Positions 1 through 64,000 of a stretch of 64,000 bases of DNA are shown piece after piece. The position numbers were made by a program, and so were the translations under genes. The notes under the pieces are model-generated. The model did no database searches. It was not told where the DNA came from and was given only the letters and a program-made list of their open reading frames with translations. The stretch spans positions 16-64,015 of the forward strand of contig JALHQL010000006.1 of assembly GCA_022841985.1 (NCBI GenBank). Reading direction: 5' to 3'. Source of the stretch: Minisyncoccota bacterium. Its GTDB lineage: Bacteria > Patescibacteriota > Minisyncoccia > Phycocordibacterales > Phycocordibacteraceae. Numbering within the stretch: position 1 is the first letter of the stretch; each line of letters begins with the position of its first letter.

Positions 1-3000
1 AGTGGCCGTACCTATCTGAGTGCCGCTTCGGTATATGCGGTATCCGGTGACACCCACGGCGTCAGTGGAGGCAGTCCAGGAGAGGTTGATTTGTGAAGAA
101 GAGACAGCGGTGGCGGTGAGGTTGGTGGGAGTGGAAGGGGTGGTGGTGTCGGAGGGGGGAGGGGGTGGAGGTGGAGTTACTCCGCCAGTATTTACTCCAA
201 TGACTTCAGCGCCAGTGATGTATGCACCGACAGGAATCGTTGCACCCGTGGTGCCACCAATGGAGTGAGCAACTCGACCTGCGGTCAATGCAGGAGATCC
301 TGCAGACAGTCGGAAATTTCCTCCGGCCGCATTGACGAATTGCGGATTCACGCCGCTAATACTATTAACATCTTGTCCCGGATAGGAACTCTGCCATTGG
401 GGAAACGTACGCGTAGTACCGTCCCGTTGGAAGTTAGTAAACGTATAGTAAAAATTACGATCAAACAGGATACGGTCCAATTCCCAGTTCATCCCAGCCC
501 CGGAACTTTCGGTGTAAATGCTGGTGGCACTACTATTCACAACAAGGTTGTTCTGTACGAAGTTATTCGAGTTGTCGGCCAGGACCGGCCCGCCATAAAC
601 CGCAACCCCGTGACCAGTGCCGTAGATCGTATTATTAACGAAGCGGGCGTTGCTTGGGCCGTCATGGGTTTGCCCACTCTGCAACGGATAGGGCCAGAGG
701 CAAATCCCACAACTACCGGCTGTCACTCCCGTATGGACGATATTCTGGTACCAGAGCGTGTAGACGGTTGGGGCTGTATGGAAATGTCGAAGATCCACCA
801 TTCCATAGGTCGTATTATGGATGAGGTTAAAGCGGACGATATCCTGCTCATCGGCGAATCGTGTAGGATCCACTGCCGGACCGTTAAAGCCGATGGCTTT
901 ATAGAAAATACCGCTGCCCGTGTCGTAGATATGATTGTTCTCCAGTGTTAATCCATCTGAGTTGTAGATTTGGATCCCGGCGGCATTTATATCATTGTTC
1001 AAGGGCCCATTCGTGAGGTTGTGAATCGTGCTGTTAGCCACTGTGACCAGACGTGAGCTTTGTATGCGCACGCCGGTGTGATTGTCATCGTAGGACCCTC
1101 CATTGCCGTTGATATGTAGATTGTATGCTCCACCGCCTGTCGTATTGAAAAACACTACAGCACCTGTATCTGGAGTAGTAACTGCGTTTGCTTCATGAAT
1201 TGAAAACCCATCCCAGACGATATAATTCCGGCCACTTGTGCCAATGAGTGGGTTGGGTAGGACAGAATGTGTGAGCGTCACCGTCCCTATAGCGCGAAAC
1301 GTTATAGGATTGCCACTGGTGCCCGAATTGACCGGGTTCAGAATGATATTCGTCAATGGACTAGATGATGTTGGGCCACTATTAGTATTGTAGGTTCCGG
1401 CAGTCACGAGAACCGTGTCCCCCGCCGTTGCTGCCTGTGCAGACACAGGCGACGCATAGTTAGTACTCCCCCACACAGCTCGTCCAATGGTGCACCAAGG
1501 AGTAGATGCGGAGTTGTTGGCATAGGTGGTGGCGTCAGAGCAAGTAGTAGTGTTGTTCACATAAAGAGTACGGCCCGAGCCAGTAACGGGCGGTGTTGTA
1601 TCTGTCTGCGTCGTCGCACTCACTCCTGCTGTTTGTGCAGACACATTCCCTGCGGCGTCATAGGCAGAGACGGTATAGGTGTATGAGGTGGAGGGTGAGA
1701 GACCGGTGTTTGAATAAGAGTTTGTTGTTGCGGTGGTGATTTGAGTACCGTTTCTGTATATGCGGTAGCCGGTGACACCCACGGCATCAGTGGAAGCAGT
1801 CCAGGAGAGGTTGATTTGTGAAGAAGAGATGGAGGTTGCGGTGAGGTTGGTGGGGGTGGAAGGGGCGGTGGTGTCGGTGGGGGCGGCTGCTTGGGTGGTG
1901 GCAGAGACACTTGCTGACTGGGTGGAGACATTCCCTGCTGCGTCATAGGCGGCGATGGTGTATGAGTATGCTGTTGCAGCAGTGAGACCGGTGTTGGAGT
2001 ATGAGATAGCAGTGGTGGTGGTGATTTGGACTCCGTTCCTGTAGATGCGGTAGCCGGTGACGGCAGTGTTGTCGGTGGAAGCAGTCCAGGAGAGGTTGAT
2101 CTGAGAGGAAGAGATGGAGGTGGCAGTGAGGTTGGTGGGGATGGTGGGAGCGGAAGTGTCTGAAGGAGGAGGGGTACCACCTGAGGTTTCGTCAGCACCG
2201 ATGTCGTATGGAGCAGAGCGGGTGGTGCCGTCGATGTCGGTTGAGAGGGCGAGGTATGGGTCGGAGGAGAGAGTGGCGCCGAAGTCGCGAGCGCCAGTGT
2301 CGGAGGAGGAGAGGTGGAGATCTCTACTTGTTTCATTTACAAACGAAACAGAAGTTGCATTTCTGGCATTCGATCCGGGAGCGTCAGATTGTGTAGGCCC
2401 TGAGAGACTATTCGAGCTTTGAGCATTAAATATACCCGAGTAGTTATCGGTGTTGTTATAGGAGAGGTTGTTCTTCGCTATGACAGTGATGCCGGAATTC
2501 TCAGCATTAGAAGCAATACCTATATGATTATTAAAAATGGTGTTGTTGTAAGCATATACAGTCTGATTTCCACTCCCACGGAAAATAAGTCCTCCGGAAT
2601 ATGCTGCTGCGCCGCGATTTATATCGTAAATAATATTATTAAATACTCTTAAAGTAGAACCCGCGGCACCTGAATTGACTAAAAGTCCAGATGACGGTGC
2701 AGTTGCGTCCCCTGCTCCACGAATAATGGAATCTGAAACACGTATATCTGTAACTCCAGTTACCAAAATACTCGAGATGTTTATTATATTCGAATACGAC
2801 TGAACACCAGTATTCCGTATCTGTAGCCCAGAAACTCGAACATTCTCCTCATTAATATTAAAAACTGAGGCCTGGTTTAGTAAAACTTCTAATCGATACT
2901 TGCTAGTATCCCACACCCCCGCATGTCGTGCTTCAGGAGCGGTATAGATACGGATGTAGCGGGTGGCGTCGGTGGTCCAGCCGTCGATGGTAAGAGCTGC

Positions 3001-3240
3001 AGTATCCGGATTTGTCCACACACCCTCAATACGCACCGTCTCTTGCTCATTGAGAGCGACAAGATCTCTCTGTCGTGCTGCTTCCCACGCAGAGAGAGAG
3101 GTGTAGCAGGTGGAGTAGCCGGTGCAGTCTTGGCGGATGAGAGAGACTGTTTCTGTTGCTGTTTGTGCAGATGCAGAGGGGGCAAAGATGAAGAAGCCGA
3201 CAAAGAGAATGGAGAGGATGGTTGTATTGGAACGGGTCAT
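1..3240 (-). CDS. large secreted cell-surface protein, partial (start at 3240, C-terminus runs past window start). It has a signal peptide, Asn/Thr-rich beta-helix-like repeats, and at least three fibronectin type III-like repeats.
   Basis: Reverse complement of 3181-3240 reads ATG ACC CGT ... = MTRSNTTILSILFVGFFIFAPSASAQTATETVSLIRQDCT, a signal peptide. The frame stays open past position 1. Fn3 hallmarks (ISSSQINLSW, VTGYRIYR) recur about every 290 bp. The listed + ORFs 20..268 and 265..951 and the - ORF 1620..2336 are other frames of this gene. Confidence 0.6.
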   Translation of the reverse strand, partial: MTRSNTTILSILFVGFFIFAPSASAQTATETVSLIRQDCTGYSTCYTSLSAWEAARQRDLVALNEQETVRIEGVWTNPDTAALTIDGWTTDATRYIRIYTAPEARHAGVWDTSKYRLEVLLNQASVFNINEENVRVSGLQIRNTGVQSYSNIINISSILVTGVTDIRVSDSIIRGAGDATAPSSGLLVNSGAAGSTLRVFNNIIYDINRGAAAYSGGLIFRGSGNQTVYAYNNTIFNNHIGIASNAENSGITVIAKNNLSYNNTDNYSGIFNAQSSNSLSGPTQSDAPGSNARNATSVSFVNETSRDLHLSSSDTGARDFGATLSSDPYLALSTDIDGTTRSAPYDIGADETSGGTPPPSDTSAPTIPTNLTATSISSSQINLSWTASTDNTAVTGYRIYRNGVQITTTTAISYSNTGLTAATAYSYTIAAYDAAGNVSTQSASVSATTQAAAPTDTTAPSTPTNLTATSISSSQINLSWTASTDAVGVTGYRIYRNGTQITTATTNSYSNTGLSPSTSYTYTVSAYDAAGNVSAQTAGVSATTQTDTTPPVTGSGRTLYVNNTTTCSDATTYANNSASTPWCTIGRAVWGSTNYASPVSAQAATAGDTVLVTAGTYNTNSGPTSSSPLTNIILNPVNSGTSGNPITFRAIGTVTLTHSVLPNPLIGTSGRNYIVWDGFSIHEANAVTTPDTGAVVFFNTTGGGAYNLHINGNGGSYDDNHTGVRIQSSRLVTVANSTIHNLTNGPLNNDINAAGIQIYNSDGLTLENNHIYDTGSGIFYKAIGFNGPAVDPTRFADEQDIVRFNLIHNTTYGMVDLRHFHTAPTVYTLWYQNIVHTGVTAGSCGICLWPYPLQSGQTHDGPSNARFVNNTIYGTGHGVAVYGGPVLADNSNNFVQNNLVVNSSATSIYTESSGAGMNWELDRILFDRNFYYTFTNFQRDGTTRTFPQWQSSYPGQDVNSISGVNPQFVNAAGGNFRLSAGSPALTAGRVAHSIGGTTGATIPVGAYITGAEVIGVNTGGVTPPPPPPPSDTTTPSTPTNLTATAVSSSQINLSWTASTDAVGVTGYRIYRSGTQIGTAT
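40..2125. repeat. three intragenic tandem copies, about 290 bp apart, of an Fn3-coding repeat
   Basis: Near-identical DNA 'gcagtccaggagaggttgatttgtgaagaagaga' with flanks at about 85-115, 1795-1830 and 2085-2120. The match extends about 80 bp each side. Confidence 0.7.
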
Positions 3241-3366
3241 GAGAGACTGTTCCGTACAGTATACCCCATCATGGGTATGGAATGTTCCTCTTTTAGTGTG
3301 GAGAATCGACTATCTCCCCAAACTCCTCCTCACCTGAAAACGTCCCTCTTTTTTAAAATTTAAATC

Positions 3367-4641
3367 TTAGTACTCCCGGAGAGAAACTTGTGCGTCGATC
3401 TTACGTGCGAGATCAAGAGCGACTTGTACCGCAATGAGGAGCGCCGTACCGCCGAGCACCAAGGTCGTGATACCGGTGAGCCCTTGAATGACCGCGGGAG
3501 AGACTGCAATGAGACCGAGGAAAACAGCTCCTGGGAACGTGACGCGATTCACCACCTTGCCGATATACTCTTCGGTTTCGCGACCGGGGCGCACGCCCGG
3601 AACGAAAGCTCCTGTCTTCTGGAGATTTTCTGCAACACGATGAGGTTCAAACGTGACTCCGGTATAGAAATATGTAAAGAGCACCACGAGAACGAAGTAG
3701 GCTGCTCCATATTCCCACGAATTGGAAAGGAACGCGGTGTACCAGAGTGCGGCACTTGATGCAAACGAGATGTTGAGTGCAGCAAGCATCGAGAGCGCCA
3801 TCTGCGGCAAAAGCAGGAGCGAAAGCGCGAAGATGATCGGCATAACACCCGCTTGCAAAAGCCGAATAGGGAGATAGGTCGCCGCGCCTTGCGAGAGCGC
3901 CGCGCCGCGCACGGCTCTGGCATAGGCAATCGGTATCGAACGTTCGGCATCGGAAACAACGACCACCGCATACATCATCGCAAGTGCAAGAACAGTAAAC
4001 GCGAGGTAGGCAGGAATATTTGCTGCCGTAGCCGCAAATATAGCCTGTGAAAGACTTGGAGGAAGAGTTGCGAGAATTCCTGCGAGAATGATAAGCGAAA
4101 CACCGTTTCCGATACCGAATTCAGTCACAAGCTCTCCAATCCACATGAGAAGCAACGCGCCTGCAGTAACAAGAACGATATTCGCAACAAGCGCAACCGT
4201 GCTCAATTGCGCTATGATTCCCTGATTCTCAAGAAGCGACAGAAAACTAAAAGCTTGCAAAACAGCGATTGGGATCGTAAGAAGACGACTCCATTGAACA
4301 AATTTTGCGCGCCCTGCCTCTCCCTCTTCGTGATACGCTCGTTTCACTTGCGGGAAAACAACAGTGCCGAGCTGCATAATAATCGAAGCGGTAATGAATG
4401 GACCAACACCGAGCATGACGATTGAAAGTTGTTCAAGTCCTCCTCCTGAAAAAATATTAAGGAGACCGAGGAATTGATTATTTTCGAAGAAGGAGGCGAG
4501 AGCAACCTTATCTACACCTGGAATTGGTATTGAGGCAAGAAGACGAAACAGTGCAAGAGCACCAATAAGAAAGAAAATGCGAAAACGAATTTCGGGATCC
4601 CCGAAAGCGAGCTTGAGTTTGTGAATTAAAGAATTAAGCAT
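3367..4641 (-). CDS. secY: preprotein translocase subunit SecY
   Basis: 10-TM protein, MLNSLIHKLKLAFGDPEIRFRIFFLIGALALFRL..., conserved position after rplO. Start taken at the internal ATG at 4641 (cat at 4639-4641) overlapping the rplO stop. Confidence 0.9.
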   Translation of the reverse strand: MLNSLIHKLKLAFGDPEIRFRIFFLIGALALFRLLASIPIPGVDKVALASFFENNQFLGLLNIFSGGGLEQLSIVMLGVGPFITASIIMQLGTVVFPQVKRAYHEEGEAGRAKFVQWSRLLTIPIAVLQAFSFLSLLENQGIIAQLSTVALVANIVLVTAGALLLMWIGELVTEFGIGNGVSLIILAGILATLPPSLSQAIFAATAANIPAYLAFTVLALAMMYAVVVVSDAERSIPIAYARAVRGAALSQGAATYLPIRLLQAGVMPIIFALSLLLLPQMALSMLAALNISFASSAALWYTAFLSNSWEYGAAYFVLVVLFTYFYTGVTFEPHRVAENLQKTGAFVPGVRPGRETEEYIGKVVNRVTFPGAVFLGLIAVSPAVIQGLTGITTLVLGGTALLIAVQVALDLARKIDAQVSLREY

Positions 4642-5086
4642 GAATGGTGCCGCCGGCAGCAAGAAGTGCAGTACGTGCGCCAGTAGACACTGTGCAGCCA
4701 TCAACAATCAAAGCTTTCGTGAGAGAGCCAACGCCAAGAATCTTTACAATCGGTGCACGACCTTTTGCACGGCGTACCAAATCCTTTGCAAGAAGTGTCG
4801 CAGGCGAAATCGTCTCGCCGGCCTTATAGACCGCTTCAATGGCAGAGAGATTAACTACTGAAACGGGAAGGCGATTCGTTCGAACCGTACGTGCACGATT
4901 CTTTCCGTGGCCACGAAGCTTTGGGAGCTTCTTGATGAGATCCCGAGACTCTGGACGTATCTTGTGTCCAGCGCGTGCGGTCTGTCCTTTACCTCCGCGA
5001 CCGGAAGTCTTGCCACGCTTGCCGCCGCGGCCGACAGGTGGATTTTTTCTATTCTTAGTGCGAGGAGAAAATGTGTGGAGTTGCAT
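4634..5086 (-). CDS. rplO: 50S ribosomal protein L15
   Basis: GRGGKRGKTSGRGGKGQTARAG motif. Start trimmed to MQLHTF (cat at 5084-5086). Confidence 0.85.
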   Translation of the reverse strand: MQLHTFSPRTKNRKNPPVGRGGKRGKTSGRGGKGQTARAGHKIRPESRDLIKKLPKLRGHGKNRARTVRTNRLPVSVVNLSAIEAVYKAGETISPATLLAKDLVRRAKGRAPIVKILGVGSLTKALIVDGCTVSTGARTALLAAGGTIHA

Positions 5087-5096
5087 ATATAAAATA

Positions 5097-5741
5097 TTAT
5101 TTCGCACGAAGCTTCTTGAGCGCTGCGACCGTTGCGCGAGCAATGGTGAGCTTATTCTTAGAGCGAGAGTGTATCTTAGTTACCACATCCGTCACCCCAG
5201 CAAGATCGAGCACTGTACGCACCGCTGAGCCAGCGACAAGACCTCGACCCTTCGAGGGGATGATTTCAACAGTGGAAGATGCGTATTTCATTGAAACTTG
5301 GTGTGGAATTGAACCTGAGGCCGTGCGAGGAACGACAAAGAGATGTTTCTTTGCATCGCGCGTCGCTTTATCAACGGCAAGAGCAGTATCAATTCCCTTC
5401 CCAAGACCGACTCCTACGCGACCCTTACGGTCACCGATAATAATCACAAGACTGAAATTAAAACGGCGGCCGCCGGCCATCACGCGAGCAACACGTCTCG
5501 CATCAATTGTTACTTGTTCGAACTCTCCGCGCTCACGTGGTGGACGAGCACGACTGCCTGTACGCGAAGCACGACCACGCTGAGATCCGCGAGCGCGAGG
5601 TGTGGCGGTCGCCGCAATAGGAGATGCCTCAGCGGAAACAGCTTCGGCCGACTCAATCTCACTGTCAACAGCACTATCAGCTGCGACCGGCTCAGCATCG
5701 TTCACTTTCTGTATAATCTCTGGTTCCATCGACATAGTCAT
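5097..5741 (-). CDS. rpsE: 30S ribosomal protein S5 with an acidic N-terminal extension
   Basis: GRRFNFSLVIIIGDRKGRVGVGLGKGIDTALAVDKA is the S5 dsRBD/S5 domain-2 signature. Confidence 0.9.
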   Translation of the reverse strand: MTMSMEPEIIQKVNDAEPVAADSAVDSEIESAEAVSAEASPIAATATPRARGSQRGRASRTGSRARPPRERGEFEQVTIDARRVARVMAGGRRFNFSLVIIIGDRKGRVGVGLGKGIDTALAVDKATRDAKKHLFVVPRTASGSIPHQVSMKYASSTVEIIPSKGRGLVAGSAVRTVLDLAGVTDVVTKIHSRSKNKLTIARATVAALKKLRAK

Positions 5742-5747
5742 TAAGTA

Positions 5748-6098
5748 TTAAAAAACGAGTCCTCCCGTGCGTGCGGCTTCGGCAAGAGCCTTTACTTGTC
5801 CCCCGTAACGATAGCCACCTCGATCAAAAACGATTGTCGTGATGCCTGCCGTCTTAGCTTTCTTAGCGATTGCCGCGCCAACGGACGTAGCCTGTACCGA
5901 TTGCGGTCCTTTAAACTCACGCCCATGCGATGCAGCAACCGTCTTCCCTGCTGTGTCGTCGATAAGCTGTGCCGAGACAAATCGGTTGCTTCGATATACG
6001 GCGAGGCGAGGCCGTTCCGCTGTGCCTTTTATAGTTGCGCGCACCCGCGCATGGCGGCGCTTACGAAGTTCACTATTTGTTGCGGGTGTGTGTTTCAT
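5748..6098 (-). CDS. rplR: 50S ribosomal protein L18
   Basis: [37 protein letters not shown], and synteny. Confidence 0.9.
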
Positions 6099-6127
6099 AA
6101 TGTTGTACGCTTTATTTCCCTCTCATC

Positions 6128-6658
6128 TTACACGGCCTTCTTCCCCTGCTTGCGGCGAATAATTTCACCGTCATAACGAATACCCTTGCCGAGGTACGGT
6201 TCCGGCGGCTTCACTCGCCGAATGTCCGCCGCAAATTGCCCGACCGACTCTTTGTTCAAACTCTCGAGCTTGATTATGTTCTTTTCAACCGTTGCCGAGA
6301 TATCTTCCGGAATCTTAAGCGCAACCGTGTGAGAAAAACCGACGGTGAGAACGATATCTTTCCCTTTAGCTTCCACTTTGTAGCCGACACCTTCGAGAAT
6401 GAGTTTCTTCATGTAGCGATTCTCGACACCGGCGACCATGTTCCTCACGTGAGAAGCAAAGGTACCCGTGAGCACTTTACTAAGGCGAGAGCGATCCTTC
6501 GGAGTGATAGAGACGCCCGTCGCATCGACGGTAATATCAATCGAAGGATGGACACGCTTGGTAAGTGTACCTTTCGACCCTTTGACCGTTAGCACCCCGG
6601 AATTCACCGAGACATCAGCCTTTCCTACTGCTATTGATTTTTTTGCAAGTCGACTCAT
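6128..6658 (-). CDS. rplF: 50S ribosomal protein L6
   Basis: MSRLAKKSIAVGKADVSVNSGVLTVKGSKGTL... Start at 6658 (cat at 6656-6658). The upstream part of the listed ORF is read-through. Confidence 0.9.
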   Translation of the reverse strand: MSRLAKKSIAVGKADVSVNSGVLTVKGSKGTLTKRVHPSIDITVDATGVSITPKDRSRLSKVLTGTFASHVRNMVAGVENRYMKKLILEGVGYKVEAKGKDIVLTVGFSHTVALKIPEDISATVEKNIIKLESLNKESVGQFAADIRRVKPPEPYLGKGIRYDGEIIRRKQGKKAV

Positions 6659-6662
6659 AGGA

Positions 6663-7067
6663 TTACCAAATTTCGAAAAGCTCTTCGCCGCCGAAACGGT
6701 TTTTTCGCGCCTCTGCATCTGAAATGATACCGGCCGAAGAAGAGATGAGACGTGCACCCGTGCCGCCCTTCACCCGATGTGCGGCCGTAAAAGGAGCATA
6801 GAGGCGGCGGCCTGGCTTCGAGATTCTCTTAACTCCACGCAGGATTGCGTGTCCATGCTCATCAAGGGCGAGCGTTGCGACAAACGACTTCTTCACTTCT
6901 TCACCTTCTTTCAACTTTGTGTCGACCTGCGACAAGAAGCCAAGTTCTTTGAGCTTCTTTGCAATAGCGACGAGGTGTGAGGAATACGGGACCACTACCT
7001 CGCTCTTGCCAGCGAGAGCGGCATTTTGCAGACGGATGATGAAATCGCCGACGCGGTCAGTTACCAT
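6663..7067 (-). CDS. rpsH: 30S ribosomal protein S8
   Basis: [29 protein letters not shown]..., and synteny. Confidence 0.9.
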
Positions 7068-7330
7068 GATGCTTTTTTTACGCCCGGAATCTTCCCTTCA
7101 CGTGCGAGCTCGCGGAACTGGATACGGGAGAGACCGAACACGCGCATATAGCCACGAGAGCGGCCGGTGATAGCACAACGATTCTTGAGTCGTACTGGCG
7201 ATGAGTTTCTCGGAAGTTTTTGGAGACCTTCAGAATCGCCAGCCAACTTCAAAGCAGCACGCTTGACTGCGTACTTCTTCACAAGCTTGAGCTTTTTGGC
7301 GTATCTCGCCAGTTGGGACTTTTTTGCCAT
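7061..7330 (-). CDS. rpsN: 30S ribosomal protein S14
   Basis: [21 protein letters not shown]...[40 protein letters not shown]. Confidence 0.9.
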
Positions 7331-7364
7331 AAAAAAATGCTCCAGAGAGCGTAGTCAGAGATTA

Positions 7365-7916
7365 TCAGCGTTTTACGCCTGAGTCAACGATAAGCGGCAT
7401 GCCGATATGACGGAAGAAAGCCTCGGCCTCGGCCTTCGACTTGGCCGTAGTAACGATAGTGATAGCGAATCCAAAGACATCCTTCAGATCTTCATCGCTG
7501 GTCTCCGGGAAGATAGTGTTCTCTTTAATGCCGACCGTAAGATTTCCCATATCGTCGATTGCAGAGGCCTTCAAACCGCGGAAGTCGCGAGTACGCGGAA
7601 GTGCGATGTGGATGAGCTTGTCGATAAAATCAAACATTCGAACCCCGCGGAGCGTTACCTGGAGGCCAACAGTGTCGCCCTCGCGTACTTTAAACGAAGC
7701 GATAGAGAGACGAGCAGGACGCGGTGCTGGTTTCTGACCGGTGATCCTTGCAAGTCGGTCTTGGATGATCTCCAGTTGTTTTTTGTCGCGCTTCTTCCCG
7801 ACACCAGAAGAGACGATAATCTTCTGGATACGAGGGCCCTGCATCGTACTTGTGTAGCCGAATTTTTCCGCAAGCGCAGAATAGGCTGACTGTTGGCGTT
7901 GTTTGGTAATAGACAT
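7365..7916 (-). CDS. rplE: 50S ribosomal protein L5
   Basis: Full-length L5 homolog (IVSSGVGKK...GLQVTLRGVRMFDFIDKLIHIALPRTRDFRG). Confidence 0.9.
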   Translation of the reverse strand: MSITKQRQQSAYSALAEKFGYTSTMQGPRIQKIIVSSGVGKKRDKKQLEIIQDRLARITGQKPAPRPARLSIASFKVREGDTVGLQVTLRGVRMFDFIDKLIHIALPRTRDFRGLKASAIDDMGNLTVGIKENTIFPETSDEDLKDVFGFAITIVTTAKSKAEAEAFFRHIGMPLIVDSGVKR

Positions 7917-7918
7917 AA

Positions 7919-8137
7919 TTATTTTTCGATACGAGTCACATTTGATGCGTTCACAGGACGCGGACGCTCAATAATGCGGCCGACCTGTCCCGTACGACCC
8001 TTCGTATGACGTTTAAAGAGTGCGACGCCCTCGATAACGATCTTATTCTCTTTCGGCAGAGCACGAACGATGACACCAGACTTGCCCTTGTCCTTGCCTG
8101 CAATAACCCTTACCTTATCTCCTTTTTTTACATACAT
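7919..8137 (-). CDS. rplX: 50S ribosomal protein L24
   Basis: MYVKKGDKVRVIAGKDKGKSGVIVRAL is the KOW motif. Start at 8137 (cat at 8135-8137). Confidence 0.85.
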   Translation of the reverse strand: MYVKKGDKVRVIAGKDKGKSGVIVRALPKENKIVIEGVALFKRHTKGRTGQVGRIIERPRPVNASNVTRIEK

Positions 8138-8147
8138 ACCAAAAATA

Positions 8148-8540
8148 TTAAACGACTTCGGGTGCCAGAGACACGATAGAGTGCCAGCCGAGATCGGAGA
8201 GCTCGCGTGGTACTGGACCGAAGATACGATTTCCTTTCGGAGCCATCTCCTTTCCTTGTTTTTCGATAAGTACGACCGCATTTTCATCAAAACGAATGTA
8301 CGAACCATCTTTGCGTCCGAATGGTTTTACTTGTCGCACGACGACAGCGCGGTACACATCTTTCTTCTTCACTGCTTTGCGTGGTTCGGCAGTCTGTATA
8401 GAGATCACCACAACATCTCCAATTTCTGCATAGCGGCGCATAGAGCCGCCGAGCACCTTGAAAATACGGGCGACCTTCCCCCCGGAATTATCTGCGACCA
8501 TGACGATGGATTGAGGCTGCAACATACTAGTTTGTATCAC
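8148..8540 (-). CDS. rplN: 50S ribosomal protein L14 (start may be the MLQPQS Met at 8525)
   Basis: VADNSGGKVARIFKVLGGSMRRYAEIGDVVVISIQTA... is classic L14. Confidence 0.9.
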   Translation of the reverse strand: MIQTSMLQPQSIVMVADNSGGKVARIFKVLGGSMRRYAEIGDVVVISIQTAEPRKAVKKKDVYRAVVVRQVKPFGRKDGSYIRFDENAVVLIEKQGKEMAPKGNRIFGPVPRELSDLGWHSIVSLAPEVV

Positions 8541-8802
8541 TCTCTACCGACACGGTCTTTGTCGGGTCGATGGCGAAATGTTTCATTTTTGAAATAGGGC
8601 GAGTCGCCACAATCGTAACCGTGTCACCGACTTTGGTCGTATTACCTGGGTCGTGTGCAAGATACTTCTTCGAACGTACGAAATATTTCTTGTACTTAGC
8701 ATTCTTCACATAGCGGTCGACCTTGACCGTGGCAGTGTCTTTCATCGCCGTCTTTACGACAGTGCCGACAAATGATTGGGGACGAATTATTTTTTGTTCC
8801 AT
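8527..8802 (-). CDS. rpsQ: 30S ribosomal protein S17
   Basis: FVGTVVKTAMKDTATVKVDRYVKNAKYKKYFVRSKKYLAHD. Confidence 0.9.
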   Translation of the reverse strand: MEQKIIRPQSFVGTVVKTAMKDTATVKVDRYVKNAKYKKYFVRSKKYLAHDPGNTTKVGDTVTIVATRPISKMKHFAIDPTKTVSVESDTN

Positions 8803-8806
8803 AAGA

Positions 8807-9022
8807 TTATGCAGAAACGACTTGTCGTGCGGCTACCGAGCGAGCGTGCTGCTCGGTAAGCATCTGTGCGATTTTCGTGCGGAGCTTCCCTTTCGCATTC
8901 GGATCCTTAGCACGCGCGCCAGCAGCCGAAAAACGCTCGGTGCGCAGCTCGGCACGCGTATCGGCAAGGAGCTTGATGAGCTCCTGATCTGTTTTGGTCT
9001 TCATGTTATCTTTTTTTGTCAT
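8807..9022 (-). CDS. rpmC: 50S ribosomal protein L29
   Basis: 71-aa helical protein, LADTRAELRTERFSAAGARAKDPNAKGKLRTKIAQMLT, and synteny. Confidence 0.85.
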   Translation of the reverse strand: MTKKDNMKTKTDQELIKLLADTRAELRTERFSAAGARAKDPNAKGKLRTKIAQMLTEQHARSVAARQVVSA

Positions 9023-9043
9023 ACAAATAGGGAAAAAGCAATA

Positions 9044-9466
9044 TTACCGACGGGCGATAATTGAGGTGATGACCGGAAGCTTCATGCCTGCCTGTCGCAA
9101 ATGGGCGCGAGCAATATCTTCAGGAACACCGTCAAGCTCAAAGAGTACGCGACCTGGACGCACCTCAAATACGTAATGCTTCGGATCTCCCTTACCGCTA
9201 CCCATACCCACTTCCGCAGGTTTAGCTGTTACTGGTCGATCAGGAAAAACACGGATCCACATCTTACCCGTCTTTGAAATCGCGCGGGCGAGTACTTTGC
9301 GTGCAGACTCGATCTGATTGCTCGTAACGCGAGCACTTGAGAGTGCCTTGATACCGAAAGAACCGAATACGATGGTTGTGCCGCGAGTATCAGGACGAGC
9401 AAGACGCTTCTCGCTCTTGCGCCCTGTCTGCCACTTACGATGCTTTACTTTCTTAGGAAACATCAT
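9044..9466 (-). CDS. rplP: 50S ribosomal protein L16
   Basis: MMFPKKVKHRKWQTGRKS... Start trimmed to 9466 (catcat at 9461-9466). Confidence 0.9.
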   Translation of the reverse strand: MMFPKKVKHRKWQTGRKSEKRLARPDTRGTTIVFGSFGIKALSSARVTSNQIESARKVLARAISKTGKMWIRVFPDRPVTAKPAEVGMGSGKGDPKHYVFEVRPGRVLFELDGVPEDIARAHLRQAGMKLPVITSIIARR

Positions 9467-9476
9467 GGTAAAAATA

Positions 9477-10190
9477 TTAGCTATGAGCAGATGCTGTCTC
9501 CGCCAAACGTACCGGCGTCTTCTTGTCCTGGTAGACATTGCCGCGATAGATCCATACCTTGATGCCAATGACCCCGTACGGCAAATACGCTTGCTCATGG
9601 GCAAAATCTATATCAGCACGAAAAGTCTGAAGAGGAATACGACCCTTCTTTGCCTCCTCCTTACGGCTCATTTCAGCACCCCCAAGCCTTCCTGAAAGCG
9701 CGATGCGTACACCCTCGACCTCGCGTACCGCAATAACCTTCTCAACCGTCTGCTTCAATACGCGACGGAAAGGCATACGCTTCTCAAGTCCTTCTGCAAT
9801 CATGTAGGCGACAATCGCAGCATCCGTCTCCGACTGGCGCACTTCATTGATATCGAACTTGACCTGCTTGCCGGCAGGCAAAGCATGCCCGGAGGCCTTC
9901 TGAACGACGGCGGTCAATTCTTTGCGCAGCTTGACCGCATTCTCGCCAGAACGGCCGATAACGAGACCAGGGCGTGCTGTCGAGAGAATGATGCGCAACT
10001 CATTTGCCGAACGCTCGATCTCGATGCCGCTCGTATAGGTCCCGCGTAGCTTTTTCGTAAGGAAGCGACGAATCGTCTCATCTACCTTTATGTTCTCGCG
10101 GTAGGTCTTCTTGTCGGCAGCGAACCAACGACTCTTCCAGTCTCGGATGATGCCGAGGCGGTGTGCAAAAGGATGTACGATATGCGTCAT
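9477..10190 (-). CDS. rpsC: 30S ribosomal protein S3
   Basis: MTHIVHPFAHRLGIIRDWKSRWFA... with KH and S3-C domains. Start at 10190 (cat at 10188-10190). Confidence 0.9.
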   Translation of the reverse strand: MTHIVHPFAHRLGIIRDWKSRWFAADKKTYRENIKVDETIRRFLTKKLRGTYTSGIEIERSANELRIILSTARPGLVIGRSGENAVKLRKELTAVVQKASGHALPAGKQVKFDINEVRQSETDAAIVAYMIAEGLEKRMPFRRVLKQTVEKVIAVREVEGVRIALSGRLGGAEMSRKEEAKKGRIPLQTFRADIDFAHEQAYLPYGVIGIKVWIYRGNVYQDKKTPVRLAETASAHS

Positions 10191-10194
10191 AAAT

Positions 10195-10533
10195 TTATTT
10201 CGAAATTGGAGCTGCACCAAGAGTCAACTTCACTGAGCTCTTGCGGCGGCGGATAAGCGATGCACGCCCGAAAGCTCGCGGCATGTACTTTTTCAATATA
10301 CCGGCGCTTTCAACAACAATCGATTGCACTCTGAGTGTATTTATATCCTCACCCGATACTTTTGCATTGGCGATAGCGCTCTTGAGAAGTTTCATAATAG
10401 GTTCTGCAGCGCGCTTTGGGAGAAATTCAAGTGCGACAATCGCGTCTTGTACCTTCTTCCCTTTTACAAGATCAGTCACAAGGCGGACCTTGCGCGGTGT
10501 CTGGTTATGGCTCTTGAGGGTTGCGTATGCCAT
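10195..10533 (-). CDS. rplV: 50S ribosomal protein L22
   Basis: MAYATLKSHNQTPRKVRLVTDLVKGKKVQDAIVALEFLPKRAAEPI. Confidence 0.9.
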   Translation of the reverse strand: MAYATLKSHNQTPRKVRLVTDLVKGKKVQDAIVALEFLPKRAAEPIMKLLKSAIANAKVSGEDINTLRVQSIVVESAGILKKYMPRAFGRASLIRRRKSSVKLTLGAAPISK

Positions 10534-10536
10534 ATA

Positions 10537-10890
10537 TTATTTTTTTGCAGCGGGAGCTGCAGCAGCAGGGGCCTTTGCGGCCTTTGCAGAAGCAATCTCT
10601 GCTTCCTGTTTCTTTGCCTCAATCTCCTTCTGCATTTTGCCTCCGTGGCGAAGGAATTTCTTGGTTGGAGAGAATTCACCAAGGCGATGCCCGACCATGT
10701 CTTCAGACACGAGAACCGGGAGATGCTGTTTGCCATTGTGAACTCCCAAGGTAAAACCGATCATTTCGGGACTAATCTGGCTGCGGCGCGCCCACGTATT
10801 TATTACTCCGGAAGTAGCCGGTTTTGCATTCATGACCTTTTTCTGGAGTTTTACATCCACGAAGGGTCCTTTTTTGAGTGAGCGTGCCAT
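10537..10890 (-). CDS. rpsS: 30S ribosomal protein S19 with a Lys/Ala-rich C-terminal tail
   Basis: [19 protein letters not shown]...[13 protein letters not shown]. Start at 10890 (cat at 10888-10890). Confidence 0.9.
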
Positions 10891-10924
10891 AAGCAATGAA
10901 AAGCCCGCTATGCGGGATAGATGA

Positions 10925-10953
10925 AAGATACAGGAAGCCGTCGATAGAGTCAA
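10925..10953 (-). promoter_or_regulatory. candidate sigma70-type promoter for the rpsS-to-secY unit, with a small leader hairpin before the start codon
   Basis: Minus strand reads TTGACT-17 nt-TATCTT (plus-strand 'agtcaa' at 10948-10953, 'aagata' at 10925-10930). Leader hairpin cccgc-tat-gcggg at about 10903-10915. Confidence 0.35.
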
Positions 10954-11035
10954 CTGTATCGCTCCAAAACACCCTCATAAATCCTAATCCGTTTCAGAAC
11001 GTTGACAAATGAGTGAAATAAAGTACTAAAATATT

Positions 11036-11069
11036 AAGGCCGTCCCATGAGGTCCGGCCTTACTTTTTT
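11036..11069. terminator. GC hairpin with flanking A/T tracts. A bidirectional terminator-like element inside the rplB-rpsS gap.
   Basis: aaggccgtcccatgaggtccggcctt followed by acttttttgg. Confidence 0.4.
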
Positions 11070-11164
11070 GGGGTTAGTGGACCGAAACTGCTATTCAACA
11101 GTCACACCGCATAATTGTGACAGCATAATCAGCTGCCGTCAGACGCTCCGATCGGACAATCGCC

Positions 11165-11254
11165 TCACTCAATGACTTGAGGCGCCTCTCCCATCTGAAA
11201 AGAGCTTTTTTTAATCCTCTCTTCAGAAACAGGCTTTCCCTTAGAATCTTTCAT
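11165..11254 (-). CDS. candidate 29-aa small ORF (MKDSKGKPVSEERIKKSSFQMGEAPQVIE) with a strong Shine-Dalgarno
   Basis: Minus strand reads GGAGG-7 nt-ATG (cat at 11252-11254) and a TGA stop at 11165-11167. Too short for the ORF track. No homology inferable. Confidence 0.25.
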   Translation of the reverse strand: MKDSKGKPVSEERIKKSSFQMGEAPQVIE

Positions 11255-11317
11255 CGGCAGGCCTCCTTTTATTTGGTTATGCTACCAAAAGTTCTGTATC
11301 TGTAGCGGATTATACAC

Positions 11318-11349
11318 GAAAGCCCCCGCACGGATGTGCGGGGGCTTTC
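11318..11349. terminator. perfect 13-bp GC-rich hairpin immediately 3' of rplB
   Basis: gaaagcccccgcacggatgtgcgggggctttc, 13 nt after the rplB stop at 11362. No clear U-tract, so it may be an RNA-processing or attenuator structure. Confidence 0.4.
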
Positions 11350-11361
11350 GTGATTCTGAAA

Positions 11362-12210
11362 TTAGTCCTTTCGTCTCTTTCCGACTTTGCGACGAGAAAT
11401 AATGAAAGGGTTTGAATACTTTTTCGGCGTGCGAGTCTTCTGACCCTTGCCGGTCGGCTTGCCCCACTTACTCTTCGCACGGCGAAGACCGCGACCCTGC
11501 TTGCCTTCACCGCCTCCGTGAGGATGATCAACCGGGTTCATTGCAGTACCGCGAACCGTCGGGCGAATACCCATCCAGCGACTACGGCCAGCCTTACCGA
11601 TGACGACGAGATTTGACTCTTCGTTACCGACAGTACCAATGGAAGCCCAGGCGAGATCAGAAACTTTGCGTATTTCAGTTGAAGGGAGCTTCACCTGTGC
11701 GTAGCCCGCGTCATGAGCGACGACTTCTGCGAAGTTGCCTGCGGAACGAACGAGAACAGCCCCAGCACCCGGAGAAAGCTCTATGTTGTAGATAAAAGTA
11801 CCGACAGGGATTGCACCGATAGGAAGACGATTGGCGGGCGTAAGTGGTGCATCGTGAGCGACGATAAATGAATCGCCGACCTTAACTCCCTTCGGGAGAA
11901 TGACGTAACGACGTTCGCCATCGCGGTAGAGTGCGAGGCCGATGAAGGCCGTACGGAAAGGATCATATTCCACAGTCTCAATCTTTGCTGGAATGTTCTT
12001 TTTGTCGTACTTAAAATCCACAGCACGGAGACGACGCTTGTGTCCGCCACCCTGATGACGTGTCGTGATACGACCAAAGGCATTTCTGCCGCCCTGACTA
12101 CCCTTCTTATTCAAGAGCGGCTTGTGCGGCGCATGACCAGAAAGCAACTCCTTGAATGGAAGCGTGCTCATGAAACGGCGACTCTTGGATGTAGGCTTGT
12201 ACGTTTTCAT
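11362..12210 (-). CDS. rplB: 50S ribosomal protein L2
   Basis: GGGHKRRLRAVDFKY...NPVDHPHGGGEGK is diagnostic for L2. Confidence 0.95.
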   Translation of the reverse strand: MKTYKPTSKSRRFMSTLPFKELLSGHAPHKPLLNKKGSQGGRNAFGRITTRHQGGGHKRRLRAVDFKYDKKNIPAKIETVEYDPFRTAFIGLALYRDGERRYVILPKGVKVGDSFIVAHDAPLTPANRLPIGAIPVGTFIYNIELSPGAGAVLVRSAGNFAEVVAHDAGYAQVKLPSTEIRKVSDLAWASIGTVGNEESNLVVIGKAGRSRWMGIRPTVRGTAMNPVDHPHGGGEGKQGRGLRRAKSKWGKPTGKGQKTRTPKKYSNPFIISRRKVGKRRKD

Positions 12211-12219
12211 ACGGGATAA

Positions 12220-12585
12220 TTAAGCAAATTGAATGCTATCACCAGCGTTTAGATACACATAGGCCTTACGACGTGAGGATCGGTGACCAGTGCCACGCTT
12301 TGTGCGCATTGCCTTAGGCTTTCCTTTCACCGTCACAGTACGTATCTTGCGAGGCTCAACTTTATAAATCTCTTTTATCGCACCTGCGATATCGGCCTTC
12401 GTCGCGCGCAGAGATACTTCAAACGCATACACACTTTTCTCGGTTGCAATGAGAGCCTTCTCGGAGAACCAGGGAGCCCGAATAATCTCATTTTCAATAC
12501 CGTGCGTCGGCGCGATAGTACGCGCGCGATGACGAGGCGCATTCATCTCCTTTTTTTCTTTCTTTTTGTTGCCGAAAATTGCCAT
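12220..12585 (-). CDS. rplW: 50S ribosomal protein L23
   Basis: IIRAPWFSEKALIATEKSVYAFEVSLRATKADIAGAIKEIYKVEPRKIRTVTVKGK. Confidence 0.9.
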   Translation of the reverse strand: MAIFGNKKKEKKEMNAPRHRARTIAPTHGIENEIIRAPWFSEKALIATEKSVYAFEVSLRATKADIAGAIKEIYKVEPRKIRTVTVKGKPKAMRTKRGTGHRSSRRKAYVYLNAGDSIQFA

Positions 12586-12591
12586 GATAAT

Positions 12592-13311
12592 TTATTTAGA
12601 TTTCGCGCGTGCCAGAAGCATCTTGAACGCCGCTTCTGGATTCTCTATGATCAGATACTTGCGCGAAAGTACGTCAACAGGATTGATGTTGCGCATCTCT
12701 TCCGTCATGATATTTCCAAAATTTTTGAAACTCTTTATTGTTGCTGCATTGTATGCAGAAAGAGCGACAAGTGCCGTGTTGTTTTTCTTCGTCGTGAGGG
12801 TCGCGACATCTGCATTCTTCGCAAGAGCCGCAAGAGCGATTTTTGCCGTCGCAGTTTTTGGGGCTGCGAAGATAAATTTATCGACAAAGATTATCTCCCC
12901 TTCCTTTGCTTTCTTCGAAAGCACTGAGAGTAGGGCACCGATGCGCATCTTGCGATTGATCTTCTCGCTGTAATCACGTTCCGGACGTGGACCGAAAGTA
13001 ATACCGCCATGACGCCAGATTGGGGAGCGACTCGAGCTGTGACGCGCCTGACCAGTACCCTTCTGCTTCCATGGCTTTTTGCCACCGCCCGATACTTCGG
13101 CGCGATCTTTCGTGCTGGCGCGATTCTGACGAGCATTTGCCTGCATCGCAGTCGTTACCTGATGCACAAGGTCGCTTCGCCACGGAGCACCAAAAAGACT
13201 CTCAGGAAGAGTAACTGCCCCAACCTTCTTCCCTTCCATAGAGAAGACCGGTGCTTCAATCGCTGTGTATGCGATCTTTTTCGTCTTTGTGATTTTTTTT
13301 GCGGTAGCCAT
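12592..13311 (-). CDS. rplD: 50S ribosomal protein L4
   Basis: RQNRASTKDRAEVSGGGKKPWKQKGTGQARHSSSRSPIWRHGGITFGP. Confidence 0.9.
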   Translation of the reverse strand: MATAKKITKTKKIAYTAIEAPVFSMEGKKVGAVTLPESLFGAPWRSDLVHQVTTAMQANARQNRASTKDRAEVSGGGKKPWKQKGTGQARHSSSRSPIWRHGGITFGPRPERDYSEKINRKMRIGALLSVLSKKAKEGEIIFVDKFIFAAPKTATAKIALAALAKNADVATLTTKKNNTALVALSAYNAATIKSFKNFGNIMTEEMRNINPVDVLSRKYLIIENPEAAFKMLLARAKSK

Positions 13312-13321
13312 GGTATGTAAA

Positions 13322-13936
13322 TTATGCGGAGACTACTTCAAGAAGAGTGCCGCGGCGTCCTGGCACAGCACCCGAAACGATAATCCTGCCTGCAGCCACA
13401 TCGACCACAAGTACCTTTAGGTTCGTTACAGTCACGCGATCAGTACCCGTACGGCCGGCCATGCGCATACCTTTGGCGACACGACCTCCTGCACGACCTC
13501 CACTACCACCGATAGATCCCGGGGAGCGCTCCGTGTGCTTTTGACCGTGCGTACGTGGGCCGCCATGAAAGCCATGACGCTTCACGACACCAGCAAAGCC
13601 CTTACCCTTCGTAAGACCTGAGACCTGAACAGTGTCGCCAACCGCAAATACTGATGCGTCAATTGTAGCCCCGACCTCTGCCGCAGCATCAGTGCGGAAT
13701 TCACGAATGGCCTCGTAACCCTTCCCTTTCGTGTGCCCAAGGACCGGCTTGCTGATGTTCTTCGTTCTGCGGACACCTTGACCGACCTGCACAGCCGCAT
13801 AGCCGTCCTTACCAGCTGCAGTCTTTACTTGCGTTACCGTAACGGGATCAGCAGCAAGAATAGTTCCAGCACGCGCAACGCCGTCTTCCCCGAAGATACG
13901 GGTCATGCCTTCTTTTGTAGCGAGAATAAATTTCAT
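13322..13936 (-). CDS. rplC: 50S ribosomal protein L3
   Basis: MKFILATKEGMTRIFGEDG...GKGFAGVVKRHGFHGGPRTHGQ. Confidence 0.95.
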   Translation of the reverse strand: MKFILATKEGMTRIFGEDGVARAGTILAADPVTVTQVKTAAGKDGYAAVQVGQGVRRTKNISKPVLGHTKGKGYEAIREFRTDAAAEVGATIDASVFAVGDTVQVSGLTKGKGFAGVVKRHGFHGGPRTHGQKHTERSPGSIGGSGGRAGGRVAKGMRMAGRTGTDRVTVTNLKVLVVDVAAGRIIVSGAVPGRRGTLLEVVSA

Positions 13937-13943
13937 TTTTTAA

Positions 13944-13981
13944 AGCAAATCGCGCAACAGCAAAACGCATTGCGCGATTTG
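13944..13981. promoter_or_regulatory. 13-bp-stem hairpin in the 5' leader of rplC. Possible regulatory or attenuator structure.
   Basis: gcaaatcgcgcaa-cagcaaaacgca-ttgcgcgatttgc, 8 nt upstream of the rplC start. Confidence 0.3.
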
Positions 13982-14087
13982 CCATAGGTCCCGCATCGAG
14001 ACGTCCAAAGGGACGTCGGTCGAATCTGGTACGTAGCTTTAGCGGCACTCTACATGACTCAAGTAAAAAAAGCAAGAAAATGGATGC

Positions 14088-14126
14088 CAAAAAAAGAAAA
14101 AGGGCTGTCGCATATGCGACAGCCCT
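14088..14126 (-). terminator. rho-independent terminator of the lipoprotein gene
   Basis: agggctgtcgcatatgcgacagccct palindrome. On the minus strand it is followed by ttttctttttttgg. Confidence 0.65.
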
Positions 14127-14153
14127 TTGTTTCAATGTTAATCGAGCAAACAG

Positions 14154-15398
14154 CTAGAATCCGAGAGGACGGAAGACTACTGCTTTTACACTGCCCCACA
14201 AGTTACTCGGAACAGGGACTTCCCTTACCTCCGTTCCGTCTGGATTTACTGCCCACAATACATTGTTGTCAGAAAACAAGATCAAGTTACTGCCGTCGAG
14301 CGCCCAGTAGGGATCAGATCCCGGCCCGAGATCGACTTCCGCACCTCCTGCAAGTGGCTTTACGACAATGTGCGATTGGCCATTCACATTTTTCATGAAT
14401 GCCACATGTGTGTAGTCCGGATTGACCGACATCACACGCTCGCCTTCCCTCGCGTTATTTGCGAAAAGGGTTGGACCCCCTATAAGCGAAGGCTGGTTAT
14501 TTGGAGCGGCCGGATTGATAATCTGTTGCCATATGTCGTTGGTATCTACCTTAAAATACAGTACCGAGACATAGCCAGTCATTGGATCCCGCCCTCCAAA
14601 AACTGGCGAGTACTTACGAGAAGCGTCATCAGTAACACGCAACCAACGAAGTGACCCGTCCATTAGTACGGCGAAAATGTCAGTTCTATTAGGCTCGCCG
14701 GGGTAGGAACAGGGACTGGGAATAAGCGCAGCATCTCCGACACTCATACTGCCAATGTCGAAACTTCTCTCCATAGTCGCAGATGGACAATTTGGAGCCA
14801 GAATTGCACCAGCTGATACAGCAAGTGTCTGAACGAGAGTCGGCAGAGACAGCGACGAAATACCATCGATATTGAAGCCTGTGTACGCAATCCGCTGATC
14901 CGGACCTCGGAATGGAACAATGATAGTTGGCTGGATATTGAATCCGCCCCACACAACACTCTCCACTCCTGTCGACAGATCCATTGCGCATATGGCACTT
15001 GGACACGGATAGATGAGTTTGCCCGTTGCAAGCATAGGTATTCTAGTAACTGTTCCGGTAAAATTTATACCGGTTACATTCGAATTCGCCGCATTCACCG
15101 TTACCATCGTACTTACTGGAGCAAACTGGTACCCTCTGAGTGAGGGCACGACTGTGTAGTCGCCATAAGCGAGATTGGACAGAACGTAGTTCCCATTTAC
15201 ATCGGCCGTTGCATTCGCCGACGCTGGTCCACTTGCAGTGACTGCGGCACCGGCAATAGTTGTGCCAGAGATGCTATTCGTCGCGATTATCGGCGGAGGC
15301 GGACTTGATGGTGGTGAACCGCTCTCGCCACCGCTACACGCTGTAACGGCAAAAACCATCACAACAATGAACAGTCTTGCTGCTAGCTTACTACCCAT
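14154..15398 (-). CDS. secreted lipoprotein with a carboxypeptidase-regulatory-like (transthyretin-fold) domain and a probable beta-propeller. Inserted between rpsJ and rplC.
   Basis: Signal plus lipobox (MVFAVTACSGG), Pro-rich linker, and GNYVLSNLAYGDYTVVPSLRGYQF (CarbopepD_reg-like). It has its own promoter and terminator. Confidence 0.6.
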   Translation of the reverse strand: MGSKLAARLFIVVMVFAVTACSGGESGSPPSSPPPPIIATNSISGTTIAGAAVTASGPASANATADVNGNYVLSNLAYGDYTVVPSLRGYQFAPVSTMVTVNAANSNVTGINFTGTVTRIPMLATGKLIYPCPSAICAMDLSTGVESVVWGGFNIQPTIIVPFRGPDQRIAYTGFNIDGISSLSLPTLVQTLAVSAGAILAPNCPSATMERSFDIGSMSVGDAALIPSPCSYPGEPNRTDIFAVLMDGSLRWLRVTDDASRKYSPVFGGRDPMTGYVSVLYFKVDTNDIWQQIINPAAPNNQPSLIGGPTLFANNAREGERVMSVNPDYTHVAFMKNVNGQSHIVVKPLAGGAEVDLGPGSDPYWALDGSNLILFSDNNVLWAVNPDGTEVREVPVPSNLWGSVKAVVFRPLGF

Positions 15399-15441
15399 AG
15401 CCTACCTCCCTGGTTTGGTTTTGATTGACTACCGAAAGTGA

Positions 15442-15496
15442 TTGACAAACATCTAAATCTGCTTCTTATAATATATCTCTAAAATAGACTTGTCAA
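15442..15496. promoter_or_regulatory. divergent near-consensus sigma70 promoters sharing a palindromic TATAATATA -10 element. The minus-strand one drives the lipoprotein gene.
   Basis: Minus strand: TTGACA (revcomp of 15491-15496)-17 nt-TATTAT (revcomp of 15468-15473). Plus strand: TTGACA (15442-15447)-19 nt-TATAAT (15467-15472). Confidence 0.45.
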
Positions 15497-15532
15497 CTTC
15501 TGTTGGTACGTACCCAAAAAATATGCCACTAA

Positions 15533-15572
15533 AGAAAAAACCGCCTGCGATGTAACGGCAGGCGGTTTTATC
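15533..15572. terminator. bidirectional rho-independent terminator
   Basis: aaaaaaccgcctgcgatgtaacggcaggcggtttta, with A-tract and T-tract flanks. Confidence 0.6.
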
Positions 15573-15607
15573 GGGGCATCCAGTAGTGATTCGCGGGGGA
15601 AACGCTA

Positions 15608-16015
15608 TCAACTAGAAGCGCCGACGTGGATTTCTCCTTTGGCAAATACAGGGAAAATCATATCCCAAGTGTCAGGAACATTCAATAGTGGTTTTCCCCT
15701 CTGTCGCATTCGCTTTTCGAGGTATTCGGGGAGTAATACTTCAACAAGGTTCGGGACGAGATCACCCCACGTAAGAGATCTGCCGTCAGGAGGGGTGACA
15801 TTTAGTTTTTTACATTGTTCCTCTGTGCAGACTTCGTCCGCAGCGAGAATCAGCACCAATGTTTGCTTGTCTTTCCCGCATTCCACCACAATAACGAGTG
15901 GAATGTGTTCTACATCACCTGCAGCCGGAAGAAGTGTCTTAAGTATCTCCTTCCAATCATCCGGGGGAGAATTTTTTCTTAGAAACCTCTCGATGTTTTC
16001 TCGTAACGTCGACAT
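15608..16015 (-). CDS. hypothetical protein (135 aa) inserted after rpsJ
   Basis: Start at 16015 (cat at 16013-16015) is preceded by a perfect AAGGAGG Shine-Dalgarno. The longer listed ORF would overlap rpsJ. No recognisable motifs. Confidence 0.5.
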   Translation of the reverse strand: MSTLRENIERFLRKNSPPDDWKEILKTLLPAAGDVEHIPLVIVVECGKDKQTLVLILAADEVCTEEQCKKLNVTPPDGRSLTWGDLVPNLVEVLLPEYLEKRMRQRGKPLLNVPDTWDMIFPVFAKGEIHVGASS

Positions 16016-16109
16016 GTCGAACCTCCTTGCTGTTGAAAATGTTTGTACAAGTCTATGGAGAATTCTAGCATTTCTGCCTTGCAAAATCGAGCCCGTATGG
16101 TGAATATCT

Positions 16110-16147
16110 AAAACACGAAACCCCGCGTGTGCGGGGTTTCGTGTTTT
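16110..16147. terminator. perfect hairpin terminator between rpsJ and the downstream hypothetical gene
   Basis: aaaacacgaaaccccgcgtgtgcggggtttcgtgtttt, U-rich on both strands. Confidence 0.6.
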
Positions 16148-16163
16148 AGAGTTTTGGAACTCT

Positions 16164-16583
16164 TTAGACCATCTTGACGTCAATCGTCACACCGGAAGGA
16201 AGATTGAGGTTCGTGAGGGCCTCAATAACCTTTGGTGAGGGATTTAGAATATCGATGAGGCGTTTGTGGATGCGCATTTCGAACTGCTCTCGCGCATCTT
16301 TGTAGACGAAAGTTGAGCGGTTCACTGTCCAGCGCTTGATCTCAGTTGGAAGCGGAACAGGACCGACGATTGTCGCGTCAAAACGCGCCGCGGTGTCCAT
16401 AATCTGCTTCACCGAAAGATCGAGAATCTTATGCTCATAGGCGCGGATACGAATACGGAGCTTGTGCTCTACTGGGGCAACTGCGGCTGCCTTCTTGGGG
16501 GCACGCTTCGAAGCGCTTTTCCCGCTAGAGACGATTGTATCCTTAGCAGATGCTTTTGGTTTCGTTATCGCTGCTGTTGCCAT
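16164..16583 (-). CDS. rpsJ: 30S ribosomal protein S10 with a Lys/Ala-rich N-terminal extension
   Basis: HKLRIRIRAYEHKILDLSVKQIMDTAARFDATIVGPVPLPTEIKRWTVNRSTFVYKDAREQFEMRIHKRLIDI. Confidence 0.9.
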   Translation of the reverse strand: MATAAITKPKASAKDTIVSSGKSASKRAPKKAAAVAPVEHKLRIRIRAYEHKILDLSVKQIMDTAARFDATIVGPVPLPTEIKRWTVNRSTFVYKDAREQFEMRIHKRLIDILNPSPKVIEALTNLNLPSGVTIDVKMV

Positions 16584-16607
16584 ATGAGTATCAGTTAGAA
16601 GTCAAGC

Positions 16608-17807
16608 TTACGCCGTAATTTTGGTTACGACACCTGCGCCGACTGTCTTGCCGCCTTCGCGAATAGCGAAGCGCTGCTGTTCCTCAAGTGCAACCGGGGC
16701 GACGAGCTTCACTTTGAAAGTCACCGTATCCCCTGGCATAACCATTTCCTTACCCTCAGCGAGCGTTACTTCTCCCGTTACGTCCGTCGTGCGGATGTAG
16801 AACTGTGGCTTGTAACCGGAGAAGAACGGCGTATGACGACCTCCTTCGTCCTTCGAGAGAATGTAGACCTCGGCGTTAAAGTCAGTGTGCGGAGTAACTG
16901 AGCCGCTCTTGGCGAGGACCTGTCCGCGATGCACGTCTTCCTTCTTCGTACCACGAAGCAAGATGCCCGCATTGTCGCCCGCCATACCCTCAGTGAGTTG
17001 CTTGTTAAACATTTCAATGCCGGTAACGGTCGTTTTTGCCGTTGTCTTAATACCGACGATTTCGACTTCCTCTCCAACTTTCACGACACCGCGCTCAATA
17101 CGGCCGGTGACAACGGTGCCACGACCTTCGATCGAGAAGATGTCTTCAATCGGCATGAGGAACGGTTTGCTGACCTCGCGCTCTGGCTGGTCGAAGTAGG
17201 TGTCCATCGTATCGACAAGACTCTTGACCTTCTGTGCCCATTCGTCGGTGGCTGCCTTTGACTCAAGCGCCTTGAGACCCGAGCCGCGGATAATCGGAGT
17301 ATTTGCGCCATCGTAACCTTGCTTCGTAAGAAGCTCACGAATTTCCTCTTCGACAAGGTCGATAAGGTCAGCTTCAGCTACCATGTCTACCTTGTTGAGG
17401 AAGATAATAAGTTTCTTGAGACCGACTTGTTTCGCAAGAAGTATGTGCTCACGAGTCTGTGGCATAACGCCGTCAGTCGCAGCAACCACGAGGACTGCTC
17501 CGTCCATTTGAGCGGCACCGGTGATCATGTTCTTGATGTAGTCAGCGTGTCCTGGCGCATCAATGTGCGCATAGTGACGCTTCGGTGACTCGTACTCAGA
17601 GTGGTGGAGCGCAATAGTAATACCGCGTGCCTTCTCTTCTGGAGCACTGTCAATTTTATCAACACCCTCAACGCGGGCGCTGTAACCCTCTCCCGTCAAC
17701 ATTGAGAGGACGTGCAGGATACCTGCGGTGAGAGTTGTCTTTCCATGGTCCACGTGACCGATGGTGCCGACGTTCAAGTGCGGCTTGCTGCGATTAAATT
17801 CTGCCAT
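16608..17807 (-). CDS. tuf: elongation factor Tu
   Basis: [26 protein letters not shown]-motifs. 399 aa. Confidence 0.97.
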
Positions 17808-18062
17808 ACGGATAAATTAATTAATAAGAAGTTAAAACTTCTTGCTGACTTCGCTCGCTCGGAAAAGAAATGTGGACATTTCTTTTCACTCACTCGCTTG
17901 TCAGTAAGTCACGAATTAATCCGACGTGAGTCGGAACAAACTCTATAGCTTGCCGACTCACAAAAGCAGACAAGCGAAAGAGCGACGCCAAGATGCGTTA
18001 AAAGCACTATACGAGAAGCCTCAAGGGAATGCAAGACAGCCTATGGACAAAAAAGAAATAAA

Positions 18063-20210
18063 TTATTTACGCGACGCAATAATATCTGCTGCGACATTAT
18101 TTGGAACAGTGTCGTAATGATCGAATTCCATTGTCATGCTTCCACGACCCTCGGTCATCGAGCGAAGAGTAGTAGTGTAGCCGAACATTTCGGAGAGCGG
18201 CACTTTGGCATTCACCACTTTATTCATGCCGCGCTCCTCCATACCTTCGATCTGTGCGCGCTTGCCCGAGAGGTTTCCGGTAATATCACCCATGAATTTA
18301 TCCGGAACGATAACCTCGACTCGCATAATCGGCTCAAGAATGACTGGCTTTGCTTTCTGTGCAGCTTCCTTGAATGCCATGGAAGCAGCAATTTTGAAGG
18401 CAATTTCTGAAGAGTCCACATCATGGAACGAGCCGTCGTAGAGATCGATAGAGACGTCCACCATCGGGAATCCGGCAAGGTGGCCGCGGGACATGGATTC
18501 GCGCATTCCCTTCTCCACAGCAGGAATATATTCCTGAGGAATAGCTCCTCCCTTGATGTTGTTGACGAATTCGAAATGATCCTCGCGCGTGATGTTCTTT
18601 GAAATCTTCGCACCTTCCTCAATCGGCTCCATCTTCTTCATCTTGATCTTCACGTGGCCGTACTGACCGCGACCGCCAGTCTGCTTAATGTACTTCCCTT
18701 CCGCTTCAGCTGATCCAAGTATCGTCTCGCGATATGCTACTTGTGGCTTTCCTACGTCTGCAACGACGTTGAATTCACGCTTCATGCGGTCGACGAGAAT
18801 TTCAAGGTGAAGTTCACCCATACCGGAAATGATAGTTTCGCCTGTCTCTTCGTCGGTCTTAATGCGGAATGTCGGATCTTCGTCCGCGAGTTTACGGAGC
18901 GCAACACCCATTTTCTCTTGGTCAGCCTTCGTCTTCGGCTCGATACGGAGCGACACCACCGGCTCAGGGAACTTGATCTCTTCAAGCACGATAGGGCTCG
19001 CTTCATCGCAGAGAGTATGCGATGTCTTTGTATCTTTAAGGCCTACAGCTGCAGCAATTTCACCAGTGAATACTTTCTCTACTTCTTCGCGCTTATTTGC
19101 TTGCAAGCGCACAATACGACCTACGCGCTCCTTGGAACCTGTTGTCGAATTATATATATACGAACCTGCAGAAAGTGTTCCTGCATAGACACGGAAGAAG
19201 GTCAGGGCACCGACGAATGGATCGGTCTGGAGCTTGAAGGCGAGCGCACAGAAAGGTTCGTCGTCAGACGCATGGCGCTCTATTGGTTCACCAGTCTTAG
19301 GATTTTTGCCGGTTGTTGGAGGAAGGTCGAGCGGTGAAGGCAAATAATCCACGACCGCATCAAGTACGAGTTGCACACCCTTGTTCTTAAGGGCACTTCC
19401 GCAATAGACCGGGAAGATTTCGTTTCCTATAACGGCCTTGCGCAGAATTTTCTTCAGTTCTTCGAGACTTGGTTCCTTGCCTTCAAGGTAGGCACCCATG
19501 GCTGCATCATCCTGCTCGACGATGCGTTCAATCAAAGCAGCCCGATATTTCTTTGCATCTTCGAGAAGTGCCGCTGGAATCTCACTCTCGACAACTTCCT
19601 GACCCATATTCCCTGAGAAGGAGTACGCCTTCATCGTAAGGAGGTCGACCATACCTTCATGTGCCGATTCTTCCCCGATAGGAATCTGCATGCGAATAGC
19701 TTTTGAGGAGAGGCGGTCGAGAATGGATGCATAGGAACGTTCAAACGATGCTCCCGTGCGATCGAGCTTGTTTATGAAACAGACACGTGGCACTTGTGCT
19801 TCATCAGCGTAACGCCAGTTGGTCTCAGACTGCGGTTCAACACCTGAGACACCGTCAAAGACAACAACCGCACCGTCCAAGACACGCATAGAACGCTTCA
19901 CTTCGGCAGTGAAATCAATATGTCCAGGAGTATCGATGACGTTGAAACGGTATTTCTTCGTCGGATCAACCTTATCCTTCTCATTCGTCTTCGCCCAGAA
20001 ACAAGTAATGGCGGCAGCCGTGATGGTAATACCCCGTTCACGTTCTTGCTCCATCCAATCGGTTGTCGTCTCACCTTCATGCACTTCACCTATCTTGTGC
20101 TGAGAGCCTGTGTAGAAAAGCACACGCTCGGAAGTCGTCGTCTTCCCTGCGTCGATGTGCGCGATGATGCCGAAATTACGAACTTTCTCGAGTGGATAAT
20201 CGCGATTCAT
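18063..20210 (-). CDS. fusA: elongation factor G
   Basis: [27 protein letters not shown]. 715 aa. Confidence 0.97.
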
Positions 20211-20316
20211 AGGGTAAATAAAAAATAAAGCGCCGAGGCGTTAGAGTGAAGAATAGCCGAAAGCGCAAGAAAAGCAAAGGGGTGGATGAAATTTCATCCA
20301 CCCCTTGGAACGCATA

Positions 20317-20829
20317 TCATGCCTTCATATTTCTTAAAGAGCATAATTCAAAACGAACCTTGAGTCCTGACAATGCTCTTATGAGAGACTCTTTTACAGG
20401 ATTGGGTAACGATTCAGGGGAGATGACTGTGGCATCACATGCACACCCCATCTCACCCGTCACTTTGATAACTGCCAGGACCCATGATCCCATTATGGTT
20501 TCCGTCCATATTTCAGCGCGTGCTTTATCGGAGAAAAACCGAACATGCGCACCCTCATAGCCGTACTGACCCATCGAGTTCGCAAAGCCTTTCAACTTAC
20601 TACGAAAACGCAACACGTAGTAGGGACTTTTTGAATCCTCATACCTTTCATTTTCGCGCTTTTCCCATTCACAACAAGCAGAAAACGGAGATGAGCCAAC
20701 GCCAAATAGAGCTTTGAGACGTTCCCACCAGTTATCAACACATGTATTCCAACCTTCCGGTGGAAGATCGGATGGATCTAGAGGATTGAGTGGGAAAACC
20801 GGATGTTTGAAACGAAAACCAAACTTCAT
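20317..20829 (-). CDS. hypothetical protein B (170 aa), paralog of the adjacent 66-aa protein plus a C-terminal domain
   Basis: Shares PxxPLNPLDPSDLPPEGW...CCEWEKRE with 20826..21026. Start overlaps the stop of the upstream paralog (ATGA). Confidence 0.5.
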   Translation of the reverse strand: MKFGFRFKHPVFPLNPLDPSDLPPEGWNTCVDNWWERLKALFGVGSSPFSACCEWEKRENERYEDSKSPYYVLRFRSKLKGFANSMGQYGYEGAHVRFFSDKARAEIWTETIMGSWVLAVIKVTGEMGCACDATVISPESLPNPVKESLIRALSGLKVRFELCSLRNMKA

Positions 20830-21026
20830 ATCGAACCTCTTGTATGTCTCTTTCCCTCACGTTTTTGCCATTCACAGCAATCTACAAACAAGCCTGACCC
20901 AAAACCAAATAGGGCCCTGCGAAAATCCTGAGTATCAATGTCCGTTGCCCAACCTTCTGGTGGAGGATCGGATGAATCTAAAGGATTATATGGATCAACT
21001 GGCAACGTGAAAGCAAATCCGCGCAT
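20826..21026 (-). CDS. hypothetical small protein A (66 aa) with the PLDxSDxPPEGW / CCEWxKRE motif
   Basis: Strong AAAGGAGG Shine-Dalgarno upstream (revcomp of 21030-21045). Located between the rpsG terminator and fusA. Confidence 0.5.
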   Translation of the reverse strand: MRGFAFTLPVDPYNPLDSSDPPPEGWATDIDTQDFRRALFGFGSGLFVDCCEWQKREGKRHTRGSI

Positions 21027-21079
21027 AGTGAGACCTCCTTTTTATATATGAACTTCCAACATGGACAGTACCAGAGATG

Positions 21080-21117
21080 CAACAAAAACAAAAACGCCCC
21101 GTACGGGGCGTTTTTTA
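21080..21117. terminator. rho-independent terminator after rpsL-rpsG
   Basis: aaaacgccccgtacggggcgttttttatt. On the minus strand the hairpin is followed by tttttgtttttg. Confidence 0.65.
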
Positions 21118-21212
21118 TTCTATAAAAACTACTACCAAGCGAGTGAGGGGAGAATGAAATTCCTATTTGATTCTCCCGAACGAGCGCAGGGAGCAAGCTC
21201 GGCTCTGCGAGC

Positions 21213-21677
21213 TTACCAAGCGAAGTGAGCGAAGGCCTTGTTGGCATCGGCCATACGGTGCATCTCGTCCTTCTTCTTGATCGCATCGCCTTCATTTTTT
21301 GCAGCCAGAAGGAACTCGGCAGCAAGCTTCTCCGCCATCGGCTTACCTTTCTTTGCACGAGCGGCATTGATGAGCCAACGGAACGAAAGTGCAAGACGAC
21401 GGCTCTGTGGGACTTCGCGAGGAACTTGATAGTTTGCACCCCCGACACGGCGAGAGCGGACTTCCATCAAAGGCGAGACATTGCGGAGCGCCGCTTCAAA
21501 AGTTTCAAGCGGATTTTCACCACCCTTCTCTATCGTAGCGAGTGCATCATAGACAACGGCACGAGCAGTATCCTTCTTGCCGTCCCACATGACAGCGTTG
21601 ATAAAACGAGTGAGTGTTTCCGACCCGTACTTAAGGTCGGCACGCCAGACACGCTTCTTTTTGAGAGGTCGGCGCAT
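21213..21677 (-). CDS. rpsG: 30S ribosomal protein S7
   Basis: KKDTARAVVYDALATIEK...SRRVGGANYQVPREV. Confidence 0.95.
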   Translation of the reverse strand: MRRPLKKKRVWRADLKYGSETLTRFINAVMWDGKKDTARAVVYDALATIEKGGENPLETFEAALRNVSPLMEVRSRRVGGANYQVPREVPQSRRLALSFRWLINAARAKKGKPMAEKLAAEFLLAAKNEGDAIKKKDEMHRMADANKAFAHFAW

Positions 21678-21679
21678 AC

Positions 21680-22093
21680 TTATTTAGCGGATGGACGCTT
21701 AGCGCCGTATCGGGAACGAGAACGACGACGTTTCTCAAGACCGCTCGTATCGAGCTTGCCGCGCACGATAGTGTACTGAACGCCGATGTCCTTCACGCGA
21801 CCTCCACGAAGTAGCACGACCGAGTGTTCCTGAAGATTATGGCCCTCGCCCGGAATGTAGGCGGATACTTCCATGCCATTGGTCAGACGGACACGGGCGA
21901 TCTTACGAATAGCGGAGTTCGGTTTCCTCGGAGTCTTTGTCGTCACCTTTGTGCACACACCACGCTTGAATGGCGATGCGTAGTAGGTCGGACGATTCTT
22001 GAGTGCATTAAAACCACGTGCAAGAGCCGGCACGGTCGTCTTGCGTGTCCGGTCTTTACGACCTCTCTTGGAGAGTTGATTGATGGTGGCCAT
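21680..22093 (-). CDS. rpsL: 30S ribosomal protein S12
   Basis: [12 protein letters not shown]...[51 protein letters not shown]. Confidence 0.97.
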
Positions 22094-22236
22094 GTGAGAT
22101 AAAAGAAGACCCGAGGTGGGTCAAGAGCAATATAAAGGAATCCTGAGAGAAACGCAACTCTCCTGCCCATACTTCCCTACTGGAATCGGGCAGAATGCAC
22201 GTCCGCTTTGCGAAAGGAATGGCGAGACGCCCTGTT

Positions 22237-23316
22237 TTACTTCTCATCGATTGGTTCGCGGTAAGGATCGATGGAGTATGACTTCGCCGGCTCTACCGGA
22301 GATTTGGGAGCGGCAGACGCGGGGACAGTAGGAGAAATCGGTTGTGGCTGAAGCGGCGGGACGATGGCTTTTATTGTAGGAGTGGCGGGTGTAGCTTGGA
22401 TTGGGGGAATGATGCGATTCATTCCTTCGGGGTGCCGTGTAGCAAAAGATTCGGGGACAGATTGCATTTTAGGAGCAGTAGGCAAGGTACCCACAGAAGG
22501 AGAAATGCGGACTGGTTGAGATTCCGGGATGAGAGGCTTAACTTTTGAAACGACAGGGATTGTATTCGATGACGGAGTTACGGGCATCGGAACTTTATTA
22601 AAAGCTATATGCGGCTCTTCGTGATCCGCAAGCCGCTTGCTGCTATCGAACTGTTTTGGAGGTGTCATCATGAAAGATCGTCCGGGCGGAATATTGGAAG
22701 CAGATGTTTTACTCGGCAGCTTACTTGGCGATGAAACTATCAAGTTGATGCCTCCGGAAGACTGAGGCGGTCGAACGATGTTTTTCTGCGGGACACTGAT
22801 AGGAACATTCGACGGAATGTCACGCTTTGGGATGCTTGAGAAACTAGCGGCAGGAGTAGCGAGAGGAAATTTATTTATTGGAGGAGAATATGTGGGAGAC
22901 TGCAGCGGCGGCGCGTAATTTTTTTCACGAGTAGGTATAGCTGCTGGCGTGACAGCCGCCGGCCTTGCCGGCGGCGCAGCATTCATTCCCCCGCTCCTCA
23001 TCTGCTCTCGTAGCGGCACAAAAATCTGCGTATTTATATCCTGGGCAATATTTTCTATTGTTTTTTTATCGAGTTTTGCTTCTTCAGCGAGCGCTTGAGT
23101 AAATTCAGTAGGATTCTCAATACCCATCAAAAGCAGCATCATTTCTCTCTCAAGAATTCCCCCTTGATCAATACGGAGATTGTATTTAGTTATCAGACTT
23201 TTCGCGACCTCTGTATACTTCCCCTGCGAAAGATAGTTACGTATGATTGGAGGCAAAGTTCGCATCACTTCTTTGATGCTTTCCTCGAGGGTTAAACTTG
23301 ATTGGTCTTGATTCAT
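22237..23316 (-). CDS. hypothetical protein, about 110-aa N-terminal domain then a long Pro-rich low-complexity region
   Basis: Last gene of a four-gene minus-strand operon (28347 to 22237). No catalytic motifs. Confidence 0.45.
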   Translation of the reverse strand: MNQDQSSLTLEESIKEVMRTLPPIIRNYLSQGKYTEVAKSLITKYNLRIDQGGILEREMMLLLMGIENPTEFTQALAEEAKLDKKTIENIAQDINTQIFVPLREQMRSGGMNAAPPARPAAVTPAAIPTREKNYAPPLQSPTYSPPINKFPLATPAASFSSIPKRDIPSNVPISVPQKNIVRPPQSSGGINLIVSSPSKLPSKTSASNIPPGRSFMMTPPKQFDSSKRLADHEEPHIAFNKVPMPVTPSSNTIPVVSKVKPLIPESQPVRISPSVGTLPTAPKMQSVPESFATRHPEGMNRIIPPIQATPATPTIKAIVPPLQPQPISPTVPASAAPKSPVEPAKSYSIDPYREPIDEK

Positions 23317-23327
23317 AGCGGTATCGA

Positions 23328-25379
23328 TTAGTGTGGTTTCTCTTCGGGTTTATCCTTTTTTTCAGGTTTATTTTCTTTTCCTGGCTCCTCTGGTTCTTCA
23401 GCTTTAACAAGATCTTTAACTTTTTTCCATTTATCTTCCTTCTTCAAAGCATCCTTGATAATTTTATTTGCCGCAAGCGACCCGCCAGGACCGAACACAA
23501 AAGAACTTAGTAAGGATCCTTTCACATTTTCTGCATAGGCTACCTGAAACGCTTTCTTTTCTTTGGAAATATTTCCGGTCACTTTTTTCTCATTTTCCTC
23601 CGCCTCTTTAAGCGGCTTGTTTATCGTCTCAAGAGTATCTTTAATCGTCTTAAGTTCTTGACGCGCAGCGGTGAGTTTCTGTTTGGTCTCCTCATCTCTC
23701 CGAACTCGTTCCGGACCAACAATAGTGGAGCTTGAATTTTGTTTTTCTTCTTTTTCAAGATCCTCTACTGTCTTTATTTGTTTTTTTATTTTCTCTTCAA
23801 TATCTTCACCTCCCCTTGATTTGAATTTTGCTTTTTCGTCTGAAACAACTTTTTCTGCTTCTGAACGTATCTTCATCACTCCCGCGACCTCTTTTGCTTT
23901 GCGAGTATCGATATCTTCACCGACAGACTTTATGTATGCTTGGTGCGCCTTGACTGATTTGTCCTGCTGGCCTCGATAACCTCCTTCCTGCGCGGCTCCA
24001 GGATTTATTTTTCCGTCCGAAAGATTCTGAATTACCCCGGTGCTCCGTACATCATAATTGGCCTTCGCACCGTACGTAAGAGTTCCACTCACAGCACGGC
24101 CAATTACCGGAACTCGCGCAAGTTTACTCGAACTAAATCGTCTCGATGCTGCGTTAAATCCTAACCCGGCCGTAGAACGCATACCGGCAGCCGCGAGACC
24201 AAATGAGAGCTTGCCGGCGGTTTTCATCGCCCAATCGCCGCCGATGGCACCCAATTTCTTCGAGAAATACGTGACGGCAAGAAGAAGTCCCATCGCGACG
24301 GAGAAGGAGAGGAGCATACTCGCAAGTCCAGGCAAATTAAAACCTCCGCTTGTCTGAATAAACCCTAGATAATCAGGCTTGGGGCCGAACCGCAGGAAGC
24401 TTGGATCGGTAATAATCGCAAGAGCTATATAGAGCAAAAGGAGTAAAATCGGCGCAGTAATAGTCTGTTTAATAAGCGTATCCCACCACATCTGCGACGT
24501 AGAAGCGAGTTGCGGCACTGCCCATCCTGCAAAACCTATGGGCGAGAGAAGAATGAGGAAGATGAGCACAATAAAACGCACGATGAGTATAAACGCGAGC
24601 GAGAACATCACGAAGGCAGCAACGATAAAGAGCAAGATGCCTAGCATGCCGATGAACATAATATTGTCGCCCTGAAATACCGGTATGGTGTTATTACGAG
24701 CCGCTCCATATAAATTAGCCAATCCAAGATTGGACATGATTTTTTGCGAGATAACTTCATTTGAAATGGAAGACCCTGCTGACCCGGCCTGTGTCAATAC
24801 ATCCCCGCCTGACACAGAAAGTGTTGATCCCGGCATCTGACCACCGTTTATCTGCTTATAAAACTGTGTGGCGAAGAGATTGCCCGCGTCAATAATCGCC
24901 GAAGTCGCGAAAAGTGAAAAATTCATAAATACGGCGGCGATAATCAACATCGGAATCATCTTTTTTCCACCACCATACCAATCCACGTTTAATATGGTGG
25001 TTATGCCGATAGCGAGAAAGCCGAATATGAGCAAAATGTTTCCGATGTCACGCAAGATGCGCCAAGCGACGCCAACCGCCTGAAGTTCTTTCACATACTC
25101 CCCCATTTTAACGACGGTGTAGAACACTGCGTAATCGAGCGTTACCATCGCAATGCCCAAGAGCCAGGCAAAAATGCTCATGATCTTTTGCATGACGGTA
25201 CCAATTACATTATCTGCGGAAGCGCCAAAACTAAGTGGTATTTCTTCAGAAACATCATTTGTGGGTGCTTGTTCGATAGCTGGAGGAGACGTCTGTGCAT
25301 ACGCGGCGGGCACTAAAGCGCCCGCCGCGCTTATGATAAGAGCGAGAGAGATGCCCGAAATGGTTAAGAATCGTCGCAT
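23328..25379 (-). CDS. polytopic membrane protein (signal peptide, several TM segments, Lys/Glu-rich C-terminal tail). Topology resembles TrbL/VirB6-like proteins.
   Basis: MRRFLTISGISLALIISAAGALVPAAYAQ, then multiple hydrophobic segments, then a KE-rich tail. The family assignment is inference only. Confidence 0.45.
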   Translation of the reverse strand: MRRFLTISGISLALIISAAGALVPAAYAQTSPPAIEQAPTNDVSEEIPLSFGASADNVIGTVMQKIMSIFAWLLGIAMVTLDYAVFYTVVKMGEYVKELQAVGVAWRILRDIGNILLIFGFLAIGITTILNVDWYGGGKKMIPMLIIAAVFMNFSLFATSAIIDAGNLFATQFYKQINGGQMPGSTLSVSGGDVLTQAGSAGSSISNEVISQKIMSNLGLANLYGAARNNTIPVFQGDNIMFIGMLGILLFIVAAFVMFSLAFILIVRFIVLIFLILLSPIGFAGWAVPQLASTSQMWWDTLIKQTITAPILLLLLYIALAIITDPSFLRFGPKPDYLGFIQTSGGFNLPGLASMLLSFSVAMGLLLAVTYFSKKLGAIGGDWAMKTAGKLSFGLAAAGMRSTAGLGFNAASRRFSSSKLARVPVIGRAVSGTLTYGAKANYDVRSTGVIQNLSDGKINPGAAQEGGYRGQQDKSVKAHQAYIKSVGEDIDTRKAKEVAGVMKIRSEAEKVVSDEKAKFKSRGGEDIEEKIKKQIKTVEDLEKEEKQNSSSTIVGPERVRRDEETKQKLTAARQELKTIKDTLETINKPLKEAEENEKKVTGNISKEKKAFQVAYAENVKGSLLSSFVFGPGGSLAANKIIKDALKKEDKWKKVKDLVKAEEPEEPGKENKPEKKDKPEEKPH

Positions 25380-25381
25380 AT

Positions 25382-27316
25382 TTAAGGGCCGAAACTGCTA
25401 GATGTAGCCACAGGGGCAGTGCAGACCGATCGAAGCGCAACTGCATTTGCACTGATGAGATTCAGTCGGTCAATAAGGAAACTTCCTGAGACTGCAAGAG
25501 AGCCGGGCGGATTTGCCGCCGCAGTCGTTTCAAAGGATGTCACCGAATCCTGTTGTGCTGTTGCAAGATCAGTAAGTGTTGGCGGCATGGTCCGAAGCGT
25601 CTCCAAGTCGGCAGCATACTCGGCGGCAGCTGCGTCAGTGTCCGAGTATCCGCCTTGTATCTTCTGTACCAATGCGCGAGCAGCGGTAATGGCCGTGGAG
25701 GCTGAGTCTATTTTCGAGATGGTCGGAGCTATGTGTGTTGTGAGTGCGTTCTGTGCAGCATTTATTTGAGCGGTACTGATGCTCATAAAATCTGTGAGAG
25801 TTATTTGATTCGTGGAATTTGTTGATGGTGCACCACCAATCGCCAATGTGCTTGAGGCGATTAGTTGCTGAGCGACACAGTACTGTATAAGGGATGCAAC
25901 ACTCGTTGATGCAGTGTTCGCAGGGCCCCGGATAATCTGTATAGCTGACTCATACTGTGCTACGCGATCCAACATATTAGAACCGGAGAACGGAAGTGCC
26001 GCAGCACCTGATAACACCGTCGAGTTTGTAGAGCCTAAGTTACCTGATGAATTTGCATACGCCTGAAGGCCAGACCTATTTTGTCCCGGGGTAGGAGTGT
26101 CAACCCCGAGGAGGCCGCCGGAACCGGGACCGCCAAGGATTTGTGATGCAAATTGCACTGTTTTCAAGACTTCTGCCATGTTGGATAAAATTTGATTGAT
26201 TTGCGGGCCAACATTTCCCATACGGACGACATTGTCCTGTTGGCCGCCAAGCGCCTTATTGAGGCCCGCCACAATAACTGAACCCGGTGTCTTGATTGTG
26301 CCCGTCGTACCGTCAGCATTCGTACAGGGATCTCCAGGAGTAACTCCGAGAGAAGTGTTGCCGGCGTTTGCCGCTCTGGCGCGATTAAAAGCATCGGATT
26401 TTGCGGCAGCAGAAGCAGCCAGAGCGAGCTCAACTGCCCCAGACTCGTTACCAGCAGCAACGGCAGCATTGTAGGCCTGATCATAGGCATCATTGGCTGC
26501 CTGATCGATGGCAGCGGCATGTGCGCCAGAAACGGCGCCCGTCGACATTGAGCCAAGGAAGCCGTCACTGCTGCCACACCACGATACGAAACCGTCGCCG
26601 TGTGCAAGGTCTTTGAGACGCGCACCTGTAGCGCCGCCCACGCCTGGACCAATGAGTGCCGCGAGCTGGTTCTGCGTTGCCGGGTAAACCATGTATGGAT
26701 TATTTTGAACTTGGGTCGTAAGAGCAAACCACGCTCCAACGCCCCCAAGTCTCCAATTACCATTAAGGTAGCCGGTGATGTTCGGTGATGTTCTCCGGAG
26801 TGTATCCATATTTTGAGCCCAGAACCCGGCAAGACTTGTTTTATTTAAGTATTCCTTACTCAATTGAGATATGATCGCCGTATTCCATGGCGATCGTGAA
26901 CTGCGTACATATTGGTCAAAAAACGCGAGCGTGTGCGTATCTGACACTGTCTGTAAAGATGTTTGTATGTCCGCCACAAACTGCGGAATACCCGTGCCAT
27001 TGGCCTTGCCAATCACGAAGGCTATAGTACCCGCGGTCATCATCTTTAGCAGATTCCCTGATAGGACGAAAGCGAGCGGCTGAAGAACATACGCGTTGAT
27101 CTGAAGCGCGATGAGTGCAGCATCGGAGGTGACAGCCGCAATAGAACTAATAGACTCCTTAACGACACTTATGGTATTTGCAACGAGGTTGCTAGGGTCT
27201 AAAACAGTAGAGAAGAATGCGTGCGCAGGTTTTGGCGCAACGAAAAATGCCGAGGGCATAATGAGCACAACGGTAAGGAGTATCGTAAGGGCCTTACTAA
27301 AAAGACGCGATTTCAT
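25382..27316 (-). CDS. large secreted Ala/Gly/Ser-rich protein
   Basis: Signal peptide MKSRLFSKALTILLTVVLIMPSAFFVAPKPAHA. Translationally coupled to its neighbours. Confidence 0.45.
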   Translation of the reverse strand: MKSRLFSKALTILLTVVLIMPSAFFVAPKPAHAFFSTVLDPSNLVANTISVVKESISSIAAVTSDAALIALQINAYVLQPLAFVLSGNLLKMMTAGTIAFVIGKANGTGIPQFVADIQTSLQTVSDTHTLAFFDQYVRSSRSPWNTAIISQLSKEYLNKTSLAGFWAQNMDTLRRTSPNITGYLNGNWRLGGVGAWFALTTQVQNNPYMVYPATQNQLAALIGPGVGGATGARLKDLAHGDGFVSWCGSSDGFLGSMSTGAVSGAHAAAIDQAANDAYDQAYNAAVAAGNESGAVELALAASAAAKSDAFNRARAANAGNTSLGVTPGDPCTNADGTTGTIKTPGSVIVAGLNKALGGQQDNVVRMGNVGPQINQILSNMAEVLKTVQFASQILGGPGSGGLLGVDTPTPGQNRSGLQAYANSSGNLGSTNSTVLSGAAALPFSGSNMLDRVAQYESAIQIIRGPANTASTSVASLIQYCVAQQLIASSTLAIGGAPSTNSTNQITLTDFMSISTAQINAAQNALTTHIAPTISKIDSASTAITAARALVQKIQGGYSDTDAAAAEYAADLETLRTMPPTLTDLATAQQDSVTSFETTAAANPPGSLAVSGSFLIDRLNLISANAVALRSVCTAPVATSSSFGP

Positions 27317-28347
27317 GGCTTCTTCGTGACCTGCTGACTTGCAGCAATGTCCAGTATCAAATTCACGAAAGAAGCACCCGGGGAACCAGAAGGAAGAGAA
27401 ATGCCAGCGGTCTTATATATCTCGCCGATATGTATAAATGCATTACCGAGATTAAGCACTGCCTGCGGGTACTGCTTTAACGCAAGAATTGTTACCAGAG
27501 GATCATCATTCACCTTAGCGAAGTCGGAGGCAATTTGGCTCATACGCATCATCGCATTAACAAGTGCGAGATTCTCCCCAGCAATCTCTGTAGGTACGCG
27601 AAGTACAGAAAGCCCAATCGCCGAGTCTCTATATACTTTCGAAATTGAGGCGACATGCGAAAGTGCTGCCGTATCATTATTTTCAACTGCTCGTTTTAGA
27701 TAATGTATCTCGCTTGTTGTTGCAGTACTCATATTTTTCATGAGCACTGCTTCTGCCTTTATGGCAAATTCTTTAAGCGCCTCTGGACCTGACCCTGCAA
27801 CTACGAGATCTTTTGCTGATTTGAAATCGGGTGCGACATCCATAAATGCTGAAATCGAACTCAATGCCTCGTCGGCAACACTCTGCATTTCGCTTTCAGA
27901 GAGATCTGCTCCGCCGTTCGCCTTTTTCGCTTTGACGAAGAGCGCAAAGAAAGTCTTTGCGAAGGTGTCAGTGAGCGTCCCTTCTTTTGGCGCGGGAGGG
28001 AGACCGTCTGAATCGAGAGAAGATGGAGAGGTGTCTGTTGTAGGAATGTCAGCAACCGAAAGCGGCACAATGAGCCCCCGAGAAACCGCCTCGCCATCGG
28101 TCATACCGAGATTTGAAGTGTCGATGACGCGTGGATCAGTGCCGTATAACGCCTCTTCCCAATCAGAAAGGCCGTCTCCGTCTGAATCCTTCGTTGCAAT
28201 GGCTTGGAGAAGCGCCGACTCGGTGGACGCACTGACTGTCGAAGGCGATTCAATACCGCGCACGATGACATATACACTAGCAAGAAGCGCTACCGAGAAG
28301 AGTGTTGCAGCGAGCGTACGCCAATTTTCAATAATTCTTTCCTTCAT
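27313..28347 (-). CDS. membrane-anchored protein with a thrombospondin type-3-like Ca-binding repeat
   Basis: N-terminal TM segment, DSDGDGLSDWEEALYGTDP (TSP3-type DxDGDG motif). Confidence 0.45.
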   Translation of the reverse strand: MKERIIENWRTLAATLFSVALLASVYVIVRGIESPSTVSASTESALLQAIATKDSDGDGLSDWEEALYGTDPRVIDTSNLGMTDGEAVSRGLIVPLSVADIPTTDTSPSSLDSDGLPPAPKEGTLTDTFAKTFFALFVKAKKANGGADLSESEMQSVADEALSSISAFMDVAPDFKSAKDLVVAGSGPEALKEFAIKAEAVLMKNMSTATTSEIHYLKRAVENNDTAALSHVASISKVYRDSAIGLSVLRVPTEIAGENLALVNAMMRMSQIASDFAKVNDDPLVTILALKQYPQAVLNLGNAFIHIGEIYKTAGISLPSGSPGASFVNLILDIAASQQVTKKP

Positions 28348-28452
28348 AGCGTCATCCCAAAGTATAGCAGTCCTAGCTGGAAAAGAAGTGACTATATCCT
28401 CAAATAAGTGTACATCCGAACTATCTCAAGGTTTTTTGTGAAGGTCAGACCT

Positions 28453-29211
28453 TCACAAACTACTCAAAGCTAACCATGTTGAAAGAGGGAGATCTTCGGC
28501 ACGTGCTTTAAAAGGGATACTTCCATCAGAGAGACCTGCATCAATTAGATTATTTTGTACAAATTTGCGCTTATGGGCAAAACCCGCGTGAATAAGAGCA
28601 AAGAATCGCTGCTCTTCTTCTCGCGTGGAGAAGTTTTTACGGGAAATATTACGAATAGTGAGCACGGCAGAATCTACCTGTGGTGCAGGCACGAAGGCAC
28701 CGCGCGGCACTGAGAATTCAAGCTTTGGCGTACCGTATGCTTTTACTGAGAGCGACAGAATACTCTCTTTTTTAGAGCGCGCGATGCGTTCTGCGACTTC
28801 CTTTTGCACAAGAAGAGTCATTATGCTTGGCTGATTTTCCGATTCGAGAAACATTCTAAATATTTCGCCTGTCAGGTAGTACGGAATATTCGCAACGAGA
28901 GCATAGCCTTTGGGGAGTGTGGCGATATCGAAAGTACGGATGTCGCCATGAATGAGTTCTAGTCTCTGTTCCGAAACATCCTTCGCGAAATCAGTTTGTA
29001 ACTTTAGGAAAAGTTCGTAATCTGCTTCAAGAGAGATCACCTTCCCTACTCGCTTCAAGAGTTCCCTGGTAAGCATGCCCGTACCCGGACCAATTTCAAA
29101 CGCGACAGCATCCGAAGCAAGCTCAGACACAAGGACTATGCGTTCCGCGATACGCGCATGCATCAGAAAATTTTGCCCTAACGATTTTTTCGCTTTAAAA
29201 AAAGATGTCAT
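28453..29211 (-). CDS. rsmA: 16S rRNA (adenine1518/1519-N6)-dimethyltransferase RsmA/KsgA
   Basis: KKSLGQNFLMHARIAERIV...EIGPGTGMLTREL. Start at 29211 (cat at 29209-29211). Confidence 0.85.
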   Translation of the reverse strand: MTSFFKAKKSLGQNFLMHARIAERIVLVSELASDAVAFEIGPGTGMLTRELLKRVGKVISLEADYELFLKLQTDFAKDVSEQRLELIHGDIRTFDIATLPKGYALVANIPYYLTGEIFRMFLESENQPSIMTLLVQKEVAERIARSKKESILSLSVKAYGTPKLEFSVPRGAFVPAPQVDSAVLTIRNISRKNFSTREEEQRFFALIHAGFAHKRKFVQNNLIDAGLSDGSIPFKARAEDLPLSTWLALSSL

Positions 29212-31123
29212 GGTCTTCAGTCTCATCAAGAAGTACAAGCGAGTTATCGATATCTGCGAGAAACGAGGAGGGTTCCGCTGCGGTATCGGTGCCATAAATC
29301 TTGCGAACTCGCGCGAGTGTCAGGAAAAGACGATCCTTTGCGCGTGTCATCGCAACATAAAAGAGTCGTCGCTCCTCTTCTTCGTCTCGATCTTTCTCTC
29401 CACCCATACCTTGATGAGGGAATAATCCCTCCTCCATACCACTCACGAACACCGTACCGAACTCAAGACCCTTCGCAGCATGGACCGTCATGAGCGTAAC
29501 GCCCGTCTTCTCCCCTTGATCCAACTCATCCTGATCGCTCGCGAGCGCAGACTCAGCAAGAAATGCTGCAATACCTTCTTTACCAACATTCTCATCGTGC
29601 CGTGCGGCTACGGAAGCAATCTCCTCGACGTTCTCGAAGCGCTCGCGGTCTTCTGCACTACCCTCTTCAAAAAGAGCTCGTCGCATACCGCTCTTCTCAA
29701 TGACAAGCCGTACGAAAGCAGAAGGAGTCAGCGCGGACGCCGCTTGTGAAAGTTCGGCAATGATGAGCTCAAACTGTTCAACTTTTGCAAGCTCACCTGC
29801 GCGCAAAAGTGATCGCTGTCCCGCCGCCAGTTTGCCGAGAGTCACTTTGCCAATACCGCGCGGCGGCGAAGCCGCCGCGCGCAGCTTATCGACCTCGCGA
29901 GTAGGCTCCATCGCAAGACGTATCCACGCGAGTGCGTCCTTCACCTCCTTGCGCGCGAAGAAATGCGTCCCCAACAATTTATACGGCACGCCTGCACGCA
30001 AAAGCCCTTCTTCAAGCGCTCGCGACTGAAAATTTGTACGGAAAAGTATAGCGATATCTTCGGGCTTCGTTCCTTTTTTCATCAACTCCCGTATCTTGAG
30101 AGCAATCCACCGCGCCTCATCCTCGGCGCTCCTCGCCATATGGACGACGATAGACTCACCCGCCGCCTGTTCAGTCGTCGAGTATTTTTCCTTGCGATTT
30201 TTGTTCTTTTCGATAACAGCATTCGCCGCATCCACCAAATTCTTCGTCGAACGATAGTTTCGCTCAAGAATAATCGTCTGAGACTCTGGATATTTCTTAT
30301 CGAACTCGAGTAGATTTTCAATTGTCGCACCACGCCAGGTATAAATAGTCTGATCAATATCACCAACGACAAAAAGATTCCGGTGTTTCTCTGCAAGTAT
30401 ATTTGTAAGCCTGCCTTGGAGCGCGTTCGTATCCTGGTACTCATCAATGTGTAGATACTGCCAACGATCCTGTGCGAGTGCTCGGACGTCGGCGTGTTCT
30501 TGAAGCATACGCACCGGAAGCGCAATAAGATCATCAAAGTCGAGTGACTTTTCAGCAGCAAGTGTTTTCTCATACCGTAACCACACTTCTGCCGTGATGC
30601 GCGCACCGAAACCGCTGCGTGCATTCTTCTCATAGAACTCGTTTGCACGCATTCCCTCCCCTTTCGCGCGAGAGATGCGGCCCAAAACGGCTCGTGGCGA
30701 GAGCTCTTTCGTATCTACATCAAGCGCCTTCAGTGCTGCGGCGATAGCTTTTTCAGAATCGTCACGGTCGTAGACACTGAAGAAGCGCGGAACGCCAATA
30801 ACTTTGCCATACTTTTCGAGCAATTCTCGACCGAGACCGTGAAAGGTGGCCACGAACGGAGACTCCGATAAATTTTCTTCGCCGAGCATTGTGCGAACCC
30901 GCGCACGCATTTCACGAGCGGATTTATTGGTGAAAGTAACCGCAAGAATTTGATTCGCAGGAATACCTTCACGAATAAGATGGTAGATACGCGTCGTAAG
31001 AACGCGCGTTTTACCACTTCCCGCACCTGCAAGAACTGAAATAGGTCCGTCCTTCGCAAGCACTGCAAGCTTCTGCGCATCATTTAATCCTTCAAGGTAA
31101 TTCACCCTTCGAATATAACGCAC
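29195..31123 (-). CDS. UvrD/PcrA/Rep-family (SF1) DNA helicase
   Basis: LNDAQKLAVLAKDGPISVLAGAGSGKTRVLTTRI (Walker A), and the later helicase motifs. Confidence 0.85.
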   Translation of the reverse strand: MRYIRRVNYLEGLNDAQKLAVLAKDGPISVLAGAGSGKTRVLTTRIYHLIREGIPANQILAVTFTNKSAREMRARVRTMLGEENLSESPFVATFHGLGRELLEKYGKVIGVPRFFSVYDRDDSEKAIAAALKALDVDTKELSPRAVLGRISRAKGEGMRANEFYEKNARSGFGARITAEVWLRYEKTLAAEKSLDFDDLIALPVRMLQEHADVRALAQDRWQYLHIDEYQDTNALQGRLTNILAEKHRNLFVVGDIDQTIYTWRGATIENLLEFDKKYPESQTIILERNYRSTKNLVDAANAVIEKNKNRKEKYSTTEQAAGESIVVHMARSAEDEARWIALKIRELMKKGTKPEDIAILFRTNFQSRALEEGLLRAGVPYKLLGTHFFARKEVKDALAWIRLAMEPTREVDKLRAAASPPRGIGKVTLGKLAAGQRSLLRAGELAKVEQFELIIAELSQAASALTPSAFVRLVIEKSGMRRALFEEGSAEDRERFENVEEIASVAARHDENVGKEGIAAFLAESALASDQDELDQGEKTGVTLMTVHAAKGLEFGTVFVSGMEEGLFPHQGMGGEKDRDEEEERRLFYVAMTRAKDRLFLTLARVRKIYGTDTAAEPSSFLADIDNSLVLLDETEDHDIFF

Positions 31124-31315
31124 AAATGGCTTTCCACAGCTATCGGATTAAGCCGTTGACTACCGGCTCCACTCGGCTATACTCTTTGTATCGACTGATA
31201 CGGATGTATTCAAGAAATGGCTTATGTACTTGGTATATAGGCCATTTTTGTATGAGCAGACCCACCGCGTTCCCCCTGTTTACCTATTGAATTAAATAAA
31301 AAACTTCTCGCCTCG

Positions 31316-32404
31316 ATGCCGCAAGACACGAGACCTGATATATACGGAATTCTCAGACACTGCGCGCTACTTATCGCAGGGTTCGTGACTATTATTTTTG
31401 CTATTGTCTCTCTGCCAAACCGCGCGGACGCGTTTTGGTCATTTTTTACAAATGCAGATGCGGCGGTCAATACTCCCCTTCCCGATTCAAAAACTCCCGT
31501 ACTCGTCGCCGCTACTAACTTTGACCCGAACCCAAACAAAGGTCTTGGTGAGTACCAGATAAACAACGGCAACGCCCTCATCGCCCATGGAGGCCCCGCC
31601 GGCAGTACGGGAACCACCATCGCAAACATCCCGCCACCTGACCGCATTTCGGTCTATGTGGTGCGTCCGGGCGATACGCTCTCAGAGATCGCAAACATGT
31701 TCGGAGTTTCAATAAATACCATCATCTGGGCAAATGACCTCAAAAACTCTCGAGATGTACATCCAGGCGATACGCTCGTTATTCTGCCCGTCTCGGGCGT
31801 TGAGCGCACAATAGTTAAGGGAGACACACTTAAGTCACTCGCAAAGAAATATGGCGCCCATGCGGAAGATATTGCGCAATACAACGGCCTCGATCTGACG
31901 GAAGCACTTGTCGTCGGCACGACCATTATTATCCCCGGCGGAGAGATAGCCGTACCGGTGCCGACTACACACGCACCCTCTACTCATCGCGAACCCTATC
32001 TTGGCAGTAGCGGCTCCACACAATCGGGTTACTACAGCAACCCGGTACCAGGCGGCATCATCACACAGAGCCTACATGGATGGAATGGCATTGACATCGG
32101 CGGCGTGCGCGGTACACCTGTTCGGGCAGCAGCAAATGGTACGGTCATTGTGGCGCGAGGCAGCGGATGGAACGGCGGCTACGGTGTCTACGTCGTTATC
32201 ATGCATGACAATGGCAGTCAGACACTCTATTCGCACATGGGGAGCATCGTCGTCTCTCCTGGTCAGCAGGTCTCGTCCGGCCAGATTATCGGCTATGTCG
32301 GATCGACTGGTCTATCGACCGGTCCACATCTCCACTTCGAGGTTCGCGGTGCAGTAAACCCTTTCCGTAATTGCCCAGTCGGTCGCGTCTGTGCTCCGCA
32401 ATAG
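31316..32404 (+). CDS. cell-wall endopeptidase with two LysM domains and a C-terminal M23 peptidase domain
   Basis: N-terminal TM segment, two LysM (GDTLSEIANMFGVSINTIIWAN, GDTLKSLAKKYGAHAEDIAQYN), and the M23 HxxxD...HLH signature (GYVGSTGLSTGPHLHFEV). Confidence 0.85.
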   Translation: MPQDTRPDIYGILRHCALLIAGFVTIIFAIVSLPNRADAFWSFFTNADAAVNTPLPDSKTPVLVAATNFDPNPNKGLGEYQINNGNALIAHGGPAGSTGTTIANIPPPDRISVYVVRPGDTLSEIANMFGVSINTIIWANDLKNSRDVHPGDTLVILPVSGVERTIVKGDTLKSLAKKYGAHAEDIAQYNGLDLTEALVVGTTIIIPGGEIAVPVPTTHAPSTHREPYLGSSGSTQSGYYSNPVPGGIITQSLHGWNGIDIGGVRGTPVRAAANGTVIVARGSGWNGGYGVYVVIMHDNGSQTLYSHMGSIVVSPGQQVSSGQIIGYVGSTGLSTGPHLHFEVRGAVNPFRNCPVGRVCAPQ

Positions 32405-32406
32405 AA

Positions 32407-32436
32407 AATCGCCAGCTCCTCCGAAGCTGGCGATTG
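32407..32436. terminator. hairpin shared by the convergent genes at 31316..32404 and 32456..32827
   Basis: aatcgccagct-cctccga-agctggcgatt. Confidence 0.4.
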
Positions 32437-32455
32437 CGTTAATGGTGAAATTCCG

Positions 32456-32827
32456 TTACTTAAATTTGATTGGGCCTGAACCCATTTGATTGTCATACTG
32501 CCTTTGATACAGGTTCCAGAATGCTTTTGCTTCTTCTGGGGATATGACGTGATCACGATCCGGATCAGCCTTGACGTACATCTGATAGATCGAATCTTCA
32601 ATTTCCTTAGGACTCTTACCTTTTTGAGTCTCTTCCTGGACCGCTTCGACTTTTTCCATGATAGATGCGGCTTCCCCACGCAATACGAACTGAAAGATTC
32701 CATTGCGGAAATCCCTTGCCACTTCAGGTGCGGGGGGAGCGACGGCAGACTTTACCTCCGGCGCCACACATCCAGTCACGAACATACCGAGTGCCACTAA
32801 AGCAAAACCTAAAACACGATTCTTCAT
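32456..32827 (-). CDS. small lipoprotein with an EF-hand-like Ca-binding loop
   Basis: Lipobox MFVTGCVAP. DPDRDHVISPEE fits the DxDxDxxxxxxE pattern. Confidence 0.5.
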   Translation of the reverse strand: MKNRVLGFALVALGMFVTGCVAPEVKSAVAPPAPEVARDFRNGIFQFVLRGEAASIMEKVEAVQEETQKGKSPKEIEDSIYQMYVKADPDRDHVISPEEAKAFWNLYQRQYDNQMGSGPIKFK

Positions 32828-32925
32828 AACTACCTCCTGACTAAGGGTAAATGATGTATTGATAGGAACTTACTAATATACAGTATACCAAAAATTGACT
32901 TAAAAGTCAACCGACTGTTATTTTG

Positions 32926-34458
32926 TCATTCAAATCCGAACAAACCGCGAGGACGGTACTGCAAAGCTTCGTGCACGTATGCCGGAGTGACGGAATCGGC
33001 GCCGGCAAGATCGGCGATAGTGCGCGCTACACGCATAGTGCGATGGTAACTCCTCGGTGAGAGATGGAGGCGCGTAGCGGCGCTTGTCAATGCTTCCTTC
33101 GCAGCAGCGGTGAAGCCACTTTTCTCATCGAGTTCTCGACTCGTGAGTGCTGCATTCGTTGCGCCATTTTTCCCGGTTCGCTTCTCAGCGCGCGACCGAG
33201 CAGAGATGACGCGCCCGCGCACTTTTTCAGATGATTCGCCCTGTGAAAGTTTCGAGAGAGTATCGTGCGGAACAAGCGGCACTTCAATCCAGAGATCGAG
33301 ACGGTCGACAATAGGTCGCGAAATGCGTCGCGCTTGCTTCGCTGCAGCGCGTATCGCCACGCGCGAATCATCAGAAAGTGTGTTTGCCGGATTCATCGCC
33401 GCGACGATCATGCAGTCAGCAGGAAATGTGACGCTTGCCCGCGCGCGAGAAACGGTAACAATACGATCCTCAAGCGGCTGTCGTAGAGCCTCAAGCGCCC
33501 GCGACTCAAACTCAGGGAATTCATCCAGGAACAGAACTCCTCTATGCGCCAAAGTCACTTCGCCCGCTTTAGGGAAAGCTCCGCCGCCCACGATCGCCAC
33601 ATGAGAAACTGAATGGTGCGGAGCCCGAAACGGCGGCCAATACACTGCCTCCCCTTCCTTAAGAAGACCGGCGGTCGAATGTATTGCGGTTACTTCAAGC
33701 ACATCGTCATTTGTGAGCGGAGGAAGGATACCTGCAAGCGCACGAGCGAGCATGGTTTTCCCGGTACCGGGCGGGCCATAAAAAACGATATTATGTCGGC
33801 CGGCAGCAGCAATCTCAAGCGCCCGCTTGGCGCTCTCCTGACCTTTTACATCTGCAAGATCGAGCGCGGGTGGCAGTACGAGCGCTTTTTTATCACGGAC
33901 AAGACGAGGAAGCAGTTTCTCTCCCTTCAAATGCTGCAAAAGATCTTTGAGCGACTTCGGTGCGTAAATAGCGAGTCCTTCAGCAAGCAGCGCTTCGCGA
34001 GAATTTTCTGGTGGTACGAAAATAGTCTTGATACCCGCACGCTTCGCTGCGAGTACTTGTGCCAAAACACCGCGCACATTACGCACTGTCCCATCGAGAG
34101 CGAGTTCCCCGATGAAAAGCATGTCTTCATTACAGGACGGAAGGTCACCAACGGCAGTAAGATATGCTAGTGCAAGCGCGAGATCGTAGTGTGAACCTTC
34201 CTTTTTTAAATCTGCAGGGGAAAGAGAGAGGACGATGCGTTTGTTCTGCTGCTTGGGAGACTTGTAACCAGAGTGACGTATCGCGGCACTAACCCTGTCG
34301 CGAGCCTCATCGACTGCCTTATCAGCAAGACCGACCACAGAGAATGCATGCAGTCCGCGCGTGAGATCGGCTTCGACTATGACCATTTCCGCACCCGAGC
34401 CAACAGGCTGTGCCGCAAGTGTTTTCGCGTACCCGTACTTAGGTGGCGACACGGGCAT
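32926..34458 (-). CDS. comM: Mg-chelatase-like AAA+ ATPase ComM/YifB
   Basis: [22 protein letters not shown], a C-terminal Mg-chelatase-like region, and an N-terminal Lon-protease-like substrate-binding domain. Start at 34458 (cat at 34456-34458). Confidence 0.85.
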
Positions 34459-34466
34459 TTTTGTTT

Positions 34467-34814
34467 TTACAGATGCTTGATGCACGTTGTTGCGGCAGGG
34501 TCGGCTCCGAGACGGGCTTCTTCTATCGCATCGCTGCACACTTTGCATTTTCCGTAGGTTTTTTTATTTATTCTTGAAAGCGCGGCAAGGACAGTGTCGT
34601 ACCTAGCTTCCAGATCCGCAAGAATAGCCGTGTTGCCCTCACGACTCATAATGACATCAGCCTGATCGGCAAGGTCCGCTTCAGTACCCGTCTCCGACGG
34701 AACTGGCTCCCAGTCGCCGAGAACTCTCGGATTCTTCCGCCCGACACTCCCCATCTCAACTTCCAACTTCGCCTTCTCTATTTCGAGTTTTTTCTTATAT
34801 TGTTCAGTTTTCAT
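34467..34814 (-). CDS. DksA/TraR-family C4 zinc-finger protein
   Basis: Coiled-coil N-terminal half, and C-x2-C...C-x2-C ([26 protein letters not shown]). Confidence 0.7.
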
Positions 34815-34831
34815 TGGGGAATGATACCAGA

Positions 34832-36016
34832 TTATTGAGCTCGCGAAGTTGCGAGTCGCTGGAGTATCTCACTAAATGCCGCTGGGTCGCGAGCGATAAC
34901 AAGCGTTGTCTGATTCCAATAGCCATAAACGAGGACACTCTGTCCCTCCACATCACGGTGTATACGTACGTCATGATTTGCAACGATATCGTCAAGAAAC
35001 ACGATCTGTGCTCCCAAAGCATTCGAAGTGCTTGTCGCCTTCCCCGCGACATTCGTCTTCTTCGTAGTAACAGCGGTTGATGTCGCCGATAAAACAGGAG
35101 GAGTGGGTTTTATGTAGGGCGGAAAGAGCTGCGCAAGCTCGCCTAGCATCGATGGCTCCCACTGCAGCATGCCTGAAAAAGTTTCGCTATAAGAATCCAC
35201 GGAAAGAACGAAAAATGGACTTTGTCTACCATCAATATTCACCACACCTGCCATACTGCCCGCAGCGTTCACATTGCGCAACAGAATATCAGGCGCCGAC
35301 AGACGCAGCGCGGAAAAAACACTATCGGAATTAGTGGTTGCTGTTTCAAAATAGAGGAGTCGAACGGCACCGACCGCAATCATTCGAGCGACCGATTGCT
35401 CAATTGCCTGAGAGAGGTCAAGACCCGCGCCCGTTAGCTGCTCACGCTCGTCGACGAATATCGGGGCCGATACCACTGGGGCAAAAATGACCCGTGTCTT
35501 GTCCAAATAGTTCGTATAGGCAATGTATACGCCAATTCCGCTTACTATAAGTAACAAGCTGCCTGCGATACCAAAGATAAGACCGTGCTGTGAAGATTTT
35601 TGTGGCGGTGCTTGAGGAGCGTCGGTTGCCGAGTCTTGTTCGGCAGCAAGCACGGTTGCCGCTGAAGAATGCGTGTCCTGCATCCGCTGTGAAAAATCTC
35701 CCTCGTATGTCTTCAGGGGCGTTACTGGCGGAGGCAAAGGTTGAGGCGCTACTGGTGGAGCGAATGATGGTTCTGGAATCGATTTCTGAACCGGGGCTGC
35801 CACTGGTGTCGGAATAGGGATAGGTGGAGGCGAAACCGGCGCTACGGTCGGCGGTATTACCACAAAATGATCCTCTCGCGGAACATTCGGCGAGACAAAA
35901 GGCGTAAAATCGGGAGTACCTCCTTCCTTCAAAGTCTTTATATCCCCGTGAAGAGTACGAATATACTTCCCAGGTGGATTTTTATCTGGACTTTTATTTG
36001 TTGCCGTCGTATCCAT
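34832..36016 (-). CDS. single-pass membrane protein with a Pro-rich cytoplasmic N-terminal region and an extracytoplasmic C-terminal domain
   Basis: TM segment LIFGIAGSLLLIVSGIGVYIAYTNY. No catalytic motifs. Confidence 0.45.
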   Translation of the reverse strand: MDTTATNKSPDKNPPGKYIRTLHGDIKTLKEGGTPDFTPFVSPNVPREDHFVVIPPTVAPVSPPPIPIPTPVAAPVQKSIPEPSFAPPVAPQPLPPPVTPLKTYEGDFSQRMQDTHSSAATVLAAEQDSATDAPQAPPQKSSQHGLIFGIAGSLLLIVSGIGVYIAYTNYLDKTRVIFAPVVSAPIFVDEREQLTGAGLDLSQAIEQSVARMIAVGAVRLLYFETATTNSDSVFSALRLSAPDILLRNVNAAGSMAGVVNIDGRQSPFFVLSVDSYSETFSGMLQWEPSMLGELAQLFPPYIKPTPPVLSATSTAVTTKKTNVAGKATSTSNALGAQIVFLDDIVANHDVRIHRDVEGQSVLVYGYWNQTTLVIARDPAAFSEILQRLATSRAQ

Positions 36017-36083
36017 CTCATCCCCTATAGTAACGTATGCGGGGCTACGTAAAGCGGGTTATCCTCGCGAGGTGATAGCAAGA

Positions 36084-36599
36084 TTATGAACGAGAGGTAA
36101 TTGTAAATTTGCGAGGATCATCGCACATGTCAGTAAAGGCGTGTGCCGCTTCTTTGAGCTTGCTTGAAGATGATTTGCCAAAGGAAATAACTTCTACCTG
36201 ACATCCTTCGTTCATGTCGAGATATTGGATGAGAGGAACGAAATCGCCGTCACCTGTCACGAGAACCACGGTGTCGAGTTTTGGAGCAAGCTTGACTGCG
36301 TCAATCGCCAACCCGACGTCCCAATCAGCCTTTTTTGCACCATCGGCGAAGACTTGAAGATCTTTCACTTTCGTCTCGATACCCATCTTGGTAAGCGCTT
36401 CAAAGAAATTCTTTTCTTCGCCCGTCTCAGTCGAGATAACGTACGCAATAGCGCGCACAAGGATGCGGCCCCCGACAGCTTCCTCGAGGATTTTGCCGAA
36501 GTTAACGCGTGCCTTATAGAGATGTTTTGCGCTGTGATAGAGATTCTGGGTATCGATAAATACTCCTATACGCTGCGCTGGATGCTTGATAACTGCCAT
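36084..36599 (-). CDS. NYN/LabA-like domain protein (predicted RNase)
   Basis: IGVFIDTQNLYHSAKH...VLVTGDGDFVPLIQYL. Confidence 0.7.
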   Translation of the reverse strand: MAVIKHPAQRIGVFIDTQNLYHSAKHLYKARVNFGKILEEAVGGRILVRAIAYVISTETGEEKNFFEALTKMGIETKVKDLQVFADGAKKADWDVGLAIDAVKLAPKLDTVVLVTGDGDFVPLIQYLDMNEGCQVEVISFGKSSSSKLKEAAHAFTDMCDDPRKFTITSRS

Positions 36600-36800
36600 A
36601 AAAATAAATACTTATATAAACGAAATAATAAAAACTACTGCTTTTCAATGATACCACCTAACCCTGCGCGAAAACGCGAGACGCAAGACACAGAAAGGCG
36701 GTTACCAGAGGCGTGCTTTTGCGGTACGACAAAAGAAAATCATTGGGACCCCTAACACCGCAAATGGCGTGTAGCACCGGAAGTAAGCCAGTAACCCAGC

Positions 36801-37067
36801 TTACTTCTTCAAACCGAGCTTCTTGATAAGCGCGTTGTAGTGACGCTTGTTATTTGTCTCAAGATAGTGAAGATGCGTACGACGCGCAGCAACCATTTGA
36901 AGAAGACCTCGACGGGAATGAAAATCCTTCGGATTCTTCTTGAGATGCTTCGCGAGTTCGTCAATTTGCCCCGAAAGAAGCGCGACTTGAACGTCTGGCG
37001 AGCCAGTGTCTGTATCGTGTCGGGCGGCATTTTTGATAACCGACGCCTTTTTTCTGGTGGTAAGCAT
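36801..37067 (-). CDS. rpsO: 30S ribosomal protein S15
   Basis: DTGSPDVQVALLSGQIDELAKHLKKNPKDFHSRRGLLQMVAARRTHLHYL. Confidence 0.9.
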   Translation of the reverse strand: MLTTRKKASVIKNAARHDTDTGSPDVQVALLSGQIDELAKHLKKNPKDFHSRRGLLQMVAARRTHLHYLETNNKRHYNALIKKLGLKK

Positions 37068-37193
37068 TGGAGCCCTATCCTACCACGTCTTGCTTATTTG
37101 TGCAAGTTTTGTGTAATCACAGAACCTGCGTCCTAGAGTACCAATACCTTTGAGAAATGTGCGCGGCTTTGCCTCGCTCATTAGTATTCGTTG

Positions 37194-37275
37194 TGGGCAT
37201 GGAGGGACTCGAACCCTCAACCCTTACGGGATACGCTTCTGAGACGTACGCGTATACCAATTCCGCCACATGCCC
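37194..37275 (-). tRNA. tRNA-Leu (anticodon CAG), class II with a long variable arm
   Basis: Cloverleaf folded by hand from the reverse complement. Acceptor gggcatg/catgccc, anticodon loop ctCAGaa, T-loop ttcgagt. No encoded CCA. Confidence 0.7.
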
Positions 37276-37317
37276 TTCTCTATCTATCTTCTCGCCCGCC
37301 ATCTAGCGGACCAGTTG

Positions 37318-37389
37318 TGCCCCTGGCAAGAATCGAACTTGCATTGACGGCTTAGAAGTCCGCAGTTCTGTCCATTGAACTACAGGGGC
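37318..37389 (-). tRNA. tRNA, probably Arg (anticodon TCT) with a 31-39 mismatch. Assignment tentative.
   Basis: Acceptor gcccctg/caggggc, T-arm gcaag-ttcgatt-cttgc, anticodon loop ctTCTaa. No encoded CCA. Confidence 0.5.
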
Positions 37390-37508
37390 GATATTCTTAC
37401 TCTACCCTACTACCAAGCGAGCCGCGTAACAAATGAAAGTCGTCATTCATTTGTCCGAGGCGAGCGTGGGGGAAAAGCTTTGTCCGCAAATAATTTCGCA
37501 CACGAGCA

Positions 37509-37814
37509 TCATCGCGAAGGGTCAGTATAGCGATAGACACCCGTCTCATACTTTGTCGCCTCAGCGGCACGTTTCTCGAATATTGGCTGAGCGGCATCAA
37601 GAAAAGATCTATTGAAAGCCTGCGGCGAACTGAGTTCGACTGAACCAATGACACCTCCGCGAGCTATTGTATCGAAAACCCATACATTCCACACAATGAC
37701 GCCTACGAGCACTATCGCCGAACATATGAGTACCGCTATCCAGTCGCGCGCCGGATCTTGGCGAACCTCAGAGTGTAGCCGTTTCAAGAAAGAATTGGGA
37801 GAGATAGAATTCAT
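37509..37814 (-). CDS. small membrane protein, last gene of the pilMNO-type operon
   Basis: One TM segment (IAVLICSAIVLVGVIVWNVWVF). Start overlaps the stop of the upstream gene. Confidence 0.4.
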   Translation of the reverse strand: MNSISPNSFLKRLHSEVRQDPARDWIAVLICSAIVLVGVIVWNVWVFDTIARGGVIGSVELSSPQAFNRSFLDAAQPIFEKRAAEATKYETGVYRYTDPSR

Positions 37815-38371
37815 GGTGTAGAGGCTTTTAAAACGTCTTGGCCGTCCGAATTCGCCGTATTCGCAGACAATGAGCCGACACGCAGCTTCAGATTGGCACG
37901 CCAGTTACCCTTATCATCTTCCTGTCCGAGTGAGATTTCAGAAATTGAAAGAGCATACGGAGCATACTCAATTGTGCCGACAGTGCGCATCACTGCGTCA
38001 AAGACTCCATTGATTGTCAGAGTAAGCACCAGCATTGGCTGTTTCGTTTCAGTACCTGCCGAAACAGAAAGAACTCTTACTAAGGTTCCTTGCTGGCGTC
38101 CACGTGCCTCGAGGTCATTGATGAATGCGACCACACCAGTTTCCGGAACAAAATAGCTCTGTACGACAGTTTCCTCGCTCGTAATCTTAGTGAGCGCCGC
38201 GCGCACAGAGGCGGCACGACTGGTAGCTTCAATCGCCGCCACAATCTCACTTTCCAATTTCGCGACGCCGACGCTTTTTGTTGAGACGGCAGCATACCAA
38301 AACCCATAGAGAATGAGTGTGGTGACGCATACGGCGCATGCTAGAGCGAGTTGGATAAAAGATGATTTCAT
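37811..38371 (-). CDS. pilO: PilO-like type IV pilus assembly membrane protein
   Basis: N-terminal TM segment plus a periplasmic domain. Position after pilM and pilN with overlapping start and stop. Confidence 0.5.
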   Translation of the reverse strand: MKSSFIQLALACAVCVTTLILYGFWYAAVSTKSVGVAKLESEIVAAIEATSRAASVRAALTKITSEETVVQSYFVPETGVVAFINDLEARGRQQGTLVRVLSVSAGTETKQPMLVLTLTINGVFDAVMRTVGTIEYAPYALSISEISLGQEDDKGNWRANLKLRVGSLSANTANSDGQDVLKASTP

Positions 38372-38952
38372 GGCGCAAGAGTCACGGTAATAGTAAACGA
38401 GATATCAGTATCTTTCGCATACGCAGAAATCGGCAGAGCGGCAGAGCGAACGAGCGGCACACTTTCTAGCGCAAGCTGGTAGTTACGAAGCGCGGCGCGT
38501 GTCTCTGAAGTTCCGGAGAGTATAAGTATGCCAGGACTCTTAGGGGTAGCGGGCGTATAGTTCAGTCCGGAAAGGGTGATCCCTGGGCGTACTACGGCGA
38601 GCATCGAACGAATGATCGTACTTGCGGAAGGCGTGTTCGCAAGCGCCGTTAAAATCGCCATGTTATTTGAGAGTTTCGTAAGACGCGTAGCGAATACGGT
38701 TTCATCCTCAGGTGAAATTGCAGATTTTATGTTTGCGAGACGCATCTCTTTTGCACCAGAACTTGCAGCAAGGAAAACATAGGTTGGCAACAACAGCATA
38801 GCTGCGGTACACGTAATCGCCGTTAGAAGCCATGCGATGACGACGATAACGCGCAGAACATAGTCGCGGGAGAGAGTGCGCTGCCGCTCAAAAGGAAGAA
38901 GATTGGTAAATTCGTTGTGCATACTGTTATGCATGATGATCACGCAGTGCAA
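38368..38952 (-). CDS. pilN: PilN-like type IV pilus assembly membrane protein
   Basis: Single TM segment (VIVVIAWLLTAITCTAAMLLLPTYVFL). Translationally coupled to pilM. Confidence 0.5.
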   Translation of the reverse strand: MHCVIIMHNSMHNEFTNLLPFERQRTLSRDYVLRVIVVIAWLLTAITCTAAMLLLPTYVFLAASSGAKEMRLANIKSAISPEDETVFATRLTKLSNNMAILTALANTPSASTIIRSMLAVVRPGITLSGLNYTPATPKSPGILILSGTSETRAALRNYQLALESVPLVRSAALPISAYAKDTDISFTITVTLAP

Positions 38953-40015
38953 GACCTATTGCTGTCGCGTACGCAAGTGACTCAGTGTAATCAAGCTGTG
39001 GAATCCACGCATCGCGCGAAGCAAAATTAGTGAACACGTCGCCGGTGGTAACGGGAATCCGCAGTGCGCCTTCGAGGTATTCAGGAAACCCGCGTATTGA
39101 GGCATTGCCGCCGGCGAGAATAGCATGCGATACCTTTTCATGGACTCCTTTGAGCGTCTCTTTTTCTTGCCAATAGTCGAGTCGGCGGGAAATCTCATCG
39201 CGAATTGCAGAAACTGTCGAGAGCATCGAAGCAAGATACTCTTCATTCCCCGGTGCGGGGACAATACCTCGTTCGGCCTTCACCACACGCGCTTCGGCAT
39301 CAGTAACGCCGAAATACTTTTGCACGGCGAGCGTGAGCGCATGCCCGCCGATGCTAATTGTTGTTGCAAAACGAGGTATACGCCCAACAACGATGGTCAT
39401 TTTTGTCGTTGTTTTCCCGACATCGATGATGAGTGCCGTCGAAGTATCCCCTTTCGGAAGGAGTGCGCGTGCCATAGCGAACGTCTCCCCTTCGATTGCT
39501 CGTACGCTGATATTCGCCTGATCAAACACCGAGAGCGTATCGTCGACAATACGCCGCGCAAAACCAATACCCGCGACAAGTTTGTCATCGTGCTCGCCTC
39601 GCCCTACCTCAACAATATCGAAGGATGTCTCCGCTGGAGGCAACGGTATGAGCTCGTCGAGACGCTGTTCAATCGCCGTACGCCATCCAGCCCTCCCCAC
39701 ATCTGGGACTGAGGTCTCAAAGAGGTATGCTTTTGACTCCGGCAGCATGATATTAGTCGCGGAGATGCCGGTCGCACGGGCAGCGGCAATGAGCGTATTG
39801 GCTACTGTTGCTCGGTCGACTATCTCGCCACTGACAAACGCCCCCGTAGGCAAAAGTATTTCCGTGCAACTTGCCAAGGTAAGACCCTGGACTCCTTCGG
39901 TGAGACGCACTGCCTTCACACCGCTTGTTGAAAGGTCGATACCCGAAAATGGAAGCGCGAGATACTGCGGTGGAGCGAAGGCGATGCGCAGACGCTTACT
40001 GAAAACGAAAGACAT
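38927..40015 (-). CDS. pilM: PilM, actin-like (FtsA/MreB-fold) type IV pilus assembly ATPase
   Basis: SGIDLSTSGVKAV..., GAFVSGEIVDRATVANTLIAA, IIDVGKTTTKMTIV are characteristic of the PilM/FtsA fold. Confidence 0.7.
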   Translation of the reverse strand: MSFVFSKRLRIAFAPPQYLALPFSGIDLSTSGVKAVRLTEGVQGLTLASCTEILLPTGAFVSGEIVDRATVANTLIAAARATGISATNIMLPESKAYLFETSVPDVGRAGWRTAIEQRLDELIPLPPAETSFDIVEVGRGEHDDKLVAGIGFARRIVDDTLSVFDQANISVRAIEGETFAMARALLPKGDTSTALIIDVGKTTTKMTIVVGRIPRFATTISIGGHALTLAVQKYFGVTDAEARVVKAERGIVPAPGNEEYLASMLSTVSAIRDEISRRLDYWQEKETLKGVHEKVSHAILAGGNASIRGFPEYLEGALRIPVTTGDVFTNFASRDAWIPQLDYTESLAYATAIGLALRDHHA

Positions 40016-40053
40016 GCAGATAGTATAACGCGGACATGCCCCGAATACGCATC

Positions 40054-40395
40054 TTAATGTGCACTGGTGCCAGGCGGCACATCCCTATCGGGCGTAAGAA
40101 ATGCAAATGTGTCGTCCGCACCGACAGCAAAAAGCATGCCGTTACTTTCAAGTCCACGTATTGTGCGCGGCTCAAGATTTGTTACAAACGCGAGCTGGCG
40201 ACCGACGAGTGATTGTGGATCCGACACATACGCTGCGATGCCGGAAACAATCTGCCGCGGACCGACCTCTTCCCCGAAATCGATCATGAGACGAAGAAGC
40301 TTATCCGTCTCGGGCACGCGCTCAGCAAAACGCACCGTACCAACTTTCACTTCGATCTTGCTAAACTCTTCAATTGATATACGTGGTTTATCCAT
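40054..40395 (-). CDS. tRNA-binding domain protein (CsaA / EMAP-Myf-like OB fold)
   Basis: IEEFSKIEVKVGTVRFAERVPETDKLLRLMIDFGEE...IVSGIAAY. Start at 40395 (cat at 40393-40395). Confidence 0.7.
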   Translation of the reverse strand: MDKPRISIEEFSKIEVKVGTVRFAERVPETDKLLRLMIDFGEEVGPRQIVSGIAAYVSDPQSLVGRQLAFVTNLEPRTIRGLESNGMLFAVGADDTFAFLTPDRDVPPGTSAH

Positions 40396-40801
40396 GGTCG
40401 GCGCGTGAGAGATACCCAGTAAGGATGAGTGCGGCAGCGGATGCATCGACGGCGACGTGTTTTTTCGGCGCTCGCGACTTCCCTTCTTTTTCTGGCGCGC
40501 GACGCGCTTGTGCACTCGTAAATACTTCAGACTCGAAGAACACCGGTACGCCCGCACGTTCGGTAATCAGAGAACCGAACGTGCGGGCGTCTTTCGCTAT
40601 CGGATTCTCTCCGCCCGCGAGAGTGCGCGACTCGCCTATAACCACTGCCCCGATATTTTCTTTCGCAATAAACGCACAAAGCTCATCGACGAGTCGTGGA
40701 GTGTTTGCAATTATAGAGTGAGGAAATCCCATCGCTCCCGATTCATCAGAAAGCGCGAGGCCTATTTTCTTACTTCCGTAATCAACACCGAGATATCGCA
40801 T
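40388..40801 (-). CDS. ruvX: putative pre-16S rRNA nuclease / Holliday-junction resolvase-like YqgF (RuvX)
   Basis: MRYLGVDYGSKKIGLALSD...GAVVIGE. Start at 40801. Confidence 0.8.
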   Translation of the reverse strand: MRYLGVDYGSKKIGLALSDESGAMGFPHSIIANTPRLVDELCAFIAKENIGAVVIGESRTLAGGENPIAKDARTFGSLITERAGVPVFFESEVFTSAQARRAPEKEGKSRAPKKHVAVDASAAALILTGYLSRADHG

Positions 40802-40808
40802 ATGTTCA

Positions 40809-41129
40809 GTGTATGGTATAACACAACGCATGTATACGTATATGCATGACCTGTCACCGCTCTACTTCCCTCTTGCTCCTGAACTTATGCTCACGGTACT
40901 CCCCTTTCTTATTCTCGTCGCCATCTGGACACTCGCTGTCAAAGGCTACGCGCTCTGGCATGCTGCACGCAATGGGCAAAAAGGGTGGTTCATTGTTCTT
41001 CTCATTATAAACACGCTTGGTATTCTCGAAATCGTATACCTCATTTGGTTCCGTTCTGACAAAAAGAACGCTTCTTATCCTGTGCACGACTCGCATACGC
41101 CAGCGGTGAATTCATCACCGCAGGCATAG
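40809..41129 (+). CDS. small two-TM membrane protein
   Basis: LMLTVLPFLILVAIWTLAV and GWFIVLLIINTLGILEIVYLIWF. Confidence 0.4.
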   Translation: MYGITQRMYTYMHDLSPLYFPLAPELMLTVLPFLILVAIWTLAVKGYALWHAARNGQKGWFIVLLIINTLGILEIVYLIWFRSDKKNASYPVHDSHTPAVNSSPQA

Positions 41130-41171
41130 TAATAATTTTGAAGTCAGCTTCTGTGAATAAGTGAGCAGCGG

Positions 41172-41579
41172 TTGCCCCTACCACTTATAATTGATGCGAT
41201 GAGGGAAACCCAGAGAAAAGGAGACGTCGCTGTTTCGCAAGCGATTGCAACATTTACAAAAGCGGGTTATGACGTCTCTGTTCCCCTTACAGAATCAGCT
41301 GCATATGATTTAATCGTGGAGAGGGACGGATTGATAAAACGGATACAGGTAAAATATTCGACTAGTGGAGAGGTTGACCTTCGTAGAATTCATTCAAACT
41401 CGACTGGGTATGTTGTTAAGAAGCCTAAAAAAGGCGCTTATGATTGGATTTACGTCTTTAAAGCCCTCTCTGAAAAAGAGTATCTTATTATCGACTGCCC
41501 TTTCGGTCGGCGGTCGATAACACCTGGAGTTCAGCATTCTATTAAAGTCGTACTGAAACAATTAGGAGGGGTCGCATAG
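41172..41579 (+). CDS. small PD-(D/E)xK-like nuclease-fold protein (Hjc-type or restriction-endonuclease-like). Tentative.
   Basis: AAYDLIVERDGLIKRIQVKYS fits a D...E-x-K core. Its 3' end overlaps the tRNA-Ser 5' end by about 15 nt. Confidence 0.35.
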   Translation: MPLPLIIDAMRETQRKGDVAVSQAIATFTKAGYDVSVPLTESAAYDLIVERDGLIKRIQVKYSTSGEVDLRRIHSNSTGYVVKKPKKGAYDWIYVFKALSEKEYLIIDCPFGRRSITPGVQHSIKVVLKQLGGVA

Positions 41580-41653
41580 TTGGTCTAGTGCAGTGGACTT
41601 GAAATCCACCGTACCGTAAGGTACCGCGAGTTCGAATCTCGCCCCCTCCGCCA
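41565..41653 (+). tRNA. tRNA-Ser (anticodon TGA) with encoded CCA. Integration target of the adjacent island.
   Basis: ggagggg...cccctcc acceptor, anticodon loop ctTGAaa, long variable arm cgtaccgtaaggtaccg, T-loop ttcgaat, then gCCA. Confidence 0.85.
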
Positions 41654-43147
41654 AAATTGGAAATCGGAATTGGAAGCCGAAATGGGGTCGGCGCGAAGCG
41701 CCGACACAAACGCATTCCCGCCAAGAATTCCCGAATTCAAAAGGTTTTTCCACGCTCCGCGTGGCTCAAAAAAGACGGTTCGATCCTTAATTTGAAAGTT
41801 CGAACCGACTTTTTTGTACAAATGAAGTTTTTCTTCATTTGTACACTCGTTTGCCAATTCCATATTGTATTTCAAAAACTTTTCGGTAAGTTCGAACCGA
41901 TTATTCGCTTTTTGCTCAAAAGCCGATAATTTCTCTTTGAGAAGCTGTTTAGAGCTAACCAAGGCATTTTTGGCGTCGCGATATTCTTCGAGCGACAAAG
42001 CGTTTTCGAGATAAGCATTCATCAGCTTCTCAATCTTGGAATTCAAAAGAGAAATATCGGCTTTTGTTTTGTCTGCAAAAAGCGTAGACGATTGGGCTTC
42101 ACTCAACATATCTTTTCTATTTTCCGCCAACATCCAAGAAGCCCAATCGTCGGGCAAAGAAACTTTTTTGATTTCCTTTTGAATTTCTGAAGTGATGATT
42201 TCTTCGCGACTATACTTTTGTGCGCAAGGATTTTTCCGTTTGGTACATCGCAAATAGTTATGACCTTTCTGCGTTTCGGTGGTAATGAAGCAACCACATT
42301 CTCCGCAACGGAAAAATCCTCTGTACAAAAATGGTTTCAATCCTCGCGACTTCGGTTTAGATTTTCTCATCATCACTTCCTGAACAAAATCAAAAAGTTT
42401 CTTTGTGATAATCGGTTCGTGCTTTCCCTCAAAAATCTCACCATTATATTTCATCAGTCCTGTATAGATAGGATTTTTGAGAAGTTTTTGATAATTCGAC
42501 ACCGCAAGTTCCTTTCCGCTTTTTCGTTTCAATCCAAGTCCGTTAAATTTGTCGCGAAGCTCCCGCAAAGTGAAAGACCCAGACGAATATGCCTCAAATG
42601 TTTTCTTGATTAAGGGTGCGATATTTTTATCAACAACAATTCTCCCGCCGACATTTAGATAGCCAAGTGGAGACATTTGAGGCCATATTCCGTCTTTCAC
42701 TTTGTTTCGCTTACCACGCTTTATATTCTCACTAAGGTTATCTACATAATACTTGGATTGCGAAAAAGCGATGGAAAGCATGAATTTGCCTTGCGGTGTC
42801 GGATCACACCAGAAAGTTGGAAATTTTAGCTCGGCAAGTTTTTCCGTATCGAGCAAGTAGATAATTTTTCCACCATCAACACTATTTCTCGCCAATCTGT
42901 CGGGATGCCATGCCAAAATCCCATTTGCTTCGCCTTGCTCGATACGGAGAAGCATTTCATTAAATACTGGCCGACCTGGTGCTTTAGCAGTTTGTTTCTC
43001 TACAAAAATATCTACCACCTCGATTTGTTCTTTAACCGCCAACTCTTTGAGTTCGGCCAGTTGATCGGAAATGCTTCTCACTTGCCGATCCTCTGTATCG
43101 GTTGATTTGCGAGTGTATATAAAAAACTTTCTGGTGTGATTATTCAT
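41585..43147 (-). CDS. large serine recombinase (resolvase/invertase catalytic domain, recombinase domain, zinc ribbon)
   Basis: FIYTRKSTDTEDRQVRSISDQ (catalytic Ser region), GILAWHPDRLARN, zinc ribbon CGECGCF...YLRC. Start trimmed to MNNHTRKFF at 43147. The open frame continues through IR1-L and antisense through the tRNA, so the true C-terminus is uncertain. Confidence 0.8.
   Translation of the reverse strand: MNNHTRKFFIYTRKSTDTEDRQVRSISDQLAELKELAVKEQIEVVDIFVEKQTAKAPGRPVFNEMLLRIEQGEANGILAWHPDRLARNSVDGGKIIYLLDTEKLAELKFPTFWCDPTPQGKFMLSIAFSQSKYYVDNLSENIKRGKRNKVKDGIWPQMSPLGYLNVGGRIVVDKNIAPLIKKTFEAYSSGSFTLRELRDKFNGLGLKRKSGKELAVSNYQKLLKNPIYTGLMKYNGEIFEGKHEPIITKKLFDFVQEVMMRKSKPKSRGLKPFLYRGFFRCGECGCFITTETQKGHNYLRCTKRKNPCAQKYSREEIITSEIQKEIKKVSLPDDWASWMLAENRKDMLSEAQSSTLFADKTKADISLLNSKIEKLMNAYLENALSLEEYRDAKNALVSSKQLLKEKLSAFEQKANNRFELTEKFLKYNMELANECTNEEKLHLYKKVGSNFQIKDRTVFFEPRGAWKNLLNSGILGGNAFVSALRADPISASNSDFQFWRRGRDSNSRYLTVRWISSPLH
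41648..41767. repeat. IR1-L, a 120-bp inverted repeat whose outer end is the tRNA-Ser 3' terminus (CCGCCA)
   Basis: Exact reverse complement of 43170-43289, checked base by base. Confidence 0.9.
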
Positions 43148-43169
43148 AATATTGTATTGGCAAACGAGT

Positions 43170-43289
43170 GAGCCACGCGGAGCGTGGAAAAACCTTTTGA
43201 ATTCGGGAATTCTTGGCGGGAATGCGTTTGTGTCGGCGCTTCGCGCCGACCCCATTTCGGCTTCCAATTCCGATTTCCAATTTTGGCGG
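43170..43289. repeat. IR1-R, inverted copy of IR1-L, ending in GGCGG
   Basis: Perfect 120-bp match to the reverse complement of 41648-41767. Confidence 0.9.
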
Positions 43290-43558
43290 TGTGTATTGGA
43301 CGAAGTTCGAATGTATTTCGGACAAAATCCGCAGGATTTTGACGACTAATCGCACGCGCGGAGCGCGTGGTGGCTTGAAACTGCATTGTACGCTCCGATA
43401 CTGTGCCAACACGAACGAATGCGCCTCGGACACGCTCGCGGACTCGCGTGTGCAAAAACCAAAAAATTTCCTTGCATTTTTCTCGCGTCTCCTCCCCCCA
43501 CCCCTCCACCGCGAAGCGGAAAAAGAAATGGAAAGGAAATTTTTGGTTTTGCTTCGCC
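43285..43558. repeat. IR2-L, a 274-bp structured repeat starting at the shared GGCGG core
   Basis: Reverse complement matches 49219-49492 almost exactly. It has internal hairpins (cacgcgc-gga-gcgcgtg, caaaatcc-gcag-ggattttg) and an internal inverted copy of ggaaatttttggtttt. The ORFs predicted inside it are artefacts of repeat DNA. Confidence 0.85.
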
Positions 43559-43662
43559 GTAGCCATAACAATATTATTTTGCACACTTGTATTATAACTT
43601 AACATTGAGTCAAAACACAAGAGAGTGCTATAATTAACCATGTTGATAAGTTTTTATATAAT

Positions 43663-43872
43663 ATGGCAAAATCCACAGCACAAAAATTTGGTGAGAACAT
43701 GAAAAAGATACGGCTCGAAAAAGGTATGTCGCAAGGCGACATTTGCCGTGAGTTAGGGTTAGACCGAGCGTATATTAGTAATGTTGAGAATGGCAAACAA
43801 AATCTTACCATTAGCACAATGGAAAAGGTCGCCAAGGCGCTGAGTGTGAGTATTGATATACTTCTGAAATAA
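43663..43872 (+). CDS. XRE/Cro-type HTH protein, probably the controller (C) protein of the restriction-modification system
   Basis: 69 aa. MSQGDICRELGLDRAYISNVENGKQNLTISTMEKVAKAL. Directly upstream of the M and R genes. Palindrome ttgagtcaa lies about 40 nt upstream. Confidence 0.65.
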   Translation: MAKSTAQKFGENMKKIRLEKGMSQGDICRELGLDRAYISNVENGKQNLTISTMEKVAKALSVSIDILLK

Positions 43873-43879
43873 TAATCAT

Positions 43880-45544
43880 ATGGCAAAGTTAAAAGACACC
43901 CCAAAACATGATAGACCTCGCGAGAAATTTCTCGAAAAAGGAAGCGACGCTCTGACCGACAGTGAGTTGTTGGCTATTTTGCTTGGAAGCGGTATCAAAG
44001 GAACCAACGTCAAATTACTTGCACAAAAAATATCTCGAAAATTTGGTGACAAGCTCATGGATGCGACAGTGGAGGATCTCGTACAGATTCCGGGTATCGG
44101 AAATGCCAAAGCTCTGCAAATTGCCTCAATGTTTGCACTGGCAAATCGAATGTATGAAAAGCACAACGGGGATGAGGAGCACAAAGTATTATCGGCGCTT
44201 GATGCAGCACGATTAGTCCCCGAATTAAAAACCGCAAAAAAGGAACATCTGGTTTGTCTTTACCTTAATGCACGAAGTGTATTGGTTCACAAAGAGATTG
44301 TTTCAGTTGGCACATTGGACAAAAGTATTATTCACCCCCGAGAAGTTTTTGCGCCTGGACTTGAAAAGCACGCCGCGAGCGTCATAGTTATTCATAATCA
44401 CCCATCAGGCGACCCTTCACCGAGTGACGAAGATAAACAAGTTGCCGCTCGAATTGTCGAAGCAGGCAAAATTGTCGGTATCAACGTACTTGATTTTCTT
44501 ATTATCGCGGAGCGAGGTGTACACAGCATTCTCGCAGAGTTGCAAAAAGTTGAGCCGAAAGCAACCGATTATGTTGCCGAAGGCAACCAAGGATCACTTT
44601 TTGATCTGCTTGTGGATTCTCGCCATATGTATTTTCTCGGAGTAAACGATAAAGCACCCGAACCTATAACAAAAACCAAACATAAGTTTATCGATCTCTT
44701 TGCAGGTATTGGTGGTTTCCATGTTGCCTTTCATAATGCGGGCGCTGAATGTGTGTTTGTGTCCGAATGGGACGAAAAAGCGCGAACTACGTACAGACAC
44801 AACTTTTATAAAGTATCTCCCGATATATTTAGAAATGGCAATTTCGTTGGCGATATCACTAAGGTGAACGAAAAAGAAATGCCTGATTTTGACATCATTA
44901 CGGGCGGCTTTCCTTGCCAGCCATTTTCACAAGCAGGTTTCAAGAAAGGTTTTAATGAAGCACGCGGCACATTGTTTTTTGATGTAGTTCGCCTTATGAA
45001 AGAAAAGAAACCTAAGGCATTTTTCCTTGAAAACGTGCGGGGTCTTTACGCACACGATGGAGGAAAAACATTTGAAACAATTAAGCGCATCATTGAAGAA
45101 GATCTCGGCTATTCATTCCATGCAAAAATCATTAAAGCATCAGATTTTGGTATGCCACAACACCGTCCGCGTTTGTTTATGGTCGGTTTCAGGGACGGAC
45201 ATGATTTTGAATGGCCCGAACCAGTCAATGAATTGAAATACACAATGTCCGATATTTTCGGTGGAAAGTGTAATAAAGATGTCGGCTTTACACTTCGTGT
45301 AGGAGGTCGCGGAAGCCAGATCACTGATCGACGCAACTGGGACGCGTATCGCGTGGATGGAAAAGTAGTCCAGCTCGGACCTAAAGAGGGCTTGAAAATG
45401 CAAGGATTCCCCGAGTGGTTTGAGTTTCCTGAAGATGTATCGTCAGTACAGTCTATGAAGCAGCTCGGCAACTCTGTCGCTGTACCTGCAATTCAAGCTG
45501 TTGCGGAAAGAATAATTGAAACACTAGAAAAATATGACAAATAA
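43880..45544 (+). CDS. fusion protein of an N-terminal RadC-like JAB/MPN domain and a C-terminal C5 cytosine DNA methyltransferase
   Basis: RadC HhH (VQIPGIGNAKALQI) and JAMM motif (IVIHNHPSGDPSPSDED). MTase motifs I FIDLFAGIGGFHVAF, IV GGFPCQPFSQAG, VI ENVRGL, VIII QHRPRLFMVGF, X KQLGNSVAVP. Confidence 0.8.
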   Translation: MAKLKDTPKHDRPREKFLEKGSDALTDSELLAILLGSGIKGTNVKLLAQKISRKFGDKLMDATVEDLVQIPGIGNAKALQIASMFALANRMYEKHNGDEEHKVLSALDAARLVPELKTAKKEHLVCLYLNARSVLVHKEIVSVGTLDKSIIHPREVFAPGLEKHAASVIVIHNHPSGDPSPSDEDKQVAARIVEAGKIVGINVLDFLIIAERGVHSILAELQKVEPKATDYVAEGNQGSLFDLLVDSRHMYFLGVNDKAPEPITKTKHKFIDLFAGIGGFHVAFHNAGAECVFVSEWDEKARTTYRHNFYKVSPDIFRNGNFVGDITKVNEKEMPDFDIITGGFPCQPFSQAGFKKGFNEARGTLFFDVVRLMKEKKPKAFFLENVRGLYAHDGGKTFETIKRIIEEDLGYSFHAKIIKASDFGMPQHRPRLFMVGFRDGHDFEWPEPVNELKYTMSDIFGGKCNKDVGFTLRVGGRGSQITDRRNWDAYRVDGKVVQLGPKEGLKMQGFPEWFEFPEDVSSVQSMKQLGNSVAVPAIQAVAERIIETLEKYDK

Positions 45545-46625
45545 AACTAAAACAACTCTCACAGGTAACAAAGGCGAATGGTCTGAGTTCTATGCCTTTA
45601 TTAAAATCCTGACTGACGGGAAAGTTTTTACTGCTGACAAAAATCTAAAAATCCTTGAGGAACATTTTCATATTGTCCTAAAAATTATCCGACAAGAAGC
45701 GATTGGAAAGAAAGAATACGACATCTCAAGAAACGATGGCAAAGTTATTGTATCTGATGAAAATGCAGAGATATCAATAATTGATCTTGAAAAAATCAAA
45801 GGGAGTGTCGCCAACGTTTTTGAGCAAATTAAAAATTCCAAAGGCACGACATTTGAAGTCGCGAGCGCGGCAAGTCCGATGCACGATCTTCACTGTACTC
45901 AAATGCGTGCTTCGAGTGGTAAAAAAGCCGACTTGACCATTGTTCTGCATGATAAAAAATCTCCCGAATTCCCAGAACTCGGTTTCAGTATCAAATCAAT
46001 GCTCGGTTCTCCGGCAACACTCCTAAATGCTTCTGGTGCTACAAATTTTCTATACCGCATTGCAACAGAAGATAATAAGCCCGTACAAAGTAGTGATGAT
46101 ATGTCGGTGAGAGATGCGACAAAACTGACGTATGGTGTCGGTGCACAACTTGAGTTTATTGGAATGGATAGCGATGTTTTCCGTCGTAATCTGCGAAAAA
46201 TTGATTCCATATTTCCCGAAATAGTTGCTCAAATGTTGCGACATTACTACATGGGAGAAGCGACTACAATCAATGATCTCGCAAACAAAATTGCAGATGA
46301 TTCCGTCTTTATGGAGCGAATCGACTTTACCAAAGAAATGCTGATAATGAACATCAAACGTTTCCTATCAAGCATTGCCCTCGGAATGATGCCAAGCAAA
46401 GATTGGGACGGATACACCGAAGCGCATGGCGGATATATCATCGTTAAAGAAGACGGTGATGTTGTCTGCTACCATCTCTATAACCGCGACAAATTTGAGG
46501 ACTATCTATTCCATAACACAAAACTCGATACGCCTAGCACTACTCGTCATGGATTTGGGAAAATCTATAAAGAAAATGACGAACAAAGAATGAAGCTTAA
46601 TTTACAAATACGATTTTTGAAATAA
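45534..46625 (+). CDS. probable cognate type II restriction endonuclease (363 aa). Family not assignable by eye; an HpaII-like family is possible.
   Basis: Start overlaps the MTase stop (ATGACAAATAA). Size and position fit an R gene. No catalytic motif is confidently identified. Confidence 0.45.
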   Translation: MTNKTKTTLTGNKGEWSEFYAFIKILTDGKVFTADKNLKILEEHFHIVLKIIRQEAIGKKEYDISRNDGKVIVSDENAEISIIDLEKIKGSVANVFEQIKNSKGTTFEVASAASPMHDLHCTQMRASSGKKADLTIVLHDKKSPEFPELGFSIKSMLGSPATLLNASGATNFLYRIATEDNKPVQSSDDMSVRDATKLTYGVGAQLEFIGMDSDVFRRNLRKIDSIFPEIVAQMLRHYYMGEATTINDLANKIADDSVFMERIDFTKEMLIMNIKRFLSSIALGMMPSKDWDGYTEAHGGYIIVKEDGDVVCYHLYNRDKFEDYLFHNTKLDTPSTTRHGFGKIYKENDEQRMKLNLQIRFLK

Positions 46626-46803
46626 AAAATTGCCAGATGTTGTGTAAGCAAGACAATCGAACGAAGTTGGGGAAATAAGCCACAAAGCGAAAAGTGCTTG
46701 ATTTGTATTGATAAGAGAGTAATCCTTACTTTGGCGCTTGACTCCTTATTTTAAGGCGCGTATAATAGATACGCGGTTATTTATTTTACTTATCAATCAA
46801 TTT

Positions 46804-47031
46804 ATGGAAGAAAAATCATCGGTAAATAAGTCAAAAATTGAGAAAAAGATGAACGTTATCATTTCTTTGCTTTTGAAAATTGCAAATGATGGGGGTACGG
46901 TAAGTCTAAAAGAGCAAGTGCGTGACCTTGCCTCATTTGGTTTGGATTCAGCAGAGATTGCCGAAATTACAGGTAAAAAGGTGGGGCATGTTAGTAAAGA
47001 ATTATCAGTATTAAAAAAGGAGAGTAAATAG
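46804..47031 (+). CDS. mini HTH protein 1 (75 aa), first of four tandem paralogs
   Basis: MNVIISLLLKIA...FGLDSAEIAEITGKKVGHVSKEL. Lrp/AsnC-like or sigma70-region-4-like HTH. Confidence 0.5.
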   Translation: MEEKSSVNKSKIEKKMNVIISLLLKIANDGGTVSLKEQVRDLASFGLDSAEIAEITGKKVGHVSKELSVLKKESK

Positions 47032-47034
47032 CCT

Positions 47035-47256
47035 ATGGAAAACAAAAATGACATTTTACAACAAGTCTCGAAGAAACTGAGTATTTTAATCGCACTCCAG
47101 CTTCAGGGTGAGAATAAAGTGGTTGAGGTAAAAGAAAACGTGGAAAAACTTTCCAGATTCGGACTTACAGACAGTGAGATCGCAGAAATCCTCGGCACCA
47201 CAGCAGGTACCGTATCAGTTGCTAAAGCTAGAATTAAAAAAGCTAGATCAAAATAA
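47035..47256 (+). CDS. mini HTH protein 2 (73 aa)
   Basis: LSILIALQLQGE...FGLTDSEIAEILGTTAGTVSVAKARIKK. Starts 3 nt after the paralog 1 stop. Confidence 0.5.
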   Translation: MENKNDILQQVSKKLSILIALQLQGENKVVEVKENVEKLSRFGLTDSEIAEILGTTAGTVSVAKARIKKARSK

Positions 47257-47259
47257 AGT

Positions 47260-47436
47260 ATGGCAAAGAATAAACAAAATCGTGATCCCCTTGAAGACGT
47301 GCGAGAAACTCTAAAAAGTATTCTCGTACTAGAATTATTTAAGTTAAATATTCCGCAGGTGGATATTGCTAAAAAGTTGCGAATGGACTTAAACGCGGTG
47401 AATGCCTTCCTGAAAGGAATTAAGAAAGATAAATAA
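47260..47436 (+). CDS. mini HTH protein 3 (58 aa)
   Basis: LKSILVLELFKLNIPQVDIAKKLRMDLNAVNAFLKGI. Below the ORF-track size cutoff. atg at 47260, taa at 47434-47436. Confidence 0.4.
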   Translation: MAKNKQNRDPLEDVRETLKSILVLELFKLNIPQVDIAKKLRMDLNAVNAFLKGIKKDK

Positions 47437-47437
47437 T

Positions 47438-47602
47438 ATGGGTAGAAAAACTAAAAGCGAAAAACTGGAGCCTTTGGAGGAGATTAAACGACTACTTGTT
47501 CTCGGGCTTATAAATCAGGGCGTAAAAGGAAAAGACATCGCCGCCATTCTGGAGGTTGATCCAGCAATTATTAGTCGTTTGATTTCATCTACGAAAAAAT
47601 AG
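47438..47602 (+). CDS. mini HTH protein 4 (54 aa)
   Basis: IKRLLVLGLINQGVKGKDIAAILEVDPAIISRLI. atg at 47438, 1 nt after the paralog 3 stop. Confidence 0.4.
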   Translation: MGRKTKSEKLEPLEEIKRLLVLGLINQGVKGKDIAAILEVDPAIISRLISSTKK

Positions 47603-47605
47603 TAT

Positions 47606-48184
47606 ATGGCAGACCGACTCAACCCCGACATTATGGAGGTACTCGTTAAGAAGACGGATAAGACAGCCGAACAAATTCGTCCGCGCCTCTCTGAACTTCG
47701 TCGCAAGTATAGCGGTCTCACAATGAACGCTGCTGCTCAGATGTACGCACAATCGCACGGCACTTCCATTATGACGAAGCTTGACCAAGGCGACCGACAA
47801 TCGCTCGCTACGGTACAAGCAATTACTCAAGTGAGCGTATCCAGCGTTTCAAAGGTAGATAAACGCACGCTAAATATAAATAACTCGCCGATACATAACC
47901 TTTCATTTGGTGACCGAAATCAAATAAATCAAAGTGTTGTGACGCTCGACAATGCACTCACTGAGTTATCTGAAAAAATCAGCAAAAGCACAGTACTGAC
48001 TGACGACGAAAAGAATGACTACAAGTCTGATATACAAACTATTGCAAGTCAGGCTGGAAAAAGTAAACCGAACAGGCAAATCATCAAAGTAGCATGGGAG
48101 AGCGTTAAGGCGCTTGCGGACATAGAAGGCTTTGCCCAATTGGTCGGCAGGATTACTCCGCTTATTCAAGGATTTTTTTCATAA
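47606..48184 (+). CDS. hypothetical protein (192 aa), upstream partner of the HEPN-like protein
   Basis: Stop at 48184, next start at 48186. The N-terminus resembles the mini-HTH proteins weakly. Confidence 0.45.
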   Translation: MADRLNPDIMEVLVKKTDKTAEQIRPRLSELRRKYSGLTMNAAAQMYAQSHGTSIMTKLDQGDRQSLATVQAITQVSVSSVSKVDKRTLNINNSPIHNLSFGDRNQINQSVVTLDNALTELSEKISKSTVLTDDEKNDYKSDIQTIASQAGKSKPNRQIIKVAWESVKALADIEGFAQLVGRITPLIQGFFS

Positions 48185-48185
48185 T

Positions 48186-48887
48186 ATGTCTCAACGCCTT
48201 GATCCAATTCTATTAAAGAAACTTGCCGATAAAATTGGTAAGTCCATCAAATATACGCGCGAGCAAAATGCCAAACGTGCTTCAAGAGCGGGCGTTTCTT
48301 CCGAAGCCTATTTTTTATATTGGCTGAAAGAAAAGAAAATTGGCTTTCAAAAGTACAAGCGTTCTTTGCCTGTTGATGTTCAAAACGAAGCAAGAACACT
48401 CACAGGCACTCCACAACACACAACAAGCACCACATCTAATCGTGTGGGACACACCGAAACACTCACTGCTTCATCGCGCTATATCGATTTACTCGAAATG
48501 ATTCAGGATGATGAGCTTAGAGATAGATGTGCGGATCTTATAAAACGACCAAGGAATCATGACAGAGTTTTTAGAGAAGCCACAACTATTCTTGAACATC
48601 GGGTCAAGAATTTGAGTGGTATTACACAAAGAATGAACCCGCAAGCATTAATTGGGAAAGCAATTGCGCCTGATCCTGCGCGAGCTATTTTAGTGGTCAG
48701 CAGTGATTCCAGTGAGCAAGAAGGTTTTTACAAAATTTGCGCTGGTATTGAAGCAGCATTCCGCAACCGCACCCATCATGAAGTCTCGAACAAGCTCACA
48801 CGTAATGACGCGATAAAATTTTGTGGCTTCATTGACTCACTGTTACTTGTGCTTGTTAATGCAGAAGTACATCAAGAACGGATTTAG
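48186..48887 (+). CDS. protein with a C-terminal HEPN-like (Abi_C / TIGR02391-like) domain. Candidate abortive-infection RNase.
   Basis: C-terminal EQEGFYKICAGIEAAFRNRTHHE contains R-x4-H. Start atg at 48186. Confidence 0.45.
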   Translation: MSQRLDPILLKKLADKIGKSIKYTREQNAKRASRAGVSSEAYFLYWLKEKKIGFQKYKRSLPVDVQNEARTLTGTPQHTTSTTSNRVGHTETLTASSRYIDLLEMIQDDELRDRCADLIKRPRNHDRVFREATTILEHRVKNLSGITQRMNPQALIGKAIAPDPARAILVVSSDSSEQEGFYKICAGIEAAFRNRTHHEVSNKLTRNDAIKFCGFIDSLLLVLVNAEVHQERI

Positions 48888-49218
48888 CTAAAGGGAGCCG
48901 TCCACGTCAGTGGACGGGCTTCTGTGCGCGCATAGGGTGGGTGGGGCAAGCACATACAGATTTGTTTGTGCCCTAGCACAATCCATTTTTCTTTGAGTAA
49001 CTACTAACCTCTCTCGAAGTCACTGAGCGAACGCACACAACGCCGAAGCAGCCAGCGCGAGCGAATGCGAGCGGGCTATGTGTAGGCGGTTGTGTGTGTT
49101 CGCGGACGTTAGAGCTACTACTAAACGTCGCTATGGCACGCGCCTCGGTCGCCACAAGGAAATGGAGCAAACGGGCTTCAATGTGATAACTTTGTTGCCC
49201 TTTGTGGAGTTTCCTTGT

Positions 49219-49492
49219 GGCGAAGCAAAACCAAAAATTTCCTTTCCATTTCTTTTTCCGCTTCGCGGTGGAGGGGTGGGGGGAGGAGACGCGAGAAAAA
49301 TGCAAGGAAATTTTTTGGTTTTTGCACACGCGAGTCCGCGAGCGTGTCCGAGGCGCATTCGTTCGTGTTGGCACAGTATCGGAGCGTACAATGCAGTTTC
49401 AAGCCACCACGCGCTCCGCGCGTGCGATTAGTCGTCAAAATCCTGCGGATTTTGTCCGAAATACATTCGAACTTCGTCCAATACACACCGCC
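49219..49492. repeat. IR2-R, inverted copy of IR2-L, ending in CCGCC followed by A
   Basis: 274 bp. Base-by-base reverse complement of 43285-43558. Confidence 0.85.
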
Positions 49493-49672
49493 AGAAGTCC
49501 GAGTTAGAACCAAAGCAAAGTAAGGGTTTTAATACAACTAAACTCAAAATAAAACATCCATCTAAAATATGGGTGTTTTGCTTATTGGTGGCACTTATCC
49601 ACAATAGGGCACTTTACAAGAAAGAGATAATTGTATAGGATCATACTATCACTTAACAGCTATCATTAATTT

Positions 49673-51340
49673 ATGAAAAACACCGAGGAAAATAAAATTG
49701 AAACAATAGACATTACTCCCGATAAAAGCATTTATCACAAAATCGGGGAGGCAAATTACTCGATTTCTGACGCACTCGCAGAATTAGTGGATAACTCAAT
49801 TGATGCCGCAAATGACAATGGTGTCGAGATTTATATCGTTTTAGACAAGAAAGACGAGAAAATTGTCATTGAGGACAATGGAAAGGGAATGAGCAAAGAA
49901 ATAGCTTCAAAAAGCTTGGTACTAGCCCATTCTAAAAAGCACGAGGCACTAGGTGAATTCGGTTTGGGACTAAAGTCCGCATGCACCAGTTTAGGAACAA
50001 TCTTTTCTATAACAAGTACACCTGAAGGTTCTGAAGAAAGATACTCTCTTGAATATAATAAGGAACAATTTTTAAAATCAGATGACTGGCATCATTACCC
50101 TCTCGCAATATCAAAAGCTCCAAAAAATGAACACGGAACAAGAATAGAAATCAGTAATTTGCGAATAAAATTATATGACGCTCAAGTAACACGTCTCAAG
50201 GATGACTTAGCTAAAAGATATGGACCATACATTGAACACAACAATGTTGTCATTAAAGTTGGTTTAAAAAGAGAGACGGCAAAGCCTTGTGTGCCAAGTG
50301 AAATTAAACTCGTTGAAGGTTCGAAGAAAGAATTTTCATACATGCTCTCAAAAGGAGCCACCATTACAGGTTGGTATGGTTTATCAGAGGTCGGATCACA
50401 AAAACAAAGTGGTTTTAATATGTTTCGTAGGGGGCGTCTTATACGATCATCGGAAAAGCTTGGTTATAATTACCACCCACATCTAATGAGTATTGTCGGA
50501 GAAATTAATTTGGACTCCGTCCCAGTCACACATAACAAACGAGAATTTATTATTGAATCAGGGGAATTCAAAGAGTTTATTAAAGAATTCTGGGGTGATC
50601 AGACCGAGAAATATTTAGGCCAAAAAGTGAAGGGAATGATTGATGAAGTAACAAAGACAGCTAGAGATCGATCAAACCAAGAAAAAGCTGATAGCATGCC
50701 GACTGAAAAGAAAGAGACTATAAAAAATAACTTATTGAATGCTCTTAACCGACTAGACGAATTCAAAGAGCTGGCCTATCCAGATCTGTATCAACCTAAA
50801 AAAAGGTCTGCGAGCGGAAAAGAGGACCCAAAAGAATCAAGAGAAACTGATTTACGTGTAGCCAGGGAGGAAGAAATCAAACCTACAAAAGAGGAGGAGA
50901 GGGATCAGAGAACGCCCAAAAAAACACAACCAAAAACGGCCAAATTTATCATGGTTGGTGGAAAAAAATTCAAATTCGATTTCTTTTTGAAGAATTTGGC
51001 AAATGACACCATCGACAAAGAGACAGTTATCAATCAGGAAAACGTTATTGAAATATACATTAATACGGGATTTAAAGGTTACGGCTTGACGAAAGATTCT
51101 GATTTTTATTCTACTTTCCACATAGCAGAGGCGATTGCTGAACTTTATGTTAAAGAAGCTGGTCAAAAAATGGAAAGGGTCTTTGAATTACGAAACGGTC
51201 TTATATATGAAGTGGCGTCGTTAATCTATGAAGAAGAAGAGTATAAGAAACTAGAGAAGACTGAAAAAGAACTAGTCGCAGTAACTGAAAAGAGGAAAGA
51301 GTTGGAAGAAAAAAGAACAAGAACAAGTTTAAAAATATAA
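49673..51340 (+). CDS. GHKL-superfamily ATPase (HATPase_c_3, prokaryotic MORC-like) with a charged coiled C-terminal region
   Basis: N-box ELVDNSIDA, G1 IEDNGKGM, G2 GEFGLGLKSA. Confidence 0.75.
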   Translation: MKNTEENKIETIDITPDKSIYHKIGEANYSISDALAELVDNSIDAANDNGVEIYIVLDKKDEKIVIEDNGKGMSKEIASKSLVLAHSKKHEALGEFGLGLKSACTSLGTIFSITSTPEGSEERYSLEYNKEQFLKSDDWHHYPLAISKAPKNEHGTRIEISNLRIKLYDAQVTRLKDDLAKRYGPYIEHNNVVIKVGLKRETAKPCVPSEIKLVEGSKKEFSYMLSKGATITGWYGLSEVGSQKQSGFNMFRRGRLIRSSEKLGYNYHPHLMSIVGEINLDSVPVTHNKREFIIESGEFKEFIKEFWGDQTEKYLGQKVKGMIDEVTKTARDRSNQEKADSMPTEKKETIKNNLLNALNRLDEFKELAYPDLYQPKKRSASGKEDPKESRETDLRVAREEEIKPTKEEERDQRTPKKTQPKTAKFIMVGGKKFKFDFFLKNLANDTIDKETVINQENVIEIYINTGFKGYGLTKDSDFYSTFHIAEAIAELYVKEAGQKMERVFELRNGLIYEVASLIYEEEEYKKLEKTEKELVAVTEKRKELEEKRTRTSLKI

Positions 51341-51341
51341 A

Positions 51342-52754
51342 ATGAGTCAGACCCTTAAGCGAGCAAACGAATATTTTGGGGTAACTGAGTCTGACTATAA
51401 GAAGACTGGCGCATTTAATCCGGTCATCGGTGTAGACAGCTTATTTTTTGTAGATCCGCTACTGCTCTCTAAAACAAGAATACCTGAGTTCAAGGATGCT
51501 CAAAAAGAGGTGCGTGATTATTTTGCTAGTGTCATCACACTTATCAGAAGTGGTAATCAAAAAGCAAAAGCACTAGCTCACAAGAAACTTATTTTAAGAG
51601 AGGTTAGGGGTATCGGCATAGGTTACGGTAGTACATCTGATGATGGTTCCGCCATTGGTCCAAAACTTGCAAAACGTTTGTTAAATACTGCAGAGGAACT
51701 CATCCAGATGGGTATTACCGATCCAGCCATCTTTGAAGTCATGGGTCTTTTTGAGGAAGATTTTGGGCCAGATCGACTTAGTGACGGCTTGACACGCATT
51801 CTTCTCAAACGCGTCTGCCAATATTCTGAACGAATCACGAAAGAACTCAAAATTATAGATACATATACACTAACTACTTATGAGAGAAAGTACACTCTAA
51901 CAAAACACCCCCTTAAAGATGGGCCTTTGCTTTTCGTGCCCCAAGGCATATTGCGAGATCTCCCGATAGCGAATAGTTTTGAGGAGATTAGTGTAGTTGC
52001 AATTTTTAATGAAGATCTGAGAAAGAAATTTAATTCTATTCTGGCATCCTGTTTTGCTGGAGATAAAAATAAAAAGCCCAAGAAATCTGAAATTAAGAAA
52101 TATCTCCTAGAAACGAAAGATGGAATCAAAACAGTTGTTGCGGCATATCAGTCATGTAGTCCTGAATCGTATAATTTTGACACCGATCCTTCTGGTTTAT
52201 ATCTGTGGCTTGAGAAAGCAAAACAGTTAGCTCGTGAGAACCCAATTTCACTTCCATCAAAACCAAAACAAGGTGATATTGATGATGTGGTACAGAAAGT
52301 TATACAGGCATTTAAAAGAGGAATTGAATCTAAGGGTTGGTGGAAATCACTTTATAACGAGAGTAAGGAATCACTGAATGAAAGCCACGCAAGACATTTC
52401 TTTTATGCAACCGCGCTCTTGTATTGCGAAGCATGTGATATTGATATTTCACCCGAATCAAATGCTGGTCAAGGTCCAGTAGATTTCAAATTGAGCCGTG
52501 GTCACAAAAAGATAGTTGTTGAAATAAAATTAACTTCAGGACATGTTCGACAAGGTTATGAAAAACAAACACGAATATATGAAGAAAGTGAAGATGCTGA
52601 AGCTAGTTATTTCCTTGTTGTTCAAGTAACAGAGAAAAGTAAAGTTCTGCAAAAGGTGCTTAAAATGGAGGAAGTGGAAGAAAAGGAGGGTAAAAAACAC
52701 CCGACAATCGTAGTTGTGGATGGGCGAGAGAAACCGTCAGCAAGTCACGCCTAG
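51342..52754 (+). CDS. partner protein (470 aa) with a C-terminal PD-(D/E)xK nuclease-like motif
   Basis: GQGPVDFKLSRGHKKIVVEIKLTSG fits PD...(E)xK. Start is 2 nt after the GHKL stop. Confidence 0.5.
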   Translation: MSQTLKRANEYFGVTESDYKKTGAFNPVIGVDSLFFVDPLLLSKTRIPEFKDAQKEVRDYFASVITLIRSGNQKAKALAHKKLILREVRGIGIGYGSTSDDGSAIGPKLAKRLLNTAEELIQMGITDPAIFEVMGLFEEDFGPDRLSDGLTRILLKRVCQYSERITKELKIIDTYTLTTYERKYTLTKHPLKDGPLLFVPQGILRDLPIANSFEEISVVAIFNEDLRKKFNSILASCFAGDKNKKPKKSEIKKYLLETKDGIKTVVAAYQSCSPESYNFDTDPSGLYLWLEKAKQLARENPISLPSKPKQGDIDDVVQKVIQAFKRGIESKGWWKSLYNESKESLNESHARHFFYATALLYCEACDIDISPESNAGQGPVDFKLSRGHKKIVVEIKLTSGHVRQGYEKQTRIYEESEDAEASYFLVVQVTEKSKVLQKVLKMEEVEEKEGKKHPTIVVVDGREKPSASHA

Positions 52755-52924
52755 TCATATTTACTTTTCAATAGAATAATCAACTGCATTTTGCCCTTTA
52801 TCTGAGTTTGGTTTAGGCGTCTCAAACCACTCCGGATGCTCCTTATGCATTTTCCTCAGTTTTTGTATACTTGTATCAAGAATCCAGAAATTAAAGCGTC
52901 TTTTTGGTTCTAATTTCGGGACAT

Positions 52925-53106
52925 CGTCACCGCCGCGAAGCGGAAAAAGAGGAAAGGAAATTTTTGGTTTGCCTGCGCGAGTCCGCGAGCGCGGTCGAGG
53001 CGCGTTCCAGCGCAATCGGAGCGTACGCTTCGGGTTCAAGCCACCACGCGCTCCGCGCGTGCGAAGTGGGTTCGAGCAAAGGTGATACACTCACCGCCTC
53101 AAAAGA
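52925..53106. repeat. third, degenerate IR2-family copy, ending in CACCGCC
   Basis: cgcgaagcggaaaaagaggaaaggaaatttttggttt...gcgcgagtccgcgagcg...ccaccacgcgctccgcgcgtgcg...caccgcc aligns to IR2 with indels. Confidence 0.6.
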
Positions 53107-53196
53107 AGATATTGAGTGCGCTGAAGTGGTTGCAGCTTGTACACAAAAACGCACAGAACAATTCTGCCGTGCCATACTCTCTGCTATTATTCCCTC

Positions 53197-53670
53197 ATGA
53201 CTCGCGAAGCGATTTTAGAATGGAAAGGAAGAGAATACGATCATAATCCCAAAAGCGCCGATTGGTATTGGGCACTTGGCATCATTGCGGTCGCCGGCAC
53301 TATAGCAGCAATACTTTTCGGCAGTTACCTGATCGCGATGCTCATTGTCATCGCAACAGTATCGATCGCACTCCACGCCGCAAAACAACCACCCCTGCAT
53401 CGCTTTCGTCTTGTCGAGCAAGGCATCGTCATCGGCGACGAGCTGCATCCTTTTGCACGAATGACCTCCTTCTCTGTGCTTGAAGACATCGAGGGAACGC
53501 TCCCTCCGATGATTTCCATAAAAACTGATAGTTGGCTCTCGCCGCACCTCGTCATTCCGCTTGAGGGTGTTGATGTTGATATGGTATATGCCTACTTCCT
53601 CCATCATGTTGATGAAGAAGCCCACCATCACACGTTCGTCGATTTGGTGGCGGCGTGGCTCAGATTCTGA
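53197..53670 (+). CDS. two-TM membrane protein with a His-rich C-terminus
   Basis: WYWALGIIAVAGTIAAILFGSYLIAMLIVIATVSIALHAA. Start MTREAIL at 53197. Confidence 0.4.
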   Translation: MTREAILEWKGREYDHNPKSADWYWALGIIAVAGTIAAILFGSYLIAMLIVIATVSIALHAAKQPPLHRFRLVEQGIVIGDELHPFARMTSFSVLEDIEGTLPPMISIKTDSWLSPHLVIPLEGVDVDMVYAYFLHHVDEEAHHHTFVDLVAAWLRF

Positions 53671-53685
53671 TATACATTCACTATT

Positions 53686-53760
53686 GCCCCCGTCGTTCAA
53701 CGGATAGGACGCGAGCTTGCGGAGTTCGTAATCGAGGTTCGATTCCTCGCGGGGGCACCA
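53686..53760 (+). tRNA. tRNA-Arg (anticodon read as GCG) with encoded CCA
   Basis: Acceptor gcccccg/cgggggc, D-arm gttc/ggac, anticodon loop ttGCGga (G37), T-arm cgagg-ttcgatt-cctcg, then aCCA. Confidence 0.6.
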
Positions 53761-53916
53761 AGTAGGAAAGGACGGTTGATTTATTGAGAACCTGCTGCGC
53801 AGAAGATTTTTGTCGCGCTTGAGACAAAACAAGGAATATGCTCTACTTTATCTAGATTAGTAATGAGCCATTTCGGCTCTGTAGGACATTCTCAAACAAA
53901 AAAAGGAGGTTCGACC

Positions 53917-54261
53917 ATGAAGAGATGCTCTGTAGAGGAATTGAAACAGAACGGCGAAGAGACTCCTGAGTCTATCCTCGCCCACGCCCAATGGAGGAAA
54001 TCGCGAGGTCGCAATCCGAGCAAGGGTTACAAGGGCCAGAACAATCCTAGAAAGGCATTGGCTCTTGCTATCAAGGATTTTCTGTTCAATTGCTACAAGA
54101 TCGCAGCTCGCAAGTGGCTCAGCGACCTGCGCGAAAGCACCAGCCAGTACAGAAAGCTCAGTCGCTACATCCGCAAGGCAGCTCGGAGGGGCAAATTCTT
54201 GCTCGCCGAGATCGGCACTAGCGAGAGGGAGCTCCGGTCGTTCACCAAGATTCCGACCTAG
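53917..54261 (+). CDS. hypothetical basic protein (114 aa)
   Basis: AGGAGG Shine-Dalgarno 7 nt before the ATG at 53917. Confidence 0.4.
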   Translation: MKRCSVEELKQNGEETPESILAHAQWRKSRGRNPSKGYKGQNNPRKALALAIKDFLFNCYKIAARKWLSDLRESTSQYRKLSRYIRKAARRGKFLLAEIGTSERELRSFTKIPT

Positions 54262-54371
54262 TTTCAGTCGATTCGCGTTTCTCAATCAAAGCCCCAAGTG
54301 GAATTCAATCCGCTTGGGGCTTTCACTTTTTCTAAGTGATATTGTGCGAAGTATGGTGTTACACTTTCCTT

Positions 54372-55292
54372 ATGGATGCTGAGGCGGCAAAACGACAGTT
54401 TCTTGAATATATCGAGATTGAACGCGGCCGTGCAGTAAAGACTATTGAGAATTATGACCGCTATCTCACCCGCTACTTCACCCAGATGAAGATACAGAAC
54501 GTAAGCGGCATTAGCGAACAGAGTATTCGAGAGTTCCGCCTCTGGCTCAATCGGCAGCCGGGTACGGCTGCCGATTCCATGAAGCGCCGCACTCAGAATT
54601 ACTACATGATTGCACTCCGCGCCTTTCTCAAGTTTCTCCGAAAACGCGATATTGCTGCCATTTCTCCTGAGAAAATAGAGCTTGCGAAGCTTCCTGAGCG
54701 ACAACTTGACCTTATTACTTCTGCCGAACTAGAACGTCTTATACAAGCACCTAGAGAAGCATTTAAGAAAGAAAAAGACCCTGACAAAGCAAGGTCCTAC
54801 TTGCGAGATACTGCGATTCTCGAACTATTATTCTCCACCGGTCTGCGCGTCTCCGAGCTCTGTGCACTCAATTCTGATATTGATTTAACGCGCGACGAGG
54901 TTTCGGTGCGCGGCAAAGGCGAGAAAGTCCGTGTCGTATTCCTCTCCCCTACTGCGAAGCAGGCTGTACGCGAATACCTCAAGGCAAGAAATGACATGGA
55001 AGAAGCTTTGTTCGTAGATGGCAGACCAAACAAATTGCACCGCATCATCCCCCGCGACGTCCAACGGCATTTGAAATCATATGTAGCGCGGGCGGGTATC
55101 ACAAACGTCGTTACGCCGCACACCCTCCGTCACGTCTTCGCCACAGATCTTCTGACTAATGGCGCCGACATCCGCTCTGTCCAACAACTCCTCGGTCATG
55201 CTTCCATCAACACGACCCAAATTTACACACACATCACTGACTCGCACCTACGAGAAATCCATAAAAAATTCCACGGACAGAAACGCACATAA
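54372..55292 (+). CDS. tyrosine site-specific recombinase, XerC/XerD-like
   Basis: N-terminal SAM-like domain, and the catalytic C-terminus HTLRHVFATDLLTNGADIRSVQQLLGHASINTTQIYTH. Confidence 0.8.
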   Translation: MDAEAAKRQFLEYIEIERGRAVKTIENYDRYLTRYFTQMKIQNVSGISEQSIREFRLWLNRQPGTAADSMKRRTQNYYMIALRAFLKFLRKRDIAAISPEKIELAKLPERQLDLITSAELERLIQAPREAFKKEKDPDKARSYLRDTAILELLFSTGLRVSELCALNSDIDLTRDEVSVRGKGEKVRVVFLSPTAKQAVREYLKARNDMEEALFVDGRPNKLHRIIPRDVQRHLKSYVARAGITNVVTPHTLRHVFATDLLTNGADIRSVQQLLGHASINTTQIYTHITDSHLREIHKKFHGQKRT

Positions 55293-55338
55293 CTTGAACT
55301 TAGAAAAATGAAGATATCCTCTGTGGCGCTGACGATTT

Positions 55339-56277
55339 TTATTGTGGAGGAAGATCGTTCGAAGATTCGGTCGTTGAGTCGGCAAGCGGCGGATCGGACG
55401 GAGTCGTCTCATCAGTTTGGCTAACTGGTGGAACAGTTATCGCACCATCTTCTGACGGGGGATCATTCTCAAGAGACGGCGTTTCTGTTAGCTCAGACGA
55501 GGAAGTCTCTTCTTTCTCTGAATCCTCAATCGGCGGAGCTGGATTAGTCGAAATTTCCTCGATCGTCAGGGAATCTTCAAGACTTTGAGTAAGTTGAGGC
55601 AAGGGGTCCGTTTGAGTTATCGGGGCAATTACCGGAAGATCGGCGGTAAGAGTGAGGACGATATGTTCTGTATCGTGATACCCAGCCCCAGCCGTCCCTC
55701 CCTCTTGATAGGCCTCGTACTTGAGATCGAGCACGCATTTTTGACCATCAACGACTCCTGGAGCTGGACTTGGCAGAGAAAGCGCGAGAGACCATGGAGT
55801 AAATGCGCTGGTATCGATCGTGGAAAACGAAACTACTGAGCCCAGGTAGGCTAGGGGATCGCTTCCCGCTGCGTTAATGGCGGCACAAAACGTCGCATTG
55901 CCCGAAGCGGTGCCAGAAACCTTATATCGCATCGGGAGAGAACCAACTACAGGAGTTGGAGTAAGTACAAATGTTTCTCCTGGCTGAGCAAGAAAAAGTG
56001 TTGCGGAGTCACGGTCAGACGTCACCGTGAAATCAAGCGGGCCCGCTGCAAATGTATTTCCAGTCGACTGCTCATTGTCCCTGAAATAAGAGCTGGTCCC
56101 TCCTATCGAAAGAAGCGTCGGGACCGCGATAACCGCCAAGAGAGCAATTGCGACGATTGGTGAACGATGTACTCGTTTCTCTATGGGCGTAGAAACTGTT
56201 ACCCGACGAGGTATAAACATGTCCGACATGTCCGACGACCGCTCGTACACTATCGTTGTGAAGGGTATCTTTTTCAT
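55339..56277 (-). CDS. TasA/camelysin-family secreted protein with a SipW-cognate-class signal peptide. True start may be Met at 56229 or 56220.
   Basis: AIALLAVIAVPTLLSIGGTSSYFRDNEQSTGNTFAAGPLDF matches the SipW-cognate signal motif. Confidence 0.6.
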   Translation of the reverse strand: MKKIPFTTIVYERSSDMSDMFIPRRVTVSTPIEKRVHRSPIVAIALLAVIAVPTLLSIGGTSSYFRDNEQSTGNTFAAGPLDFTVTSDRDSATLFLAQPGETFVLTPTPVVGSLPMRYKVSGTASGNATFCAAINAAGSDPLAYLGSVVSFSTIDTSAFTPWSLALSLPSPAPGVVDGQKCVLDLKYEAYQEGGTAGAGYHDTEHIVLTLTADLPVIAPITQTDPLPQLTQSLEDSLTIEEISTNPAPPIEDSEKEETSSSELTETPSLENDPPSEDGAITVPPVSQTDETTPSDPPLADSTTESSNDLPPQ

Positions 56278-56840
56278 GATAAAAATTCTCTCTCTTCTTT
56301 CGTAGAGGATTCAGGTTCTACATATTTACGCCTGCTTCGCAGAGTAATTTTTATTTCACGCGCGATACCTATTGCCTCGTAGCAGATAATGAGTGCCGCA
56401 GGTATAGCAATAAGAAGAGCGAAGCCAAGCTGGGTTTTACTAAACGCAAGAATATAACCTGCGTAAGGGAGCGAGAAGATGACACGCCCAATAACTTTAT
56501 TTGCAGGCGTTTCGCTAGGATCGACATCTTCGTTCGCGTCTCCTTTGGTCTCAAAGTACGTCATATCCCCTTCAGTACGTATCGATACAATACGATGCGT
56601 CGTCGGTATCGAAGTGCGGGTATCGTCGCCAAAAGTTATTACATCACCCGCTTTGTAATCAGTCGCCGGATGTATGAGGATCAAACTCCCTGTCAATATC
56701 GCGGGCTCCATCGAGCCTGAACGCACAATTTTCAACTCATAGGGATTAAGTAAGCCGAGATGGGGTGCCACAAGAAAAGCAACCGCCCCGAAAATAATCA
56801 GAGCAAGGAGCGTATTCAGGATGATATTGACGACCTTCAT
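56274..56840 (-). CDS. sipW: signal peptidase I, archaeal/SipW type
   Basis: SGSMEP box (RSGSMEPAILTGSLI), N-terminal TM segment, C-terminal TM segment. Embedded among TasA-like genes. Confidence 0.75.
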   Translation of the reverse strand: MKVVNIILNTLLALIIFGAVAFLVAPHLGLLNPYELKIVRSGSMEPAILTGSLILIHPATDYKAGDVITFGDDTRTSIPTTHRIVSIRTEGDMTYFETKGDANEDVDPSETPANKVIGRVIFSLPYAGYILAFSKTQLGFALLIAIPAALIICYEAIGIAREIKITLRSRRKYVEPESSTKEEREFLS

Positions 56841-57835
56841 GACTTTTTACTCCCGAACAGACCCCAACCGAACGAGAATGGGAAACTGAATCCATTTTTA
56901 TTACTTGTTTGGCGCCACACATCACTATTTCCACTAGTGGGTTTGTTGTTATTATTTTTCCCGGGTGCTGTGTCACTTCCACCCGAATTCCCTGGTCCTG
57001 TGCCAGGACCATCATTCCCGGAATTCCCAATACCAGGAGGAGGCGGGTCCTCCCCATTCCCCACCCCATTGTTCCCTTTTGGCGACTTATCATCACAAAC
57101 GAACTTCGGTTGATCTTTTGAACTTACCGCTCGAATAAGCACGTCGACTGAAAATGAATCTGTCTGCGCCGCATTTCCGAGCACACCTCCATCACATTTC
57201 ATTGCGCCAGTTTTAGAATTCACGGTGAGATTCCCCGTGCACCAACACATCCCAACGTACTTTGTCTTCCCTTGTTTGATAAAGCTATTGTTTTTCGAAT
57301 CTCCGACGGCGTACGTTTTATTATTTAATACATGTAGCGCTTGTTGTATCGTCGTGCCGAATATTGTTTCCTCACTTGGCGGCTCGAATTTTCCATCGCC
57401 ATCATCAATCCATCCGTAGAATTCCGTGCCCGCCGCGAGCTCTCCTGAAACATTTCCATTTGGATCCACGAGTGCCTCTGGTTCGTTTATACCGCTTTCA
57501 TCGTTCTTCATGTTCTTGAAGTCGATGCACGCATATGCGTCTGATTTTTTTGCGTGAATGCTTATCACGTTACACCCGAAGTCGCCAGGCTTCACATCGT
57601 TTAAATTAAAGAATTTATCGACGCCTGGCGTGAGATCTTTGAGTGCCCATGTCGCAGACGGAACTGACACGCCGTTGTACCATGCTTTGCTATCTATTTT
57701 TAGATCAAGCTTTGTTGAAGTAAACGACGCTGTCGCCACCGTGTCTCCTGGCACAAATGATGCTGCAGTACCGGCAAACACCATCATCCCAAGAAGGATG
57801 ATGGTGCGCTTGCCGATGATGCGTATTGGGCTCAT
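56837..57835 (-). CDS. TasA-like secreted protein, divergent paralog with a Gly/Asn-rich C-terminus
   Basis: Signal peptide MSPIRIIGKRTIILLGMMVFAGTAASF, KLDLKIDSKAWYN similar to the IDLKVDN of its paralogs. Confidence 0.5.
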   Translation of the reverse strand: MSPIRIIGKRTIILLGMMVFAGTAASFVPGDTVATASFTSTKLDLKIDSKAWYNGVSVPSATWALKDLTPGVDKFFNLNDVKPGDFGCNVISIHAKKSDAYACIDFKNMKNDESGINEPEALVDPNGNVSGELAAGTEFYGWIDDGDGKFEPPSEETIFGTTIQQALHVLNNKTYAVGDSKNNSFIKQGKTKYVGMCWCTGNLTVNSKTGAMKCDGGVLGNAAQTDSFSVDVLIRAVSSKDQPKFVCDDKSPKGNNGVGNGEDPPPPGIGNSGNDGPGTGPGNSGGSDTAPGKNNNNKPTSGNSDVWRQTSNKNGFSFPFSFGWGLFGSKKS

Positions 57836-57852
57836 GACGTTATGTCATTGCA

Positions 57853-59301
57853 CTAGCTGCCAATGTCGTCGTTTGTTATTGTGCAGGTGATAGATTCACC
57901 CTCATCGAGAGTCACTACACCACCTAAGACAGCGGGGCATTTTGCACTACCCATGATTGATGCAAAAGAATACCCGACCACTGCATCCTCATTAATGATG
58001 TGAGGGAAATTGGCTGTAACTCCTTGAGATGTATTTTGTGGTACTAACACCCCATCAATACGTAACTTGAACTGATTAGCCGTCTTGGTACCGCCATTGT
58101 CGTTAATTACATTCTTTATGAGCGTGATGTTTCCAGGCAGATCGTTATTTGTGATGGTGCAAGTCTTATTATCGCCCGCTGCAAGCGTAATACCTCCCTC
58201 GCTATCGCAATCGCCGCTAAACGAAGCGACGTAGCCTGCGACACCTGTCTCAGTCACGCTGTAAGCCCCAGGGACAACTGTAGTCGTTACTCCAGAAGTG
58301 ACTGGCGTAATGACGACACCGTTATCAACGAAGAGCTGATAGTCAGCAACGACATTGTTACCACCATTGTCATTCACAACCTGCTTTATAACCGTGATTT
58401 TCGCCGTACGAGTGTTGGTGCCGCCGCAAGAGAAGTTCGGATTGTTACGCGCCTGAACAGCACGGAATGCAACATCGACAGTAGCCTTGTCTGTTTGAGT
58501 GAGATTATTGAGAGCAGCCCCATCGCAAAGCAGGCCGGAATTAACGCTTGGATTTACTCCTTGACCGGCTGCTACGGGATTCAGAGATAAATTGCCGAAA
58601 CACCATCCTTTGGCGATGTAGACAGTCTTATTGGCAGGAATCGGACCTGGAGTTTGTGGTGTCCATACATTATGAGTGGGATCAGCAAGGGCAACTGAAA
58701 ACGGTGTTGATGTAGCGAGATTGTAGAGTGTTTGTACACCGTTAGAAATCGGATTCTCTCCGACTTCATACACATTATCTCCATCGTCTGCCCACCAGAA
58801 CATTTGAATGTTCTGTGCGAGTTCACCATCCCAGGTGTTGTTGATGTCCTCTGGGGCATCAGGAGTTACGAGCTCTGGTTCAGTCGAAGAGTTGTCATCG
58901 TTACTTGTGAGCGACAAATCCATACACACCCATGCATCATTCTGTACATGAAGCGAAATAGTGTCTTCACCTTCATCATCTGGCTTCATATCGTTGAAGT
59001 TGAAGAACAGGAGACCCTTGTCGAGGTCGCTCAAGGGGAAGGAGGTGTCGCAAGAGGTACCCGGAACTGGATACGCTGCACTACCCTGCCATTTCCAAAC
59101 TGGTTCCTCAGAAGTGCCAACGTTGGTACATTTTTTGAGATTGTAATAACTCTCGTTATCTACTTTGAGATCAATTGCGCCGGCAGCAAATGTGTTGCCG
59201 CTCGAAGTCTCAGAGTCCGAAAAGAATGCGCCTGTGCTTCCTATCGCAATGAGCGATATCGAAGCGATAATCACAGCGAGACTAGCGTACATGCGGTGCA
59301 T
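57853..59301 (-). CDS. TasA-like secreted protein, SipW-cognate signal class
   Basis: AIGSTGAFFSDSETSSGNTFAAGAIDLKVDN. Confidence 0.65.
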   Translation of the reverse strand: MHRMYASLAVIIASISLIAIGSTGAFFSDSETSSGNTFAAGAIDLKVDNESYYNLKKCTNVGTSEEPVWKWQGSAAYPVPGTSCDTSFPLSDLDKGLLFFNFNDMKPDDEGEDTISLHVQNDAWVCMDLSLTSNDDNSSTEPELVTPDAPEDINNTWDGELAQNIQMFWWADDGDNVYEVGENPISNGVQTLYNLATSTPFSVALADPTHNVWTPQTPGPIPANKTVYIAKGWCFGNLSLNPVAAGQGVNPSVNSGLLCDGAALNNLTQTDKATVDVAFRAVQARNNPNFSCGGTNTRTAKITVIKQVVNDNGGNNVVADYQLFVDNGVVITPVTSGVTTTVVPGAYSVTETGVAGYVASFSGDCDSEGGITLAAGDNKTCTITNNDLPGNITLIKNVINDNGGTKTANQFKLRIDGVLVPQNTSQGVTANFPHIINEDAVVGYSFASIMGSAKCPAVLGGVVTLDEGESITCTITNDDIGS

Positions 59302-59408
59302 AAAATTGTGTGTAATTTAATAATTTCCCTTACTGGTTTCCCTTCCAGCCCGCCGGGCCCCAGCAGTCGGGGCTCGGAACGGCTAAAGAGAACTTACTAC
59401 TACTGTGC

Positions 59409-60293
59409 TTATGGTGTAGTCCAAGTAGGTACGTAGCTCGTGCAGGAGAAGTTCGGATTGTTACGAGCTTGTACTGCGTAGAACTGCATATCGCCCTGTA
59501 CTTGATCGGTCTGCGCCGCATTGTTCACAAGCGTTCCGTCACACTTAAATCCTGTGCCATCGAGTGGTGAGCGCGCAACACCCGATCCATCCTGTGTAAG
59601 ATTAGTCGGAGTGAGTGTACCTGCGCACCAGATCTTACCGATATATACAGTTGAGTTGCCTGGTACTGGATTCGTACCGAATGCGCCAGCTGCAGGCGAT
59701 GCGAGAGCGATTTGACCCGCGCTGTTCAATTCAGCGAGCGAGCCGCCAAGGAAGATTTTCTCAGGAGTCCCACTCTGACCTGGAGTCGGTTCATAGACAT
59801 TGTCGCCATCATCTGCCCAGAATGCGAATTTCAATACGCTATCGAGTTCACCCTGATTAAGGCCCGGGGGTTCGCAAGTGCCATCGTCAGACAATTCAGG
59901 TTCCGTACACGACTGATCAGAATCATCAGTGATACGCGCAGCTGCACACATCCATGCATCGTTTGAGCCGACATGGATCGAGATAGTGTCCTCTCCGTAA
60001 TCTCCAGGCTTCACGTCCTCGAAGTTGAAGAACTTGTGAGTTCCTGCTACGAGGTTAGCAAGCGTCCAAGAGTTCGCGGGATTTGCAACGAGTGCCCCCG
60101 TTGAGGTTCCGACAAATGTTGGAATGTTGAAGTCAATTGCGTAGCTTGTATTATCAATTTTAAGATCAATATCGCCAGCAGCAAATGTGTTGCCGGTGGA
60201 TGTTTCAGTATCACTGAAGAATGCTCCTGTACTTGCAATCGTCGCGCCACCAAGGGCGACAATGACTGCAAGCGAGAGAAGAAGTTTTTGCAT
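59409..60293 (-). CDS. TasA-like secreted protein, SipW-cognate signal class, first gene of the operon
   Basis: Start trimmed to MQKLLLSLAVIVALGGATIASTGAFFSDTETSTGNTFAAGDIDLKIDN (coordinate within 1 nt). The upstream part of the listed ORF starts at TTG and lacks this signal. Confidence 0.65.
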   Translation of the reverse strand: MQKLLLSLAVIVALGGATIASTGAFFSDTETSTGNTFAAGDIDLKIDNTSYAIDFNIPTFVGTSTGALVANPANSWTLANLVAGTHKFFNFEDVKPGDYGEDTISIHVGSNDAWMCAAARITDDSDQSCTEPELSDDGTCEPPGLNQGELDSVLKFAFWADDGDNVYEPTPGQSGTPEKIFLGGSLAELNSAGQIALASPAAGAFGTNPVPGNSTVYIGKIWCAGTLTPTNLTQDGSGVARSPLDGTGFKCDGTLVNNAAQTDQVQGDMQFYAVQARNNPNFSCTSYVPTWTTP

Positions 60294-60535
60294 ATAATTT
60301 ATTTTTAAGTTGAGTTTTTTGGTTAATAGTTTTATGTGATGCGTTGTGCGATTACTATTATCGACCAAAAGTATCGCGTCGCGTGAGTCGCGAACGCGAC
60401 ACACAAAGTAAGTGTCTCCCTCTGCCGAAAGTCTGACAAGTGTGTACACTGGTAACATCCTGTGTACAAAAAAGTGGATAACTTTCCATAAAAACGTGGT
60501 GAAATAATGCGCCCTGTCTCTGCTATAGTTGTCAC

Positions 60536-61303
60536 ATGAGAATAGTCTCGTGGAATGTAAATGGCCTGCGCTCGCTTGCAAAGGATGGTCGTTGGGAATC
60601 TTTTCTGAAAGGTACGAAACCAGACATATTTTGCCTCCAGGAGACGAAAGTGAGCCCGGAACAGGTATCTGAAGCAATGCTCTCCCCTGCCGGATTTCGC
60701 TCGTTTTTTTCGTCGTGCCAAGTGAGAAAAGGCTATAGTGGCGTGGCTATTTACTCAAAAATTGAGCCTTTGAAAGTCATTTATGGCATGGGAATAAAAG
60801 AGTTCGATCAGGAGGGGCGATTTGTCGGTGCTGAATATGAGGACTTCTGGCTTATTAATGCGTACTTCCCCAATGGCGGCCAAGGTCCAGAACGTCTCGA
60901 TTACAAAATGCGATTTTATGATGCTTTTCTCACATTTGTAGAGAAACTCCGTAAGCAGAAACCAGTCATATTCTGTGGCGATGTGAACACTGCCCATGAG
61001 GAAATCGACCTCGCGAGACCGAAAGAAAATGAGGATACTACAGGATTTTTGCCCGAAGAGCGTGCCTGGATAGACGAAGTTATCAGTACTGGCTACATTG
61101 ATTCATTCCGGCATTTTTATCCTCATACCAAGGAGGCTTACACGTATTGGGATATGAAGACCCGAGCACGCGATAGAAATGTCGGCTGGAGAATAGACTA
61201 TTTCTTTATTGCAAACGAATTTATTAAGAACATTAAAAAAGCAGAAATTCATAGCAGCATATACGGCTCCGACCACTGCCCTCTTTCTATAACCATCTCC
61301 TAA
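60536..61303 (+). CDS. xth: exodeoxyribonuclease III / AP endonuclease
   Basis: MRIVSWNVNGLRS...FCLQETK...GDVNTAHEEIDL...SDHCPL. Confidence 0.9.
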   Translation: MRIVSWNVNGLRSLAKDGRWESFLKGTKPDIFCLQETKVSPEQVSEAMLSPAGFRSFFSSCQVRKGYSGVAIYSKIEPLKVIYGMGIKEFDQEGRFVGAEYEDFWLINAYFPNGGQGPERLDYKMRFYDAFLTFVEKLRKQKPVIFCGDVNTAHEEIDLARPKENEDTTGFLPEERAWIDEVISTGYIDSFRHFYPHTKEAYTYWDMKTRARDRNVGWRIDYFFIANEFIKNIKKAEIHSSIYGSDHCPLSITIS

Positions 61304-61633
61304 AAGACAAGTTGTCCACAGGCATGTCCTTTACAATGTCCTTTACTGGAATAGTATTGGCAAAGGAAGGGATGTTCTTTCTATAGTTCTCTATCGGCGT
61401 CGGTGCGCTTCTCGAGGCTCCTGCCTACGTCGCGGCGATCCGCGTATAAGTATTGCGCACGGTGTTCCACGTGAAAGCGCCAGTATGCAACGTATAAAAG
61501 CTGCCCTTATTCTCGGGTCGGGGGCCCCATCAAACGCCCAAGCTCCTTTTTGCCTCCGGCCACCACAGGGTGGCTTTTTTGTTTCTATCTACGAATTATC
61601 CCCTAAATACCTTGGTGTACGTTACACGGGAAA

Positions 61634-63190
61634 CTAACACACGTGATATTTGTCCATTATGTGCTTTATTTCCTCATCTTCAGCCGCTTCCCTACGCTGC
61701 TTCCCTGCTTCCCCAAGCTTCTTCAGCTCTTCATCAGACATTTTAAATAGCTCTTCGGTTCTTTTATCAAGATATTCCTCGGTGTTTTTAGCAGAATCAT
61801 CAAGTATCTCCTCAAGAAGAGCATTAAGCGCCCATCCTATTTTCGGCCCAGGTTTCACATGAAACTTATCCATAATATGCACCCCGTCTGTTTTAAGCAT
61901 CGTCACAGAGATAGGATCGCGAAGCGCTTGATCTACCATCGCTTTATACTTACGGAAGCGAAATGGCTGTTCTTTAGGCCTTCCTGTCCCTATACGGTCA
62001 CAGATACGAAGATTGAGCAGATCCATTATATTCTCCTCACCAACGTTCTTTATCATGCGGCGCACAGCAGAAAGGGTAATTTTCTCGGGATCAGAGAAGA
62101 ACATGTGCCAACGAACCAATTTAACGACTTTATCTATGGTTTCACGTGAAAAATGAAGGTCTTCAAGAGCCTTTTTTGTTACACGTGAACCAACAACTTC
62201 ATGTCCATGGAAGCTCCAATCCTTCCTTTCTTCTATCCAACGGCGAGTCTCTGGCTTAGATATATCGTGATACAGGCCAGCGAGACGTATGTCGAATCCC
62301 CACTTTTTATCTGCGGCGTGCTGCATAGTACGAAGATTGTGTCCAAAAACATCGTATGAATGTGCCTGATTCTGTTCGACACCAATGCCACGAATCAAAT
62401 CAGGAACAATAAATGCTAGAATACCGAGCTGTTGCGCCAGAACGAGCGCATTCATCGGCTGATTTGAATTAAGTATCCTCACAAACTCATCTCGAACCCT
62501 TTCACGTGAAACACTGCTCAAATGCTTGCTATTTTCGCTTATAGCCCCCGCCGTATTGCTTTCTATGCCGAATTCAAGCTCTGCGACTAGGCGAACCGCA
62601 CGAAGCATGCGTAGAGCGTCCTCATTGAACCTCTGCGAGGCGTTACCTACTGCCCGCACCACTTTGTCCTTTATATCTTTTTGACCGTCGTACGGGTCAA
62701 CTACGTGTCCTTTAGAGCCCTCTAGCGCGATAGCATTGATCGTAAAGTCGCGTCGGGCCAGATCTTCGAGTAGGGAAGTACCGAACTCTACTTTATCCGG
62801 TCGGCGTTTATCAGAATAGCTAGATTCTGTACGATAGGGAGTAACCTCAACGATAGCGAGGCGAGGATCTTCAGAATTTGTCTTAACACCCACCGTGCCA
62901 TAGTCGTTTTCATAAAAAGAGTCCGGAAATACGGCCTGAATCTGATCCGGTGTGGCATTTGTAGTGATATCCCAATCCTTGGGTTCCCGTCCGATGATAA
63001 GGTCGCGGACACAACCGCCTACAAGATAGGATTCAAATCCAGCCTGCCGTAGACTATTTCCGACTACTGAGACCTCTTCTGGAACTCGATACACCATGAG
63101 CGAATCGTAGCATAGCATTCCTGGTTTTTTCGCATTTGTACCGTAAGCACGCAAAAGCTCGAGCTTGTGCTCCTTGCACTTGCCTCGCAC
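61634..63190 (-). CDS. cca: CCA-adding tRNA nucleotidyltransferase with a C-terminal HD domain
   Basis: LVGGCVRDLIIGREPKDWDITTNATPDQI (polymerase-beta head) and an HD region (YHDISKP...HGHEVVG). Confidence 0.85.
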   Translation of the reverse strand: MRGKCKEHKLELLRAYGTNAKKPGMLCYDSLMVYRVPEEVSVVGNSLRQAGFESYLVGGCVRDLIIGREPKDWDITTNATPDQIQAVFPDSFYENDYGTVGVKTNSEDPRLAIVEVTPYRTESSYSDKRRPDKVEFGTSLLEDLARRDFTINAIALEGSKGHVVDPYDGQKDIKDKVVRAVGNASQRFNEDALRMLRAVRLVAELEFGIESNTAGAISENSKHLSSVSRERVRDEFVRILNSNQPMNALVLAQQLGILAFIVPDLIRGIGVEQNQAHSYDVFGHNLRTMQHAADKKWGFDIRLAGLYHDISKPETRRWIEERKDWSFHGHEVVGSRVTKKALEDLHFSRETIDKVVKLVRWHMFFSDPEKITLSAVRRMIKNVGEENIMDLLNLRICDRIGTGRPKEQPFRFRKYKAMVDQALRDPISVTMLKTDGVHIMDKFHVKPGPKIGWALNALLEEILDDSAKNTEEYLDKRTEELFKMSDEELKKLGEAGKQRREAAEDEEIKHIMDKYHVC

Positions 63191-63248
63191 AAGAACCTGA
63201 AGACAAATGCTCGTGTCTCGGCTCGCTTGGTAGTACTATGGCAGATAC

Positions 63249-63320
63249 GCCCCGATGGTGAAACGGATATCACAACAGTCTTCGGAACTGTAGGTCCAAG
63301 TTCGATTCTTGGTCGGGGCA
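63249..63320 (+). tRNA. tRNA-Arg (anticodon TCG). No encoded CCA.
   Basis: Acceptor gccccga/tcggggc, D-arm gtga/tcac, anticodon arm acagt-ctTCGga-actgt, T-arm ccaag-ttcgatt-cttgg. Confidence 0.65.
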
Positions 63321-63383
63321 CATACGAGCAAAGCTCGGGGCACTGGAAACAGAAACGCACGACATGCTATCATGTCGTGCAGA

Positions 63384-63454
63384 GCGGGTATGGTTCAATG
63401 GTAGAACATCTGGTTGCCAATCAGATGATGGGAGTTCGATTCTCCCTACCCGCA
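63384..63454 (+). tRNA. tRNA-Gly (anticodon GCC). No encoded CCA.
   Basis: Acceptor gcgggta/tacccgc, anticodon loop ttGCCaa, T-arm gggag-ttcgatt-ctccc. Confidence 0.7.
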
Positions 63455-63472
63455 CCGAAATACACTGTAAAA

Positions 63473-63901
63473 TCAACGTTTTTTAAGCTTTATTCCAATT
63501 CCTGCGTTATTTTTTATATATTCAATCGCAGCTATAATAATTTTTGGATTATCTTCAAATTGCCTTAGCCCGACATTACATTTCGAACAAAGCAACCCTC
63601 GAACTTCCATTGACGTATGATTGTGATCAAGTAAAGGGCGTTTCATTGGTTTTTTGCATATAGCACATACTCCCTGTTGTTTCTCAAAAAGTTCTGCGTA
63701 CAACTGTCTAAATGGTTCGGCTGTGCCAAACTTCGCCGTTAATTTCTTATCTTCGAGACACTGTTTGCAACAAACTCTTCCTTCGGCCGCAGGGTTTTTC
63801 TCACAATTTGGACAAATACCTTTATCTTTAAAAGCTAATTTTCTTTTCTTTACATACATTTTTTGATACTCTCTTGCCTGTTCTGGTGTTCGAAAAGCCA
63901 T
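63473..63901 (-). CDS. recombination endonuclease VII-like protein (phage T4 gp49 family) with Cys-rich zinc-binding motifs
   Basis: GVCAICKKPMKRPLLDHNHTSMEVRGLLCSKCNVGLRQFED is the Endo VII core. N-terminal CPNC...CCKQC. Confidence 0.65.
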   Translation of the reverse strand: MAFRTPEQAREYQKMYVKKRKLAFKDKGICPNCEKNPAAEGRVCCKQCLEDKKLTAKFGTAEPFRQLYAELFEKQQGVCAICKKPMKRPLLDHNHTSMEVRGLLCSKCNVGLRQFEDNPKIIIAAIEYIKNNAGIGIKLKKR

Positions 63902-64000
63902 GGATTTCCTTATTTATGCTATCCACAATAGCATTCTGTGGAATAACATAGCAGTGCATAAAGCTGTTAGTTGTGTGGATAAAGGACAGGGGACTTTTAT

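Follow-up and report, generated by a model that had tools for sequence, protein, structure and literature searches.

What are two small genes doing between rpsG, which encodes ribosomal protein S7, and fusA, which encodes elongation factor EF-G? We examined this question at a locus of a Minisyncoccota bacterium (contig JALHQL010000006.1), within a stretch of 64,000 nucleotides that was analyzed as a whole and is referred to here as the window. The rpsG-fusA interval lies on the minus strand and holds two small open reading frames (ORFs) of 66 and 170 amino acids, ORF66 and ORF170, both co-oriented with the flanking genes. The original prediction, made from the sequence, had taken rpsG-fusA adjacency to be nearly universal and had suggested that a duplicated gene placed between the two is co-regulated with translation factors, and could be a ribosome- or EF-G-associated factor or a selfish insertion. 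We call the two ORFs together the cassette, the segment that they share the N module (N' where it forms the first part of ORF170), and the rest of ORF170 the C module. The features of the region are as follows.

22093-21680, minus strand: rpsL
21677-21213, minus strand: rpsG (S7), a 154-amino-acid ORF and the upstream boundary gene
21115-21080, minus strand: terminator-like hairpin 1 with T-tail, of intrinsic type, with an 11-bp stem and a GUAC loop
21079-21043, minus strand: conserved region 5' of the cassette, ATCTCTGGTACTGTCC...TTCATATA, kept in 7 of 7 aligned loci
21070-21065, minus strand: candidate -10 box TACTGT, inside the conserved region 5' of ORF66
21042-21035, minus strand: Shine-Dalgarno sequence of ORF66, AAAGGAGG, 8 nt 5' of the ORF66 ATG
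21042-20844, minus strand: duplication unit 1 (Shine-Dalgarno plus N codons 1-61), from the DNA alignment
21026-20826, minus strand: ORF66, a stand-alone N module (copy A, the canonical type), acidic, pI 5.1
20843-20641, minus strand: duplication unit 2 (degenerate Shine-Dalgarno AGAGG plus N' codons 1-63 of ORF170; copy B)
20829-20317, minus strand: ORF170, the N'-C fusion protein, from the ORF list
20640-20317, minus strand: C module, ORF170 residues 64-170, a basic alpha/beta domain
20306-20267, minus strand: terminator-like hairpin 2, a 13-bp stem (hairpin 20306-20277) with a T-rich tail
20277-20250, minus strand: inferred promoter-like TTGCTT-16 nt-TATTCT for fusA
20210-18063, minus strand: fusA (EF-G), a 715-amino-acid ORF and the downstream boundary gene
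17807-16608, minus strand: tuf

The S7 protein of the window is 99% identical to that of Ca. Kaiserbacteria JAPLWH010000006, which places the organism among the Kaiserbacteria of the Paceibacteria/Patescibacteria (CPR), and EF-G Pfam domains are on record for the fusA ortholog at a related locus (L085). The layout first proposed was recovered in place: the stop codon of ORF66 overlaps the start codon of ORF170 as ATGA (20829-20826), the expected Shine-Dalgarno sequence stands before ORF66, and a terminator scan of the window located the terminator after rpsG, with the hairpin proper at 21115-21090 and its T-tail running down to about 21080. To this we add the second hairpin, after ORF170. Both hairpins are terminator-like, and would close the rpsL-rpsG unit and the cassette, respectively.

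The products of ORF66 and ORF170 are identical at 35 of 60 positions (58%; E 2e-21, BLASTP), a likeness far above chance, and are paralogs across the N-terminal module that they had been said to share. The similarity is limited to residues 1-63 of ORF170, the other 107 or so residues forming a separate module. As a description of the pair, a duplicated gene applies to the N module, but ORF170 as a whole consists of N' plus an unrelated C module. The N module is about 60 amino acids long, acidic and proline-rich, with the consensus FxFxxPvDPxxPlDxxDPPPxGW...alFG...lFxxCxEWexRElxR. Among 37 sequences of the family, F6, D20, P23, R56 and E57 are invariant, P12, P15, W26, C50, W53 and R60 are kept in at least 90%, and the start is conserved from residue 1-3 on. 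The Cys-Cys-Glu-Trp motif originally described as conserved holds up only in part, since its first Cys (C50) and W53 are kept family-wide but the second Cys is confined to the sub-clade of the window. ORF66 holds every family-invariant residue, and its length is typical of the stand-alone N genes of relatives (53-113 amino acids). Copy B, the fused N', has diverged (PVFP, DLPP and an NWWE insert) and no longer has the Asp conserved in PvDP. AF2 modelling of the whole fusion predicted two short helices for N at low confidence; no DNA-binding domain was recognized among the 37 N sequences, which have no match in Pfam or the PDB.

Full-length homologs of ORF170 are few. Searching 5.8 billion proteins by a word index returned only three, at 60-69% identity (P0002-P0004); their genes all lie at the rpsG-fusA junction and have the same hairpins on either side (L001-L003). 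With a hidden Markov model of the four full-length proteins, 54 matches were found among 1.84 billion cluster representatives. About 38 are N-only clusters matching profile positions 1-65 (proteins of 53-113 amino acids, a few longer), and about 15 are C-only clusters matching positions 65-161 (97-127 amino acids), a ratio of about 2.5 to 1. Because the profile matches split so cleanly, ORF170 is best described as a fusion of two normally separate modules, and N-C fusions are confined to the sub-clade of the window. A 7943-amino-acid protein with six 'C-like' stretches (P0026) is a low-complexity repeat adhesin and was judged spurious. Loci of the broader family were located with a hand-made degenerate DNA pattern. 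A scan of species-representative genomes with the fusion alignment gave no match, and nearly all such genomes lack the family.

The C module is basic and about 105 amino acids long, with Y, G and F as its invariant positions. AF2 on the whole 170-amino-acid protein with four sequences was uninformative (pLDDT 45), and in a joint N and C alignment MAFFT placed C-only proteins on N; hence the C module was modelled alone. From 24 sequences, a confident fold of topology a1-b1-b2-b3-b4-a2-b5 was predicted (pLDDT 89.6, pTM 0.79), which had no match in the PDB by Foldseek (best E 0.11, TM 0.3). No catalytic-type polar residues are conserved in the family alignment, so C is apparently non-enzymatic. 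Neither N nor C matched anything in Pfam, NCBIfam, PADLOC, PHROGs or PDB sequences, and translation families, HPF included, showed no similarity to either. Comparing C by hhalign with E. coli RelE and with HPF gave a probability of 0.4% for the former and no similarity for the latter. A Pfam hit of ORF170 residues 19-115 to Fib_succ_major (PF09603; E 0.0016, 19.2 bits versus a 33.9-bit cut-off) crosses the N/C boundary and recurs in 0 of 24 C and 0 of 37 N members, and was treated as chance. Rfam returned sub-threshold noise alone for the cassette region. Given dN/dS ratios (omega) of 0.1-0.4 for N and 0.3-0.6 for C, the conserved N start and the confident C fold, ORF66 and ORF170 are real protein-coding genes.

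To place these genes, we measured the rpsG-fusA gap in 68 related Paceibacteria, namely the species representatives with both rpsG and fusA in reach. The gap ranges from 5 to 2834 bp with a median of about 480 bp, being shorter than 200 bp in 22 of the 68 and at least 400 bp in 39. Its cargo consists mostly of unrelated singletons, and includes PIN (L005), SocA_Panacea (an antitoxin pair in L030/L035), NlpC/P60, Peptidase_M15_4 and CofD. Near-universal adjacency does not hold here, and the inference of co-regulation that was built on it is therefore not borne out; co-regulation is likewise not supported by the two terminators, the promoter-like box of fusA or the fast evolution of the cassette proteins. 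Our literature search found no paper on the rpsG-fusA junction in Patescibacteria.

The cassette is bracketed by the terminator-like hairpins and has its own conserved 5' region and Shine-Dalgarno sequence. L001-L004, L091 and L108 all keep hairpin 1, the changes in its stem being compensatory, and hairpin 2 is conserved in L001-L003 and L091. The promoter-like box of fusA is kept in cassette-bearing loci, and in the cassette-less L017, L021 and L026 a terminator closes rpsG and this box, with a leader, precedes fusA. Because cassette-less relatives share this arrangement, rpsL-rpsG and fusA-tuf appear to be separate units in this clade; the cassette itself probably has its own promoter, with its two genes translationally coupled. 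Promoters were assigned by eye and the role of the cassette 5' region by inference, and a sigma-70 consensus scan gave no match at either promoter-like site, the fusA box falling below threshold.

On these sequence comparisons, we infer that the rpsG-fusA spacer is a permissive landing site, or hot-spot, for unrelated cargo in these genomes, and the cassette would then lie there because the site is permissive and prone to recombination, not because its proteins serve translation. Comparative genomics describes chromosomal integration hot-spots that lie between conserved core genes. The spacer resembles them in its conserved rpsG and fusA flanks, its variable gap length and the lineage-specific cargo of the 68 relatives. 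Unlike them, it has in the window no mobility gene (integrase, transposase and att-type repeats were not found), and the cassette is vertically inherited within its sub-clade. IMG/VR patterns, INPHARED phages and PLSDB plasmids gave no match to the cassette. A selfish insertion, the other option first raised, thus fits better than co-regulation, but the cassette differs from mobile-element cargo in having neither viral or plasmid copies nor mobility genes in the gap. A repeated rpsG 3' end was considered as an att-type insertion scar and rejected: the element, about 85 nt long, shows covariation as a structured RNA, occurs in cassette-less relatives too, and does not mark a cassette boundary.

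Relatives carry N and C in several arrangements. In L091 and L108, N and then C are separate adjacent genes between rpsG and fusA, each with a Shine-Dalgarno sequence and 24-35 nt apart. L001-L003 have the fusion at this junction, as a single gene of 169-170 amino acids with no 66-amino-acid ORF, and the arrangement N plus N'-C occurs in the window only. N is the only module at the junction in L004, which is the closest species representative, in L085-L090 and L097, and in three more distant cases, L111, L103/L109 and L119. The C-only loci are L084 and L116, both at the junction, and L113. Altogether, 13 loci have N or C exactly at the rpsG-fusA junction, against 5 contexts elsewhere, with N away from the str genes in four lineages and C in one (L105, L113-L115, L117/L118, L120/L121 and L122/L123; genomes of 39-63% GC). 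There, N neighbors tpiA, an adenylate-kinase-like gene or MacB, or lies inside a suf cluster, and C adjoins a META-domain gene upstream of RecQ. In the synteny comparison that the original prediction had called for, where S7 is at least 96% identical to that of the window, every locus carries N and/or C at the junction. Neighbors at 94-95% S7 identity lack them, and among the 80 species representatives closest by S7, only L004 (1 of 80) has either. N or C is also found at rpsG-fusA in lineages whose S7 is only about 58-70% identical (L111, L103/L109, L119), which could mean a functional tie to rpsG and fusA and not a hot-spot.

The most probable reading of this pattern is an accessory pair of partners. 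N and C stand next to each other repeatedly and are fused once, so that a joint action is very likely. By Rosetta-stone logic they would be binding partners, and the acidic N (median pI 5.2) would most likely bind and neutralize or regulate the basic C (median pI 9.0), in the manner of a toxin and antitoxin or of a factor and anti-factor; such charge asymmetry is typical of neutralizing pairs. Our tentative view of the locus as a whole is that two partner proteins make up an insulated accessory module, perhaps one resembling a toxin-antitoxin pair. We give this view somewhat less than an even chance, and the neutralization mechanism in particular is plausible but doubtful.

Type II toxin-antitoxin modules include fused forms, such as CapRel(SJ46) and EzeT. 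The cassette resembles these modules in pairing a small acidic upstream gene with a basic downstream gene of about 100 amino acids, close by or overlapping: N and C are co-oriented, 24-35 nt apart in L091/L108 and joined by the ATGA overlap in the window. It also resembles them in its patchy spread, fast protein evolution, fusions and solo genes, and the junction holds toxin-antitoxin parts in relatives (the PIN and SocA_Panacea genes above). It differs in that searches of Pfam, PADLOC and the PDB, by sequence and by Foldseek, tied C to no known toxin superfamily (such as RelE/ParE, MazF, PIN, HipA, Doc or zeta), that N shows no recognizable DNA-binding domain of the RHH, HTH, AbrB or Phd kind, and that C occurs alone at the rpsG-fusA locus. 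By analogy, the N-C pair may work like a toxin-antitoxin system, and we do not assert that it is one. N alone and C alone both occur at the junction, which speaks against partnership, as does the excess of N clusters over C clusters, and a lone C, as in L084 and L116, is not what a classical toxin would lead one to expect.

A different explanation would make one or both modules ligands of the ribosome, S7 or EF-G, such as a translocation or hibernation modulator of some Paceibacteria that is kept beside rpsG and fusA for that reason. The preponderance of loci exactly at the junction (13 against 5, including lineages whose S7 is about 59-70% identical to that of the window or to one another), the strong Shine-Dalgarno sequence of ORF66 and a basic C of pI about 9, compatible with RNA binding, are all consistent with such a role. 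So is the mode of inheritance. Comparison of the window with L001 gives dS values of 0.60 (copy A), 0.59 (C), 0.60 (rpsG) and 0.67 (rpsL); as the cassette dS equals that of the flanks, the cassette co-diverged with them and was inherited vertically with the str genes within the sub-clade. At this same dS of about 0.6, however, cassette dN is 0.15-0.20 versus 0.003 for S7, or 50-100 times higher, which is unlike a core translation factor. Equally unlike one is the patchy occurrence, in 1 of the 80 closest representatives and about 54 clusters per 1.84 billion, with S7 neighbors at 94-95% identity lacking the cassette. Terminators on both sides and a promoter-like site belonging to fusA itself also argue against a translation link, as do the copies near tpiA, the adenylate-kinase-like gene, MacB, suf and the META-domain gene, the many unrelated genes at the junction in relatives, and the lack of likeness to HPF or any other translation family. 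We regard this explanation as unlikely.

The accessory pair can also be followed through the history of the cassette. Judged from its relatives, the likely ancestral state is two adjacent genes, N then C, which L091 and L108 retain. In the sub-clade of the window, the two were joined into one 170-amino-acid gene when about 100 nt were deleted; in the multiple DNA alignment, the fusion has cost N its tail and C its first 9 or so codons, along with the spacer between them, L091 reading '...KERYKNAQ...KR* ... MWFRTLPNDSESPIYVLRF' where the window reads '...NERYEDSKSPYYVLRF'. Compared with L001-L003, the window has about 200 extra nucleotides. His61 of ORF66 is followed by ACAAGAGGTTCGAT-ATG, a copy of the Shine-Dalgarno region GGAGGTTCGGT-ATG of L002 and L003, and the duplicated unit is therefore the Shine-Dalgarno sequence plus N codons 1-61. 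Tandem duplication of this unit of about 200 nt produced ORF66 (N) followed by ORF170 (N'-C), with their ATGA overlap. The dS between the two N copies of the window is 1.68, against about 0.6 for the species split, so the duplication predates the split from L001-L003. Site by site, N of L001 and L003 has an A-like 5' part and a B-like 3' part, and N of L002 is B-like; between L001 and L002, C has a dS of 0.03, but N has a dS of 0.28 and a dN of 0.19. This is most simply read as the collapse of a tandem ancestor to one gene in L001-L003, its copies having recombined at different points, with import of a divergent allele as the alternative. Both N copies of the window have a raised dN to outgroups (0.25-0.37 versus 0.15-0.27 for single-copy orthologs), as expected for partly redundant duplicates. 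We place high confidence in this reconstruction of the cassette anatomy and history.

The same history allows ORF66 to be seen as a decaying by-product of partial tandem duplication, with ORF170 alone functional, as in L001-L003. The three sister species manage with a single gene, the last residues of ORF66 (TRGSI*) derive from the junction, and its dN when compared with outgroups is 0.21-0.27 versus 0.15-0.20 for L001/L003. However, ORF66 has stayed intact since a duplication older than the species split (copy dS 1.68 versus about 0.6), and it keeps all invariant residues along with the strongest Shine-Dalgarno sequence. Its length is that of a typical N gene, and L004 and L085 have a lone N gene at this very site. 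It is also ORF66 that represents the canonical copy, the fused N' being the one that lost the conserved Asp. Decay of ORF66 is thus quite improbable.

DPPP is a strong stalling motif dependent on EF-P, and leaders of the mgtP type use proline runs. The proposal that N is a regulatory upstream ORF, whose stalling at DPPP(x)GW reports EF-P or translation capacity and controls C or fusA through the hairpins, draws on this motif, on hairpins lying 3' of the ORFs and on a site just upstream of fusA, but is very hard to sustain for a protein of 53-113 amino acids that is conserved and under purifying selection along its whole length (omega 0.1-0.4) and has its proline run about 120 nt before the stop and far from any hairpin. 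Several members read DLPP, DPAP or DPCP at this place, four genomes have N joined in frame to C, and N also turns up where no partner gene follows; in all these respects it contrasts with a leader or arrest peptide.

N and C add two new unannotated families of small proteins in CPR bacteria, and C has a confidently predicted alpha/beta fold without a PDB match by Foldseek. Their separate, fused, solo and duplicated variants amount to a natural experiment in domain interaction. A more far-reaching idea, which we consider improbable, is that N and C form either a new Patescibacteria-specific system tied to translation or a new toxin-antitoxin family with cis-fused and duplicated-antitoxin variants. 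In the former case C would bind the ribosome, EF-G or S7 mRNA and N would modulate C, a tie that would hold the genes at rpsG-fusA across order-level divergence. If a link to translation were true, the cassette would offer a handle on the tuning of elongation in ultra-small bacteria with reduced ribosomes. As for the junction, rpsG-fusA adjacency is broken in most Paceibacteria genomes by a terminator-to-promoter spacer that gathers cargo, toxin-antitoxin parts included, which bears on operon-based annotation and on assumptions of marker-gene synteny in CPR genomes.

A positional parallel exists in Pseudomonadales, where GU_19737823, a gene of unknown function between rpsF-rpsR and rplI, has a fitness phenotype on spectinomycin (PMC9132574). 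Like the cassette, it is lineage-restricted and held between translation genes, a likeness of position that does not imply homology; unlike the variable rpsG-fusA site, its own site is fixed.

In Kaiserbacteria/Paceibacteria, a variable hot-spot lies between rpsG and fusA. Among loci L004-L083 from relatives, the gap has a median size of approximately 480 bp and ranges from 5 to 2834 bp, and its cargo includes PIN, a SocA_Panacea pair, NlpC/P60, Peptidase_M15_4, CofD and a GlmM-like gene, as well as numerous orphan ORFs. Examples of these gaps, and one ORF found within such a gap, are:

L005, 3662-4048: rpsG-fusA gap
L030, 745-1652: rpsG-fusA gap
L055, 3694-4593: rpsG-fusA gap
L072, 3508-4497: rpsG-fusA gap
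L078, 4633-6195: rpsG-fusA gap
L019, 3589-4002: 137-aa ORF in the rpsG-fusA gap

The L019 ORF weakly matches the C-module HMM (E 0.0034) and could represent a highly diverged C protein; if so, the family at the rpsG-fusA site would become wider. Many stand-alone C proteins begin with MFGW(L/Y)xK (P0030, P0038, P0040, P0048, P0063, P0066). A short 'PPxSW' or 'DSW' stretch precedes the domain within the N-terminal 15-40 residues of many C-only proteins (for example, RIPPDSW in P0040); it resembles the DPPPxGW motif of the N module, and could be a minimal built-in N-like peptide. The N family, in turn, has a member with a C-terminal extension, located within a suf cluster (SufB/SufD-NifU-cysteine desulfurase) in a genome of 39% GC:

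L122, 3501-3932, strand opposite to the suf genes: 143-aa N-family protein
L123, 3343-3774, strand opposite to the suf genes: 143-aa N-family protein

P0026, a 7943-aa giant repeat protein, matched the profile of full-length N-C fusion proteins (E 7e-11) through six low-complexity repeats. We judged this a spurious compositional match, and on its account regard fusion-profile matches covering positions 110-165 alone as untrustworthy.

Directly 3' of the rpsG stop codon lies a conserved structured RNA of approximately 85 nt, with copies in relatives:

Window, 21118-21212, minus strand: structured RNA
L003, 425-520: copy
L004, 3460-3555: copy
L108, 434-530: copy

The element is also present in L009, L011, L015 and L031. 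A short hairpin comes first, followed by an outer stem around a long hairpin, GGGAGAAUCAAAU-AGGA-AUUUCAUUCUCCC, and the 3' end, CGCUUGGUAGUAG, mimics the 3' end of rpsG. Nine of its 22 pairs carry compensatory double changes (RNAalifold, eight sequences), and its MFE z-score is -5; an Rfam search returned no match. The RNA occurs in relatives that lack the N/C cassette, and is deleted in L001 and L002, two sister loci with a single N-C fusion gene. It could be an operator for an r-protein (S7?) or a 3'-UTR element.

At the other end of the gap, a small conserved GC hairpin of the CGCC-UC-GGCG type is followed by a U/A-rich tract reaching the fusA start codon:

Window, 20211-20245, minus strand: hairpin and tract just upstream of the fusA ATG

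No Shine-Dalgarno sequence is evident in this leader. Hairpin and tract are common to L010, L013, L017, L021, L026, L027, L029 and L031, the hairpin being kept in L010 even though the entire rpsG-fusA gap there is 39 nt. Together they may form an attenuator or a leader for SD-independent initiation.

Upstream of rpsL are two further genes:

Window, 22237-23316, minus strand: gene upstream of rpsL
Window, 23328-25379, minus strand: gene upstream of rpsL

They encode, respectively, a low-complexity, Pro/Ser-rich protein of 359 aa and a multi-pass membrane protein of 683 aa with a Lys/Glu-rich tail. In L001 (379-5607) the 359-aa gene is conserved and is preceded by 648-aa and 750-aa genes; none of these genes, in the window or in L001, has a recorded Pfam match.

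Follow-up and report, generated by a model that had tools for sequence, protein, structure and literature searches.

A tRNA-Ser-associated element of a Minisyncoccota bacterium whose large serine recombinase gene appears to contain its own attachment site

Genes and repeats at the tRNA-Ser locus

The window, i.e. the whole stretch of 64,000 nucleotides that was analyzed (Minisyncoccota bacterium, JALHQL010000006.1:16-64015), contains a tRNA-Ser(TGA) gene (41565..41653, plus strand), the putative integration target, whose T loop TTCGAA lies 11 nt 5' of a CCGC core. The tRNA terminus runs directly into the first of two pairs of long repeat arms. IR1 (X), an inverted repeat around a large serine recombinase (LSR) gene, has its outer arm at 41648-41768 and its inner arm at 43169-43289, 21 nt upstream of the LSR start codon; the arms are 121 nt in length and 100% complementary. 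IR2, around a cargo of HpaII-type restriction-modification genes, was delimited by repeat comparison as a perfect repeat of 275 nt with its inner arm (Y') at 43284-43558 and its outer arm (Y) at 49219-49493, and an extension by 3 nt (43281-43558 / 49219-49496) brings in a mismatch, a g at 49494. The hexamer CCGCCA is found in direct orientation at 41648-41653 (site 1), inverted at 43284-43289 and again direct at 49488-49493, and CCGCC is found at 53101-53105, 3' of a diverged copy of the IR2 end (52930-53100, blocks of 83-90%). CCGC(CA), which is the 3' end of tRNA-Ser, is thus present at every repeat boundary, as stated in the preliminary description; the minimal core of the family is CCGC (41648-41651 at site 1). 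The passage of the tRNA terminus into IR1, the repeats and the recurring cores were likewise confirmed by coordinates and arm comparison. No further copies of IR1 or IR2 were found in the 64-kb window.

The LSR gene (41585..43147, minus strand, stop codon at 41585-41587) encodes a protein of 520 aa in what is read as its integrated, 3'-altered form. The protein is a large serine recombinase by its domains, with Resolvase (PF00239) at residues 9-154 (E=1.6e-20), Recombinase (PF07508) at 177-259 and Zn_ribbon (PF13408) at 274-326. The sequence YTRKSTD, which contains the R-x-S-T motif, puts the candidate catalytic serine at residue 15. Long helices span residues 333-433 in a low-confidence structure model, and distant matches to the SprA and A118 Int structures were obtained.

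An XRE/HTH_3 regulator gene (43663..43872, plus strand) and the LSR gene are divergent; the regulator gene has a strong promoter-like site (43605-43634). The cargo, all on the plus strand, comprises a RadC-Dcm m5C methyltransferase (43880-45544; DNA_methylase E=1e-77, PADLOC MTase_II), an HpaII-family endonuclease (45534-46625; RE_HpaII E=6e-107, PADLOC REase_II) and, within 46738..48887, four small ORFs, a 192-aa protein with a weak PDC-M14B match and a Hypoth_Ymh protein (domain and PADLOC searches). The methyltransferase and its cognate endonuclease are both present and constitute a type II restriction-modification (RM) pair. Beyond the outer IR2 arm lies a module without a recombinase (49494..52929, plus strand), which consists of a GHKL/MORC-like ATPase (49673-51340, plus strand, identified by domain search) and a 470-aa partner (51342-52754, plus strand, weak PDC-M36A match). 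Domain searches reproduced the gene content noted earlier (LSR, HTH, methyltransferase, endonuclease and GHKL pair). Of the C-M-R system proposed there, M and R were borne out, but the gene of the 'C protein' belongs to the backbone of the element: HTH_3 homologues occupy the same spot by the inner arm in 31 loci, many of which carry non-RM cargo, which rules out an RM-specific C protein. The HTH matches of the 'four mini-HTH genes' are weak and sub-threshold only.

Attachment sites and the recombinase reading frame

On the minus strand, the outer IR1 arm encodes LSR residues ~460-500, i.e. the final ~40 codons of the recombinase gene before the core, and residues 501-520 are a translation of the tRNA-Ser antisense strand. 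The LSR frame passes through IR1 (X') and over the core, where TGG-CGG is read as W-R; with X' joined to IR2 (Y'), the frame enters a conserved tail of 16-19 residues, C[VL]LD[EK]VRxYFxQNP.., and then a conserved stop. The first ~60 nt of IR2 beside the core are the final 19 LSR codons plus stop in the window (16-19 codons family-wide). Among related copies, the LSR frame contains a stop in one of 121 distinct X' arms (58/121 and 120/121 for the two alternative frames), the core keeps its frame in 154 of 155 copies, a stop follows beyond the core in 144 of 148, and of 102 distinct Y ends, 97 have the stop of the encoded tail at codon 15-20. Variability within the tail is highest at third codon positions, and its synonymous fraction is 0.46, compared with 0.20 for random expectation and 0.27/0.15 for the control frames. 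Full-length LSR proteins of 519 aa that bear the tail exist. A rare variant of the Y end, Y2, has a stop directly after the core, and some family members may therefore lack the tail.

Because the LSR frame runs across the core into the Y' tail, attP (Y-core-X) is located within the recombinase gene. Integration beside tRNA-Ser would swap the last 19 codons of the LSR for the tRNA-antisense residues, and the displaced codons with their stop are found at 49428-49487 (minus strand), inside the outer IR2 arm. The outer arms are accordingly read as attL (tRNA/X, within the 3'-altered gene) and attR (Y/flank, with the displaced codons). The preliminary description saw no attL/attR; both are present as direct cores of 4-6 bp, which is normal for an LSR. 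The abutting inner arms together form a second intact attP, inverted, plus a spare 3' gene end (43170..43349, plus strand; EPRGAW...FQFWR/CVLDEVRMYFGQNPQDFDD followed by a stop; core GCGG at 43286-43289). This detached copy, located a short way 5' of the LSR gene, comprises its last 59 codons (~58 in other family members), and both the copy and the outer exon are intact in the window. The half-sites share a motif, TTCGAR-N11-core in tRNA-Ser/Asp and TTCGAR-N16-core in Y, and a core of 4 nt (CCGC); the T-loop-like TTCGAA of the Y end of the window is 16 nt from the core versus 11 nt in the tRNA.

From these sites, 41648-49493 is taken to be one complete element, and 49494-53105 most likely remains from a related element that was inserted earlier. 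The latter ends in a Y2-type right end (52930..53105, plus strand; TTCGAG-N17-CCGCC with core), as seen by Y-end comparison. This repeat had been described as a degenerate copy of IR2; ends homologous to it are joined directly to X in two other loci (L070, L126), and a decayed IR2 is ruled out in favor of a right end that belongs to another, older variant of the element. At the left edge of this older module, a profile search recognized no remnant of X or Y'. In the window, the successive units are bounded by direct cores at 41648, 49488 and 53101, and tandem arrays are present in five other loci (L070, L027, L030, L138 and L150). Serial accretion at one tRNA, as proposed earlier, agrees with these arrays and with the Y2 end plus core that terminates the GHKL module, and the action of a single serine recombinase agrees with the one LSR gene, located at the tRNA-Ser 3' end, and the short shared core.

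Occurrence in CPR/Patescibacteria

The same layout was found in ~160 CPR/Patescibacteria loci from independent assemblies, complete chromosomes included, and is therefore that of a family rather than a local oddity; the repeats mark a widespread and apparently undescribed mobile element of these ultra-small bacteria. The junctions counted were tRNA-Ser/X (~130), Y/X (~126) and Y/flank (~54), whereas other classes, including X'/X and Y/Y', and solitary units were absent from the ~160 loci. Insertion is always at TTCGAR-N11-CCGC of a tRNA, and each copy in these loci adjoins the 3' end of a tRNA gene or belongs to an array at such an end. The LSR of the window has more than 7800 homologues, the best 120 of which are 82-96% identical and come from many CPR classes; LSRs that are almost identical are found beside various tRNA-Ser isoacceptors in many CPR classes, a distribution that shows horizontal movement and not a domesticated switch. 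A 39%-identical LSR at a tRNA-Ala (L013) has the same double-repeat layout and the same N11/N16 spacing and ends in a related tail (DILNVARTHFERNC followed by a stop).

Comparison of the arms suggests that they evolve in concert within loci: 68 of 129 X arm pairs are perfect and 30 of 129 are 97-99.9% identical, whereas the median identity between loci is 77.5%, and Y arm pairs are at least 99% identical in 32 of 44 cases. The LSR gene reads towards the tRNA in ~130 loci and away from it in at most 1-3, and the HTH gene lies beside the inner arm in 31 loci versus 1-2 flipped, the rare flipped isomers being on short short-read contigs in which the exact 120-nt repeat is not always phasable. The orientation of the cargo is reversed in L025 and L059. 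In four loci (L037-39, L075) two convergent tRNA-Ser genes flank the LSR segment, from which the inner attP appears to be active. The cargo of the family also takes in transporters, a Ddl ligase, a nitroreductase, ArsR and others; the term 'defence island' suits the window, but not the family as a whole.

Proposed cycle, alternatives and related systems

The locus probably represents a CPR-wide family of elements that are inserted at the 3' end of tRNA-Ser by their own LSR, using an attP embedded in its gene. Recombination between site 1 and site 3 of the CCGCCA series would excise a circle and rebuild the full LSR gene, and the circle would carry two inverted attP repeats of ~400 bp. Integration via the gene-end attP would truncate the recombinase and lock the element in its near-universal orientation. 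The tRNA/X junction would remain a usable target because the right half-sites are not conserved, and newer elements would therefore sit by the tRNA, with older ones pushed outward. As to the spare copy, the preferred idea is that inversion of the recombinase segment may rebuild the full gene: the long identical X arms would permit an inversion that fuses the gene to the spare end and re-arms the element without excision, whether through homologous recombination of the host or through action of the LSR on the inner attP and the tRNA site. Random use of the two attP copies of the circle predicts 50% of LSR genes reading away from the tRNA, whereas at most 1-3 against ~130 were observed; the cycle thus holds only if the other state is additionally assumed to be unstable. 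Tentatively, the element is proposed as the first counterpart of the archaeal 'suicidal' integrases that is bacterial and uses a serine recombinase, and as one that carries its own answer to the paradox those integrases pose: integration would silence the LSR, and a rare RecA- or LSR-mediated inversion, via a spare attP and 3' exon kept identical by gene conversion, would rebuild the enzyme and relaunch excision. If so, the directionality switch would consist of DNA geometry alone, and chromosomal inversions between tRNA-Ser genes of CPR genomes would follow as a side effect of the resident inner attP. A separate directionality factor was not evident in the element.

The inverted second attP may instead have no re-arming role, being a by-product, an autoregulatory binding site of the LSR at the promoter of its own gene, an insulator or part of a circle with two isomers like the yeast 2-micron plasmid, and the truncated LSR may still be active or excision-proficient, with the change of tail setting directionality. 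This is considered rather unlikely, although integrated copies keep intact frames to residue 500 in more than 140 loci, the 3'-end change of Mx8 int modifies the integrase rather than kills it (PMC6070905), the conserved TTGCCAATACAAT just before the LSR start codon could be a weak promoter, and X carries a hairpin with three covarying pairs. A site of ~50 bp would suffice for such roles, which leaves the identical arms of 120 and 200-275 nt unexplained, and the in-frame 3' coding end is kept whole in two LSR clades that are 39% identical.

A cassette-shuffling locus, the earlier suggestion, is now improbable; in this reading each repeat pair bounds an independently invertible or exchangeable module served by one recombinase, and inversion serves mainly for phase variation of defence genes. 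The cargo of L025 and L059 is indeed turned around with respect to the LSR gene, cargo varies among elements with near-identical arms, and both modules are symmetric, such that inversion would restore the same junctions. Opposite orientations thus occur as suggested, but orientation is almost fixed family-wide (HTH 31 versus 1-2, LSR ~130 versus at most 3), the cargo promoters are within the cargo, hence a flip alters no obvious expression, and the distribution of near-identical LSRs over isoacceptors and classes speaks for horizontal mobility. The repeats are accounted for as LSR 3' end plus attP; in place of independent cassettes, the inner arms together form one inverted attP copy with the 3' end of the LSR gene. 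A pair of neighboring transposons or MITE-like units, with the serine recombinase as transposase, is very improbable: both abutting units have perfect terminal inverted repeats and many assemblies break there, but target-site duplications are lacking, one core of 4-6 nt is common to both units in place of separate ends, the arms are recombinase coding sequence, and a genome-wide MITE is contradicted by the lack of further copies in the window and by the tRNA-bound insertions and missing solitary units, X'/X and Y/Y' junctions of the 160 loci. Mis-joined population variants are scarcely credible, for although arms identical throughout 121 and 275 nt are unusual and a Logan contig covers part of the IR2-flanked cargo (~43531-48972, from 28 nt inside the inner IR2 arm to ~250 nt before the outer arm, with only one end coinciding with a repeat), both X arms occur in 129 loci and both Y arms in 44 from different assemblers and samples, the complete chromosomes OZ246398.1 and OY969413.1 carry the structure, and arms match within a locus and differ between loci.

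Among known systems, the element resembles SCC/Ccr in that a conserved housekeeping gene receives cargo at its 3' end through an LSR, the distal half-site is variable, the target is regenerated and elements stack in tandem between short direct repeats. It differs in its target (tRNA instead of rlmH), in the long inverted repeats, which SCC lacks, and in the recombinase gene, which in SCC does not span the attachment site. An SCC-type cassette chromosome is rejected on the tRNA target and on the best NCBIfam match of the LSR, CcrB, which scored 98 bits, far below the cut-off of 900. With the phage LSRs (A118/LI, TP901-1, Bxb1, phiC31, SPbeta SprA) the enzyme shares the resolvase, recombinase and zinc ribbon domains with a long helical insertion, a tiny crossover core and a recognition motif displaced outward by 5 bp in attP relative to attB, an offset reportedly noted in work on the LI integrase; identity to the LSR of the window is only 25-30%, and the CPR element has an attP within the gene and a second, inverted attP. 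In the Mu Gin/S gene and R64 shufflon systems, inverted repeats lie in coding sequence and inversion attaches another C-terminal exon; Gin and shufflon-type switches and the 2-micron plasmid use small serine or tyrosine recombinases and short sites. Like 2-micron, the predicted excised circle would have two unique segments parted by two inverted recombination-site repeats; unlike in the inversion switches, the flipping gene would be the recombinase itself, the inversion of the CPR segment being a prediction. A Hin/Gin serine invertase (~190 aa, C-terminal HTH, ~26-bp sites, enhancer) is ruled out by the LSR of 500+ aa and the repeats of 121/275 nt.

In the SSV-type 'suicidal' integrases (SSV1, pTN3, pT26-2), the att site is in the gene, which integration partitions and excision rebuilds; these enzymes target tRNA genes and are linked to chromosomal inversions between them (PMC8371274). 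They are tyrosine integrases, reportedly confined to Archaea, and the split falls in mid-gene and leaves two inactive halves. The att site inside the recombinase ORF and the predicted partition on integration are shared with the CPR element, whose enzyme is, however, a bacterial serine recombinase that would lose only its last 16-19 codons and whose gene end is carried as an inverted spare copy. An SSV-type tyrosine (Phage_integr_3) integrase is ruled out because the protein of the window is a serine recombinase. In myxophage Mx8, attP is inside int, and integration makes a new int 3' end and alters the properties of the integrase (PMC6070905). Mx8 thus is a bacterial precedent for the swapping of an integrase C-terminus on integration, but with a tyrosine phage integrase and without an inverted attP/3'-end duplicate or cassette accretion.

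The proposed cycle would add bacterial serine recombinases to the archaeal tyrosine integrases as enzymes whose integration disrupts their own gene; it also points to a control of directionality free of accessory proteins, which bears on the use of large serine integrases as genome-engineering tools. A simple target motif (T loop-N11-CCGC) and an attP that the sequence defines in full make the system open to direct testing. The ends of many MAG contigs coincide with the repeats of the element, which therefore probably breaks assemblies. CPR/Patescibacteria have tiny genomes. To our knowledge no conjugation machinery has been reported for them and their gene exchange is poorly understood; the element family, present in at least hundreds of loci, looks like a major CPR vehicle for restriction-modification and other accessory genes.

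Repeats and genes at the tRNA-Ser locus

The island adjoins a tRNA-Ser(tga) gene at 41565-41653 (ARAGORN and Rfam) and contains two pairs of inverted repeats. The arms of IR1 (here X, with X' for its reverse-complement reading) were placed by the repeat finder at 41648-41768 and 43169-43289 and match perfectly over 121 nt. Those of IR2 (Y, Y') were output as 43281-43558 and 49219-49496; on reading the sequence, position 49494 was found to be mismatched, and the perfect arms therefore comprise 275 nt (43284-43558 and 49219-49493). CCGCCA occurs at the tRNA end (41648-41653), inverted at the meeting point of the inner arms (43284-43289) and at the end of the outer IR2 arm (49488-49493), and a diverged IR2-end copy is followed by CCGCC (53101-53105). 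The repeats and shared CCGCC(A) boundaries noted in the preliminary description were thus confirmed by repeat finder and sequence reading, and no further copies of IR1 or IR2 were found anywhere else within the 64-kb window. An Rfam scan of 41000-54500 returned tRNAs only, and the Y arm folded as RNA was not unusually stable (z = -1.27). X holds two GC-rich tri-loop hairpins, at 41689-41703 and 41750-41764 (alignment A1 columns 42-56 and 103-117); three pair changes in the first are fully compensated across variants, and the loop of the second is flipped (TCC vs GGA) in the relative loci L009 and L081, like an inverted palindrome.

The gene content listed earlier was essentially borne out, except that the small ORFs give only weak HTH signals. 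Besides these, the island carries the large serine recombinase (LSR) gene on the minus strand (41585-43147), an HTH_3 gene, a RadC-Dcm methyltransferase, an HpaII-family endonuclease, a Hypoth_Ymh protein, and a GHKL/MORC-like ATPase with a 470-aa partner; flanking genes include PilM, RuvX and a Xer-like recombinase and, with the names of the homologues, indicate a CPR/Patescibacteria host. The identical restriction-modification module is present in the data set SRR22388336, from a CPR-rich sample. Exact-protein look-ups yielded no record of the LSR or of three host-protein versions. On the side of the tRNA opposite the island, a 135-aa PD-(D/E)XK_5 / homing-endonuclease-like ORF (41172-41579) ends 15 nt within the tRNA-Ser 5' end. 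The Xer-like tyrosine recombinase gene (Phage_integrase and SAM_1; 54336-55292), approximately 1.2 kb past the island's distal end and after a tRNA-Arg(gcg), is probably the host XerC/D. Unrelated repeats are present near the window start (14-2168; direct, 145-274 nt, spacings 285 and 1725) and at 56018-60241, the latter with a period of ~1 kb at 57.5-60.2 kb that resembles repeated domains of a large gene.

Element family and attachment sites

More than 7800 homologues of the LSR were found; the best 120, spread over many CPR classes, share 82-96% identity with it. Of the relative loci compared with the window (handles L002-L161), half were taken from species-representative genomes and half from metagenomes (80 each), and their architecture was assessed by self-comparison, tRNA scans and nhmmer profiles of both repeat ends. 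A single architecture was found in all, reading on the recombinase-sense strand: flank, core', Y', cargo, Y, core, X, LSR gene, X', core', tRNA-Ser (reverse complement). Only three junction types occur in the ~160 loci, namely tRNA|X (~130, at any tRNA-Ser isoacceptor and once at a tRNA-Asp), Y|X (~126) and Y|flank, and the minimal core common to the three sites is CCGC. Among 129 loci the two X arms match perfectly in 68, and a further 30 show 97-99.9% identity (between-locus median 77.5%); for the Y arms, whose median length is 207 nt, identity reaches 99% or more in 32 of 44 pairs. The cargo is diverse and 1.5-6.4 kb in size, so that the label 'defence island' suits the window, whereas across the family the cargo goes beyond defence genes. 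In 31 loci a small XRE/HTH gene, divergent with respect to the LSR gene, adjoins the inner Y arm; because this position is kept whatever the cargo, the gene is part of the element and not of the restriction-modification system.

Judged from the sequence, tRNA|X represents attL and Y|flank attR, and the inner X'|Y' junction is the same as that of an excised circle, i.e., an intact, inverted attP. TTCGAA lies 16 nt from the core in the Y end and 11 nt from it in the tRNA T loop; the same N16/N11 spacing is seen in a tRNA-Ala clade and in the tRNA-Asp insertion. This 5-bp offset is the attP/attB half-site difference described for the A118/LI integrase. The right half-sites show no conservation, either in the first ~30 nt of X or in the host flank. 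Orientation-blind recombination through a palindromic CG crossover was rejected, as ~160 loci contain neither a tRNA|Y' nor an X'|flank junction. In locus L087 (4335-4411) the element is inserted at a tRNA-Asp(gtc) whose 3' end likewise reads TTCGAG-N11-CCGCCA, a case in which the target is defined by this motif and not by tRNA identity. Locus L013 (11632-15062) carries a second LSR, 39% identical, at a tRNA-Ala(ggc) with core CCAC, directly beside a tRNA-Ser element, and this second clade shares the double inverted-repeat layout.

A large share of the contigs from MAGs and metagenomes end 100-350 nt from the LSR gene; the repeats therefore routinely break short-read assemblies. Several contigs with this CPR element were deposited under the names Gammaproteobacteria, Bacteroidia, Actinomycetota or Bdellovibrionales, perhaps through mis-binning. 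ARAGORN reports a tRNA-Ser with anticodon ACT (A at position 34), unusual for bacteria, in many CPR loci (L037, L038, L040, L054, L060, L065, L070 and others), which may be real or mis-read. A scan of IMG/VR found no relatives, the LSRs of annotated phages and plasmids are all <31% identical, and literature searches returned no account of this element family; the family is one of widespread, apparently undescribed LSR islands.

The segment 49494-53105 has neither recombinase nor inner arms, and its right end is a variant, TTCGAG-N17-CCGCC, homologous to ends directly joined to X in loci L070 and L126. Arrays with the newest element adjoining the tRNA were found in L070, L027, L030, L138 and L150, and together with the right-end variant they lead us to read the GHKL pair as a remnant of an earlier insertion; tRNA|X is plausibly targetable again, since the right half-site is unconstrained. 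The interpretation in the preliminary description was partly right: serial accretion at tRNA-Ser is supported by the right end of the older module and by these arrays, whereas the repeats are explained as the 3' end of the LSR gene plus attP. At the left edge of the older module, profile search detected no trace of X or Y', and an X remnant there, proposed from by-eye similarity to the L024 flank, was discarded. L070 holds three LSR elements in one array, one of the distant type seen in L013. Some elements are followed by perfect direct repeats with a partial tRNA-Ser 3' fragment (L047:1753-1810 and 2673-2730; L070:4698-4888 and 8273-8463), truncated tRNA copies which seem to be secondary insertion sites within arrays.

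The recombinase gene end and its spare copy

Within X', a stop in the LSR frame occurs in 1 of 121 distinct arms, compared with 58 and 120 of 121 in the other two frames, and the core is always in one frame, read as TGG-CGG. Beside the tRNA this frame passes into tRNA antisense (RGRDSNPR...) and stops 2 to >30 codons on, giving a tail that looks like junk. Read through X'-core'-Y', it yields the conserved tail C[VL]LD[EK]VRxYFxQNP..., and of the 102 distinct Y ends 97 place the stop at codon 15-20. Variability in the Y-encoded tail is highest at third-codon positions, and the synonymous share of single-nucleotide codon differences is 46%, versus 20% by random expectation and 27% and 15% in control frames. 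Proteins of 519 aa in the database have exactly the X'-core'-Y' tail, and the LSR of the tRNA-Ala clade in L013 (39% identical) ends DILNVARTHFERNC*, the shared motif being [IV]L[ND]x[AV]Rx[HY]FxxN. The open frame, the conserved tail, the 519-aa proteins and the L013 clade together imply that the native gene spans attP. X corresponds to the penultimate ~40 codons of the LSR gene and the core-proximal ~60 nt of Y to its last codons. In the window, the outer Y arm retains CVLDEVRMYFGQNPQDFDD* on the minus strand (49428-49487), and the inner arms encode an intact EPRGAW...FQFWR|CVLDEVRMYFGQNPQDFDD* on the plus strand (43170-43349), facing away from the LSR gene, whose start is 21 nt from this spare gene end. 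An AlphaFold2 model of the full-length 519-aa form, which ends ...FQFWRCVLDEVRMYFGQNPQDFDD, from a shallow 20-sequence alignment was unusable for the tail (mean pLDDT 46).

Proposed cycle and relation to known systems

Recombination between attL and attR would release a circle of ~7.85 kb with a rebuilt full-length LSR gene, leaving the predicted empty site ...CCCCCTCCGCCA|GAAGTCC; integration via the attP at the 3' end of the gene would remove the conserved tail. LSR gene and tRNA converge in ~130 loci, and the opposite arrangement occurs at most 1-3 times (L121, L155, L158), on short contigs in which phasing across an exact repeat of 120 nt is difficult. This bias fits a self-locking end state and disagrees with random use of two equivalent attP copies. 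A structural reading in which integration makes the LSR gene truncate itself, while the element carries an inverted spare of the gene end, is well supported.

The closest functional analogue is SCC/Ccr, which likewise has an LSR at the 3' end of a conserved gene, a variable distal half-site and tandem accretion; CcrB was the top NCBIfam match of the window LSR, far below threshold. For an attachment site spanning the gene, the closest analogue is the archaeal 'suicidal' tyrosine integrases, exclusive to Archaea according to a 2021 review (PMC8371274), and in myxophage Mx8 int acquires a new 3' end upon integration (PMC6070905). An inverted spare attP with a 3' gene end is absent from all three.

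Regarding the spare copy, our preferred hypothesis is a re-arming device: inversion of the X-arm-bounded segment would fuse the LSR gene in frame to the inner X'-core'-Y' and give the full enzyme without prior excision. Alternatively, the inner attP could be an autoregulatory site, the tail swap could itself set directionality, as in Mx8, or the excised circle could be a 2-micron-like molecule with two isomers. A switch in which read-through after inversion turns the LSR on is weakened by terminator-like hairpins after the cargo and by a conserved -10-like TACAAT 3 nt before the LSR start codon. Single-stranded hairpin, self-priming and hairpin-capped intermediates were dismissed by reasoning, as they predict chromosome-scale palindromes or a single-stranded recombinase gene.

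In L037-39 and L075 (~9780-11590 in each), the LSR segment and both X arms lie, with no cargo, between two convergent tRNA-Ser genes that differ in anticodon. The inner attP seems to be active, because this is the product predicted for its recombination with a second tRNA-Ser gene, and the four loci suggest that in CPR genomes the LSR drives chromosomal inversions or deletions between tRNA-Ser loci. Re-arming would explain why the whole 3' coding end and not just a 50-bp site is duplicated, why the long arms are held identical, and why the layout is kept in two distant LSR clades.

What the first reader, a model, noticed from the sequence alone, without database searches (positions are those of the whole stretch)
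41648..43289. Serine recombinase gene flanked by a perfect 120-bp inverted repeat, one arm fused to the tRNA 3' end
Positions 41648-41767 and 43170-43289 are exact reverse complements, checked base by base. They bracket only the large serine recombinase gene. One arm lies in the recombinase 3' end and is antisense to the tRNA. The other lies upstream of its start codon. A recombinase sitting inside its own perfect inverted-repeat pair is atypical. It could be a self-inverting unit that switches recombinase expression, or the remnant of a recombinase-catalysed inversion whose product joined attB-like and attP-like halves. Each arm contains hairpins, ggcgcgaagcgcc and ccacgctccgcgtgg, that could be recombinase-binding subsites.
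Basis: seen in the sequence. Interest (0 to 1): 0.65.

Follow-up and report, generated by a model that had tools for sequence, protein, structure and literature searches.

The report
Integrase island with internal inverted attP
The perfect inverted repeat is real and marks a widespread, apparently undescribed design of mobile island in tiny 'CPR' bacteria: the island sits at a serine tRNA gene, insertion cuts off the end of its own integrase gene, and a spare backwards copy of that end is kept just upstream.

Summary
Positions 41648-41768 and 43169-43289 are a perfect 121-nt inverted repeat around one large serine recombinase (LSR) gene, and the left arm starts in the last 6 nt of tRNA-Ser(TGA).

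It is not a one-off. A second perfect repeat (275 nt, 43284-43558 / 49219-49493) abuts it and brackets 5.7 kb of defence cargo. The same double-repeat design recurs in about 52 of some 85 related LSR copies from Patescibacteria assemblies, always at tRNA-Ser. It also occurs in 39%-identical paralogues at tRNA-Ala and tmRNA.

My reading:
- Left arm = element half of attL.
- Right arm plus the adjoining 275 nt = an intact, inverted, internal copy of attP.
- Distal 275-nt copy = attR.

The LSR reading frame crosses the attP core. Insertion therefore replaces a conserved 15-19-residue tail with tRNA-antisense sequence, while the internal copy keeps the tail.

Orientation is almost fixed. Flipped cassettes, which encode the full-length protein, are rare and have mismatched arms.

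The best functional guess, which is inferred, is an invertible cassette that parks and re-arms the integrase. This is a new variant of a known kind.

The parts
41565..41653 (+). tRNA-Ser(TGA), the integration target. Its T-arm and acceptor 3' strand form the attB-type (B) half-site of attL.
   Evidence: ARAGORN; Rfam tRNA. In 30+ related loci the LSR 3' arm always abuts a tRNA-Ser gene, with all five anticodons represented.
41648..41653 (.). Core region CCGCCA. The minimal block shared by attL, the internal attP, attR and inferred attB sites is CCGC, and the crossover lies inside it.
   Evidence: Junction comparison across loci. Host flanks diverge immediately after ...CCGC.
41648..41768 (-). 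Left arm. It is the P' (element) half of attL and also encodes LSR codons ~460-500. It contains conserved hairpins at 41687-41705 and 41750-41764.
   Evidence: open frame in all lineages; compensatory pairs.
41585..43147 (-). Large serine recombinase ORF as it stands in the integrated state (520 aa). The last 20 residues (RGRDSNSRYLTVRWISSPLH) are tRNA-antisense sequence.
   Evidence: Pfam PF00239, PF07508 and PF13408. Thousands of homologues at 78-96% identity. ~25% identity to TP901-1 Int; matches to SPbeta and A118 integrase structures.
41769..43168 (-). Unique 'L' segment between the arms: the LSR body plus a 22-nt leader. It includes the 26 codons (41769-41843, with a terminator-like hairpin flanked by A and T runs) that are missing from the upstream inverted copy.
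   Evidence: (repeat I2).
43148..43168 (.). Remnant of LSR codons '..ELANE' in inverted orientation. It pairs with 41844-41866 at 91%. It shows that the upstream copy arose as an inverted duplication of the LSR 3' end followed by an internal 26-codon deletion.
   Evidence: I2; most lineages read ..VLANE|EPRGAW in frame.
43169..43289 (+). Right arm: the P' half of an intact internal attP copy (attP*), inverted relative to attL.
43284..43558 (+). UCR1: the P half of the internal attP*. Positions 43290-43346 encode the conserved LSR tail CVLDEVRMYFGQNPQDFDD (stop at 43347-43349) in frame with the right arm. GC-rich hairpins follow.
   Evidence: third-codon-position variability, synonymous excess. 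TTCGAA lies 16 nt from CCGC, versus 11 nt in the tRNA (PMC3783163).
43663..43872 (+). XRE-family HTH gene, divergent from the LSR. It is a conserved core gene, 75-207 nt from the proximal UCR in 19 of 30 elements. Candidate regulator or directionality factor (inferred).
43880..48887 (+). Variable cargo: RadC-C5 cytosine methyltransferase fusion, HpaII-type restriction enzyme, four small HTH-like ORFs, and two weak matches to candidate defence proteins.
   Evidence: Cargo differs between loci, 1.5-6.4 kb.
49219..49493 (+). UCR2: the P half of attR and the distal end of the 7.85-kb element (41648-49493). It is identical to UCR1 in inverted orientation.
49494..53100 (.). Older island remnant without an LSR: GHKL/MORC-like ATPase, a PDC-M36A-like protein, and a diverged tail-less UCR3 at 52937-53100. 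I read this as evidence of tandem accretion at the same tRNA.
   Evidence: Tandem arrays with the same junction grammar are seen in L069 and L088-L092.

Best explanation
The window holds a 7.85-kb integrative island (41648-49493) inserted by its own large serine recombinase at the 3' end of tRNA-Ser(TGA).

Site assignment (shown or strongly supported):
- The left arm is the element-side (P') half of attL.
- The right arm, together with the adjoining 275-nt conserved sequence (UCR1), is an intact inverted copy of the whole attP module, placed 22 nt upstream of the recombinase start codon.
- The second UCR copy, at 49219-49493, is the P half of attR.
- The two perfect inverted repeats are therefore the two halves of one duplicated ~396-bp attP module.

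The reading frame (shown): the recombinase ORF runs across the attP core. In the attP configuration it ends in a conserved 15-19-residue tail encoded in the UCR. Insertion into the tRNA replaces that tail with tRNA-antisense sequence. This makes the integrated gene a tail-swapped version, while the upstream inverted copy keeps an intact tail, stop codon and downstream hairpins.

Function (inferred): the identical arms make the 1.4-kb recombinase segment an invertible cassette.
- Inversion could occur by host homologous recombination across the 121-bp arms, or by the recombinase acting on attL x internal attP.
- It would re-join the gene to its tail and re-arm the integrase from within the chromosome.
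- The observed orientation would be the stable parked state. The flipped state would be short-lived, because an active enzyme flips back or excises the element.
For: Architecture:
- The same layout (upstream arm abutting UCR, downstream arm abutting a tRNA-Ser 3' end) is found in ~52 of ~85 LSR copies from independent assemblies, including complete chromosomes.
- The two arms of one element are identical over 120-121 nt in ~34 loci and differ by at most one base in ~44. Arms of different elements are only 70-98% alike.
- UCR pairs behave the same way.

Site assignment:
- tRNA flanks differ between close relatives, so they are host-derived.
- attR flanks after ..ACACCGC are diverse tRNA trailers and terminators.
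- All junction types switch exactly at CCGC.
- A T-loop-like TTCGAA lies 11 nt from the core in the tRNA and 16 nt in the UCR. The tRNA-Ala paralogue shows the same 11 versus 16. This matches the 5-bp attB/attP shift of the zinc-ribbon motif described for LI integrase (PMC3783163).

Tail is coding:
- The peptide pattern hL(D/N)x(V/I/A)Rx(Y/F/H)F..N is conserved and followed by a stop in all lineages.
- Codon-position entropy is 9.3/7.1/14.3. There are 1440 synonymous codon differences in frame, against 705 and 413 in the other two frames.
- The same motif occurs in 39%-identical paralogues at tRNA-Ala, tmRNA and L069B.

Inversion does happen and yields the predicted full-length ORF: L074, L081, L084 and L087. 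About 14% of database LSRs with a resolved C-terminus carry the tail.

attL-type sites can serve as targets. Tandem arrays with P(new)-core-P'(old) junctions occur in L088-L092 and L069, and cassettes lie between two convergent tRNA-Ser genes in L036 and L037. This makes attL x internal attP mechanistically plausible.

Precedent: in Dehalococcoides ssrA islands the LSR gene overlaps attL at the tmRNA 3' end. The authors suggested the gene may be fully functional only on the circular form (PMC3146451).
Against: - No element with identical arms was found flipped. All 3-4 flipped copies have heterologous arms (44-97% identity). They could be by-products of recombination between different elements in tandem arrays rather than a working switch.
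- Cargo orientation is also fixed: the XRE gene is proximal in 19 of 19 elements that have it, and 12 of 13 homologous cargo pairs are co-oriented. Long perfect repeats evidently persist here without frequent flipping.
- It is untested whether the tail matters for activity. Some module types (UCR3-like) put a stop codon right after the core.
- A single attP inside the gene would already give shut-off on integration, so the benefit of the second copy is argued, not shown.
- No promoter was located.
- The structure prediction was too poor to place the tail (pLDDT 46).
- How the repeats are kept identical is unexplained.
Confidence: 0.55

Rival explanations
1. The site assignment is the same, but the internal inverted attP copy is purely regulatory and never meant to invert. 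It would be an operator where the recombinase (and/or the adjacent XRE protein) binds upstream of its own gene, plus a bidirectional insulator or terminator, or a source of a long 5'-3' RNA duplex. The sequence identity of the copies would be a by-product of non-crossover gene conversion.
For: - The copy sits between the divergent XRE and LSR genes, where promoters and operators are expected.
- Orientation of both segments is essentially fixed.
- The conserved palindromes and hairpins in the arm and UCR look like binding or structural elements.
Against: - An operator needs ~50 bp, not 396 bp of perfect identity that includes a complete tail, stop codon and 3' region.
- Junction variants show that the internal copy's core has been used as a crossover point: cassettes flanked by tRNA on both sides (L036, L037) and flipped cassettes.
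- No promoter or operator has been identified.
Confidence: 0.25
2. The 1.64-kb unit (arm-LSR-arm) is an autonomous IS-like transposon. Its 121-bp terminal inverted repeats would join into a palindromic attP on a minicircle. It would insert into tRNA-Ser ends and into the ends of separate, non-autonomous UCR-bounded cargo islands.
For: - The unit has sharp ends at the core and occurs in four flank contexts: UCR/tRNA, tRNA/UCR, UCR/UCR and tRNA/tRNA.
- Many database copies sit on 1.7-2.1-kb contigs.
- L036 and L037 carry the unit without any UCR or cargo.
Against: - The gene's conserved tail is encoded outside the unit, in the UCR.
- A palindromic site would insert in either orientation, yet orientation is ~52:3.
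- Flanks are only ever tRNA-Ser or UCR.
- UCR, XRE and LSR travel together across lineages.
- No tRNA-UCR junction lacking the unit was seen.
Confidence: 0.08
3. A Hin/Gin-type phase-variation switch: the recombinase inverts its own segment to turn a neighbouring gene on or off.
For: A recombinase gene lying inside its own inverted repeats resembles the Salmonella hin segment (from my own knowledge).
Against: - The enzyme is a large serine integrase, not a small invertase.
- One flank is always a tRNA gene and the other is variable cargo, so there is no conserved regulated gene.
- Orientation is fixed.
- No outward promoter was found.
Confidence: 0.03
4. Assembly artefact or chance repeat.
For: Perfect inverted repeats can arise from fold-back mis-assembly.
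Against: The same structure appears in more than 50 independent assemblies made with different assemblers, including two complete chromosomes. Lineage-specific arm sequences co-vary within each element.
Confidence: 0.01

Closest known systems
Dehalococcoides ssrA-specific genomic islands (DsiB serine recombinase; McMurdie et al. 2011, PMC3146451)
   Same: - A large serine recombinase gene lies next to attL and reads towards the 3' end of a tRNA-like gene.
- The ORF overlaps attL, so its stop codon depends on integration state.
- Islands are small, non-conjugative and cargo-carrying.
- Tandem arrays form at one target.
   Different: - No internal inverted attP copy or long perfect inverted repeats are described there.
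- Those islands have a 20-bp direct repeat, a crossover in the T-loop, and a second small recombinase (DsiA) plus a 6-gene module.
- Here the shared block is only CCGC(CA) at the extreme 3' end, the core partner is a single XRE gene, and the hosts are Patescibacteria.
Phage serine integrases (A118/LI, TP901-1, SPbeta SprA, phiC31, Bxb1)
   Same: - Same domain set.
- Short sites with a tiny identity block.
- attP-type and attB-type half-sites whose outer motif is offset by ~5 bp.
   Different: - Only ~25% identity.
- The target is a tRNA 3' end, and any of five tRNA-Ser genes can be used.
- The gene spans attP.
- attL-type sites appear usable as targets (tandem arrays), which canonical integrases avoid.
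- A second, inverted attP is carried inside the element.
SSV1-type archaeal integrases (integrase gene partitioned on integration)
   Same: attP lies inside the integrase ORF, so insertion into a tRNA gene changes the integrase gene (from my own knowledge).
   Different: - SSV1 uses a tyrosine recombinase and the split is near the 5' part of the gene.
- There is no spare inverted copy.
- Here only the last 15-19 codons are exchanged.
Salmonella Hin / Mu Gin invertible segments and the yeast 2-micron FLP inverted repeats
   Same: A recombinase gene is bracketed by inverted recombination sites. The predicted circular form (two identical inverted ~396-bp repeats dividing a circle into two unique segments) has the 2-micron topology (from my own knowledge).
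   Different: - The enzyme class is different.
- The sites are composite att halves.
- There is no evidence of free flip-flop, and orientation is strongly biased.

Membership tests
Large serine recombinase / serine integrase | N-terminal resolvase catalytic domain with the serine nucleophile motif | tested here: met
   PF00239, E=1.6e-20, residues 9-154; motif FFIYTRKSTD.
Large serine recombinase / serine integrase | Recombinase domain plus zinc-ribbon domain in the C-terminal half | tested here: met
   PF07508 (8.7e-14) and PF13408 (1.9e-6). Matches to the SPbeta and A118 integrase structures.
Large serine recombinase / serine integrase | Coiled-coil insertion in the zinc-ribbon domain | tested here: inconclusive
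   Long helices are predicted at residues ~333-433, but the model is poor (pLDDT 46).
Large serine recombinase / serine integrase | Short attP/attB sites with a very small identity block, and attB outer motifs ~5 bp closer to the centre than in attP | tested here: met
   The identity block is CCGC. TTCGAA lies 11 nt (tRNA) versus 16 nt (UCR) from it, and the tRNA-Ala paralogue shows the same. This is sequence inference, not biochemistry.
Large serine recombinase / serine integrase | Unidirectional attP x attB reaction, with reversal needing a directionality factor | not testable with these tools
   Needs in vitro or in vivo recombination assays. Tandem-array junctions suggest attL can act as a target.
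t(m)RNA-targeting serine-recombinase islands (Dehalococcoides ssrA-GI type) | Recombinase gene next to attL, convergent with the t(m)RNA gene, with the ORF overlapping the junction | tested here: met
t(m)RNA-targeting serine-recombinase islands (Dehalococcoides ssrA-GI type) | Direct repeat (~20 bp) of the target 3' end at the far boundary | tested here: not met
   Only CCGC(CA) is shared at 49488-49493.
t(m)RNA-targeting serine-recombinase islands (Dehalococcoides ssrA-GI type) | Conserved multi-gene integration module including a second small serine recombinase (DsiA) | tested here: not met
   Only an XRE HTH gene is conserved next to the LSR.
Hin/Gin-type DNA invertase switch | Small serine recombinase with a C-terminal HTH acting on ~26-bp inverted sites | tested here: not met
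   The protein is a 500+ aa LSR, and the arms are 121 nt with composite att junctions.
Hin/Gin-type DNA invertase switch | Both orientations occur among otherwise identical elements | tested here: not met
   ~52 canonical versus 3-4 flipped, and the flipped copies have heterologous arms. Read-level data were not available.
Insertion sequence / transposon with terminal inverted repeats | A discrete unit inserted at many unrelated sites, with all functions inside the repeats | tested here: not met
   Flanks are only tRNA-Ser or UCR, and the gene's conserved tail lies outside the repeats.

The most novel reading that the evidence does not exclude
The twin perfect repeats form a built-in 'integrase integrity switch' that is conserved across Patescibacteria and across paralogues with different t(m)RNA targets.
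- Integration clips the recombinase's functional tail and parks the element.
- Rare inversion of the recombinase cassette re-attaches the tail from the internal inverted attP copy and re-arms the enzyme. The arrival of a second element next door would do the same.
- This would give control of directionality and timing without, or in addition to, a separate directionality factor.
Probability: 0.3. Interest if true: 0.8.

Novelty: new variant of a known kind. Interest (0 to 1): 0.65.

Why it matters
Patescibacteria have tiny genomes and no known plasmids or conjugation machinery. How they exchange defence genes is poorly understood. This element family is very abundant: thousands of near-identical recombinases across many CPR classes. 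It carries restriction-modification and other defence cargo, and it may be a main vehicle of gene flow there.

For recombinase biology it offers three things:
- A natural serine integrase whose gene spans its own attP.
- An enzyme that accepts any tRNA-Ser 3' end, and apparently also occupied sites, as target.
- An enzyme that keeps a second inverted attP inside the integrated element.

If the tail swap controls activity, it would be a new, compact way to regulate directionality. That is of interest to those who engineer serine integrases. The perfect repeats also explain why these loci fragment metagenome assemblies.

Tried and rejected
- Chance or assembly artefact: rejected by recurrence in independent assemblies.
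- Known RNA family in the arms or UCR: only the tRNAs match.
- Sigma-70 promoter for the LSR in the arm or UCR: none above background.
- A separately expressed mini-ORF for the C-terminal 60 residues on the plus strand (43152-43349): the frame and start are not conserved between lineages. The window lineage has a 1-nt shift relative to the common ..VLANE|EPRGAW frame. I judge it unlikely to be a gene.
- UCR as a pseudo-tRNA: no tRNA fold was found, and the TTCGAA spacing differs from that of a tRNA.
- Viral origin: no relative in IMG/VR.
- Circular copies: attP formed on excision would be identical to the internal copy, so short contigs cannot prove circles. L087 was tested for terminal overlap and is not circular.
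- Structure of the full-length protein, to place the tail: the model was too poor to use.
- Exact-protein look-up of the window's LSR for other contexts: not on record.
- Metagenome scan for the flipped or full-length configuration in the window's lineage: one hit only, L081.
- Central dinucleotide: symmetry arguments leave CC, CG and GC all open.
Full report
**1. The observation**

The repeat finder reports arms 41648-41768 and 43169-43289. They are 121 nt long, 100% complementary and 1400 nt apart, and I read them directly. ARAGORN and Rfam place tRNA-Ser(TGA) at 41565-41653 on the plus strand. The left arm therefore begins with the last six bases of the tRNA, CCGCCA.

Only one gene lies between the arms. 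It is on the minus strand with its ATG at 43147, and it has Resolvase, Recombinase and Zn_ribbon_recom domains. It is a large serine recombinase (LSR). It is distantly related (~25% identity) to TP901-1 integrase and matches the SPbeta and A118 integrase structures.

The ORF runs through the whole left arm and on, antisense, through the tRNA to a stop at 41585. The overlap with the tRNA is 6 nt, not the whole arm.

**2.

- A second perfect inverted repeat abuts the first. It spans 43284-43558 and 49219-49493 (275 nt; the tool's 278 nt includes one mismatch) and brackets 5.66 kb. I call this sequence UCR.
- A third, 76-90% diverged copy lies at 52937-53100.
- GC content drops from about 50% to about 40% between 41650 and 53000.
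- The bracketed genes are an XRE regulator, a RadC-C5 methyltransferase fusion, an HpaII-type restriction enzyme and small HTH proteins. Beyond 49494 there are a GHKL/MORC-like ATPase and a candidate defence protein.

**3. It is a family trait**

The LSR has thousands of homologues at 78-96% identity in Patescibacteria MAGs. I fetched 80 genome loci and a dozen metagenome contigs. In about 52 of some 85 LSR copies the layout is the same:
- One arm lies at the LSR 3' end and abuts the reverse complement of a tRNA-Ser 3' end. All five anticodons occur, and the tRNA sequences differ even between close relatives.
- One inverted arm lies ~22 nt upstream of the ATG and abuts the same conserved UCR.
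- Where enough flank exists, a second inverted UCR lies 1.5-6.4 kb further on, beyond variable cargo.

Within one element the two arms are identical in ~34 loci and differ by at most one base in ~44. Arms of different elements are only 70-98% alike, and they are mosaics of allelic blocks. UCR pairs behave alike.

An XRE gene sits 75-207 nt from the proximal UCR, divergent from the LSR, in 19 of 30 elements.

More distant LSRs (31-39% identity) show the same design:
- at tRNA-Ala (L012, 13305-14994);
- at tmRNA (L064, 9812-11516);
- in L069.

**4. Assigning the sites**

The far junction reads UCR...ACACCGC followed by diverse host sequence, often a tRNA terminator. The near junction reads tRNA...CCGC followed by the arm. 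The block common to every junction is therefore CCGC, as expected for a serine integrase with a tiny crossover.

It follows that:
- tRNA|arm is attL (B-core-P');
- UCR|host is attR (P-core-B');
- the internal UCR|arm junction has exactly the sequence that excision would create. It is an intact attP, inverted, sitting inside the integrated element.

The two perfect repeats are the two halves of one duplicated ~396-bp module.

Independent support comes from half-site geometry. A T-loop-like TTCGAA lies 11 nt from CCGC in the tRNA and 16 nt from it in the UCR. The tRNA-Ala paralogue shows 11 versus 16 as well. For LI integrase the zinc-ribbon motif occupies positions 16-24 in attP half-sites and 11-19 in attB half-sites, a 5-bp shift (PMC3783163). 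This part is inference from sequence.

**5. The gene spans attP**

Reading the LSR frame through an arm into the UCR gives a conserved tail followed by a stop. Examples are CVLDEVRMYFGQNPQDFDE, CLLDKVRNYFEQNPND and YSLYKIRTFFETNPDEEI.

Evidence that this tail is coding:
- Variation is concentrated at third codon positions (entropy 9.3/7.1/14.3).
- Synonymous codon differences are two to three times more frequent in this frame than in the other two. The caveat is that the sequences were selected by a peptide pattern.
- The paralogues at tRNA-Ala, tmRNA and L069B have the same motif: DILNVARTHFERNC, VLLSFARTYFENQTK and ELLAFARTHFSTQ.

The genuine C-terminus is therefore encoded beyond the crossover. 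In the window, integration has replaced it with RGRDSNSRYLTVRWISSPLH. The intact tail (43290-43346), its stop codon and the downstream hairpins survive in the inverted copy.

That copy also retains a remnant of the '..ELANE' codons (43148-43168 versus 41844-41866) with a 26-codon internal deletion. It therefore began as an inverted duplication of the gene's 3' end.

Authors of the Dehalococcoides ssrA islands noted a similar ORF/attL overlap. They speculated that the gene is complete only on the circle (PMC3146451).

**6. Is it an active inversion switch?**

Orientation is nearly fixed. Exceptions exist, and they are informative.

| Configuration | Loci |
|---|---|
| Flipped: tRNA-arm-ATG..LSR..arm-UCR, full-length ORF | L074, L081, L084; L087 relative to its cargo |
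| UCR on both sides (tandem junctions) | L029, L085/86, L087 |
| Between two convergent tRNA-Ser genes, no UCR or cargo | L036, L037; probably L038, where the downstream arm is cut off |
| Tandem arrays where the older LSR reads into the newer element's distal UCR | L088-L092 (five samples), L069 |

In every case the switch of flank occurs exactly at the core. The outer ends of both arms have therefore served as crossover points, and attL-type sites can be targets.

About 14% of database LSRs with a resolved C-terminus carry the true tail.

However, no element with identical arms was found flipped. All flipped copies have heterologous arms. One cargo pair (L024 versus L029) is inverted, while twelve pairs are not. 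A targeted scan of JGI metagenomes for the full-length configuration in the window's lineage gave a single contig.

**7. Mechanism I commit to**

Shown or strongly supported:
- This is a tRNA-Ser-specific LSR island.
- The arms are P' halves.
- An intact inverted attP lies upstream of the gene.
- The gene's tail is exchanged on integration.

Inferred:
- The observed orientation is a parked state with an altered integrase.
- The identical arms allow inversion of the 1.4-kb cassette, either by host recombination or by residual LSR acting on attL x internal attP.
- Inversion restores the full-length gene.
- The re-armed state is short-lived because the active enzyme flips back or, perhaps with the XRE protein, excises the element.
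- Only cassettes with mismatched arms remain trapped in the flipped state.

This accounts for four things: the inverted placement next to the start codon, the retention of a complete 3' end, the long perfect homology, and the link between flipped state and imperfect arms.

It does not explain why a single attP would not suffice, or how the repeats are homogenised without visible flip-flop.

The main rival is that the internal copy is only an operator or insulator, and that its identity is maintained by non-crossover conversion. An autonomous IS-like reading of the 1.64-kb unit is disfavoured by the external tail, the orientation bias and the restricted flanks. A Hin-like gene switch and an artefact are rejected.

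**8. Hairpins**

The central one keeps pairing through GC/CG/AU exchanges at three positions, even at the cost of amino-acid changes (ALRAD versus RLRRD). They lie 40-115 nt from the core, beyond a canonical LSR half-site. Similar GC-rich palindromes occur in the UCR. Their role (accessory-protein sites, RNA or DNA structure) is open.

**9. Novelty**

I found no description of this architecture in the searchable literature. The closest described system is the Dehalococcoides ssrA island family. I rate the finding a new variant of a known kind (LSR integrative islands at t(m)RNA genes). Its distinctive, conserved twist is an internal inverted attP with a split integrase tail.

Noticed in passing
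window 43281-43558 and 49219-49496: A second perfect inverted repeat (275-278 nt) abuts the reported one and brackets 5.66 kb of cargo. It is conserved as an architecture in related loci.
   Followed up: yes
window 49494-53100: An older low-GC island remnant without a recombinase. It carries a GHKL/MORC-like ATPase (MzaB-like) and a PDC-M36A-like protein. It ends in a diverged UCR copy (52937-53100) that would place a stop codon right after the core.
   Followed up: partly
window 43880-46625: A RadC (JAB) + UPF0758_N domain is fused to a C5 cytosine methyltransferase and followed by an HpaII-type restriction enzyme. The RadC-methylase fusion within an RM pair is unusual.
   Followed up: no
window 46738-47602: Four tandem small ORFs (97, 73, 58 and 54 aa) with weak HTH / sigma region-4 matches. 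They look like paralogous repeats of one small DNA-binding protein.
   Followed up: no
window 49494-49520; L023 and L087 attR flanks: The sequence just outside attR (GAAGTCCGAGTTAGAACC) recurs in two unrelated loci. It carries TT(A/T)GAA about 12 nt from CCGC, which is attB-type spacing. It may be a conserved B'-like half-site or the stub of an older element's arm.
   Followed up: partly
L036 9780-11584; L037 9778-11582; L038 9775-: In L036 and L037 the recombinase cassette (arm-LSR-arm) lies between two convergent tRNA-Ser genes with no UCR or cargo. L038 has a tRNA-Ser upstream, but the contig ends in the downstream arm. This is the product expected if the internal attP recombined with a second tRNA-Ser gene.
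   Followed up: partly
L012 13305-14994; L064 9812-11516; L069 6574-8279: Recombinases only 39% identical show the same arm/UCR design and the same tail motif. L012 sits at tRNA-Ala and L064 at tmRNA.
   Followed up: partly
L088-L092 (five samples), L085/L086, L029: In tandem arrays the older element's recombinase reads into the newer element's distal UCR and so regains a (foreign) tail. Arrival of a second element might therefore re-arm the resident enzyme.
   Followed up: no
window 41172-41579: The PD-(D/E)XK endonuclease ORF overlaps the 5' end of tRNA-Ser by 15 nt. The same tRNA-Ser(TGA) locus next to RuvX/PilM genes is occupied by other recombinase elements in L088-L092.
   Followed up: no
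loci L002, L006, L008, L011, L013, L022, L073 (record titles): Copies 85-95% identical sit in MAGs labelled Bacteroidia, Gammaproteobacteria, Actinomycetota, Bdellovibrionales or Bacteroidota. These are probably mis-binned Patescibacteria contigs rather than cross-phylum transfer.
   Followed up: no
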